From: Zygnema circumcarinatum SAG 698-1b
Lineage: Eukaryota > Plantae > Zygnematophyceae
Length of the DNA: 64,000 bases
NCBI GenBank assembly: GCA_037447605.1
Contig: CM074810.1
Span: 3,506,880-3,570,879, forward strand
Direction: 5' to 3'
Part shown: positions 1 to 64,000 of the stretch, piece after piece
Layout of the letters: the number at the start of each line of letters is the position of its first letter
Position numbering within the stretch: position 1 is the stretch's first letter
Notes under the pieces: model-generated
Seen by the model: the letters and a program-made list of their open reading frames with translations, nothing else
The model's database searches: none
What the model was told of the DNA's origin: nothing
Position numbers and translations under genes: made by a program

Positions 1-3000
1 GAATCAAACGAGGAACAGTTTAAATGGTAGCGGTAACTTTTTTGGGCGTAGAAAGATTTGGAAACGCGGGCCTTTTGAACTGACTGTTTTAAGCTCTCGC
101 CTGGAAAGAGGGACTTCATTATTGGGCCCTGTGAAGGAGAGGTCTTCCCGCATAGACCTTAACATAGACGTGGTCTATGGCGAGCATGGGAAGGCGAGTA
201 CATCCAGGCGTAAATGCCATGCATGCAACAGGAAACGGCGCATGTGAAGGAGTATCCCCCCTTTCCCCTCCTCCACGCCTCTCTCTCCCTCCCGCCCTCC
301 ATCTCTCCCTCCCTTCCCACACCGCAAATACACTCGAAGGCATGGGCCATGCCTGAGGCCCCCCATAACTTAGTAGCTCACGAAGATGGTATTCTGTCAA
401 GGGGGCACGCTATGGCGATCACTTCGCAACAAGATATCGATGAAAATGTTTCTCCGTCGCTTATATCATACAAAAGAAGGATGAAAAGAGTATGCGTATG
501 ACGATGTCAGAAGCAAGTTTTGTGAGGATTGTGACTTTTGTGAAATAGAAAGTGGGGGAGAAGGAAGAGAAACAGAGAGAGGGGTGAAGCAGAGACGGAC
601 GGGGAGTGGGGGGGGAGAAGGAGAGAGAGCGAGAGCTACAGGAACTCGACGCCCATTTCGACGAGTGCAATTCCTCAGAAGAATCACACCACCAATCCAC
701 CTGTGACAGTGGAATCGCCGATAAACCACAGATCCAACTTGTGACAACTTGGTCTGGTTGTGATCCGTGCTTCTTGCACGACTCTAATTGCAATTTTGTT
801 GGACAGTTCCGTTTCGTGGTTTCGTGGTTTCGTTTCGAGGCAGAATCTATCGCGCCCTCCCCCAAGAAATTGTACGGACTCGAATCTTTAGGCGGATCTG
901 AAGTTTTCAGAATTTTGAATTTTGAATTTTTTTCAGATTCGCCTAAAGATTGCATTTCAAGAAATCGTATTTTTCTAAGAGTAGATTCGAATCGGATCTC
1001 TCACATATCTTTGCCTTGCCGTTTAGCACTTCAGATTTGTCAGTTGAAAGTTGGTTAGCCAGTCTGGTCAGCTATACGAGTCAATATTGGTCATTAGGAT
1101 GACCAATGCGATAGGACATGAAACGATGCGATATTGGACGATTCAATATTGTTCGATAGTGGTCAATACGGCAGTATCCTTTCACAACGCAATGGCGTGT
1201 GTTTCAACGCGATACGCTTAACCGTTTTTGTACATGTGACACGCGACACTTGACGCGTCACGATGACGCAGAAAGTGACAGGGCCGCATGGGCAGAGGGA
1301 GAGGGAGAGGGAGAGGGAGAGGGAGAGGGGCGAGATAAAATAGAGACTGGGAGAGAGAGAAGGCCTCCAACATTCATGTGAAGTTTCATGTCTACCTCCT
1401 CCTCCTGCCCAGCCCAGCGATCTTCACATGTCGTCCTCCCACCCACATCACATGCATGCATCCATCCATGCCTTCATCCGTGCATTCGTGCATGCACCAG
1501 CCATGCAGTTGGCAACGATGTTGAACAATGTTGTACATGAAGCTTTGGACTCCGACAACAAAATTGGAAATTGGACGATGTGGCGACCCCAAATGTCATG
1601 CGCAGCCGTCAGATTGGTGAACAAACAATCGGACGAACCAAAACACGCCACGTCATCAATGTGATCCTTCGGTTGAACTCACAAGTTTTGGCATTTGCTT
1701 GTACATTCGGACGCGGTAGATTCCTTCCTATCTTGATCAATGGTTGATCTTCGAACCTCTCCAGATCCACCTACGATCCTAAATCTACCATTGATCCCGG
1801 ATCATCTCACGAGCCTAGATCAATCAACGCCTTTGAGTTGACCTTCTCGGATGACGTCATAACTGTACAGTGTGTACGTCAACACACACGAACAACATCT
1901 GTGAATCACCTATGCCGACGTCATCACGAACCAGAAACTTGCGCCATCGCTGCCAGGTTCAAATTTGCAGTTTTTTCCCTTCCAAGTTTTTTCAGTCCGC
2001 ACTCACCCGAGCAGGCGCAGACGCGTCAAGAACTGCAAATTTCCGCCAACTCATATTCCTATTGTCCCTTTATTTTACTGATAATTTTGCCTTAATAATT
2101 TCTCTGGTAAACTCCAATTTCCCTCTCCCCTCTTCTTTTCTATGCTTGCAGTTTCATGTTCAGTTGCAGTTGCAGTTTCAGTTCCAGTTCCAGGTCAAGT
2201 TCCATGTCCAGTTTCATTTCAGTTTCAGTTATAAAGTGCATGGAAAGAACGCATGCCATCCAGTTCATGATCATGATGCGGTGCAAAATGTGACAACTGT
2301 CACAATTTGATGTGAACGCGAGCTAACCGCAAGTTATATTTCACTTTTCCGAAATGTCGAATTTTTTTTCAGGTCTGAAGAAATTTAGGGTTTACACCTC
2401 CGTGAAGTTGCAATTCGTGTGGTCTTTAAGGTTTCAAGATCCCATTCGGATAATTTGAATTCTCAATTTTTTAGAAATTTTGACATTTTTTGTTATTTTT
2501 TAGGGTTTTTTTAAAGGGTTCCCAGGCTCTAATAGCAAATTGGATTTCAATATTTTTAATGATTTTTATTTTAGGACTTTTAATGCATTCAGTCGTAGGG
2601 TTTTCGGAGACCTCAACAATCTCAGGATGCTCACAGAACAGCAAAACCCTGAACTCTGATCCAAAGCGCAATGTTCGATTGTTTATGTTTTGTGCTCTCT
2701 CTCTCACATGTTTCTGTCTCCGTCCCTCTATCTCGGTCTGTCCCGCATTCTATCTCACTCTCATTTTTCTCCCTCTTACTTCGTTTTCCCCTCGTTTTCC
2801 CTTCTCTCTTTTTCGCTCCCTCTATTTTACTCCCCCCTCTCCCTCCCCTTCCTCCATTCCTCCCCTCCCCTCCCTCCACCCTCCCCTCCCTTCCCCTCCC
2901 TTCCCCTCCGTCCCCCTCCGTCCCCCTCCCTCTCCCTCCCTCCCCTCCCTCCCTCCCCCTCCCACTCCCTCCCCTCCCTCCCCTCCCTCCCTCCCTCCCA

Positions 3001-3684
3001 CTCCCTCCCCCTCCCTTCCCTTCCCTCCCCCTCCCTCCCCCTCCCTCCCCTCCCTCCCCCACCCTCCCCCTCCCTCCCCTCACCTCCCCTCCCTCCCCTT
3101 CCATTCCCCCCCTCCCCTCCCTCCCTCCGCCCTCCCTCCACTCCCGCCCCTTCCCCTCCCTCCCTCCATTCCTCCCTCCCCTCCCTCCACCCTCCCTCCC
3201 TTCCCTCCCTCCCCTCCCTCCCTCTCCCTCCCTCACCTCCCCTCCCTCCCCCTCCATTCCCCTCCCTTCCCTCCCTCCCCTCCCTCCCTCCCTCCCTCAC
3301 CTCCCTCCCTCCCCTTCCATTCCCCTCCCTCCCTCCCTCCCTCCCTCTCCCTCCTCCCCTCCCTTCCCTCCTCCCTCCCCTCCACTCCCTCCCTCCCCTC
3401 CCTCCCTCCGCCCTCCCTCCCTCCCTCCCTCCCTCTCCCTCCCCTCCCTCCCCTCCCTCCCTCCCTCCTCCCTCCCTCCCTCCCTCCCCCACTCCATTCC
3501 CCCTCCCTCCCTCCTCCCTCCCTCTCCCTCTCCCTCCCCTCCCTTCCCTCCCTCCCCCCACCCTCCCTCCCTCCCTCCCTCCCTCCCTCCTCCCTCCCTC
3601 CCTCCCTCCCTCCCTCCCTCCCCTCCCTCCCCTCCCTTCCCTCCTCCCTCCCTCCCTCTCCCTCCCTCCCTCCCAGCCGGCCCA

Positions 3685-4641
3685 ATGGGCGCGGGGCGGC
3701 GCACTACGACGTATTCATTCGACTCCGCGAGCGCGAAGGGCCCCCCTCAGTTCCGATGCCTCCCGGAGGAGGAGCTCGGGGGAGTCATTTTTGGGGCCAC
3801 GCGGGACACCATCGATGAGTGCATCGATGGGAGGCTGTTCGGTAGGCCCTCCCTCCCTTCCTCCTCTCTCTCCTTTCCGTCTCTCCCTTCTCTCCCTCCC
3901 TTCTCCCTCCCTCCCTTCACATCACGTGGTTTCTCGTGTGCATCACTTCTATTTGTCATTTGTTTTTCACTTGTACATCACGCTTTTTCTAGCTTTATCG
4001 CTTTTTTCTGTACATCAACTTCCTTTGTGACTTCACGACTTCGGTTTTCACTTGACGTTGGTAGTCACTTTGTTGAATACCAAATTCATTAGTCACATTC
4101 ATGACTATATATGACTATGTCCAATGCTTTTTGGACGTCCACCAGCATGTCTATTTCAAAATCTTCTCCCTTTTCCTTTCTATCCAACCCTCCCTCCCAT
4201 GCCCTCCCTCTCTTCTCTCTCTCTTCCTACATTCACTTCTCTCACCCATCTCGCACTCATCCCTCTCCCTACCCACAACCTTCGCCGCTTTCTCCCATTC
4301 TCCACCGTCCCTCCCCCCCTTCGCTCTCTCCACCTCCTCCCTCCCTCCCTCTTGCTCTCTCTCTCTCCCTCCCCCACCCCTCCCCTCTCCCTCCTCTCTC
4401 CCTCTCACAGGACTACCGCGAATCCACTACGAGTATGTGAAGAACATCCGCGATGGAATGCCCTTGTTTTTATTCAACTACTCCGACCGAACTCTTTTTG
4501 GCGTTTACGAAGCGGACGGATCGGGAGATCTCGATCTCGATCCGACGGCCTGGGCTTCAGTCAACTCGGGGGGGTTCCCTGCGCAGGTCGTAACGGAACG
4601 GTGGCTCTGACCCTTTCCATGTACATGTATACTCTTGGGGA

Positions 4642-4697
<56 letters not shown>

Positions 4698-5092
4698 TTC
4701 TCTCTCTCTCTGTCTCTGCCTTTTTTCTCTCATCATTTTCTTTGTCTCTGCTTTCTCTATCTCGCAATGGATTGGTCTACTATGAATCTCTCTATCGGAT
4801 GCTCTCTCACTGCGTCTCTCTCGCCCCCACTTTCCTCGCTCTCTCTCCTTTCACTTCCTTGCAAACGCTGTTAAGAGTCTCTCTCTCTCTCTCTCTCTCT
4901 CTCGCTCTCTCCCTCTCTCTCTCACTCTGTCTCTGCTTTTTTTCTCTCATCATTTTCTCTGCCTCTGCTTTCTCTATCTCGCAATGGATTGGTCTACTAT
5001 GAATCTCTCTATCGGATGCTCTCTCACTGCGTCTCTCTCGCCCCCACTTTCCTCGCTTTCTCTCCTTTCACTTCCTTGCAAACGCTGTTAAG

Positions 5093-5138
<46 letters not shown>

Positions 5139-5186
5139 TCTCCTCTCTTTTCTCTATCTCGCACTTGTTTATCCTCCTAAAGCTTC

Positions 5187-5227
<41 letters not shown>

Positions 5228-8200
5228 TCTCTCTTCTTTTCCCCCTTTATCCCTTTCTCTCCCCTTTCTCCATCTCACACCCTCTCTCCCTTACCCCTTC
5301 CTGCGAACCTCCCTCTCTTTTTCAGGTGAGAGTGAGGGTCCGGACTCCATGCAAGCCTTTAACAGAATCAGTATTCGGCCCCGCTCTAACCGACAACTAC
5401 TTCCAAGGGAAGCATTTCATGTTCGAACTCGATAGAAAGCAAGTCGACTCTCTCTTTCGATTATTCGGAGTACGGCCAAAACTTAAACCTCAGCGCCCTC
5501 CCTCTCATGCTGCAAGCTCGTCCTCTTCTGTTCCAAATGCTTGGGTTCAGAAACCACTAAATCTCGCAAAACTGAGTGAAGGAAACGGAAATCATTCGAA
5601 TTCAAAGGCAGAGGAGGGAGGGGAACAGTTGGCAACCAAATTGAGAGCTGTGAAATTGGACGAAAAGGAGAGGGTTCGAATGGAAGAGGAAGCCCTTGAA
5701 AAGTTTCGTGTTGTTGCGGGGAATAAAAATAATCATCGAAATGTGGAGAATAATTCTAATGGGAGTATTGGCGGATATAGTGATAGTAGCCACAATGTGC
5801 ATGCCCGAAATGAGCAGTCGAGAAATGAGCATCTTGGAAGAAGGAGGGAGCAAAATAACCCATCATCCGGATGGAACGTGACACCTGTCACGGAATGGGA
5901 CCCTCCCCATGTTAGTAATAAGACATCATCTTCTGCATGGGCGCCAAGTGATGTAACGCCGGCGCCGACCTCATCCGTACAGTCCGTACCATGGTGGACA
6001 TCACCAGCCCAACATCATCAGGGAGCTCAAAATGTGGTCCAACATCCTCCCACTGCTCAATATGGAGCCAATGGATGGGTTCAAGGACAAGTCCAACATC
6101 ATCAAAACATCGGTGACATAACAACAGCATTCACAACATCATCTTCACCGGTTACATCACAAGCTCCTCTTGCAGTCTCTAATGCAGCAACAGCTGTCTC
6201 AATGAACCAACAAATGGTGGCCCCCAATTCTTCCCTGAATTCTGAAAGAGGGAGAATTTCACAGACATGGAACGGAGAGATGGGGTTTTCAAATCCGGGG
6301 GGAGGGAGTGGGGGGGGAGTTAGCCAATGGGAGGCAGCGGAACAGGCTCATATTCAGAGGGAGCAGGAGACTCTTAGGAAGGAGAGAATGAGATTGCAGG
6401 AGAGGATGCAGGCAATGGACCCTCTAGTAGCTCACTCTATTCAGATGAGCTTTGAAATTCATGCCAGCGTGCTTTATCAGGTGAGTTCTATCAATATTAC
6501 TAATATAGCTGTCAATTATAGTAGAAGGATAAAGTTTACCGTAGCACTACCAGCAGGTATTTTTACTTTGACCTTGCCTCCAATGGTAATTTGGGGATCT
6601 TGAGAGAGAGGAGAGAGAGAGGGAGAAAGAGATGAAGAGAGAAAGAAAGAGAGAGTGGGAGGGAGAGGGATGGAGAGGGGGGGAGAGAGAGAGATAGGGA
6701 GGGGGAAGGGTTGTGGGTTGAGGATTTGGACTATGGGTTTTTTGCATTATGTTTTCTTTCATGCTATTTTGGGTGAAACTCAGATCTGAAAGTTGAGTTT
6801 TTGCTTCTACCCACCTTTTTCCTTTGTTTTATTTTGGTTATGAGGTTGGAACAGATGAGGCAGGATTCTCTGGAAATGAAAAAATCGATGGAAGAGACAA
6901 AGGCGAAATCTCAGCGATTGGCAGATCTCGATATTTTGATATCGAGAAATACCGTGTTGGAGAACAATCAGGTCAACTCTAAAACCTAAAATCAGGTCAA
7001 TCCCTTCAAAAAAAAAAACCTACAAACCGTAAAAGTGGGTGGCAAACCACTAAAACCTCGTAGGTCTGAAGCTATCAAACTGCAAACTTAAAACTGCAGA
7101 ATGAAAAGTAAATAAAAATAAATTGAATAAATAGAATGAATTGCAGCAGGTTTCCAGTTTGTAGGGGTGATTGGAAACCTGAAAAATCGTAAAAGCTGCT
7201 TTAAAGTTAGTTTTGGTTTCCAAATTTTACTCAGCAACACACGAAGTCTGCAATGTAAAGCACATTCATAACTTTAGTCATGAAAGTGGCAGAAAATAGG
7301 AGAAGTTTACTTTATTGAGGTTTGAATGGGTTTTTTTTCACCAGGTGGTGATGATGCAACAAATTCAAGCACTTCAACATGAGGTCGGAATGATGAGAGG
7401 GAAATTTAATGAGTGGGTAAGGCAAGAGGAAGAGGACGAGGAAGTGGGAGAGGGAGAGAAACTGGGAGAGGGAGTGGGAGTGGGAGTGGGAGTGGGAGAG
7501 GGAGTGGGAGTGGGAGTGGGAGTGGGAGAGGGAGAGGGAGAGGGAGAGGGAGAGGGAAAGGGAGAGGGAGAGGGAGAGGGAGAGGGAGAGGGAGGAGAGG
7601 GAGAGGGAGAGGGAGGAGAGGGAGTTGAAGTAGGAGTGAGAGATGTCGTAGAAGCTGAAGGAGGAGGAGCAGAGGGAAAAGAGGAAGGATATGAAGCGGA
7701 AATTGAAGTCGAAAACAAGGTAATCGAGAAAGGAATTTTGGCCGACTCGACCGGCCGGGAGATAACCCAAAGAAATGATTTTTTGGGCTCTCAAATTTTC
7801 TTTATGGGGGGCTACAAGCATGAAAAATGGATTGATACTGTGGTAGCTTTTTCCCCAGAAAGAAACCACTGCGAAAAATTGTCCTCAATGTCGAGAATTC
7901 GGTCATGCGCAGCATCCGCAGTTTTGAACTCAAAAATTTTTGTATTTGGGGGAGGGGACGGAGAGAACTGGTATGACTCAGGTGCGAAGTCAGAGCCTCT
8001 AATGCTCAAAAACTCCTATCTCCCTCTCTCCCTCCATCCCTCCCTTCCACCCTCCCTCCATCCCTCCTTCCCCTGCCTCTTCTCCTCTCCTCCCTCTCCC
8101 TCCCTCCTTCCCTCCTATCCCCCCTCCCTCTTTCCCTTGCCTTTTCTCCCTCTCTTCCTTTCCCCTTCTCCCTTCCATCCGTCTCCCCTTCCCTTCCTCC

Positions 8201-8942
8201 TCCCTCCCTCCTTCCTCTCCTTCCTCTCCCTCCCTACCTCTCTCCTCTCCATGCTTCACCCTTCACATCTACTACTTTGGAGACCATAAAAGCCTTTCAA
8301 TAATGGTGATGCCCTTGTGGCTTCAAATACTTCTTTCTGACTCTCCCTCCACTCTCTCCCTCTTCCTTTCTCCCTCCCTCCCCTCCTTTTCTCCTCTTCT
8401 CTTTCCTTTTCCTTTTCGTCATCTCCCCTCCTCCTTCCTCATTTTCCTTTTCTCCTAAAAGTGGGAGTGGGAGCGAGAGATAGGAGAGAGACTCCTGAAA
8501 CCTCCCTACCCCCTCCCTTCCTTCCTCCCTCCCTCCCTCCCTCGTTTAGCCCTATTCCCCTTTATCCTCCCTCCCTCCCTGCCTCCCTCCCTCCCTCCCT
8601 CCCTCCCACTTTTAGCCCTATTCCCCTTTACCCTCCCTCCCTCCCTCCCTCTCTCTTTTAGCCCTATTCCCCTTTACCCTCCCTCTCCCTTAAAGCTGAT
8701 TTTGGCCCCCTCCCCCTGCCCCCTTCAGCGGAGGCCTACAACAGGGAGCTCAATGTATGGGTCGACTGCGCTCCGTTGCAACGGAGTCGTGGCAGTTTAG
8801 CGGGCGCCGTTTGCATGGAACGCCTGTACGCGTTGGGCGGCGGCGACGGAACGGCGATGTTCCATGACGTGGAGTGCTTCACGCCGGCACTCAACGCGTG
8901 GATGCCCGCTCCGCCCATGCAGGATATTGTGAGTGCATGGGC

Positions 8943-8981
<39 letters not shown>

Positions 8982-11688
8982 NNNNNNNNNNAGGGAGAGG
9001 GATGGAGAGGGAGGGAGAGAGAGAGGGAGGGAGGCGGAAGGGAGGGGGGAGGGAGGGGTGGGAGGGAGAGAGAGGGGAAGAGGGAGGTGGGAGGGGAAGG
9101 GGGAGGGGGAGGGGGGAAGAGGAGGGTGGGGGAGTGAAGGGGAGAGTGGAGGGGAGGGGGAGGGGGAGGACAAGGGGGAGAGGGGACGGAGAGGAAGAGG
9201 CAGAGGGAGCGGGAGGGAAGGCAAGGGGGGAGTGGGAGAGTGAGATGGAAGGAGAGAAAGAGAAGGGAAGAGGAAGAAGGGATAGAGAGAGATGGAGGGA
9301 AAGGGAGGGCTAAGGGCGAGAGAGAGGGTTAGGGAGAAATTTCCAGGGAAAGAGGACGGTGAGGGGGAGGGGGGGAGTGAACGGTATGGGAAGAGGGAGA
9401 AGGAGAGGGAGAGGAAGAGGGTGAGAGAGAGGTTGAGGAATAGCACGAGCGAGGGGGGGGAGGAAACAATAACTGACAATCCTCTCTCCTACCTCGTCCT
9501 TTGATTTCCTGCCCTCTATCCCCTCCTGAACCCCTCCCTCCGTACACCGTAACTGTTTCCGTGTCACAGTACATGTGTGCATTTTCACAGATCATCCGCA
9601 TAGAAAGAGCCGTCGTATCTGCTAACCTTTGTACGGAACTGTGGCATGGAACTTCAGCGGTTTTGTATGGCGGCTGCGGAAGTCAACGGCTCAGTTTACG
9701 CCTTGGGAGGGTACAATGGATCGACATATCTCCAGTAAGGGAATATCATAATCTTAAGAATAATACTTATAGGGAGTATCATAATAATAATTAGAATTAT
9801 CGAAGTATTACCAGAGTATACATTTAGGTCCATGTTGTAAACCCACCTCCTCTTTCTTGGGGTGTAATTGTCCTGAAAACCACGTGGAAAATCAGGGTGA
9901 AATATGCTGAACTTCTAAACTTTTTAGGGTTGTTAATTTCCTCAGAATTTCATAGCTTTGCTGGGTCTCTGATCTCGTGAGGTCCTTAGGGTTCTTCCGA
10001 AGAATCCATTAAGGCTTTTTGGGTCGTAAACGCTTTCACGGTTTCTGAGGTTTTTCGAGATTTAGGGTTTTTAGGGTTTTGGGGCCGGCGGGGTTCAGGA
10101 GCATGGAGCGGCTCGACCCCCGCGAGGGTCGTTGGATGTACTCCGCGGCGATGGCCTGCAAGAGAGGGAGCCTCGCCGCCGCCGTGCTCCGCGGGAAGAT
10201 GTGAGGGAGAGGGAGAGGGAGAGGGAGGGNNNNNNNNNNGGGCGAGGTGAGGAGGTGGGTGTGAGGAGGGGCAAATGGGGGGCGGAGGAGGGGGGAAGAG
10301 GAAAGGAAGAGTAGCGGGGGAGGACGGGGAATGGGTGGTGGAGGGGGGGGAAGAGGGAGAGGGAGAAGGAGAGGGAGGGAGGGAGGGGGAGAAGGAGAGG
10401 GTGAGGGAGGAAGGTGGAGAGGGAGAGGGGGTGTGAAGGGAGGGGAGGCGGGGGGAGGGAGAGAGCGGAGGGGAGAGATGGGGAGAGGGAGTAGGGAGGG
10501 GTGGCGAGGAGGGAGAGAGGGGGGGGGCAAGGGAAGGGGAAGAGAGGGAGGCGGGGAGCCGGGAGGGGCTGGGAAGTCGGTGAAGGGGAGACGGGGAGAG
10601 GGAGAGAGTGCGAGTGTGGGAGCGGGAGGTGGGAAGGGGAGAGGGAGCGACTGGAGGGAGGTGGGGAGGGGGAGGGCGGGGACAGTAAGAGAGAGGGAGA
10701 GAGAGAGTTTGAGAGGCGGTGGGAAATGGGATTGTGGAAGTGTGAGGGAGAAAGGGAGATGGTGGGAAGGAGAGAGAGAGTGGCCGGAGAGAGAGAGAGA
10801 GGGTGTGAAGGAGATATGGAGAGAGAGGGGGGGGTGTAAAGGAAGGGAGGGAAGAGTGAAGTCTTTTATTTTTTTTTCCCTGCCCTAAATGTTTTCTTTT
10901 TTTGGATTTGAATTTTCCAGATACTCTCTTGGAGGCTTTGACGGAGCGCGATTTTTGGATTCCGTGGAATGCTATGAGCCTCGAACTAACACGTGGCAGA
11001 TTGTGAGTGGCTCCGCTATTTAAAGTCACACCCTGTGCTCTACGTGCACAGCCCGTAGAAATTTCAGAAACGTTTGTTTTTTCGTTTCTATCATAGATTC
11101 ATTTGTAATTGCACTTGGTTTCTTTATTTTTCCGTTTATATTGTCTTTTATACCGCGCAATTCTGCGGTTTTTAGATTTTATTTAGAGATTTCAGGGTTT
11201 TTAGTCAGATTTTAGCCATTTTCGGGAGGGGCAGGCCCCGAGCATGGCCTCTGCGAGAGCGTACGGCGGAGCCGCAGTTGTGGGAGACTACCTCTACGCC
11301 ATTGGAGGGCTCAGCGGGCAGGTGCACATCGAGAAGGTGGGCTCTCCCTCACTCCCTCACTCCCTCACTCCCTCTCCCTCTCCCTCTCCCTCTCCCTCTC
11401 CCTCTCCCTCTNNNNNNNNNNTCTCCCTCTCCCTCTCCCTCTCCCTCTCCCTCTCCTCTCTCCCACCCCCTGCCCTCCCGCTCTTCCTTCCTTCGCCCTC
11501 CGTCCCTCCCTCCCTCCCCCCCTCCCTCCCTCCCTCCCTCCCTCCCTCCCTCAACCCTAATTTCGACCCAGCTGAGGCCGAGTGGGCCGCAGATAGAGCG
11601 CTTCTCGGAGGCCTCCCAGTGGGAGGAGGTCGACGTGGGGGAGGGCGCATCCTTCGTGCGGAGCTTCCTGACAGTGGCGGTTCTGTGA
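3685..11688 (+). CDS. DCD (development and cell death) domain + coiled coil + C-terminal Kelch-repeat protein, 11 coding exons
   Basis: Exons read with GT-AG boundaries and consistent phases: 3685-3841, 4411-4586, 5326-6480, 6855-6971, 7345-7981, 8729-8928, 9658-9734, 10099-10200, 10921-11002, 11235-11336, 11593-11688. Starts MGAGRR; DCD motif LGGVIFG...LFGLP...[23 protein letters not shown]; Kelch repeats such as [80 protein letters not shown]. Confidence 0.9.
4700..5130. repeat. ~217-bp tandem duplication in intron 2 of the DCD-Kelch gene
   Basis: Block containing GCAATGGATTGGTCTACTATGAATCTCTCTATCGGATG...GCAAACGCTGTTAAGAG occurs at 4764 and 4981, bounded by (CT)n runs. Confidence 0.9.
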
Positions 11689-12126
11689 TCGGAGGACCAA
11701 TCAGAGGCTGCCACGTGGCCCTGCAGCCTCGTGATTCGGCAGAAAGCTCAGTGGCAGTTTCCTCGTTGGTTGGTTTCTATGCATGTGACCTGCCTTACGC
11801 CGTTTTGCGTTGCTTATGCAGTTTCCATGCTGTTATGTTCTGTTCGACTCTCTCCGATGGGAGCTCATAAAGTTCTATGCTGGTCCATTTTGTTCCGTTC
11901 CGTTCCGTTCCGTTCCGTTCCGTTCCGTTCCGTTCCGTTGTCTGTACCCGTTCCATGCCTGTCGGTTGCGTTGGGAAAGGTCAGAGAGCTGATGGCTCTT
12001 GGTCTCTAAGGACGGCGCTCCATGTGGCTCTAGTTCCATAAATAAATTTAGTTCCTCAGTCCTTCACTTCTCCTTCTTCCCCCTTCTTCTTCTGGGAGCG
12101 AGAGAGAGAGAGAGAGAGGGAGAGAG

Positions 12127-12228
<102 letters not shown>

Positions 12229-13231
12229 GGGAGACAGGGTTTTTTAGCAGCTGAGCACTCGAGCATTGGGCGGCTGTGGGGAGGGTTTTGAGGTTTGGGG
12301 TTTCATGAAAACGAAAAAATAGGTGAGAGAAATAATACAACCCTAAGAACTTTAAAAACTTTAGAACCTAACACCCTAATAATGTTCAGTGTGAGGATGC
12401 TGCTGCATGGAAAGTACGGAGGTCAGTTATGAACAGTCGAACTGAGGGTCCACATAGAACGAGCCTCGGAAGCATCTCTCTTTTTGCAACCCTAACTCGT
12501 GGTCCATCCGACATCCCATCACAATGTTGGTATGAAAATGTTGAAGGGCCAAGTTGTGGCTCGTTGGACCNNNNNNNNNNAAAAAAGGGAATTTTACGAG
12601 ATAATTCGAAATTTTGAGGATCATGAAAGAATCCTGGTTTGGATTTTTCTTATTTTCCACGTGACGTGATCTGATTGGATGTAAACCATCCGCTTTCGAG
12701 GCTTTCGGACTTTTGAGTTTTTTTTTTCAAGTTTGCAAACCGGAAATGGTTTTCTGCAAAAAACTGCGACCGGAAATCTTGAATTTTTTTTGTCGAAAAA
12801 AATTCAAAAATGAAATCTTACAATGTTGGGGCAGGAAGAAATATATAAAGTGGGGCAGGAAAAATTATATAAAGTGGTGCGCTGACGTCATCATCGACCA
12901 TTCCGGATAGCGCCGCGCGCGCTTGAGGTGGAGCGGTGCCCTCGATCCTGAACCTCTTCCCGGACCTGATGGCTGCCGAGCCTCGACCGAACCTACCCTG
13001 TAAAATTCAGCATCTCATAGATAATACGATGCCGAACCTATTCCTGACTGGCTTCCGGGCCTCACCCCTGGGAGAAAACCTGTCAAATATGCCGAACCTA
13101 ATCCAAAGCTATGCCGAAGCTTCTCCATACAAAAACGTCGAACCTGCCGAGTAGGTTCGGGATTTGTCGTATTGCGAGCCGTACCTCGGAGGCTTGGAAG
13201 AGGTTTTGCTTCTCCGCCACATTTGCCCCTC

Positions 13232-13509
13232 TGCGACAAATGACGTCAACATGCGACAGTTTTGATCGCACACGCGTGTATAGAGCGTCATATATTGGTC
13301 GAGAGACTTCAAGCCGATCGTGCGATGACCTTTCTGCGACTTTTTGCGACGATTCGCGAGAGCGGCATGCGATCGCGGTGGAAGATTGCGCCATGCGACG
13401 GCTTGGGCGGTCTGTGCGACTCGGTGCGACAGGTCTTGTCGCTGACACGCGGCTGCGACGCGTCGGATTGGTTCATATGCGTCGCAGAAGGTGATGGGGT
13501 GCATGCGAC
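13232..13509 (+). promoter_or_regulatory. Cluster of 10 TGCGAC hexamers plus a TGACGTCA C-box upstream of ATG8
   Basis: TGCGAC at 13232, 13252, 13335, 13345, 13394, 13415, 13425, 13454, 13504 and reverse at 13481; TGACGTCA at 13241 (also 12883). Function is inferred. Confidence 0.45.
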
Positions 13510-13708
13510 GCCTCGGGATGGAAGGAAAGGGCGAGGGAGGGGGAGGGAGAGGGAGAGAGGGAGGTACGCTGAGTGAGTGGGAGAGGAGAGAGGTGTGGGG
13601 GGAGGTGACGAGGGAGAGGGAAAGAGGGAGAGGGAAAGAGGTAGAGAGGGAGAGAGGTGGAGGGAGAGGAAGAGGGGGCGAGAGAGAAAGGGAGAGAGAG
13701 GGAGAGTC

Positions 13709-15624
<1,916 letters not shown>

Positions 15625-17243
15625 GCGAAAGGAACGCAAAGGAACGGAAATTGAGGCAAAGAGAATAAGTCGGGGAGGGCTGATTTGTAAATGGGGTTCT
15701 ATGGTGGGGGCGATTGTAGGGTAGGAAGTGGCCGGCAGATGTAGGAGGATGATGTAGAGTACGCGTATACAGGGGATGTACAGGAACGAGAAAGTGATGT
15801 CATGGGTGTCATGTGATGTGATGTTTCACTTTTGTACATAGGATGATTGGGAGACGTCGGCTTTGTTGAAGGTGGAGAGCGAGAGAGTACGACGATGACA
15901 AGTTGAAGTTGTAGAGGGAGAGAGCGAGTTGAAGGGAGAGGGAGAGGGAGAGGGAGAGAGCGACAGAGGGTTTGGGAGAGAAGTGTACGTTGACGCTGGC
16001 AAGCTAAGGGAGTGTCTTTTTTTAGATGGGATAAGATCTGGTAGGGGAGGAATATGGAATGGTGAAGGGGACAGTGGGCGTAGTTATGAAACGTTTTTTG
16101 AACACGTGCGAGCGATTGAACTTTTTTTTTTTCGCACTATCTGCACCCTCACCTTCTCACTCTCTCAACCTTCGTCTTCCTCTCTTTTTCTCCCACCCCC
16201 CTCTATCGTGTGCTCTCTCTCTTTCTTCTTTGGCAATGACTGGCTGGCGGCTGTTGGTCTCGAGGAAAGGAGATAATGCTACAACACGTTACTTCCAGGC
16301 TGATTATATTTTTCAGAATATCTGGAGAAAAATTTGATGGAAAAATGTGCTATTGCTTGAATAGCTGCATCATTGTTTTGTCAACAAGGTTGCAGAGCTA
16401 CAACAAAAACTTCCTCTTTCTTCAAACTAAAAGACCCTTCTTTTGCCGCTGTACAAAACGAGCTTTCAAAGTTTGGAGAGGGGGGAGAAAGTGAGGACTG
16501 TAGCTCCCACATTCTTATCATTCGGCTCCAATCGTAAAGCTCCGCAACACTTCCTTCGAACATGGAGAAATTTGAGAGGTTCATAACCTGAATACGAAGA
16601 TCAGAGCATTCCATCAGGAAGCGGACTGACAATGGGATGTCTCCACTTGGCATGCTCAAAAAACATGTCACAAAACAAGTTTTTAGACCCGCGCATCTCT
16701 TTGGAGTGTTGTAGGGTGAGATCAATGCCACATCACTTTTCAGTTCTATCAATATGTAACCACTCCTCCAATTTCTTTGCCCATTCTGTTCCTTCCTCTC
16801 TCCTTTGTTTCTCTTCTCTCGCGCCTCTCGTTTCCTTTCTTGTCCATACTCTGCTGCTATGCAATCTCTCCACTCCTAGACTCCCTCCGCAGCCTAGTTC
16901 CCTCTCTCCCTCTCTCTCTCTCTCTGCCCCCCCCTCCTCCCTCTCCCACCCCTCTTCATCAACCTACAATCTCAACATCCAAAGGCCCAAGGGACTGCCC
17001 CCCCCCCCCCCAAAAAAAAGGGGAGCCTTTAACTCACAGCTTCTGCCGGCAGTCTGTATTCGCAACTCCGCCGAAAAAAAATTCGCAGCTTTCTCCGCAC
17101 CTCTTCGGTCCTCAAACGTCATTAAAAATATCCCCTTCCCTTTCCGTTTACACTTTCCCAACCTCACTTTTCATACTTCCATTCGTTGTTACTTATTTTA
17201 AATCCTGTTTTTTTTTTTTTTTTCATTTTTTACATTTTTCTTT

Positions 17244-20200
17244 TCAGCCTGTTTTGAGCAGCTGGTGGAAGGCCTCCTGCGGGACCTCTACCTCTCCCAC
17301 TCTCTTCATCCTCCTCTTCCCCTCCTTCTGCTTCTCCAAAAGTTTTCGCTTCCTCGACACGTCACCTCCGTAGCATTTTGCAAGCACATTCTTTCGCAAT
17401 GCAGACAACCTGCAAAATTTCGATTATCAATGCTAGCATAGAAAAATTTGGTATACAGAAAGACATTGAGCATGGAAGTGGTTGTTATTTCTCTTCATGA
17501 TAGGGAGGAGCAAGGAGACACCTTTCTGAAGGTAAGTTCTATAAAATTATTTTCAAGTGGTTTTAGTGTTTCTCGAGTCATGATTGAATACTCACGTTTC
17601 TCGAGCAATCACTTTGCCGCCGATCGCCGCTTGAATTACAACATCAAACATTTGTCTGCGGCGCAAAAGCTCATTTCTACAGTCATCATGAGGGCGGAGG
17701 ACGATAAAGGAGGGAGAGGAGGGGGCGAGGGAGAGGGAGAGGGAGAGGGAGAGGGAGAGGGAGAGGGAGAGTGGCGGATAGGGAGTGAGGGGAGAGAGAG
17801 GGGAAATGGAGAGTGAGAGGGAGACGGAGTGAGGAAGAGAGAGGTTGACTTGGAGAGGGAGAGGAGGGAGTATCCAAGAAACACAGAGGGAGACAGGGAG
17901 GGCGAGAGAGAAAGTCAGGCAAACACAGGGAGTCACAGAGAGAGAGAGAGCGCGCGAGAGAGAGAGAGAAAGAAAGAGCGAGAGAGAGAGAGAGAGAAAG
18001 AAAGAGCGAGAGAGAAAGAGAGAGAGAGAGGGAGAGAGAGAGAGAGGGAGAGTGAGAGTGTGTGAGCGAGAGAGAGAGAGTGTGAGAGAGAGAGAGAGGG
18101 AGAAAGAGCGAGAGAGAGAGAGAGAGGGTCACCTGTCGATGAGGTGGTCCCTCAGCCAGTCCCACGGTTCCTCCCGAGTCCCTCTCTTGGCCCGGGACCT
18201 GTCTTGTATCGCTACTTGGCTGACGACGTCCGCGGGCCGTCCGTTGAGGAAGGGGCGGCGTCCACCGGACAAAAGGTCCGCCGACCGGTAACTGGACAAG
18301 GGGGGCAAGGGGAGGGTTTAGGGGGTAGGGTTTAAGGGGTTAGGGTTTAAGAGTTTAGGGTTTAAGGGTTTAGGGTTTAAGAGTGTAGGGTTTAAGGGTT
18401 TAGGGTTGAAGGGGTAGGGTTGAAGGGGTAGGGTTGAAGGGGTAGGGTTGAAGGGATAGGGTTGAAGGGTTTAGGGTTTAAGGGGTAGGGTTGAAGGGGT
18501 AGGGTTGAAGGGGTAGGGTTGAAGGGATAGGGTTTAAGGGTTTAGGGTTTAGGGTTTAAGGGTTTAGGGTTTAAGGGTTTAGGGTTAGGGTTTAAGGGGT
18601 AGGGATTAGAGTTTAGGGTTTAGGGTTGAAGGGTTTAAGGGTTTAAGGGTTAGGGTTTAAGGGTTTAGGGTTTAAGGGTTTAGGGTTAGGGTTGAAGGGG
18701 TAGGGTTGAAGGGGTAGGGTTGAAGGGATAGGGTTGAAGGGTTTAGGGTTTAAGGGGTAGGGTTGAAGGGGTAGGGTTGAAGGGATAGGGTTTAAGGGTT
18801 TAGGGTTTAGGGTTTAGGGTTTAAGGGTTTAGGGTTTAAGGGTTTAGGGTTAGGGTTTAAGGGGTAGGGATTAGAGTTTAGAGTTTAGGGTTTAGGGTTG
18901 AAGGGTTTAAGGGTTGAAGGGTTAGGATTTAAGGGGTAGTGATTAGGGTTTAGGGTTGGGGTTAAGGGTTTAAGGTTTAGGGTTGAAGGGCTTAGGGGTT
19001 AGGGTTGAAGGGTTGAAGGGTTAGGATTAAGGGGTAGAGATTAGGGTTTAGGGTAAGGGTTAGGTTTAAGGGGCAGGGATTAGGGGTTTAGGGTTCAGGG
19101 TTAGGGTTTAAGGGTTCGGGTTTAGGGTTGAAGGGTTAAAGGTTTCTGGGTCAGGGTTTCGGGTTTTGGGTTTAAGGTTTAAGGTTTACTTAAGGGGATA
19201 GGGGTTAGTAAGTGGTTAGAAGTTAGGGTTAAAGGTTCAGTGTTTAGGAGGGTTTTTAGGGTTCCCGGGATTAAGACTTGTAGGGTTTGATGGGATTTAT
19301 TTGCAGGTCCGAAGAAGACTCTAAAGCTTTGCGACTGCACCAACACGCTCACTGCCAACATGGTTTCATGCCCCATCTGCCGTGACGTGGCAGGAAACGG
19401 CGATCACTGTGCCACGTGGCAGCAAACCCTTATGTGGCGGAGCAGTGAAGCGAGCCACGTGGCAGCCGCGTTCTACATTTTTGTGAGAGAGAGAGAGAGA
19501 GGGGGGGAGAGAGAAAGACAGGGGGAAAGAGAGAGAGAGAGAGGGGGAGAGAGAGAGAGAAGGGGGGAGAGGGAGAGAGAGGGGGGGAAAAGAGAGAGAG
19601 AGGGGGGGGAAGAGAGAGAGAGGGGGGAGGGAGAGAGAGAGGGGGAAAAGAGAGAGAGGGGGGAGAGAGAGAGAGGGGGGGAAAAGAGAGAGAGAGGGGG
19701 GGGAAGCGAGAGAGAGAGGGGGGGAGGGAGAGAGAGGGGGAAAAGAGAGAGAGGAGGGGCGAGAGTGAGAGAGGGGTGAAGGGAGAGAGAGGGGGGACGA
19801 GAGAGAGGGGGAGGAAGAGAGAAAGAAAAAGTGAGAGGGGGGGAAGAGAGAGAGAGAGAGAGAGAGAGAGGGGAGGGGAAAGAAAGAGAGGAGGGGCACA
19901 TCATACCCCGCATCTTCATAGTCGAAGGAGGCATATCCAGAGGTGAGACTTTTGAGTTCGTTGTAGAAGTCCGTCACTACCTCCCGCAGAGGGAGACAGT
20001 ACTTCAGGAGCGCTCTTTGCCTGCAGTTACAGTTTCAGTTCTAGGGTCAGTTCCAGTTCCACCTCCAGTTTCAGTTACAATTTCAGTTTCATTGCCATTC
20101 TCATTTCACTGGCACTCACATCTTTCAGTTGCACGTCCAATTTCAGTGTCAGTTTCAGTTCAGTTTCAGTTACAACTGTCGTTTCAGTTGAGGTTTCGCA

Positions 20201-21347
20201 CTTCGGCTCACGACTACATAAAACTACGAAATCTTTGGCCCTGAACCCTAAAACTCTCAAACCCTAAACCCCATATCAACCCTAAAATCGAAAAATCCTA
20301 ATTCATTTTAAGCAGCTGTTCCTCAAAATCCGCAATCCCACGACCTCGTGAAGAAAACTGAAAAAAAAAATGCTTCTTCAATCCAATTTCAATCCGTACA
20401 ATGAACCTTGCCAAGAATAGCGACCAGATACATTCGAGCAGCATTCTAGGGTTCAGCGGTGCAGAAGATTCTCTCACTCGTCGAGAAACGAATATTCCTT
20501 CTGCTCTCCCCTCCGGTCGGAGCAGAGAGTCATGATGGCGCCCACGTACCTGCGAACCCGCTCTCCTTCAATAGCCTTAGGGTTTAGGGTTTTAGGGTGA
20601 GGGTTTTAGGGTTTGAGGTTTTAGGGTTTGAGGTTTTAGGGTTTGAGGTTTTAGGGTTTAAGGTTTTAGGTTTGGGGTTTTAGGGTTTAGGGTTTTAGGG
20701 GTTAGGGTTTTAGGGTTTGAGGTTTTAGGGTTTGAGGTTTTAGGGTTTGAGGTTTTAGGGTTTGAGGTTTTAGGGTTTGAGGTTTTAGGGATTGAAGTTT
20801 TAGGGTTTGGGGTTTTAGGGTTTGAGGTTTTAGGGTTTGTGGTTTTAAGTTGAGATTTTGGGATTCGGGATTCAGGGTTTAAGGTTCAGGTTCAGGGTTT
20901 AGTGGGAATTTCCCTCAAGGCCTCTCCTCCTCCCTTTCTCTCTCCCCTCCCTTTTCCCTTCTTCTCACCCCTGAAAGTGTCAAAATTCCATCCACGAGCT
21001 TCCCCTTCAACAGAACGATGAAGTGAGGCAGAGAAAGAGAGAGAGAGCGAGAGAGAGAGAGAGAGAGGGAGATGGAGAGAGGGAGAGGGAGAGCGCGAGA
21101 GAGAGGGGAGGGAGAGAGAGAAAGAGAGGGGGAGAGGGAGAGAGAGAGAGAGGGAGGGAGAGAGAGAGGGAGGGAGAGAGAGAGAGAGAGAGAGAGCAGC
21201 ACAATCAGATATTAAAGCAGGGGTTGAGGTGTACGGCCCTACTCCTTAGGGGTGATGATGGTGGCGTTGACTATGGGCTCATATGACGCCGTCACGCGTT
21301 GACCGGGATTGGCCGGCAGCGCGGCCGGATTCTGCACATGGAGCGTG
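17244..21347 (-). CDS. GUF1: Translation factor GUF1/LepA (EF4), mitochondrial type; 3' six exons only, 5' part absent from window
   Basis: Exons 21347-21243 ([12 protein letters not shown]...[14 protein letters not shown]), 20549-20478 ([23 protein letters not shown]), 20020-19907 ([27 protein letters not shown]), 18291-18133 (garbled), 17655-17596 ([20 protein letters not shown]), 17409-17244 ([34 protein letters not shown]...*). Confidence 0.93.
18320..19270 (+). repeat. Degenerate interstitial telomere-like array (TTTAGGG/TTAGGG/TTGAAGGGGTAGGG) in a GUF1 intron
   Basis: ~950 bp of TTTAGGG variants with an internal ~250-bp higher-order duplication. Confidence 0.9.
20575..20900 (+). repeat. 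Telomere-like array with 15-bp unit GGGTTTGAGGTTTTA in a GUF1 intron
   Basis: More than ten near-perfect 15-mers flanked by TTTAGGG units. Confidence 0.9.
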
Positions 21348-21536
21348 CTGCTCCGTTGGGCGCAACGGGCCGTACAACGGAGCGACGGAGTCAGTTGCAC
21401 TGACAGGGGAGACATGGAAAGCCCTTCAAGTGAGTGACGATTGAGGGGGGGGAGGTAGATTATAGGGTTTAGGGTTTAGGTTATGGGTTCGGTTTCAGGG
21501 TCAACAGGGGATCTGGTTCTCTCTCTCTCTCTCTGT

Positions 21537-21636
21537 NNNNNNNNNNNNNNNNNNNNNNNNNNNNNNNNNNNNNNNNNNNNNNNNNNNNNNNNNNNNNNNN
21601 NNNNNNNNNNNNNNNNNNNNNNNNNNNNNNNNNNNN
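21537..21636. other. 100-N scaffold gap
   Basis: Exactly 100 N; separates truncated GUF1 from the MSRA5 promoter. Confidence 1.
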
Positions 21637-22122
21637 TGGGTAGGGTTAAGGGTTTCGAAGCCAGGGTTCAGAATTCTTTAAAAAAAAAGGTAGCCTGAAC
21701 TAAAATTTATTCAGGCAAGGTTCGAGAATTTGAAGAAAAGTAATTTCTTCTTCTGCAAAGGAGACGGGTGATCCTGAACCCTAAAAAATTGCAAGTGGTT
21801 TCGCCTCCAAGGTGTTCCATGCTCCATAAATCCGTTCAGTCAGTTCGGAATTTCGTCACGTCATAAATGCTGTGCTCATGGAAAGCGCATCCGTTCTGTT
21901 GTGGCGAACTGAGAGTCCGTTTCCATGTACAGTCTGTACGACGGTTGGTTACAGTAATCATGACAAAAGAGTACGGACAAGGCCTCTCTGATTGGCTGGT
22001 ACCGTACCGACCGTCGAACTGAGTCGCATAGAAACGCCCAACGGAAGGGTAAAGGCACACCTATTCTGTGCTTGAAAATGTGGAAAATCCGTTGATGTGA
22101 GTGGCCAACAGGATTCGCTGCC

Positions 22123-23790
22123 ATGGCCAGCTGGCACAAGGAAGCTTCAGCGAAGCTTCCTGTCACTGCGACTGCAATTTGCGTCCTGCTGCTGGCAACC
22201 GCAGCGCCACGTGGCGCCTCCAGGCCCCTCCACGTGTCCCTGTTCGGAAAGGCATGGAAGGAGGGACACGTGGCGAGCACGGCGACGTTCGCGTTGGGAT
22301 CGTTTTGGAGCGGAGAGGCGGCGTACGGATGCCTGCCGGGTGGGAGCTCACAAGAGTTAGGGTTAGGGTTCAGGGATTAGGGTTAGGGGTTTGGGAGTAG
22401 GGTTAGGGTTCAGGGATTAGGGTTAGGGGTTTGGGAGTAGGGTTAGGGTTCAGCGATGAGGGTTAGAGGTTAGGGTTCAGGGATCAAGGTTAGGGTTCAG
22501 GGATCAGGGTTAGGGTCAGGGGTTAGGGTTCAGGGATTAGGAATTAGGGTAAGGGGTCAGGGCTCAGGGATTAGGGTTAGGGTTCAGGTATTAGAGTCAG
22601 GGGTTAGGGTTCAGGGATTAGGGTTAGCGGCTAGGGGTTAAAGTTCAGGAATGAGGGTAGGGTTTAGGGTTTAGGGGTTAGAGGTCAGGGTTTCTCGAAA
22701 AACCGGCAAAGTTCACTGACGCCTTTCCCGTTGTTGGTATTTTTAATTTTGACAAATTTTTAAGTTTAGTTTTTAAAGTAACTTTTGCTTTCTAAAATGT
22801 TTGGAATGCGTGACAGGTGTCCTGAGGACACGTGTCGGATATGCAGGGGGGCAGCGTGACCTCCCTGACTACTTCAATATCAGCGACCACGCTGAGGCCG
22901 TGCAGGTAAGCTCTCTCCCTCTCTCTCTCTCTTTCTCTCTCTCTCTCCCTCTCTCTCTCTTTCCCTCTCCCTCTTCCTTTTTCTCTCTCTCACTTAGCTC
23001 CTTTCTTTCCCTCACCTTCTCCACTCCCCTCTCCCTCTCTGTCCCCCACTCTTCCCTCTCTCCATCCCCTTCCCCCCTCTTTTTCTCTTTCGTTCTCCGT
23101 CCCCTCCCATTCTGAAAAGATAGAAGTACAATTGTCTTCTTTTGGTTCCAATCTTTTTTTCAGGTGGATTATGACCCCAAAATAATTTCATATGTGGACC
23201 TCCTTCAAATTTTTTGGAGCAGCCACGATCCGACGCAAGTGTTCGGGCAGGGTCCAAATGTTGGAGACCGGTATCGGTAAATCCCCATTTATACCCAATC
23301 CAAGCTCTAAAAATCTTCTCTCCCACTGTCTCCTCTCATTCCCCCCTCCCTCTACCCCTCCCCCTCTCCCGCTCTCTCCCCCTCTCCGGCTCTCCCCTGC
23401 CTCGCTGTCTCTCCTTCTTCCGCCCTCTAGCCGTCTCCCTCTTTCCCCCTCTCCCTCTCTCTGTCGTCCCCCCTCTCTCTCTCCCGTTCTCCCTCCCATT
23501 CACCCTCGTCCCTCCCCCCTCTCCCCCTCCCCCTCTCCCTCTCTCTGTCGCCCCCACTCTCTCTCTCCCGTTCTCCCTCCCATTCACCCTCGTCCCTCCC
23601 CCCTCTCCCCCTCCCCCTCTCCCTCTCTCTGTCGCCCCCACTCTCTCTCTCCCGTTCTCCCTCCCATTCACCCTCGTCCCTCCCCCCTCTCCCTCTCCCC
23701 CTCTCCCTCTCTCTGTCGCTCCCTCTCTCTCTCTCCCGTTCTCTCTCCCATTCACCCTCGTCCTCCCCCCTCTCCCTCTCCCCCTCTCCC

Positions 23791-23874
<84 letters not shown>

Positions 23875-24868
23875 GTTCTCCCTCCCATTCACCCTCATCT
23901 CTCCCTCCTCTCTCTAACCCTTCAACAGTGAAGGCTTCAGTTCCTAAAGCTGCAACTCACTCCATTGTTTCGAGGAATTGGAGTGTGAGCTCAGATCGAT
24001 AATTTTCACAAAAGGTGAAGCGGAGAGACGAGCCGCTCTGCACGGTTTAACGGAAATCGAAGCGAGAAATCCGACATGGAACGTGACGACGAAAATTCAG
24101 CCACTGGAGAAATTTTATTTGGCGGAATTAGAGCACCAGGTATACCCCTCTACCCCACCCCTCCCTTTAGGGCCCGTTGACCATACTCTCTTATCATTTG
24201 TATTCTCGTCTTCCCTCCCTTTCTCCCTCTACCTTTCTCTCTTTCTCTCTCTCCCTCTCTCCCGCTCCCTATCGCTCCTTCTCCCTGTCTTTCTTTCTAT
24301 CCGCCCCTTTCCGTCTCCCCCTTTCTCTCCCTCTCCCTGTCCCTGTCCCTCTCCATCTCCTCCTCCCTCTCCCTTTCTCGCTCGCTCCCCGTCTCTCCCT
24401 CTCCCTCTCTCTCCTTCTCCCTCTCTCTCTTCCTCTCACTCTCCGCCTCCCTCTCCCTCTCCCCCTCCCCCTCCCCCTCTCCCTCTCCTTCCCCCTCTCC
24501 CCCCTCCCCCCACTTAGCCTCAAAACCACCTGTTTTGCTAGTAACATGGTCAATCAGCTCAACCTATAAAAAACGAATTCCAGGCCCAATGTGTAATGTT
24601 TTTTCTTCTTCTGCAGAAATTTGAACTTCAGCAGCGCCCAAAGCTTCTTCAGTTATGGGAACTGTATTCTGGAAGCCCTAAAATTCAGCAAAAAGGGCCC
24701 TTTTTGTTAGATAATTTCGATAGTTTAGAAGCGAAAAAAGGAGTCCTCGTGGATTCTTTATCCGCTGCTCGCCTCAATTCGTGGGTTGCAGGATTTTGCA
24801 GAGCCCCTTTTAAAGTGGGAATAGATTTGGAAATACTTTCGCTTCTTCCTAAGGCTCGCTGGGACTAA
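22123..24868 (+). CDS. MSRA5: Peptide methionine sulfoxide reductase A5-like (signal peptide; GSFW in place of catalytic GCFW), 5 exons
   Basis: Exons 22123-22339, 22817-22905, 23164-23276, 23995-24139, 24617-24868. Motifs ATFALGSFW, GV.RT.VGYAGG, DHAEAVQVDYDP, FWSSHDPTQVFGQGPNVG..YRS.IF, FYLAE.EHQKFEL match the plant MSRA5 subfamily as recalled. Confidence 0.9.
22357..22690 (+). repeat. Telomere-like (TTAGGG/TTCAGGG) array filling MSRA5 intron 1
   Basis: Repeated GGGTTAGGGTTCAGGGATTA-type units. Confidence 0.85.
23440..23770. repeat. 84-bp minisatellite x4 in MSRA5 intron 3
   Basis: CATTCACCCTCGTCC recurs at 23497, 23581, 23665, 23749. Confidence 0.9.
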
Positions 24869-25840
24869 GTCCTGGGGTTCAGGAGGGCTTTTAGGTTTTG
24901 GAGTTTTGGGGGTTTTAGGCATTTCAATTCAGCAAATTAGAGCTTTAAACCAAAAGGAATTTAACGCAGACCGGACTATGAACCGTCCTAGGTGAAAATA
25001 AAGGAGTATTTTTCTTTAGGAAAATGCTATTTACACACCTTTTTTGGATAGATATATTCCTTTTTGGTAAAATTTACACCTTTTCTTCTTTCCTCCCGCT
25101 CCCCCTCCCCCCTCCCCCCTCCCCTCTTCCCTCTCCTCCCCCTCCCCCACCCCCCTCCTCCTCCCCCTCGTCCCTCTCCTCCCCCTCCCCCCCCTCTCCC
25201 CCCTCCCCTCTTCCGGCTCCTCCCCCTCCCCCTCATCCCTCCCNNNNNNNNNNCCCCCCCCCCCCCCAGCCGGCTCCCCGAGAGCGGCGCGACGGTGTGC
25301 GTGGCACTTGCGGCGGTGCACATTAATTAGAGAGGAAACAAAAAGAAACTTGTAAAGTTTGGCTCCCTTCCTTCCCTTCCCCTTTTGTATTTTAGAAGAA
25401 ACGAAATTCAACAAAAAATGAGATGTCGCCTGCACTTAAGTTATGCAATCGGCTTTCTTCTTTTCAGGGTTTGTAAAGCTTCCAGTTTTTAGGGTTAGGT
25501 CAACTGTCACGTCACGTCCCCCAATGTCCCCATGTCGCGCGGAGCCGTGGGACCATGCGAGGCATGAGCGCGCGAGTTTCCCCAACTCGCCTCTAGGGAC
25601 GGGGCCGGCGCGACCGTATTGTCCGTACAAGTACGGACAATCAACCTGTCTCGTTCGTCGATTTTCTGCATTACTGTTCACACATCAAGCGGCCCAAATG
25701 TATCGGAAATGTCTTTCTCGCCTGTTCACACGCACATGTTATTCGTTTACCAATAAACGCGCTGCTTCGAGGGAGGGCTTGAAGCGGTGTTGAGCCGAGC
25801 CGTAGAACATAGATCCAAGTTTCTTCTATTATTGTCCTTA

Positions 25841-25945
25841 GGTCCTTTGCGCCCAGGTGTTCCTCGTGGTTCCTTCCCCATGCTGATGTTGTCCATGTAC
25901 ATTTGATGGCATCATCGCCATCGTCAGACCAATGCCACATCATTT
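25841..25945. repeat. Unclassified dispersed repeat core (other copies ~34455-34560 reverse, ~40645-40745, ~58738-58835)
   Basis: Shared core TTCCTCGTGGTTC...ATG.TG...GTCCATG.A.ATT..ATGGC...TCGCCATCGT. Confidence 0.75.
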
Positions 25946-26999
25946 TCTCGTCGTTCTTCCACCAACGTCCGTACGGCCGCTACATGGAGGCCGCTACCCT
26001 ACCGCGTTTTACGCAATTACGCTACAGCCGATCCATGCTCCCCCCTGTGCAGCGAGAGCAATTTTGTCGCGACTCGGTAATCTCCCTCCGTATGAACGGT
26101 ACGAAGATTAACGACAAAAGTATCGCCGAACCCGATCCCACCGCCCGGCCAAGCGATGCGCCACGTGGCACAAAGTACGCGTACAGTCACGTGGCGCCAT
26201 GATGGACCACCACGTGGCGAGGTGTATGTTCGTTGTACGGACACTAAGGCAGTGCCTTTGCCAACAGCAATATGGGAAACCACGAGGAGCGGGTGCCTGC
26301 TTCTGAGCCCTCCGCCTCTCTGAAAACCGCCTCTCCGCCTCTCCGCCTCCGCCTTTAAGAAAAACTGAAGAAGGTACGCCGCTGAAATTCATTCGCTACA
26401 TGATGGGTCGATGAAAAATAATCGATTTTGCCGCTTTTTGCACTGAGCAAATCTGTCATTGGCGCAAAGATGCAAAAGTGCGAAGGAAGAAACTCAGGAA
26501 AGAGTAATAGGAAGAAGAGAAACCCAAAAAACTTCTTCGCTTTCGTTAGTTAAAATTAAAATCTTCGACGTTTCCCTGCCTTGGAGTTGCCTCATCGACT
26601 TCTGATTTCTGCGACCCGCGAAGGATCAATTTCAGTTTCTATAAGCGTTGGGGTCCAAGTCATAACAAAGCCTGCACTAAGCACTAGGGTGGGGATCCGA
26701 CTGGGGGGGGATTTCTCCTCTATCCTTTTCGTTTTCTAATCTCACAAATCACACTTGCTGCCCCTCTCTCTCGCTCTCACGCTCTCCGCCATTCTCGAAT
26801 CCATCTAGAATGAAATAAGAAAGGGTGCTGAAAGGGTTCTGGATTGCGTTGGACGGAGTTCAACTCGTCACTTTCCTCTCAGACAACACTCGCCGCATCT
26901 CTCTCCTCCCCTCTCCGCCCTAACAACTCCCTCTCTGCAATTCGCTAAACAAGAATGTCACTGACTGGGTGTTGGGATGGGCCACATGCTCCTTCCTCT

Positions 27000-27560
27000 T
27001 TCTCCGACCTTCCCTCTCCCTCACTGCCCTTCCCTCTCTCCACCCGCCCCTCTTCATTCCTCTCCCTCACTGCCCCTCCTATCAGCCCGTCCCCCTTCAT
27101 TCCTCTCCCTCACTGCCCCTCCCTCTCCCCACCCACACATCTGCATTCCTCTCCCTCACTGCCCATCCCTCTCTTACCCGCCCCACTTCTCCACTCCCTC
27201 ACTGCCCATCCCTCTGTCCACCAGCTCCTCATCATTCCCCTCCCTCACTGCCTCTCCGTCTCCACCCGCCCCTCTTCATTCCTCTCCCTCACTGCCCCTC
27301 CCTCTCCTCCACCCGCCCCTCTTCACCCGCCCCTCTTCATTCCTCTCCCTCACTGCCCCTCCCTCTCTCCACCCGCCCCTCTTCATTCCTCTCCCTCACT
27401 GCCCCTCCCTCTCTCCACCCGCCCCTCTTCAGTCCTCTCCCTCACTGCCCCTCCCTCTCTCCACCAACCCCTCTTCAGTCCTCTCCCTCACTCCCCCTCC
27501 AACTCTTCACCCGCCCCTCTTCAGTTCTGTCCTTCACTGCCCCTCCCTCTCCTTCTACCC
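27000..27560. repeat. ~46-bp CT-rich minisatellite in the 3' flank of gene A (inverted counterpart ~32900-33440)
   Basis: Unit CTCTTCATTCCTCTCCCTCACTGCCCCTCCCTCTCTCCACCCGCCC, roughly a dozen copies per arm. Confidence 0.9.
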
Positions 27561-28120
27561 CTCTTCATCGCTTTCCCTCTCTACCCTTACCTCGCCCTGA
27601 GCCACTCGTTATCGCTGTCTCGCTGCCCTTTCCCTCTATTCGTCTCCCTTCCCGTCCCTCTCCCTCTCATCTCCCCCTCCCGTCCCGTTCCCCCCCTCCC
27701 ACACTCTCAATCCTCCTTCCTTCAAAGTTTCTCCTAGTAGCTTCTCTCCAGTCTGCACTTAACTTGGGAGGGACATCCCAAGCTACTCAAGCGGTGCCAG
27801 ATCACAGTCCGCATTTCACTCAAGCACGTGAGACAACACAGTTTTAAAGATAGCCAAAACTGCGGAACGTATCAATTACGTGAAAGAGCAAAAATTACAA
27901 CCCGTAAAAAAAGCCAGCGGTACAAGTTAAACTGCCACCCCTAACGCAAAATTTGGGCTGACCTTATTCTCCGTGGGTTCAAATGACCCGCGAAACCCTT
28001 CCTCAACACCACCTCGAAATGTTCGTATAAGCAAACATCCCTAATACTAATTCAGCAAGTCAGGAAAACACTCGTTTCAAATTGTTTCTCTTCCAACCTT
28101 CTACGACCACAAACAAGTTC

Positions 28121-29251
28121 CTAGTTCGCAATGGCCACCGCGCCACCCGCAGCGGTGTACTTGGCGGGCAGCTTGTCGAAGCCGAACCTGGGGCCGAGGT
28201 TCTGTACGGTCGGGCTCATGGTGAACACCACCCAGGCCTTCACGACCTTGGAGGTGGCGGCGTTGCCGTACGACTTGCGGGCGAACTGGAACACGATGGA
28301 GGCGATGGAGTAGGTGTTGGGGCCGGGCTTGTTCAGGATGTTGATGCCGCTGAAGTAGTTGCTGGAGAGGTTGGGGACGGGGTTGGGCAGAAGGGCGGCA
28401 AGGTCGGCCCCTTTGGCGGCGAAGATGTAGTTGCCGGCGGGGTTCAGAATGGCGGCCTGGGGAACGCCGTCAGTCACGCAGAGGCCGGTCTGGACGTATC
28501 CGATGGCGTTGACGTTGCCCTTGATGAGGGCGAGCACGCCGTCGGACTTGGCCCCATACTGAATGAGCTTGGAGACGGAGGAGAGGGTGTTCCACGGGGC
28601 GGTGGTGGTCGCCGGCCATGCCGCGACCTTGGACTTGATCCAGGACCCCACGACCTCGGTGGTGCCCGACTTGTCGGAGCGCGCTACGGGCACCACGGTG
28701 CCGCCGGCGCCGGCGAGGAAGTTGCTCCACGGGAGGGGCGAGTCGGAGGAGTAGATGTTGTAGACCTGCGAGCCGGTGAGCTTCAGCGCGGCGGACTTCT
28801 TGGTGCAGAACGAGTACGTCGCCACGGTGAAGGGGATCGTGTACTTGTTGGTGCCGCCGGCGGAGCTGTCCTGGGCGGCGGTGAGGGCGGCGTCGGAGAA
28901 GGCCACCTGGTAGGACTTGGAGATGAAGCTGGTAATGCCCGTGCCGGAGCCCACAGCCTGGTAGGAGCCATAGTTGGCCTTGGCGGAGCCGGAGGAGATG
29001 ATGGCCTGGGCAACGTACTGCATAACATGGCAATGGGGAGGGGGGGGAGGGTTCAGTCAATGGGCCATTGTCAGCAATTGGGGTTGGGTTGCGGGTTTTA
29101 AAGCAGAGAAGGAGAGAGAGAGAGAGAGGTGATTGGGGCAGAATAGGGGAAGGGGGTTTACGTCTTGGACGGAGGTAGCACCGCCGATCACGATGGCCTG
29201 GGAGGAAGTGGCGGAGAGGAGGAGGACGGCAGCGATGAGAAGGGCGGCCAT
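28121..29251 (-). CDS. pstS: Secreted PstS/DING-superfamily phosphate-binding protein, copy A (328 aa)
   Basis: Exon 1 29251-29162 (signal peptide MAALLIAAVLLLSATSSQA + IVIGGATSVQD), GT-AG intron of 144 nt, exon 2 29017-28121. Motifs GGAT, VGSG.G, SDA.L, RSDKSGTT, NAIGYV, TYSI. Confidence 0.9.
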
Positions 29252-30795
29252 GGCTGCCAGCGACAAGCAGACGAAGTGAGGATGGGAGGGAGGGAGGGAA
29301 GAAGGGAAGGCTGTTAGGAGGCAGTGGGCGGCTGGATTAAGTGCAAGGCTTGGGGAGGTATTATCCCGCGCGGTGCCTTTGTAGGGCGGGCGGGCGGTCA
29401 TGGCGGCGGGCGGCGGCGCCGCCCTGGGGCCGGGCCGACAATGGGAGGCATCTTTTTTTCGAAGATGCCGAGGAATCCCTGCGCGGCAGGCCGCGGGAAT
29501 GTCGGTGGACATGTCGGTGTGTCGGGTTTAGGGTGGCGGCCGCGTCTGGAAGTTGTCGGTTTGCGGGGGACGCGGAAGGACGCGCCATTTCTGTTTGCCG
29601 TATTTAAAAAGGTACTGATTCTATAACATTAAGCCAATCGCAGCCTGCCACGCTAGATATGTGAACACATGGCAGACTTTGATTTGCGCCCACTCGTTTC
29701 TTGTGCATTCGGGGATGGAGTAAACTAATACGTGTCCTGGGTTTCTTATTAAAATCCAGAAATCGCAGACTGCCACGTCGTTGCAATATGCCACGTGGCG
29801 ATCTTTGATCGGTTGTTTGTTCCGAAAAATTGGGACCCACGGGATTTGTCTTTTTCCGTTGGAAGCTTCGATACACTCTCGGATCTCACCGACAGGCATT
29901 TTGGAATATGCTTTCGTACATGACATTACACGTGTTACGGTGGACGACAAGGACCGACAGACGTGGCAGATTCTGTGGTACACTCAGCCCAATCCCTGGC
30001 TTGCGGATCTTACGATCCGTATGGGAAACTCCAAAAACTGCCGCATTTTTACTGCCCGTTTTGTTGTCCCGACGCTTCTTCAGAGGCGTGCCCGACAAAC
30101 TTCGGCCGTCGATGAAATGCGGCACACGGATCTGAACGTACAGTTCTATTGTCTGAGAAGATTTCAGCCCTGCCCTGAACTAACCGACAAAAAAAATACG
30201 GCGGCGTCGAAGCCGTCCGTACGCAAACGAAACGTTTTGTACATTGATTCTGCGAAATCGCGAATTGAATTAAAATCAGCGCGTCAAGGAGAACATATTT
30301 TGGCATGCGGCTAATCAGAAGGTGTCACTGCTCTAGATCCGCTAATGGGAAGCTGCCACGTGTATTATTTGCCAATCAGATTGCGGCACCCCAAGGTCGC
30401 TGGTTTTCAATGGCGAATCCGCGGCTTTGGCGGGTACGACCTGCCGCCAAGTGCGGCGCTTCTCGACAAAAGTCAAGGATCGGTGACGTTTTGGCGTTTT
30501 GTGTTAGTGCGCCCGCCCGGTTACCGTAATGGACGGACACACGTGCCAATTTCTGTCGCTTTGGATAACCATAAGTTTCCGCCAAGTAAAATTGAGGTCT
30601 ACTTTTGTCGTATTACTGCCACGTCTTGTTGTCGATGGACAAATCTACCGACATTCCGTTAAGGCCGCATGGAGACTGGCTGTGATTTGTAGTCCGACGT
30701 GGCGTCTGACGTGGTGTCCGGCGAGGCCGCCACATCACTAAACTGGAAGGGCCTTTCTCCATGACGCAACGCGGCAATATTTTTAGTTCAGCGCA

Positions 30796-34885
<4,090 letters not shown>

Positions 34886-35941
34886 ACATCCGTGAATCAG
34901 AAAAGGAAAAAACAACCATAAACCCAAAACCCGAAACCCTCCAAACTTTTGAATGCTGTTTTTTAAACTAATGGTTTACAACCTGATCTAGTCTTTGTTT
35001 GGACCTTTCCATGCATGAAGAAGAACATGTTGTGGAACTCGCGCCAACATGCGCGAGGTCTCTATAAGGTCGCAACCCTTTTCATATACACTCGCTAACT
35101 CGCTAAAAAATAATGGTGCTGAGTGGGCTCGTGGATGCGTTGGATGAAGTTCCCCTTCCTATCCCATCCCTCGCCTCTCGCAGACAGCACTCGCTGAATC
35201 TCACGCCCTCTCGCTACCCTTCCATCTTTCCCTCTCTACATTGCACTAAGAATGATGCTGGGATGGGCTACGTGCAATTTTCTCGTCCTCTAGCCTCCTA
35301 CGCCTCTGCCCTTTCCTCTCACTACGCTTCCTCTATCAAACTGCCCTTCTCTCGCGCTGCCCCTTTTCTCCACCCGTCCCTCTCCCTTCCTCTCTCTGCC
35401 CTGCCCTCTCTCTGCCCTGCCCTCTCTATGCCCTGCCCTCTCTATGCCCTGCCCTCTCTTGCTGCCCTGTACCTCGCACTGGCATCTCCCATTTCTCACC
35501 CTCCCGTCCCGTCTCTCTCCACTATCCCTCTTCCCCACCCCCGCAACCTCGCCCTCTTCCTCAATTCCATAGCTTGTCTCTCCAGACTGCACTAAATTTA
35601 GGAGACAAATCCCAAATTACTCTTGAAGAAAAACCAGATGCCAGTGAACTCTGCTTTTAACGCATAAACAAACTGCGGAACGTAATAATTAAGTGAAAAA
35701 GAGCAGGTTCTACAGCTCGTCAAAAAATCCCACCGTACAAGATCAACCCTAAATACTCTCAAGAAAAAACAGGGCATACCTTAATAAACTAATCCAGTTA
35801 AGACACTCTCCAAACCCTCGCCACTACCTCCAGATGCTCGTACCACCCAACACCCCTACCTATTAAGCAACAACAGCAGAAAGACGCTTACACTCTCAAT
35901 ATCTGCTGACCACACTCTCTTCTTAGACCAAAACGAAGTTC

Positions 35942-36140
35942 CTAGATCGCAATGGCTTCCTCGTGTGGGTGGGGGTTGCAGTCACAATTCGAGAAAATCC
36001 ACAAGGAGGTGAACCTCAAGTACATCGGTAAGCATGTCAATCGAGATTTGACTATCGGTCTGATGGTTTGAATGCATGTGTTAATGCTCTTGGAAGCTGC
36101 GGCGCTGTTTTGTCTGGCAGACCCGACATTCATGATTCGA
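35942..36140 (-). pseudogene. Decayed 3' remnant of a fifth phosphate-binding gene, with homologous 3' flank extending to ~35110
   Basis: AAGTTCCTAGATCGCAATGG (35937-35956) matches the stop region of A (AAGTTCCTAGTTCGCAATGG); reads ...SARQNSAAASK...EAIAI* versus FARKSYGNAATSK...AVAIAN*; 35575-35940 aligns to the C/D and A/B 3' UTRs. Confidence 0.65.
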
Positions 36141-37455
36141 GAGGAGGGAGGAGGGGGAAGGGGGGAACGTGGGGGGAGGGGCGGAGTGTGGGAGGGGGGA
36201 AGAAGGTGGGGGGAGGGAGGAGGGGGGAGGCTGGAGGGAGGGGGAGGGGGAGGAGGGAGGGAGGGAGGGGAGGGGGAGGGGGAGGGGGAGGGGGAGGGGG
36301 AGGGGGGAGGAGGGAGGGGAGGGGGAGGGGGAGGGGGAGGGGGAGGGGGAGGGGGAGGGGGAGGGGGAGGGGGAGGGGGAGGGGGGGGGCGGGGGAGTGG
36401 GGAGGGGGAGGGGGTGGGGGGAGGGGGAGGGGGAGGGGGAGGGGGAGGGGGGAGGTGGGAGGGGGAAGGGGAGGGGAAGGGGAGAGGGAGAAGGTGAGAG
36501 AAAGATGGCGACAAAACGAGGAGGTGAAGAATAAGGGTTATGGTTGAAAGATAAGGGCTTAAAAATCAGGGTTAAAAGTTCAAAGATTAGGGTTAAAATG
36601 TAGAATTTAACGTTCAGGTTTTAATGTTTAAGTAGGAGGTTTAATCTAAATAACAAGGGTTTCGGCTTGATGGTTTTTGTGTACAGTTTAGAGTTTAAAT
36701 TAGGGTTCAGGGGTTCAAGCCCTCGTGAGGGAGGGCTCAGGGTTCAGAATTCAGGGGTTCAAGCGAAACCCGACAGACAGGGACCGAAAGCGTTCCCGCC
36801 TTAGCGCGGCGGGAAGGCGTGTGACGTGACAGGGCGTGACATAGCGTGACGCGCAACACCCCATCCTCGCCGTGTTGCACTTTCTCATTCGTCTTTCACT
36901 TACTCCTTCAGTATGTGACGAATGAAAGTTAGTTTCACAAGAATGAAGTGCCAGCCAACTCTACCCAACCCATAAATTTTTTTTTATAGAAATATTGAAA
37001 GAAAAAGAAAAGAAGGAGAAAGGTAGACACCCCTCTCTCTATCTCTCCCCCTCCCCCGCACCTCCTCCCTCCTGCTCACTCTCTCACTCTCCGGGAAGTC
37101 TGCACTCAATTTAGGAGAGACATCCGAAGTTGCTCTTCAAGAGACCAGATTCGCACCTTCGACACGCTAGTGCCACAACACATGTTTATTCGTATGAAGA
37201 AAATGCGGAAAATATCAATTACGTGAAAACCAGCCCGTCGGAAAAACCCACCGTACAAGTTAAACCTGCCGCCCCTAGAGCAAAATATGGGCAATCCTTC
37301 ATCCCTATTGGATTCAGACACCCTCCAAACCCTCACCACTACCTCCAGATGTTCGTATCACCCAACACCCCTACCTATTCAGGAACAGCAGAAAGGCACT
37401 TATTTCTCTCAAACATCTGCTGCCCGCGCCCTCTCCTTCATCCAAAACAGAGTTC

Positions 37456-38437
37456 TTAGTTCGCAATGGTCACGGCAGCACCCGCAGCGGTGTACTGGGT
37501 GGGCAGCTTGTCGAAGCCGAACCTGGGGCCGAGGTTCTGTACGGAGGCGCCCATAGTGTACGTCACCCACGCCTTGACGATCCTGGAGGTGGCGGCGTTG
37601 CCGTACGACTTGCGGGCGAACTGGAACACGATGGAGGCGATGGAGTAGGTGTTGGGGCCGGGCTTGTTCAGGATGTTGATGCCGCTGAAGTAGTTGCTGG
37701 AGAGGTTGGGGACGGGGTTGGGCAGAAGGGCGGCAAGGTCGGCCCCTTTGGCGGCGAAGATGTAGTTGCCGGCGGGGTTCAGAATGGCGGCCTGGGGAAC
37801 GCCGTCAGTCACGCAGAGGCCGGTCTGGACGTATCCGATGGCGTTGACGTTGCCCTTGATGAGGGCGAGCACGCCGTCGGACTTGGCCCCATACTGAATG
37901 AGCTTGGAGACGGAGGAGAGGGTGTTCCACGGGGCGGTGGTGGTCGCCGGCCATGCCGCGACCTTGGACTTGATCCAGGACCCCACGACCTCGGTGGTGC
38001 CCGACTTGTCGGAGCGCGCTACGGGCACCACGGTGCCGCCGGCGCCGGCGAGGAAGTTGCTCCACGGGAGGGGCGAGTCGGAGGAGTAGATGTTGTAGAC
38101 CTGCGAGCCGGTGAGCTTCAGCGCGGCGGACTTCTTGGTGCAGAACGAGTACGTCGCCACGGTGAAGGGGATGGTGTACTTGTTGGCGCCACCAGCGTCG
38201 CCGTCCTGGGTGGTCGTGAGGGCGGCGTCGGAGAGGGCCACCTGGTAGGACTTAGCGATGAAGTTGGCGATGCCCGTGCCGGAGCCGACATTGGCGTAGG
38301 TGCCGTAGTCAGGCTTGGCGGATCCCGCGGAGAGGATGGCCTGGGCCACATACTGCGCAGCATGGCGATAGCGGGGGTTGGAGGGGAGGGTTTACTTACG
38401 GTTCTCAGCATTGGGAGGTTTGAAGTAGAGAAAGACA

Positions 38438-38475
<38 letters not shown>

Positions 38476-38635
38476 CAGCAGCAAGCAAGGGAGCAGAGGA
38501 AGGAGGGGTGAGGGTTCAGAGCGGTACGTCCTGCACGGAGGTGGCCCCGCCGATCGCAATGGCGGCCTCGGCGGAGGAGGCGGCGGAGAGGAGGAGGACG
38601 ACGGCGGCGGCGGCGAGGAGGCGGAGGGCGGCCAT
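37456..38635 (-). CDS. pstS: Secreted PstS/DING-superfamily phosphate-binding protein, copy C (334 aa)
   Basis: Exon 1 38635-38528 (MAALRLLAAAAVVLLLSAASSAEAAIAIGGATSVQD), intron with a (CTG)n tract, exon 2 38352-37456; same intron position as A/B. Confidence 0.9.
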
Positions 38636-38929
38636 GGCTACGGCGGGCGGCGAGGGTGAGGGGGCGGGCGGTAAGCAGTGGGCACTTGACTTTCGGCGCC
38701 CGCGCGGCCGCTTTGTAGCTCGCGGTGGGGCCCGCCCGCGCCACGTGGAGGCATCTCCGTGAGGGAGATTCCGAAGGATCAACAATGTCGGTGGACGCGT
38801 CGGTTTGTCGCGACACGTGGCGGTTCGGCGCTCGCCGACTGTCTTTGTTCCTGGTTTTGTCTTGAATGTAGATAGTTTACGCCAACGAGAAGACGCCACA
38901 TAGCCCTCCTCCGCTCGGCGCCTCCTGAG

Positions 38930-39312
38930 TAGGGATGGCCCGCGTTATAAAGTCCGACTATATTATATACTTTACAACGGGTTTAAAAGTAGTAATATAG
39001 TACAAAGTAAAACAGTTTATTACATATATTATACCCACTCGTTTTGAACAATTGATGACCGTACGACCGTACTCGTACGGTCGTGCGGTTGTACCATACC
39101 AAAATTAGGTCGTTTTGGCGTTGGCGTTGCGAAATGCGTCCGTCTGGTTCACTCCGTCTTCACTGCATAATACCGTACAGTCGTGTGACCGTACGACGGT
39201 ACGACCTTACATATTGTAAAGGCGTTGTAAAGTATTATATAACAGCCGTTATTTAGTCGTCACAGTTATATAATATAATATAGATTATATAGTCGTAATT
39301 AAGCCATCCCTA
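38930..39312. mobile_element. Non-autonomous hAT (Ac/Ds-like) MITE, 383 bp
   Basis: TIRs TAGGGATGGC (38930) / GCCATCCCTA (39303-39312); 8-bp TSD CTCCTGAG at 38922-38929 and 39313-39320; single-copy empty site in the paralogous arm (CTCAGGAG 41350-41357); internal GTACGACCGTAC-type repeats. Confidence 0.93.
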
Positions 39313-39889
39313 CTCCTGAGGCAATCCGCTGTCCCATCCAACGGCTCGATTCGCGCGGCACGTCGGATCGTGTCCCGTCAAAGTCGCGAAAGGCGACGAA
39401 AAGCGGATTGTAAAGCGACCGCGTGACGTGACGCGAGGTGGCACAAACACTCTGCGTGGCGTTCTATGCGTAAGCTGGCGTCGTTCAGTTCAGTGCAAGT
39501 CGGGACTCGTCGCGAATTCGCGCTTCGTACGGACGGCTCGTCGCGCCGCGAATAATCGCTCCGTTGGATCGGCGCCGTCGCGTGTGCCGTACGGCTTTAC
39601 AGGCCGTACAGAATCTGGCGCAATGATGGACGGCGGCGTCCCCGCCGTGCCGATTGACTGTCGTAGGTCTGTCGCGACGCCGATTGGGACCTGTGTGGAG
39701 AGATGGTCGTCCGTTTCTATGTGCTGCTTTCAGGCTCTTTGGCCCCTGCATGGGTCTGATGCATTGGTCCGACCTGTGAAGGGCTGCGCTGCGGAACATC
39801 GATACGTATCGTATGCGATATATCCGATATATGCGCTGTATCGGATGAATAGGCCCTCTGTACGGTCCTGTCGGCATATCGCTCCAAGG

Positions 39890-40190
39890 GTTGGGCCGTT
39901 GCGATGCGATCGACAGGCGTGTAAAATCCAACGGTCAAAAATCACCACGGGCTGCGCCGTGGGGATGCTCTCCTCAGGCGTGCAGACTCCAACGGTCGAA
40001 AATCCTCGACGGATGGAGCTGTTGCGATGCGTTTCTTCGGCGTGTAGAATCCAACGGTCAAAACGAATCGCCGATGTGCGCCGCTGGAAGCGTTCCTCAG
40101 GCGTGCTGAATCTGTCAAAGAAGACTGAACGGGCTGCGCCGTTTGGATGCGTTCCTCACGCGTGCGCGATCCAACGGTCGAAAATATTTG
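39890..40190 (+). repeat. ~61-bp tandem repeat x5 carrying TCCAACGGTC (MSA-like) motifs
   Basis: TCCAACGGTC at 39927, 39988, 40050, 40170, with one degenerate unit near 40111. Confidence 0.8.
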
Positions 40191-40914
40191 ACAGGCTTCG
40201 CCGATGGTGAATCAGATTCTAGCTCCGCGGTGAACATGGGCGATTGTTCCTTTCGCGACATAAAGGCATGAAGGCATGAAGGCATGAAGGCATGAAGGCA
40301 TGAAGGCGTGGCTGCTCGTGATGCGGCCCTTCGCAAGGAACGCGCCTATGCCCACCGTGACGTGACGCGGCCGACGAGTTTGTTCCTATGGCTATTGAGA
40401 TTCTTGGTTGCCTCAACATTCGATTGGATGCCTTCCTTCCTTCGCCAGTGCTTGCGCCCATCGCTCCTTCGAGATGCGCGCACAGCCCTGGAAGAAAGCC
40501 CTCCTCCGGCGATGCTGGCTCCTTTTTTTATTGACAGCGTATATTTGTCGCCCTTCAGCGTTGTCAACCTCGCTTCTCCGCTCCTTCGGCGTGAAGCCAC
40601 TCTTATTTGCTCCCTCTGCCCGATGTTGCCTCACATCGGTGACCCCTTAGCGCTCAGTTTTTCCTCGTGGTTCTTCCCCATGATGATGTTGTCCATGCAT
40701 ATTCAATGGCAGCATCGCCATCGTGAGGCCAATGCCATTTTCTCTCTCGCGACACTTGGTGAAACAAGGAACCGCTCTCTTAGAAAACTAGAAAGTGCCA
40801 CGTGACGTGACATCCACGTGCACTTTCAAAATTTCAGAGCGAAGAGAGCGATGGATAGCACATGACGACAATTTGGGGTCCCATCGATTGGTGCCACGTC
40901 ACCGTGATTCCGTC

Positions 40915-42709
40915 TACGGATGCCATTGGCAACGCGACAAACCTGGGACAGCCAATCGCCACGAAGGGGCCGCCGCAGTCCATCATTGCCCCCGACTCTG
41001 TACGGCATGTATCCACTGTACAACATGTACGGGTTGTACAACATGTACCACCTGTGTGGGCCACGCGACGAAGCAGATCCGATGGAGAGACTCTTCGCGG
41101 CGCGACAAGCCATTCGTACGGAATTCGTCGCGACGCGCCGTCTGTACAGAACGCCTAGCCACGAGCCCCGATTCGCACTGCACTGAACGGCGCCAGCTTA
41201 CACATAGAACGCCACGCAGAGTGTTTGTGCCGCCTCGCGTCACGTCACGAAGACGCTTTCACAATCCGCTCTTCGTCGCCTTTCGCGAATTTGACGGGAC
41301 ACGATCCAACGTGCCGCGAATCGAGCCGTTGGATGGGACAGCGGATTGCCTCAGGAGGCGCCGAGTGGAGGAGGGCTACGTGGCGTCTTCTCGTTGGCGT
41401 AAACTATCTACATTCAAGACAAAACCAGGAACAAAGACAGTCGGCGAGCGCCGAACCGCCACGTGTCGCGACAAACCGACGCGTCCACCGACATTGTTGA
41501 TCCTTCGGAATCTCCCTCACGGAGATGCCTCCACGTGGCGCGGGCGGGCCCCACCGCGAGCTACAAAGCGGCCGCGCGGGCGCCGAAAGTCAAGTGCCCA
41601 CTGCTTACCGCCCGCCCCCTCACCCTCGCCGCCCGCCGTAGCCATGGCCGCCCTCCGCCTCCTCGCCGCCGCCGCCGTCGTCCTCCTCCTCTCCGCCGCC
41701 TCCTCCGCCGAGGCCGCCATTGCGATCGGCGGGGCCACCTCCGTGCAGGACGTACCGCTCTGAACCCTCACCCCTCCTTCCTCTGCTCCCTTGCTTGCTG
41801 CTGCTACTGCTGCTGCTGCTGCTNNNNNNNNNNTCCAGCAACTACTTCAGCGGCATCAACATCCTGAACAAGCCCGGCCCCAACACCTACTCCATCGCCT
41901 CCATCGTGTTCCAGTTCGCCCGCAAGTCGTACGGCAACGCCGCCACCTCCAGGATCGTCAAGGCGTGGGTGACGTACACTATGGGCGCCTCCGTACAGAA
42001 CCTCGGCCCCAGGTTCGGCTTCGACAAGCTGCCCACCCAGTACACCGCTGCGGGTGCTGCCGTGACCATTGCGAACTAAGAACTCTGTTTTGGATGAAGG
42101 AGAGGGCGCGGGCAGCAGATGTTTGAGAGAAATAAGTGCCTTTCTGCTGTTCCTGAATAGGTAGGGGTGTTGGGTGATACGAACATCTGGAGGTAGTGGT
42201 GAGGGTTTGGAGGGTGTCTGAATCCAATAGGGATGAAGGATTGCCCATATTTTGCTCTAGGGGCGGCAGGTTTAACTTGTACGGTGGGTTTTTCCGACGG
42301 GGTGGTTTTCATGTAATTGATATGTTCCGCATTTTCTTCATACGAATCAACATGTGTTGTGGCACTAGCGTGTCGAAGGTGCGAATCTGGTCTCTTGAAG
42401 AGCAACTTCGGATGTCTCTCCTAAATTGAGTGCAGACTGCACGGAGAGTGAGAGAGTGAGCAGAAGGGAGAAGGTGTGGGGGAGGGGGAGAGATAGAGAG
42501 AGGGGTGTCTACCTTTCTCCTTCTTTTATTTTTCTTTCAATTTTTCGATAATTTTTTTTTTTATGGGTTGGGTAGAGTTGGCTGGCACTCCATTCTAGTG
42601 AAACTAACTTTCATTCATCACATACTGAAGGAGTAAGAGAAAGACGACTGAGAAAGTGCAACACGGTGAGGATGGGGTGTTGCGCGTCACGCCCTGTCAC
42701 GTCACACGC
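40915..42709 (+). repeat. Right arm of inverted duplication 2 (contains gene D)
   Basis: Reverse complement of 36818-39690 minus the MITE; interrupted by a 10-N gap. Confidence 0.9.
41644..42079 (+). CDS. pstS: Secreted PstS/DING-superfamily phosphate-binding protein, copy D (middle lost in an assembly gap)
   Basis: Exon 1 41644-41751 is identical to C; intron runs into N at 41824-41833; 41834-42079 encodes the C-type last 81 aa and stop. Confidence 0.8.
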
Positions 42710-43755
42710 AGCACCGCAGCGCCAAGGCGAGCTGCGTCGACGGTTGGATTCCGCACGTGCGAGGAACGAAAAGCCACGGCGCCCCTTTGGCTGACCGCAC
42801 AGCGCGGGCGATACGTTCGATATATCGCTCGTATCGGGCACAACACCGCGAAACGAGTCCTCACTCAGCCTCGCCGCTGCCGTTCCATTATGTGGCGATT
42901 GGGGGTGGCACCGTTCCATTCCCGTCCGTTCCGTTGCTCCGTGGCGGGGCCACCGCAACAGGGTACGCACGAAAAACCGGAACTCTCAAGTCTCAGGAAC
43001 CCTCTTAAACCCTAAACCCTACACATTAACCTTATATTCCAAACCCTTATTAGTTAGCCTTAACCCAATCTCAAGCCCTAAAGTTTAAAGTTGCGTTTTG
43101 ATCCCTAATCCATAACCTTAACCATTATTATTAACCTTAACCATAATTATTAACCTTCACCATAATTATTGGAACTTTGGACCCCGAACATTTCGCCCTT
43201 GTTCTAACCATTAATCGTATTCATCACCAAAGCCCAAATTCAAATTTCAAAAGGATGCGTACTGTGCAACAGCTTAGAACTCGCGTTATTCTTCCGAACG
43301 GTAAAGAGCTCGCGAGGCTCTGGTCCTTTGACTGCCTCTATGCTTCCGTTACGTTCTACTGCAACCTCCTTCTGAACTGGACTGCGACAAAACTGGGGGC
43401 ATGAAATGAATCCCGACGAGAATGTGGGTGTGCAAAAGCGACCAAAAAAAATCTATACGCAATTGTTGAAATTCACTAGTTAAGGTTTTACAATTCAAAC
43501 GAGAAAAACGAGGAGAGGGCGAGGGAGAGGGAGAGGGAGGGGAGAGGGAGAGGGAGGGGAGAGGGAGAGGGAGAGGGAGNNNNNNNNNNGGGAGAGGGAG
43601 AGGGAGAGGGAGAGGGAGAGGGAGAGGAAGAGGGAGAAGGAAAGGGAGAGGGAGAGGGAGAGGAGAGGGAGAGGGAGAGAGAAGTGAATCTACACATGCA
43701 ACCCTTGATACCCTTTGTTCCGTTCCTTTCTGTACACTCTGATCGACCGGTCGCT

Positions 43756-46700
43756 CTACAGCTCATGAATCGTGGGACGCACAGCCTCAGGATGACAGGT
43801 GGCAGAATCTGAGCCGTCCATTCCTGCCTTCGCTTCATCCGTCCGATGTCTCCTCGCGAGGAGCTGCGCCGCTTCGCGCTTCTCCAGACCGCTTTTATTT
43901 TTTAGTTTTTTCGCCTTTTTATTACATTTTGGGGCCGGGAGGCCGTGGAGGGCAGAGAGGCGCCGCAGCGATTGGAGGCCCTCCAGAAGAGAGCGCTCCT
44001 CCAGGACCTCGGAGACGCTGACTGAGTCTCTCAGCCTGGAGGGAGGGAGAGGGAGGGAGGGTGGGATGGATGGAGGAGGGAGGAGGGAGGGAGGAGGGAG
44101 GGAGGAGGGAGGGAGGAGGGAGGAGGAGGGAGGCGGGAGGAGGGAGGAGGGAGGAGGGAGGAGGCAAGTGGAGGAGGGAGGGAGGAGGGAGGGAGGAGGG
44201 AGGGAGGGAGGAGGGAGGGGAGGGAGGGAGGGAGGGAGGGAGGAGGGAGGGAGGGAGGAGGGAGGGAGGGAGGGAGGGAGGAGGGAGGAGGGAGGAGGGA
44301 GGGGAGAGGAGGGAGGAGGAGGGAGGGAGGGTGGGAGGTGGAGGGAGGGAGGGAGGGAGGAGGGAGGGAGGGAGGGAGGGAGGGAGGGAGGGAGGGAGTG
44401 GAGGGAGGGAGGGGAGGGGTGTGGAGGGAGGGAGGGAGGGAGGGGAGGGAGGGAGGGAGGGAGGGGAGGGAGGAGGGAGGAGGAGGGAGGGAGGAGGAGG
44501 GAGGGAGGGAGGAGGGAGGGAGGGAGGAGGGAGAGGGAAAATGAGGGAGGTAGAGAGAGGTAGAATGAGGACGATAAGGGGGAAGTGGGAGGGAGATAGA
44601 GGGGGGAGAAAGAGGGAGAGAAGGGAATAGAGAGAGGAAAAGTGGGAGAGACAGGGAGAATTAGGGAGAGGGGGAAGGGGAGAGAGGGAGAGAGGGATTA
44701 GGGAAAGAGAGAGGGTAGGAGGGAGCGAGAGAATGCGGGAGGGAGGGAGTGATGTAGCGGAGGCGAAGAGAGGGAGAAGTAGGTAGACAGGAGGAGAGAG
44801 GGCTAGGAAGCGAAAGTGGGAGAGAGAGAGAGATGAGAAGAGAAAGAGAGAGAAATAGAGAGAGAGCGAGGTAGATGGGGAGAGAGAGAGACCTTGCCAG
44901 CCGTCTCTCCAACTCCCCCCTCCTCCTCTCCCATTTCGCCGCTGCTCTCCCTCTCTCTCCCGACAGCGCCTTTATTCCCGCAGCTTCCCTCACAACAGAC
45001 TTGGCCAGAAGCTTCCTGGAAACCGCATCTCCTCTTCCCACAATTAGGGTTCAGGGTTAGGATGTAGGGTTCAGAGTGGAAGGATGAAGGTTTAGGATTA
45101 CGGATCAGGGCTAGGGTTTAAAGTGTAAGTTTTAAGGCATAACGTTTTAAAGTTTCGGGTTTAGGGTTTATAGTTTAGGGTTGAGGGTTAACGGTCCCAT
45201 GTTTCAAGTTTAGGGTTTAGGGTTTAGGTAAAAAGAAATAACTCTGTTAAAAGGAATCTAAACATGACCAAGAAAGCACCCGAAAAATCCCCTAAGAAAC
45301 TCACGACCTAAACCCAAAAAAAAAAAAAAAAAAAAAAAACCCAAAAACCTCCACAAAAAGGGGCCCATGAATTCAATGCTTTAAAAAAGAAGGGTGTAGA
45401 TGGGGGGCATACATGCTATCAGTAGAGGACAAATCGGAGGTACTCCATCTCCCTGGCTGCAGCTTGAGAGAGGAAGGGCGAGAGGGAGGGAGAGAGGGAG
45501 AGAGAGAGGGAGGGAGAGAGGTAGAGAGAGAGGAACTCTCCTTCTTGTGTTCGAGCCCCCTCAGACTTCTCCTGGGACCCCTCCCTCTCCTCCGAACGTC
45601 CTCATTTTCTTCCTCTTTTTGCCCTTTCCCACCCTCTCCTTCACCTTCAACCACAGCTGCTCCTCGGCCTACCTCCCCCCTCACACCCACACCACTCCGC
45701 CTCCGCTCTCTCCTCTCATCTCTCGCAACTCCCTCTCCCTTCTCTTCTTCCACTCCTTCCTCCCTCATTTCCCCCTCTCCCTCCTCTCCACCTTCCCCCT
45801 GCCCCACTCCTCCCTCACCTTCCTCCCCCCCCTCTCCCTCCCTTTCCTCTTCCTCCTCTCTCGCTTCCCCCTCCTTGTCTCTCTCCTCCCTCCCCTTGTC
45901 CTCCTCCTCCCTCCCATTCTCCCCGTCCTCCCTCCCCTTCTCCCCCTCCTCCCTCTCCTCTCTCACCTTCGCCCTTTCCTTCTTTCTCTCCCTCTCCTTC
46001 TCCCCCTCCTCCCTCTCCCTCTCCCTCTCCCCCTCCCTCTCCCTCTCCCTCTCCCTCTCCCTCTCCACAACCACCCGCTTAGCCCTTGCGGCCGCCTCCC
46101 CCATGAGCTCCCTCGCGAGCAGGAAGACCCCTCCCTCCCTCTCCTCCCTCTCTTTGGAGCACAGTACGGAGGGAGGGAGGGGAGGGAGGAGTTGCTGGAC
46201 GAGACGTGACGTACGGCGCAGTCTCCATGTGGCCGCCGCAACGGAATCCGATTCACTGAGCATCTCTTTCCATGTGCTCTTCGGAGAGCGGAGGGGAGAG
46301 GAGGAGGCTCTCTCTCTCTCTGGGCTTTTTGGGATTGCCTCCACTGCCTGGGGTTGGTCGAGAGGAGGGAGGGAGGGAGGGAGGGAGGGAGGGAGGGAGG
46401 GAGGGAGGGAGGAAAGTGGAGGGAGAGAGGGGGGGAGGAGATGGAGGGAGGGAGGAAAGTGGAGGGCGAGAGGGGAGAGGGAGGGAGGAGAGGGGGAGGA
46501 GAGGGAGGGAGGAGAGAGGCAAGGAGTGAGGTAGGAAAGATGGCGAGGGAGAGGAGAGAGAGATGTGGAGAGGATTGCACAGGGTCAGACGACGAGGAGA
46601 GAGAGAGGGAAAGCGGAGGGAGAGAGGATTGTGAAGAGAGTGAGAGGAAAGGAGAGCAAAGATCAATGGAAATTTAGGGTTTAAGGATTTACCGTTAATA

Positions 46701-49700
46701 TCTCAGCCCTTACCTTTAAAGCAGCAAGCCACCGTTTCTCTGATTCCCTGTTTCAGGGAAGCAAAGTAACAAAAAATCGTCAGAAAACAAAATCCACATA
46801 AAAAAAAAAAATAGGAAGTGGAGAGAAAATTAAAAACTCGAAACACAAAACTGTGAAATTTTGAATTCTCCAAACCTCGATGTCAGACTCCCAAGGAAAA
46901 AAACAAAAAAAAAAAAAAAAATCCTTACAAAGGCGTCAAAATTTTCGCTCCGGGCAGCGCAGCCGCGTGCCAGGGGAGTAAGGGCTCCTCCATTTCCCGT
47001 TTTGCTGAAAAATTTTCATCGCTGCCCGGCGAAAAAACGACTTTTTGCTCGGACGTCTTTACTGAAGCAGCTTGAACTGCCGGTTCTGTTGTTTCAGGTA
47101 AAATTTCAGGAGAATTCAACAGAGCTTCCTTGTCCTTATTCGTCAAAAATGTGCTCGTTTCATCTGTACATAAAGGGGCAGGACTTGACTTGAATTGACC
47201 TTTACTCAAAGGGTTAACTTTGAAAAAATTTCTCTCCAATCCAACGGTGGGAGGAGGGGTCTGGAACAAAGACTCGTTTGACGGAATCGCCGTTCTATGT
47301 AACGGACTGCTGTTTCCGTTCTGCGTCCAGTTCTGGGTAACGGAATTCAGTTCCTGTTCTGCCGAACCCCCTCCGCTGTCTACATGCGTTACCTGTTCAG
47401 TTNNNNNNNNNNTCAATGCTTTAAAAAAGAAGGGTGTAGATGGGGGGCATACATGCTATCAGTAGAGGACAAATCGGAGGTACTCCATCTCCCTGGCTGC
47501 AGCTTGAGAGAGGAAGGGCGAGAGGGAGGGAGAGAGGGAGAGAGAGAGGGAGGGAGAGAGGTAGAGAGAGAGGAACTCTCCTTCTTGTGTTCGAGCCCCC
47601 TCAGACTTCTCCTGGGACCCCTCCCTCTCCTCCGAACGTCCTCATTTTCTTCCTCTTTTTGCCCTTTCCCACCCTCTCCTTCACCTTCAACCACAGCTGC
47701 TCCTCGGCCTACCTCCCCCCTCACACCCACACCACTCCGCCTCCGCTCTCTCCTCTCATCTCTCGCAACTCCCTCTCCCTTCTCTTCTTCCACTCCTTCC
47801 TCCCTCATTTCCCCCTCTCCCTCCTCTCCACCTTCCCCCTGCCCCACTCCTCCCTCACCTTCCTCCCCCCCCTCTCCCTCCCTTTCCTCTTCCTCCTCTC
47901 TCGCTTCCCCCTCCTTGTCTCTCTCCTCCCTCCCCTTGTCCTCCTCCTCCCTCCCATTCTCCCCGTCCTCCCTCCCCTTCTCCCCCTCCTCCCTCTCCTC
48001 TCTCACCTTCGCCCTTTCCTTCTTTCTCTCCCTCTCCTTCTCCCCCTCCTCCCTCTCCCTCTCCCTCTCCCCCTCCCTCTCCCTCTCCCTCTCCCTCTCC
48101 CTCTCCACAACCACCCGCTTAGCCCTTGCGGCCGCCTCCCCCATGAGCTCCCTCGCGAGCAGGAAGACCCCTCCCTCCCTCTCCTCCCTCTCTTTGGAGC
48201 ACAGTACGGAGGGAGGGAGGGGAGGGAGGAGTTGCTGGACGAGACGTGACGTACGGCGCAGTCTCCATGTGGCCGCCGCAACGGAATCCGATTCACTGAG
48301 CATCTCTTTCCATGTGCTCTTCGGAGAGCGGAGGGGAGAGGAGGAGGCTCTCTCTCTCTCTGGGCTTTTTGGGATTGCCTCCACTGCCTGGGGTTGGTCG
48401 AGAGGAGGGAGGGAGGGAGGGAGGGAGGGAGGGAGGGAGGGAGGGAGGGAGGAAAGTGGAGGGAGAGAGGGGGGGAGGAGATGGAGGGAGGGAGGAAAGT
48501 GGAGGGCGAGAGGGGAGAGGGAGGGAGGAGAGGGGGAGGAGAGGGAGGGAGGAGAGAGGCAAGGAGTGAGGTAGGAAAGATGGCGAGGGAGAGGAGAGAG
48601 AGATGTGGAGAGGATTGCACAGGGTCAGACGACGAGGAGAGAGAGAGGGAAAGCGGAGGGAGAGAGGATTGTGAAGAGAGTGAGAGGAAAGGAGAGCAAA
48701 GATCAATGGAAATTTAGGGTTTAAGGATTTACCGTTAATATCTCAGCCCTTACCTTTAAAGCAGCAAGCCACCGTTTCTCTGATTCCCTGTTTCAGGGAA
48801 GCAAAGTAACAAAAAATCGTCAGAAAACAAAATCCACATAAAAAAAAAAAATAGGAAGTGGAGAGAAAATTAAAAACTCGAAACACAAAACTGTGAAATT
48901 TTGAATTCTCCAAACCTCGATGTCAGACTCCCAAGGAAAAAAACAAAAAAAAAAAAAAAAATCCTTACAAAGGCGTCAAAATTTTCGCTCCGGGCAGCGC
49001 AGCCGCGTGCCAGGGGAGTAAGGGCTCCTCCATTTCCCGTTTTGCTGAAAAATTTTCATCGCTGCCCGGCGAAAAAACGACTTTTTGCTCGGACGTCTTT
49101 ACTGAAGCAGCTTGAACTGCCGGTTCTGTTGTTTCAGGTAAAATTTCAGGAGAATTCAACAGAGCTTCCTTGTCCTTATTCGTCAAAAATGTGCTCGTTT
49201 CATCTGTACATAAAGGGGCAGGACTTGACTTGAATTGACCTTTACTCAAAGGGTTAACTTTGAAAAAATTTCTCTCCAATCCAACGGTGGGAGGAGGGGT
49301 CTGGAACAAAGACTCGTTTGACGGAATCGCCGTTCTATGTAACGGACTGCTGTTTCCGTTCTGCGTCCAGTTCTGGGTAACGGAATTCAGTTCCTGTTCT
49401 GCCGAACCCCCTCCGCTGTCTACATGCGTTACCTGTTCAGTTATCTCCAACAAACTTTCAACTTTCGGAGATGCATGATGAACTGAAGGGTTTCCGAACC
49501 TGCCCGTTCCATGTGACAGAAATTCCGTATTCCCAAACAGATTTTTCACTCCGTTGCCCCTTACTGAAAGGCTAACATTAGCGTTGTCAATACCGTTCTG
49601 TGTCCCCTGACTTTTGTCGTTTTCTGGAAGTAAACATTCTTGAAAAGCGGAGTTCCCTTTTTGAACATTGACTGAATGATGATGATGCTCTCCAGGACCT

Positions 49701-52700
49701 TGTCTCGGCGTTCCATGTCCATGGTTTCCGTCCGCAGTTCCGTTGACTTTTGGACTATTCGCGGCCGTTCCCTCTTGCTTTTGCGGAGTCCACCTGTTGC
49801 TATGCATTCCAAAACCACCATTTCTATGTCCGAAATTTTGCAAATTCGCCGTTTTCTCAGTGTTTGACGGAGTCCTCGAATTCTGGGTGGTTCCCAATGA
49901 GTGCATGGGTGACGTCAGCGATTTTGTATCTCCTGGTGATGTCAGCAACCTCAAACCAGTCCCTGCTGACGTCAGCACCCTTGAATCTCCATTAGACGAC
50001 GTCAGCAACCTGGAATCTGCTCCGGATGACGTCAGCAATCTCGGATCTGCTCCATATGACGTCAGCCGACTCGTCTGCCCTGGGGTTGAAGACATCCTTC
50101 CAACCCCAGATGACGTCAGCAACCCCGGATCTGTTCCAGATGCCGTCATCATACTCGTCTGCCCTGGAGTTGAAGGCATCCTCCCAACCCCAGGTGACGT
50201 CAGCAATCTTGTCTCTTCTCTCCCTAGCTGCCTAGCAAGCTCTTTCGCAGACCTTGCAATGCCGAACAAATTCTGACCGGCGGTTAGGGCTAAGCTTGGT
50301 CCCTTAGCTTCCAAAACCTCTCTCTCCTTCACCCTCTCTTCCTCCCTCTTCTTAGCCGAACCTCCTCTCCCTCTCTGCCCCGCTCTCCCTCTCTCTCTCT
50401 CCCTCTCTCTCTCCCTCTCCTTCTCCTCTTTCTTCAACCTCGCCTCTTCCTTTTTCTTCGTTTTTTCCTCCTCCTTTCTCGCTCTCTCCTCCTCTCTCTT
50501 CCTCGCTTTCTCTCCCTCCATCCTCCTCTTCTCCTCCTTCCGTTTCACCTCTGCTTCCATTTTCACTCTTTTCGCTTCTTCCTTGGAAACTTTCGCTACC
50601 TCACTCGTCTCCTTTCCTGGAAGCTTCCACTGACCAGCAAACTCTGATTGGCCCCCACCTCCCAACCTTAAATTGTCATTCCCCAAATAAGTATAACTAT
50701 TTTCATTCATAGCCCCCAAACTGAAATTGCCTCCTGAGAAAAATGGAGACCCCCCATTTCCTTCGCTTTTAGGGGGTATTATCGGAACAGAAGAAGCTGC
50801 ATGTGGAATATTTACATGTCCTGGAAGCATCAAGTTACCTCCCCCTCCCACTCCCACACCCACTTCCACTCCCACTCCTCCTACCCCTCTCCCACTCTGA
50901 CGAGAAGCAAACGGTTGTAGCTCATGGACTTTCTCGGAAGTTTCCTCTGCTTTCCCTGCCCTCATAAACCCCTTCTTTACTGGACCGAACCCCCCTCTCC
51001 CATCCTCCTCCTCCTCCTCCTCCCTCCCTCTTTTCTTGCTCCCTCGCTTCAGTTTTTCACTCCCTCCTGGAGAAACAAACCCAGAGTTTGGCCTTATTTC
51101 ATTAGATTTTACATCCATACCCCACCCCGTTTGACCCCCTCTTTCAAACCCTAATTCTGCACCTGCTTTTCCTTCAGAATTGCTTTGAATTTCACTACGA
51201 GCCTGCATGTCCATATTGAAGTATCCCTTTCCCCAACTCTGCACCCCTCTCCCACTCTCTCCCACACCCTCCCTCTCCCCCTCTCTCTCCCTCTCTTCTC
51301 CCCCCCCTCTCCCACCCCCAGAATTCCCCCATATCGCTTGCAACTCCTGCATTTTCCCTCCTTCATGAAACCCATTCCATCCTGAAGTCTTCTGCCCCGT
51401 TCCATGCTGCGAATCCGTTAAATTGTGGGCCATAGCCGCCGCCATCTCCTTCCGTTGAACGGAATCCTGACTGAAATTCTGAACTGAATTGAGAGCAGAA
51501 TTTGAAACGGGTTGCGGATTATTGAAGGGAGAAGTTCCCACATTTCCTGAATTCTGCTTATGTGGGTCGGTGAAAGGTGATCTGCCCATTTGTTCGCCTC
51601 TGCATTCACAGAAAGGTGGGGGAGAGCAAGAGAGAGAGGGGGGAGACGGAGAGGGGGAGGGAGAGGGAAAAAGGGAGGAATTTTCGCAGGGGAGAGGGGA
51701 CGGAATGAGACAAAAAAGGAGGAAGAGGTAGAAAGGGGAGAATAAATCGCGAGAGTGCGTTCAGCAAGGGAAGAGTGTGGGAGAGCGAACAGGAGAGGGA
51801 GAGAGAGAGAGAGGGGGGTTACGTTTCCTTTTGTGATCAGAACTACGTAGCGACTTCTATTAATCATCAAGTTGCGATTTGATGAAGGACCTTAGCGACC
51901 GTAGAACACGCGTTCAAAATTAAACTGGAACTGAACTGGAACAGATCTTAAACTGCATAGAACGGCTTCACAAGGAACGTACCCGAGTGTCCTCCCCCCA
52001 ACCGGCCGTTGAGGAGGAGGGGAAAAGTTGCTGTCAGAAGGGGCCCTTGCAACCTGCAAAGGTTTGGACAATTCGAACGTAAGCAGCTGCAACACAGCAT
52101 GGAATGGGCGCCATAGAGGGTANNNNNNNNNNGGGGGGAAAAGGGAGAAGGGAAGGGGGAGGGGAGAAAAGGGAGAAAGGAGGGGGGAGGGGGGAGGGGG
52201 GAGGGGCGAGGGAGATCGACAGGGGAGGGATAGAGAGTGAACGAGAGGATGGAGAAACAACGGGCGTTAGAAACGTCGCGTAAATAGACAATTGAGCAAA
52301 GACAATGTACCTGCCCAGCCTGGTCTTGCCAAGGCGATGCCTTAAGTATTCCTGTCTCGGCCTGCTCGCTTGGTCTACTCTCACTGCCGGAAGCTTCCTT
52401 CAGCCTTTGATTCCACATGTTAACCATTTCGTCCAAAGAGATATCAACTCTCCTCAACTGCTCTCCCTCTCTCCCTCCCTCGTGGTTTACACTTTGAGTG
52501 GAAATATTTTGGGCCAATGAGTCTCGAAGGGTCAGATTGAGAGCTTGGGACCACGTGGCACTGTTACCTCCCTCTCTTTCAACCCCCATTTCCTGGTAGA
52601 TCGAATTTCTGTCAGTTGAATGAGGTAATGGCGATTGAAAATTAAACCCTGCTTCTACTCCCCCCCCTCCTCCTCCTCCTCCTCCTGTTCCTCCTCCTCC

Positions 52701-54728
52701 TCCTCCTCCTCCTCCTCCTGCTTCTCCTCCTCCTCCTCTTATTACTTTTACTCTTTGTCGTGCTCCTCCTACACTTCCTCTTCCTCCTCCTTTTCCCCCT
52801 CCTCTTCCTCCACCTCCTTCTCTTCCTCCTCCTCCACTCCCTCCTCTTCCTCCTCCTCCCTCGACCCTTTCCCCCCCTCCTCCCACTCCTCCCCCATCTC
52901 CAATAGACCCATTAGCACTACTCGGGAAGTATCCAAGCTGTTTCGAATTCGGAGAAACATTCAAAGTAGGGTGAAAAACTTGAGTGTTTGGTTTTTTGTT
53001 CTCAACCGGCTGTGAGAATGAAGCATTGTTTGTCTCAGTAAAGGCTGACTTGGGCTCTCCGTACATCCAATCCAAGGCTTGGCTTGCCTGAGAATAAGTG
53101 CTTTGCTGATTTTCTGAAACCATAGAGGGGAGGAAAACGTTTTGGAGCTGTTCCATGCCCACTTGTTCCGTAGCAGCGTACGGCCGGAAGGCAACGGAGG
53201 GCAGCTCCATGTACGAGTTTTGGGCAAAAAATCGCTGAAACTGCTCCCCTTCTGAATTCATAATTTTAGGGTTTTGGTTTTGCTCCTGCTGCTGTTGGTA
53301 AAGAAAATTTTCTTGAGATGTATGTGATTTTAAGGCTTCTAGGGTTGTTAAAGGCTTTAGATTTTCTCCGCTTAAACCAAAGGATAAAAACTGCTGCTGC
53401 TGATGTTGCCAGGAGTGTTCTATGGGAGGAGGTCCAGGACCTCTTGGAAGATTCCCTGCATCCGTTCCGTTTCCTCCGTTGTATTGCACGGTTCCATGTG
53501 TTTGATTGTTAAGCCCCTGTCCTGGATACACCCCTCCTTGCATCCCTTGTAAAAACCCTTCATTCTCTCCTCCTCCTCCCCCTCCCCCTCCCCCTCCCCC
53601 TCCTCCTTCCCCTNNNNNNNNNNTCCTCCTTCTCCTCCTCCTCTTATCCCCTCTCCCGCAGCTGAGAAAAGGTTCATATACTGCCCAGATGTCCCCTGCC
53701 GCTGAGCCTCACTACCGTATAAAAACGGGTTGCCTTTATTCAGAAATTCCGAATCCTTTCCTCCCCCTCCGTACCCGACTTTCAAGGAATCCAACCCTAT
53801 CATGTTCCCTGGCCCCCCCAGTTCCCCGTTCCGTCCAGTCTGACTGAACGGAAACTGAAACAGCGACTCTGACTGTGTTTCTGTGAAGGAGGAGTTTGCG
53901 TTTTGTGGCAGCCATGGCTGATTGGCTCCATCCAAATCCATGGCTGCTCCTTCATTCAGCCCTCCTCCTTGGGAGCCCCTCAGCCTCTCAAAATGCGACA
54001 CCTGTCCATCGTCTGCCATCCTCCTCCCGATCTGAGAAGCCATTGGTGCTGACGTCATCCCCGGTGTCATCAAACCTGCTGACGTCATGTGGTATTGCTG
54101 CTGCTGCTGCTGTTCCTGAGGGATGACAGATACTTCGGAAGTGTGAAATCTGTGGGAGGGGTCTGGGACAGCCTGAAAATGATTGAACTAAAGAAAAAAA
54201 AAAAAAAAAAAGGGGAAGGGAGGGAGGGAGGGATGAAAAATATGGAAAAAAAAAACTGTGAGGGGTTGGTGCATCACTATGGAGATGGCATCGATACATC
54301 ATTGTGAACATTGCTACATCACTACACAAGCATGAAGGTCTGCCTTGGCACTTGAAGGTACCTCTCCCTCTCATCCCTCTCCCTCACACACCTTTCTCTC
54401 CTACAGACTAGCTTCGTTGCCCCTCTCATTTGCCTCACTCTCTTGTCTCTCTCTTTCCCCCCTCATCCTCCCTGTCAACCTTTCATTCTCGTGCTCGCAA
54501 TGTTGCTTGACTGATCATGACTTCAGCAGTTCAAACGACATAGACAACATGGATTTGCGATGTGCCTTGAGAGCTACTTAGGGTGCCTTGGTCGGAAGTT
54601 ACCAGGAAACTGCCACTTGATGGAGCACCAAGGAGGCTGTCACGCTGAGAGGAGGGGAGAAAAAATTCAGACTGCATTCCTCGGATTTGATTGGTTTGGT
54701 TGCTGCAGGAGAACAGAAGTTCCAACAT
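43756..54728 (-). CDS. Large low-complexity nuclear-type protein with a conserved C-terminal block resembling the plant 'dentin sialophosphoprotein-like' At5g07940/70/80 family
   Basis: Exons ~54728-54603, 54172-52311 (contains a 10-N gap), 52053-51983, 51599-48969, 48787-48754, 48387-~47453, ~45033-44893, 44035-43756. Blocks ESEKRWLAALK, WRLRRTSRLVQQLLPPLPPSVL, FLLARELMGEA and ELERRLARL...LEGLQSLRRLSALHG resemble the recalled family C-terminus. Start and the ~47450/45030 junction are uncertain. Confidence 0.7.
45045..45230 (+). repeat. Degenerate TTTAGGG-like tract in an intron
   Basis: TTAGGGTT/TTTAGGG units interspersed with variants. Confidence 0.7.
45373..49442. repeat. Exact 2030-bp tandem duplicate separated by 10 N (probable unmerged contig overlap)
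   Basis: 45373-47402 reappears at 47413-49442 with identical ORF translations. Confidence 0.9.
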
Positions 54729-55431
54729 TTACGGCTGCTTTTGAGCTTTTCAGGATTTCGAGCAAAGCTATTGCTGCCAAAATGAGGAGCTGGGAATTGC
54801 AGCAGACGATTTATGTTTAAGGGGTAAGTTTGTTTTAAGGGTTTTTAGGGTTTTTAGGGTTTTTGTTGGCTTATGTTGACGTGTTCAAAGTTAAGATAGA
54901 ACATCATGACAAAGCTAGAACATGTTCATACAGGTTAGTTCATTATTTGACTATATTGGTTCACTAGTTGACTTTCACCCTTTCTCGGTGATCCTTTTGT
55001 TCACTCATAACTTCACCAACAGCAATTCAGACCCGCGCTGTTTTTGTTCATCGGTTTCGGCTTTCACTTTCATTTCAGTTTTAGTTCCACTTTCAGTTCA
55101 TTAACTTTCAGTTTCAGCCACAGTTCCAGTTTTACAATTTAAGTTTATTGGCTTTCAGATGCACTTCCGATTTCTGTTCCGCTTCTAGTTTCGGTTAAAC
55201 ATCTCTCTATTTATTCCTCGATTCTCATATCCAGTTTCAGTTTCAGTTCCAATACATTGACATTCCGTCTCTGTTTCCGTCAGACTTCCTTAACTTCCAG
55301 TTACTATTTCAGGATCTGTTTCAATTCCAGTTTCAGCTCAATACCTTTTGGTTTCAGTTCAACGATTCCCAATCTCAGCTTCAGCTTCCGTTTCAGTCAC
55401 AGTTTCAGTTCCGTTCAAACTGCAAACATAC

Positions 55432-55524
55432 CTTTGCAGCTGCCCACCCTCCATGGCGCAGCTTCCTCCTCCCATGAGCTCCAACGGAAGAAAAGAATTC
55501 TCTGCGCCATGGCTCCAGCAGATT

Positions 55525-55561
<37 letters not shown>

Positions 55562-58107
55562 TCTCCCTCTCTCTCTCTCTCTTTCGGCCCTGTCTTCACC
55601 TCTCTCCACTCTCCTTGTCTATCCCCTTTCTTCTCCACCTCCTCTTTCCCTCCACTGCTCCCCTCTCCACTCTCCACATATCTCTTCCTCCCCTCCGTCC
55701 TTTCTATGACCTTTCCTCTTCCTTCTCTCTATCGATCTCTCGCTCCCTCCCGTCTCGCTCCATCTTTATCTCCCTCTCTGCTCCTCTCTCTTCTCTCTGT
55801 CTCCCCCACTCTCTTCGTCCATCCACTCTTTCTCCTCCCACACTCCCGCCCCCCTCTACCTTCCTCTCGCGCTCCCCCTCCCCCCTTTCACCCTCAACCA
55901 TCTTCCATCCCCTTCCCTCCCTTCTCATTCCCTCTCTCCTTCGCCCGCATCGCTCCCTCTCCCGTCCATCACCACGCTCCTCCCCCTCTCTCCCCTTCGC
56001 CCTTCCCCTTCCCGCTATCTTCCACTTCTCCGTTCCCCTCTCTCGGTATTCTCCCATTTCTCCCTTACCGATTACCTCCTCTCCCTCTCTCTCCCTCTCC
56101 CTCTCCCTCTNNNNNNNNNNCCCTCTCCCTCTCCCTCTCCCTCTCCCTCTCCCTCTCCCCCTCCCACTTCCCCACCACCTACTCCCTCTCCAATTCCACC
56201 CCCCCTCCTCCCTCCACCTCCACCTCTCTCTCTCCCTCCCCCTACCCCACTTCCTCTCCCTCTCCTTCCCCCCCTCTCCCTCTCCCCTTTTCACTCCCTC
56301 CCCCGCTCCCTCACTCTAACTTTCCCTACCCCCTGTCCCCTCTAAAGGACCTCCGAAAAAGTCAAGCCCTGACCTTCCCAGCATGTCACCTCCTCCAATG
56401 TACAATCGAAGGGAGGCAAACATGGTGCAACAAAGGACCCATGATGCCTGTACGGCCCATTAGAGCTTTGAATGCTTTGCTATTGTATCACGTTTATAAC
56501 AAAAGATTTGAGATAATTCGATGAATTTAAAGTTTAAACTGACCTTGCTGCCCTCCGGGAAGAAGAGGAGCTGTTTCCGATGAAGGTCCGATTCTGCATG
56601 TCCAAAAACAGAAAAACAATCTTACTGCAAGGAACAGCAAAACAATTAAAGTTGCAGCCGCATAAATCGGGGACAAAGCATAACAGTTTCAAAAAAAAAA
56701 AAATATGAAAGAAAATTACGGTATAAAAATAGTTTTATTTTGAGATCCGGCTGACTGCTCTTACACTCGATTTAAATGGCCTGAATAAGTAAAATTAGTT
56801 GGATAAAAATAACATTCAATCCTTTAATAAGCACATCAAGAAATAGTGAAAGAGTACGGGACTCGAGAGAGAGCTGAGTTAGGAGAAAGGGACAGTCTAC
56901 ATGCAGGAGGAGAAGAGAAAACGAGGAAGCGGAAGAGAGAGAGAGGAGGGAGAAAGGGAGAGACGGAGAGAAGAAAATGCGGAAGAGAGTGCAACAGAAA
57001 AAGGATAAAAGTGGAAGGAAACGAGAGGAGTGAGAGGAGAGAGAAATGGGAGAACAGAAAAAGAAAAAAGAGAGAGACAGATGAGAGGGTCAACGAGCGA
57101 AGAGAGAAGGGAGAGAACAGAAAAAAAAAAATGGAAGGAAAGAGGAAAGAGGAGAGCGAAAGAGAGAGAGGGAGAAGAGAGAGAACGAGGTGAGAGGACA
57201 CTTTGTCTCGCTCTCCAGTGAGGAAGAGCGAAGGAAATGCAGATGCAGGCATTTCAGATGGGTACAGTGAATACAGCCAAGCCTTCTCACCTAAATCTCC
57301 CAAATCATAAAACCTCTCAAGTTGAGCGCTTTGGACAAAGATATCTATCGCAGCTCCACAAAAAATCTTCAAAAATATTCGAAATTCTATGAAAGTTGAA
57401 TATCATACATGTGAACACCATACACTTTCAGTTTATTTAAGGAATATCTTTTGTATGCACTTGGCTTCCAAAAACACTGTAGTTGACCTAAGCAGCGGCG
57501 ATGGAGCGGTACAGCGGAAGTAGAGGAGGAAAGAGAGAGTGGGAGAGAGAGAGAGAGGGAGATTGAGCGAGAGAGGGAGAGAGAGAGAATTGGAGGGGAG
57601 GAACAAAAGGGACATAGAGAGGGGATAGGGAGAGGAAGGCAAAGAGGGAGACGGTGGAAGAGGGAGACAAACAGCTAAACAAAATAGGGAAGGAAAATGA
57701 GGGAAAGAGAGGAAGCGGGAGAGGGAAAGTGGGAGCACAGAGAGAGGAGAGAAGGAGTTAGGAGGAGAGAGAGAAATCAGGAGAGAGAGGCGAGAGTTGT
57801 AGTGGGCGAGAGAGAGGAGAGAGGGAGAGGGAGAGAGAGGAGAAGAGAGGCAGAGAGAGAGAGAGCGGAGGAGAGGGAGCACGTGAGGACGGGGCAAGCA
57901 CTCCCCCCTCATTGCAAGAGAGTCTGCGTCATTTAGAGGATGTAGGACGCGGTTCGTGTTCCATGAGCTCCAACAATTCCGTCAGGTTTCACGGAACTGA
58001 GAGCAGGGAGAGGCAGCGTACCCTCCCGAGGGCCGATCGAGCAGCGTGAAGTCAATGGAGGAGTATGCGTCCTGCGCCATGAAGTACTCTCCGCCATAGC
58101 TGTCCAT
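55432..58107 (-). other. Chain of short spliced exons upstream of the large protein (5' leader with uORFs, or coding N-terminus)
   Basis: AG/GT-bounded non-repetitive islands at 58107-58022 (MDSYGGEYFMAQDAYSSIDFTLLDRPSG), 57344-57291, 56593-56544, 56447-56374, 55501-55432. Confidence 0.45.
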
Positions 58108-59994
58108 CTCTCTCTCTCTCTCTCCCTCTCTCTCTCTCTCTATCTATCTCGCCCTGTCTCTCCCTCTCTCCCCCTACTCTGCCTCTCCTCTCTCCGTCCA
58201 CTTCCTGTCCCTTCCAGCTCTTTCCTCTCCCTCTCCCCCACTCCTCTCCCTCTCCCCCACTCCTCTCCCTCTCCCTCTCCCTCCCCCTCTCCCTCTCCCT
58301 CACATCCCCTCCCTCCCTCCGCGCCCTCCCCCTCGCCCCTTAATCGAAGGGCGGGAAAACTGCTAACTGGCGCCAATTGTGCTGGTGTTCGCGCCTCTAT
58401 GCGGCCCGTTCTCTTCCAGTTCCGTTTTAATAACTCGTATGGAACGGCCGTCCTGGTTACTGGGCAGCGTTCTCTCCATGTCGTGTCATGAAACAATTGC
58501 GAAACCTCCCAACGTTCACACTGACATGGACGGCAACAAATGGTTGTCACTTTTGTGCATGGGATTGCCAATCATTGGCCCTCCAGCCATTGGATGGTAA
58601 TTGTTAGGGGGGCAATGGTTGGCAATGGCAACTATTGCCATCCAATGCTCCCGATGGATGGCAATGGTTCGCAACGATTGAATGCAATGGTTCAAACTAT
58701 TGCCAATTGTTAGCAACGATTGAATCCAATAGCTTGTGCTTAGGTCCTTCGCGACCAGTTCCTCGTGGTTCCTTCAGCATGCTGCTTTTGTCCATGTACA
58801 TTTGATGGCCTCGCCATCGTGAATTCTATGACATTTTCCCTCCTTCAATAGCTCTAACTATCGGCAATTGTTAGCAATGATTCAATGGTTCCAACCACTG
58901 GCAGTTGTTACCAACCATTGAATCCAATGGTTCCATAAGGCGCCTTAGTGAAATGAGTATTTGGAAGATAAGTTTAGTCACAGACAAATTGAAGTGATAC
59001 CTTATGGTTTCAAGAAACTGCGTTCGCCAATTTTGAGTATTTCATTTTTAGAGTTTTCAACACTCGTGGTTTTCAGAATTTACACTCTCAATGACCGAAT
59101 TTGAAACTTCCTCAATTTTCCTTTTCAGATTGTTCCGGTTTGCACAGGGATCCTAGGTTTGAGCCCAGAGGCCAAAAAATGCTTTCACTTCCCGTTTTGT
59201 AAAAAAGATACATGAGTTATTCGGTTCGCCAACCATGAAAAAAAGGCAAGGGTCAGTCCCTATACAAATACGCAAATAGGACACGATAAGATGGAAAAAC
59301 TATTGCTAAAAAGATTATTCAACGAGCAAACTGGAACTGAAACTGAATTTACAACTGTAAGAAAGCTAGAGCCACTACCGAGTATTCGTACCTTGCAAGT
59401 GGCAATCTGTAGGATGTTAAGTGAGAGCCAGAGAGAGAAATGGGGAGGGGGGGTCTGCCAGGAAACAGTAGAGAGAGAGAGAGAGAGAGAAAGGGGGGGG
59501 GGAGGGAGAGAGAGGAAAAGAGAGAGAGAGAGGGGGAGAGAGAGAGAGAGTGAGAGAGAGAAAGAGAGAGAGAGACAGCGAGAGAACGTGGGCGAGAGGG
59601 GGAGAAGCCAGTGGGAGGGAACAGCAGGACAAGGTGACAGAGGTCTGCTGGAAGAGGAAGAATGAAAGAGGAGAAAAAGTGAATGTGCGTATATGCGTGA
59701 GAGAACTCGGAAGGCCACTAAACTGAGAAACGAAGCTCCTGCCTGTCCATGCTGTGTTGAGACCCCGTCTCTCACAGCAGCATGATCCCGCTCTCTTCGC
59801 TTGCGCTTGCTGCTCTCCACTAATCAGAGAAACAGAAAATCCACACCTTTTTCCTGTGATCGTTCAACGGAATTTGAACGGGGGCCGCACACGAATAGAA
59901 GGGGGGGGGGGGTCCGTTTCACCCAGACCTTATTTCATCATTATTTTTTCATGATAGTTATTTTTTCACCTTCACGGACGCGTGAGAGACTCCT

Positions 59995-61247
59995 TCACGG
60001 CAGGGCTCCCCAGTCAGTCATGGCTCCCGCAAGCATGGCAGCTCCCGCAGGGGGACTCATCTGCACCTGCTGTTGCAGGGGAGGAGTGAGCATGCCCACA
60101 CCTGCATGGAACGAAAACAAAAGTGGAAAAATAAATCAGGGAGTAAAGAGGGAGAGTGGGAGGGTTGGGGGGGGAGGGGGGGGGGGGGAAGAGAGGCGAG
60201 GGAGGGAGGAAATCATAAAATCAAAAGCAATAAACTCATCAACTCAAACACTCATAAACTAGAAGCTATACACTATACGACGATAAAAAATAAGACGATA
60301 AACCTAAAAACACACTCCCATGAACTATGACCTCATAGACAACAGTAGAACATTTCTCAGTGAGAATTCCTTTGTGAATAACGGTTTAGAGCACTTTCTT
60401 CTTTCCTTCATCAAGAGACGCGTTGCCCTCACAGTTTCAATATTGTATTGTGGTCACTGGGTGGTAGAGAAGGACTCAAAAGGCCGCAGTCAGTTGTGTC
60501 ACGAAGCAGATTAGGGGAAGGCAATGAGAAGGGGAGAAAGTTCTGCTGGGAGCCAAGGGCGGCAACCTGAAGAGAGAGTGATCGGCAGGGAAGGGCTAGC
60601 CAGCGGAACCCCAAAAAGAAGTGCGGCAGAGAGAGAGAGGAGAGGGGGAGAGATGAACTTTCAACGAGAGTGATACACAGACACCAATAGACGATGAGAG
60701 GAGCTGCTATAGAAGGAGTGGCGACAGGGGTTGAGAGAGAGGGAAGACGGTGAGAGAGAGAGAGTGTGTATCCAAATGAGGTAGCAACCACCTCACCTGG
60801 TGGCCCCAAGCCTCCTGCAAGTAGGCGGTGAAGGGGATAGGATTCGTGCTGCCCCCGCAACCCGCTAGTGTCGGGCAGGCTTGGCGTTCCCAGAGGAAGG
60901 GCCCCCAGAGAGGGCAGAAAGTTTGGCCGAGTGCTGCCTGTGGCTACGCGGCCTGTCTCCATTGCGACCCGAGGAAGCATTTGCTGTGGAAAGGAGGGCA
61001 CTGGAGGGAAGGGGAGGTCCTGCTGAAGGTGCGGAGCCTGCATTTGGTTGGGGCCCACCTTGGTCTGCCTTAGCTCGGCTTCTAGAACGAGTGGTAGGGC
61101 CAGGGGGTGTTGCTGCTGTTGCTGTTGCTGTTGATGCTGTTGCTGCTGTTGATGCTGCTGATGCTGGCGGAGGCGGAGCTGTTCTGATGGCAGCTTCATG
61201 AGGGCGACTTCTTGTTCTGGGAGGAGAGGAGTTTTTGGAAGGGGCTT

Positions 61248-61310
<63 letters not shown>

Positions 61311-61336
61311 CTGTTGATGTTGCTGTTGCTGCTGCA

Positions 61337-61367
<31 letters not shown>

Positions 61368-61628
61368 TTGCTGCTGCTTGGGGTTCTTGGAGGATTTTGG
61401 CTTTTGAGTTGCGGGTGCTCCTACGGGCGCGGATGGCAGGGTTGGTTTCGCCTCCAGGGGAGACTTCGTTTTTGACTTTGCCTTGTTGCCGCCCTTCACG
61501 TCTGCACTCAGATCTTGAGACTCCGACGGGAGTTTCCACTGGGGAGGAGGACTCGCGGGGGTCTCGGGAGGGGGATGAGTTTGGGGCACCACGGGATTCG
61601 CTCCCCTCTTCAACCGTGCTTTTGACTT
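59995..61628 (-). CDS. 3' exons of an unidentified Pro/Gln-rich (polyQ) protein
   Basis: Exon ~61628-60797 is open with polyQ tracts and ends at G|GTGAG; exon 60111-59995 is phase-compatible (VGMLTPPLQQQVQMSPPAGAAMLAGAMTDWGALP*). No domain recognised. Confidence 0.55.
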
Positions 61629-61744
61629 CTGCACACAAAGCAGTGGAGCCGCGTCAGCTAAAAATGCTTCAACAACTGCAGCAACAGCAGCAGTTTGCAG
61701 CGACGTTTATGTCTTTGTAACGACGATGAGCATCGTCATTGCAA

Positions 61745-62810
<1,066 letters not shown>

Positions 62811-63054
62811 TGAGGCAGGCAGGCGGCGGCGGCGGCGGCGGCGGCGGCAGGCGGCGGCGGCGGCGGCGGCGGCATAAGGCGGCGGCATAAGGCGGCGGCA
62901 TAAGGCGGGGCAAGGCGTAAGGTTAAGGGCGGGCAAGGGCGAAAAGGTTAAGGGCGGGCAAGGGTTAAGGGCAAGGGTAAGGTTAAAGGGCAAGGCGTTA
63001 AAGGCTAAGGCTATTATTATTATTGGCTACATATTATTATTATTATTATTGTTA

Positions 63055-63560
<506 letters not shown>

Positions 63561-64000
63561 TATATATATAAGGGTATAAGTATAAGGCAAGTATAAGGTG
63601 TTAAGTATAAGTATAAGTATAAGTATAAGTATAAGGCAAGTAAGGCAAGCAAGGAAAGTATAAGGGAAGGAAAAAAGGTTAAGGCGGCGTTGTCTATGCC
63701 GCTGTTCCACTTTAACGCGCCAACCGCCTACTGGCCATGCCACACAAGCGTTTTATGGATCGAAAATACCAATAATTGCACTTGCAGTTTCCGCCACTAA
63801 AAGAGACGATGGTCGAAAAACACGAACGATAAGGCAGAAAACTCAGAAAAATCTCAAAAGTCTTAATGCTTCAAATGCAAGGGAACGACTTGAAAGTCAG
63901 TATGTGCTGCAGGCCATTCAGGAAAACAGGCAGTATCACTCTAGAGCATGCATCCATACCCACACGAGTTCTATACTGACAATCTTTCCATTCATAGACT

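Follow-up and report, generated by a model that had tools for sequence, protein, structure and literature searches.

A palindromic cluster of intron-containing nuclear genes for predicted secreted PstS-type phosphate-binding proteins in Zygnema circumcarinatum

Organization and transcription of the gene cluster

The 64,000-nucleotide stretch of Zygnema circumcarinatum SAG 698-1b DNA analysed here (hereafter the window; positions 3,506,880 to 3,570,879 of contig CM074810.1) harbors a cluster of PstS-like genes, three of which (A, B and C) are complete and consist of two exons. Gene A (28121..29251, minus strand) is formed by exon 1 (29251..29162), an intron (29161..29018) and exon 2 (29017..28121, including the stop codon) and encodes 328 amino acids. 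Gene B (30976..32335, plus strand; exon 1 30976..31065, intron 31066..31438, exon 2 31439..32335) encodes the same 328-residue protein, the two coding sequences being identical at 981 of 987 nt. The product of gene C (37456..38635, minus strand; exon 1 38635..38528, intron 38527..38353, exon 2 38352..37456) has 334 residues. All three introns are of the GT..AG type, are in phase 0 and follow immediately 3' of the GGATSVQD motif; a long CT microsatellite is found inside the intron of B and a (CTG)n run inside that of C. Each copy contains two Cys residues and one NLS sequon, and the GC3 of the copies is 0.92–0.93. An N-terminal signal peptide is predicted, and it is devoid of Cys, so that there is no lipobox Cys. 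The only hydrophobic segment of each protein is the N-terminal one (KD19 does not exceed 1.0 elsewhere), which leaves no membrane anchor. The predicted mature protein comprises about 310 residues (309–310; 31.8 kDa, pI 9.4–9.6) and begins with IVIGGATSVQD or AIAIGGATSVQD. Gene models and hydropathy therefore bear out the original prediction as to the intron position, the Cys residues, the sequon, the very high GC3, the signal peptide and the absence of a lipobox or an anchor.

Genes A and B lie head to head in palindrome 1 (27307..33149), the arms of which (27307-29047 and 31409-33149) are 99% complementary and separated by a spacer of about 2.4 kb. Palindrome 2 (36984..42551) holds gene C head to head with a further copy, D; its arms are formed by 36984-37701 and 41834-42551 (98%) together with 38456-38929 and 41350-41823 (100%), and the sole interruption of the arm is an assembly gap. 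A 589-nt part of exon 2 of gene C (37584..38172, minus strand) is 100% identical to A and B (28249-28837 in A). The core of this tract has dS = 0 and its flanking ends have dS of about 0.31, which identifies it as a gene-conversion tract; at the diverged ends dN/dS is about 0.5. That the two palindromic pairs are kept alike by gene conversion forms part of the explanation which we favour for the locus. The palindromes with this sharply bounded tract make the locus a small and clear-cut example of its kind.

Transcription was judged from public runs, of which X8 and X11 were taken as RNA from their coverage pattern alone and are hence called RNA-like. Run X11 contains an A/B-type mRNA contig whose mismatches against gene C coincide exactly with the differences between A and C. 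In this contig, exon 1 letters occur within the 182 nt that precede exon 2 position 63, a distance too short to hold the intron as well; the contig is therefore spliced. Exon 2 and the 3' UTR of gene C are covered by RNA-like contigs, and RNA contigs for the locus are present in many runs.

The original prediction counted four genes, of which the three described above stand as complete, while the fourth is cut by a gap. Gene D (41644..42079, plus strand) begins with exon 1 (41644..41751), followed by an intron stretch of 72 nt, the N gap and the final 246 nt of exon 2. The gap (41824-41833) sits within a (CTG)n run of the intron, and the sequence 3' of it (41834..42079) codes for just the last 81 residues and the stop codon. 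The two sides of the gap are discontinuous: compared with gene C, ~754 nt are missing, namely 103 nt of intron and 651 nt (217 codons) of exon 2. Public DNA contigs of two independent runs stop at identical CTG runs and do not span the gap. The k-mer depth of the shared core is 3.9–5.5 times that of the spacer, yet just 1.45–1.75 times that of the two-copy exon 1 contig, which fits three to five copies. An RNA-like contig terminates precisely at the exon 1 donor of D (41751), and RNA-like contigs extend into D-specific upstream sequence at 41300-41349. The locus is best read as containing at least three active nuclear genes, and probably four. Between B and C, tblastn detected no fifth coding copy ('psi'); a degenerate relic at 35528..35955 (plus strand) shows 69% similarity to the flank 3' of gene C, with no coding remnant detected.

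Upstream of the cluster there are an ORF with a DCD domain and a Kelch ORF, and the locus was found in DNA runs of several studies. Contamination was rejected on account of these plant-type neighbours and DNA runs, as well as of the introns and the eukaryotic microsatellites inside them. When the whole window was searched by tblastn with PstA, PstB, PstC and PhoU of E. coli, no match below E = 0.8 was obtained, so that pstA, pstB, pstC and phoU are absent from the window; no pst partner is present at the three homologue loci examined either. The view of the cluster as genuine eukaryotic intron-containing genes, repeated with hardly any difference and lacking a neighbouring ABC partner or any pstA/B/C in the window, is thus upheld by gene models and tblastn.

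Family identity and the putative phosphate site

Protein searches were made with exon 2 alone. The proteins match PF12849 (PBP_like_2) with 56.3 and 58.1 bits, above the gathering cut-off of 27, and the TIGR00975 PstS model with 76 and 74.7 bits (E = 2.6e-21). The latter scores lie far below the equivalog cut-off of 205, which does not allow automatic transfer of function; judged by these scores, the algal proteins are family relatives of bacterial PstS and not equivalogs. The AF2 model has pLDDT 88.9 and pTM 0.88 for a part lacking the first 11 mature residues, the Thr10 equivalent among them. The 20 best matches in Foldseek are without exception solved structures of PstS or PhoX (TM 0.71–0.80; the best PstS E-values are 1e-16 to 1e-20).

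The phosphate ligands of E. coli PstS, which we take from the established structures (1IXH and related) to be Thr10, Ser38, Asp56, Arg135, Asp137, Ser139, Gly140 and Thr141, can all be traced in the algal family. In the alignment with E. coli PstS the columns S63, D81, R160, S164 and G165 of the precursor (mature S38, D56, R135, S139 and G140) are invariant and T166 (Thr141) is nearly so; Asp137 is present in RSDKSGT, and GGAT of exon 1 aligns with GAGAT (Thr10). The tool alignment thus agrees with the ligand mapping proposed originally, all eight ligands being conserved. PstS-type identity is likewise borne out by the PBP_like_2 score, the confident model and its structural matches, and from sequence and model the assignment as predicted PstS-type phosphate binders is largely confirmed. 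Asp-type PstS proteins bind phosphate with nanomolar affinity (PMC13614923).

Bacterial and cyanophage Asp-type PstS (PDB 7XG7, 1IXH, 1PC3) resemble the algal proteins in the type II periplasmic-binding-protein fold, in size, in the phosphate ligands including the Asp of the low-barrier hydrogen bond, and in the removal of the N-terminal signal just ahead of the G-G-A-T strand. The algal proteins differ from them by an identity of only 20–31% and by scores below the equivalog cut-off. They also differ by their nuclear genes with a spliceosomal intron, by an ER-type signal peptide without lipobox, and by a palindromic multi-copy locus in place of a pstCAB-phoU operon. Identity to any bacterial PstS is 31% at most. 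Word-indexed searches with a window protein, the family profile or P0074 return almost only bacterial PstS at or below this level, or very few relatives; the algal family was recovered only by exhaustive HMMER search.

Reports of DING proteins from eukaryotes exist, and the original prediction saw a resemblance to them. The superfamily, the fold and the logic of the phosphate ligands are indeed common to the algal proteins and DING (PfluDING 2Q9T, HPBP 2V3Q); DING chains are significant in the profile search (E about 1e-23 to 1e-25), and the mature N-terminus contains GGAT, as in DINGGGAT. However, the family profile scores 113–147 bits on canonical PstS chains, every one of which outscores the DING/HPBP chains (85–91 bits). 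In Foldseek DING appears at rank 21 and below (TM by target 0.62–0.64), and the single-sequence search of the PDB contained no DING at E < 0.01. The DINGGG motif is absent from the predicted mature N-terminus, and the algal protein of about 310 residues lacks the DING insertions, being about 65 residues shorter than the DING chains (372–381, about 375, residues). The proposed link is therefore not sustained by profile, fold or length, and it is highly improbable that this locus, with its clear nuclear genes, is the genomic home of a eukaryotic DING protein (the 'missing DING gene'). The 'gene-less' eukaryotic DING proteins are not explained by these loci, and a tempting false lead is removed.

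An old algal family

A careful IQ-TREE run places the window copies in a 52-row clade (UFBoot 99 / SH-aLRT 97) that takes in each of the 13 rows known to be eukaryotic and excludes every row known to be bacterial; most of its rows are unlabelled metagenome or transcriptome contigs. Within it the copies belong to a 27-row single-domain clade (100/99), where they occupy a long private branch with 33–41% identity to the nearest members. Named relatives are Mesotaenium ME000013S00800/797, Spirogloea SM000365S13725/13721, Closterium CAI5530945, Mesostigma Mv02212, Tetraselmis GSL018 A0A061RD09 and Paulinella g12391. As in the window copies, the signal peptide of other algal homologues is followed by GGA(T/S)S. 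Mesotaenium and Spirogloea also possess neighbouring duplicate pairs, that of Spirogloea being head to head, whereas the proteins of Mesostigma, Tetraselmis and Paulinella consist of 2–4 tandem domains and not of a single one. These tandem PstS proteins carry no permease domain, and in a further relative, P0129, two Fea1 domains are fused to a PstS domain.

The phase-0 intron located 8 residues past the first Gly of GGA(T/S) is common to the window copies, Closterium (L001; GGASTFAT|gtaagt) and the metagenome contigs L002 and L003, a eukaryotic metagenome contig reading GGATSCKD|gtaagt at this site. Since the clade holds all known eukaryotic rows and the intron position is identical in Closterium, the sequences point to an old PstS-descended algal family inherited vertically within green algae rather than to a recent import. 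The proteins had been regarded as probably bacteria-derived: this is plausible as an ancient event only, recent import being disfavoured by the eukaryotic clade and the Closterium intron. Vertical inheritance across green algae, together with an existing description of it, had been named as what would speak against the original view; tree and intron fit such inheritance, but no paper describing a streptophyte family was found in the literature on PstS in streptophytes, Klebsormidium and PF12849 in algae. Nor did the literature searched contain a functional study of algal PstS homologues. Among diatoms, a PstS appears in the list of PMC3237598, and transcripts of pstS are used to mark phosphate stress (bioRxiv 10.1101/2025.04.09.648040). 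A cyanobacterial origin, suggested by a cyanophage PstS as the best PDB sequence match, is not claimed here, as the tree does not join the algal clade to the cyanophage group.

Possible role in phosphate acquisition

Phosphate is often a limiting nutrient. Taken as a whole, the locus is on balance best read as a set of active nuclear genes of an old algal clade, encoding a secreted PstS-fold phosphate binder for extracellular capture without PstCAB. The pre-protein would lose a cleavable ER signal peptide and yield a basic and soluble product, about 31.8 kDa in size, with a two-lobed 'Venus flytrap' fold and a predicted complete high-affinity (Asp-type) phosphate site. Such a protein would be secreted to the space between the plasma membrane and the cell wall, or to the wall or mucilage, and would capture orthophosphate there. 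Capture of this kind, independent of an ABC transporter, is its probable role. The bound phosphate could raise the local supply for eukaryotic H+/Pi or Na+/Pi symporters, or the protein could act as a phosphate buffer; the hand-off to symporters is our speculation. Amplification for dosage may have served phosphate scavenging or storage. No PstCAB transporter would be needed, and a parallel may be seen in the secreted FEA1 of green algae for iron. FEA1 and FEA2 of Chlamydomonas (Pfam Fea1, 'low iron-inducible periplasmic protein') are secreted algal proteins thought to concentrate a scarce nutrient beside non-ABC transporters, as would the PstS-like proteins. The likeness would be one of function and not of homology, fold and ligand being unrelated; P0129 bears both domains in one polypeptide.

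The intact predicted site and the lack of a transporter partner in the window would also suit a phosphate sensor, in which the binding protein reports external phosphate to a membrane receptor, as PstS does into PhoR/PhoU, and takes no part in uptake; the bacterial Pst system doubles as such a sensor (PMC11528361). We regard this as unlikely, since several copies that hardly differ, together with the very high GC3 and the presence of RNA contigs in many runs, suit an abundant bulk protein better, relatives with 2–4 tandem PstS domains or Fea1 fusions suggest capture capacity, and a candidate receptor is not known. That the ligand is a different oxyanion or compound of phosphorus (arsenate, phosphite, phosphonate, polyphosphate ends), or that the product is a wall protein without ligand binding, would accord with the long branch, the identity of at most 31% to bacterial PstS and the score under the TIGR00975 cut-off. 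It is made quite unlikely by conservation of all phosphate ligands, including the discriminating Asp56 equivalent, and by the constraint on the diverged ends, where dN/dS is about 0.5.

In the chloroplast SulP transporter of Chlamydomonas the sulfate-binding protein is nuclear-encoded. A comparable subunit of a bacterial-type ABC importer in an organelle envelope, with PstC/A/B-like genes elsewhere in the genome, might be proposed here, as the nearest structural and sequence relatives are ABC-dependent PstS and the partner search in this genome covered the 64-kb window. It is nevertheless improbable: hydrophobicity sets in at residue 3, which gives the N-terminus the look of an ER signal peptide and not of a plastid transit peptide, the window and the three homologue loci lack a pst partner, and tandem multi-domain and Fea1-fused relatives are ill-suited to permease docking.

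Extracellular capture by a secreted binder thus remains the preferred reading. To our knowledge, eukaryotes are thought to acquire phosphate by symporters alone. A more general scheme is offered tentatively: green algae, streptophytes included, might employ a domesticated PstS for transporter-independent capture that feeds Pi symporters, the family being expanded in Zygnema via self-homogenising palindromes. None of the relatives with a nameable source comes from a land plant, and loss in land plants is therefore possible. The several expressed copies represent a family of predicted secreted, high-affinity-type binders in an alga closely related to land plants, and the occurrence of this family across green algae makes it a concrete candidate for an additional step, outside the cell, by which algae acquire phosphate. 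If the general scheme holds, it would be an undescribed mode of eukaryotic phosphate acquisition, and it would bear on phosphorus foraging by the ancestors of land plants.

Organization of the PstS-like cluster

The window has four PstS-like units at 28.1-42.1 kb, arranged in two pairs, A(-)/B(+) and C(-)/D(+), each of them head to head. In models made from the DNA by reading and by script, gene A (minus strand; exon 1 29251..29162, intron 29161..29018, exon 2 29017..28121) encodes 328 aa, as does gene B (plus strand; exon 1 30976..31065, intron 31066..31438, exon 2 31439..32335), while gene C (minus strand; exon 1 38635..38528, intron 38527..38353, exon 2 38352..37456) encodes 334 aa. The proteins of A and B are identical (their coding sequences match at 981 of 987 nt), and the exon 2 protein of C is 90.6% identical to that of A. 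The introns of A, B and C are of the GT..AG type and phase 0, and are located directly after GGATSVQD. They are unequal in length, and microsatellites of eukaryotic type are found inside those of B (CT) and of C and D (CTG). Each encoded protein contains two Cys, one NLS sequon and a single N-terminal hydrophobic segment, with a signal peptide devoid of Cys; no further hydrophobic stretch was found past this segment in the PstS-like proteins. The GC3 of the genes is 0.92-0.93, and the predicted mature protein has a mass of ~31.8 kDa and a pI of 9.4-9.6. The original prediction had listed the cysteines, sequon, signal peptide, missing anchor, intron site and high GC3, and all are present in the models. 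It had also counted four genes: four units do exist, but only three complete genes are demonstrated, D being split by a gap.

Unit D (plus strand) consists of exon 1 (41644-41751), 72 nt of intron, an N run (41824-41833) within the (CTG)n run of this intron, and 41834-42079. The part left of the gap is 100% identical to C; the part on the right encodes only the last 81 residues and the stop, with a protein sequence identical to that of C. Since exon 1 and the intron start lie on one side and only the exon 2 end on the other, the two are not continuous. Compared with C, 754 nt are absent, of which 103 nt belong to the intron and 651 nt (217 codons) to exon 2, and the absent codons take in most of the ligand motifs. 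In two independent DNA runs the contigs end at the same CTG runs, and none was found to bridge the gap. By k-mer depth, the shared-core contig is at 3.9-5.5x the unique spacer, but at only 1.45-1.75x the exon 1 contig, which represents two copies. Assembly collapse is the likelier cause of the missing sequence, because the palindrome arms flanking the gap are symmetric and the break falls inside a microsatellite. Downstream of D, within a palindrome arm, contigs of both DNA runs differ from the window at 42302 (G>C), 42312 (T>C) and 42346 (A>T), which may reflect assembly errors or strain differences. Just past the downstream end of the cluster, a CT-rich low-complexity stretch contains a second N run (~43488-43838), which shows up as XXXX in an ORF.

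Each pair forms part of a palindrome, the arms of which are 98-100% identical. All 52 differences between the A/B type and C in exon 2 fall within the first 180 and the last 128 nt, and the central 589 nt are identical. Between these types dS is ~0.31 at the exon 2 ends and 0 in the core, with dN/dS of ~0.5 at the ends. The central 589 nt are thus a sharp gene-conversion tract over older, constrained paralogues.

Several other elements accompany the pairs. A relic with 69% similarity to a 3' flank (35528-35955) is adjoined by a G/A-rich low-complexity block (35942-36550), the minus strand of which is C/T-rich. In this block 23 repeat copies overlap at a spacing of 8-14 nt, and the two strands give different "ORFs", poly-Pro on one and Gly/Arg/Glu on the other. 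Both arms of the palindrome with A and B contain a 46-nt minisatellite (26955-27850 and 32812-33512) with at least 12 copies at 90% identity. Being pyrimidine-rich, it is open in all three frames as Pro/Ser-rich "ORFs"; it is probably non-coding, since 46 is not divisible by 3. In the C-D spacer, the summed contig depth in public DNA runs reaches ~9,000-17,000 in two bins (38810-39191) and ~800 at 39192-39382, compared with ~40-60 for unique sequence. The region 38810-39382 is therefore a very high-copy repeat, and it appears in RNA-like runs too. A second block, at 40147-40528, is moderately repeated.

Upstream, at 5326-8289, one ORF contains the end of a DCD (development and cell death) domain and another contains Kelch repeats, a plant-type combination. 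Downstream, one set of ORFs is present twice, at 45373-46666 and, 2,040 nt further on, at 47413-48706, indicative of a tandem duplication; the long ORFs tested in it gave no Pfam match. Two further long ORFs (874 and 531 aa), on the minus strand at 48965-53543, likewise lack a Pfam match. Contamination can be dismissed, since the genes have introns, repeats are present and DNA runs of several studies contain the locus.

Transcription and splicing

The locus was found in many sequencing runs labelled with the same organism. In two of them, X8 and X11, contigs cover the exons and UTRs and leave out the unique spacer, the pattern expected of RNA ("RNA-like"). Contig 11 of X11 (889 nt) aligns to exon 2 of C with 17 mismatches; those listed sit at sites where A and C differ, so it represents an A/B-type transcript. 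The indel pattern of its exon 1 part relative to D, as well as the end point at 41706, are those of A/B exon 1. This contig has 67 exon 1 letters within the 182 nt upstream of exon 2 position 63, a space too small for a retained intron (144 or 373 nt), and it is therefore spliced. Contig 16 of X11 terminates precisely at the final exon 1 base (41751), and one low-depth X8 contig includes 16 nt of intron next to the acceptor, which is read as an unspliced trace. RNA-like contigs also extend to D-specific sequence upstream of the arm (41300-41349); thus the promoter side of D is transcribed.

In contig 25 of X8 (37276-38114), also RNA-like, the 3' UTR and the C-terminal codons are those of C, but 12 differences at 37545-37583 make up a patch of the A type. 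The mosaic represents a de Bruijn chimera, or else an additional paralogue or allele that carries a conversion tract of its own.

Fold, phosphate site and algal relatives

The exon 2 protein scores above the cut-off of Pfam PBP_like_2 and matches TIGR00975 (PstS) with E = 2.6e-21, far under the equivalog cut-off of that model. The best solved relatives by sequence are the cyanophage PstS structures 7XG7 and 7XG8. The AF2 model, built from a 22-sequence family alignment, has pLDDT of 88.9 and pTM of 0.88, and Foldseek against the PDB returns only PstS or PhoX structures at ranks 1-20 (TM 0.71-0.80). Alignment of the family with E. coli PstS (annotated K-12 record) gives invariant columns at precursor S63, D81, R160, S164 and G165, i.e. 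mature Ser38, Asp56, Arg135, Ser139 and Gly140. Thr141 is almost invariant, RSDKSGT contains Asp137, and GGAT aligns with GAGAT(Thr10). The ligand mapping proposed earlier from the sequence is hence correct. As judged from alignment and model, the window proteins are predicted to carry an intact high-affinity-type phosphate site on a soluble PstS fold. With its equivalent of Asp56, the site belongs to the "D-type", which in cyanobacterial PstS1 gives nanomolar affinity (PMC13614923).

Word-indexed homologue searches returned bacterial PstS only, with identity not exceeding 31%. The exhaustive HMMER search found closer proteins of 325-346 aa with 33-41% identity, in all of which GGA(T/S)S follows a signal peptide. 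All relatives with a named source are algal: Mesotaenium endlicherianum (two neighbouring pairs), Spirogloea muscicola (including a head-to-head pair 8 kb apart), Closterium, Mesostigma viride (3-4 tandem domains), Tetraselmis and Paulinella micropora (two domains each). In a tree of 95 domains (IQ-TREE, LG+C20 PMSF), the window proteins and all 13 rows of known eukaryotic origin form one clade (support 99/97) with no known bacterial row; the window proteins occupy a long branch within a 27-row single-domain clade (100/99). The larger clade is likely, though short of proven, to be purely eukaryotic, as the bootstrap stopped before full convergence and unlabelled contigs account for most of the rows. 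A cyanophage/cyanobacterial group was considered as its sister and is not so placed in the tree.

The Closterium gene has an intron at the same codon boundary as the window genes (GGASTFAT|gtaagt...cag). So does a metagenomic contig (GGATSCKD|gtaagt...cag), which also carries an LTR-retrotransposon gene and is eukaryotic. The common intron site means that a eukaryotic intron-bearing gene existed before these lineages split. The gene had been called probably bacteria-derived: given the shared intron site and the eukaryote clade, a recent import does not fit, and a bacterial origin is plausible only as an ancient event.

Proposed mode of action

A secretory-type signal, PstS fold, phosphate site, transcription, splicing, several copies and the lack of an ABC partner nearby form the basis of the functional proposal. 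The signal peptide would be cleaved and a basic glycoprotein released to the periplasmic space, wall or mucilage, where it may bind orthophosphate. The captured orthophosphate would then be made more available to H+/Pi or Na+/Pi symporters, or be buffered.

Resemblances to DING proteins, which are PstS-related phosphate-binding proteins, had been proposed from the sequence, but failed at the level of profile, structure and N-terminus. With the family profile, 7XG7 scores 147.5 bits, M. tuberculosis PstS-1 126 and E. coli PstS 121, compared with only 85-91 for PfluDING, HPBP and the other DING chains. In Foldseek, DING structures come no higher than rank 21, and their TM by target is 0.62-0.64, low because they are ~65 residues longer. 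The mature N-terminus of DING proteins is DINGGG, in contrast to IVIGGATS or AIAIGGATS in the window proteins. DING identity is rejected on the lower scores, the lack of DINGGG and the length mismatch.

Other rival readings are a sensor role for the secreted protein, a subunit of an organellar ABC importer and a ligand other than phosphate. As originally stated, the window holds no pstA, pstB or pstC, and phoU was not found there either. Among the relatives, P0129 (1165 aa; locus L007 24-3521 of a 3.7-kb algal mRNA contig) comprises two Fea1 domains ("low iron-inducible periplasmic protein"), PstS and somatomedin B, and is thus a fusion of iron-capture and phosphate-capture domains. Others have 2-4 PstS domains in tandem, without a membrane or permease domain. 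Diatom pstS transcripts act as phosphate-stress markers in marine metatranscriptomics (bioRxiv 10.1101/2025.04.09.648040). The fusion, the tandem relatives and this marker use lend extracellular capture support by association.

Signal-peptide-bearing PstS of "prokaryote-origin" is listed in diatom transporter tables (PMC3237598), and PstS is included in phosphate gene counts of picoeukaryotes (PMC11409870); we found no description of a streptophyte PstS family or its mechanism in the literature. PstS homologues in eukaryotic algae are thus already on record, and the family is functionally unexplored. To this the present locus adds a double palindrome, a conversion tract and RNA evidence for splicing.
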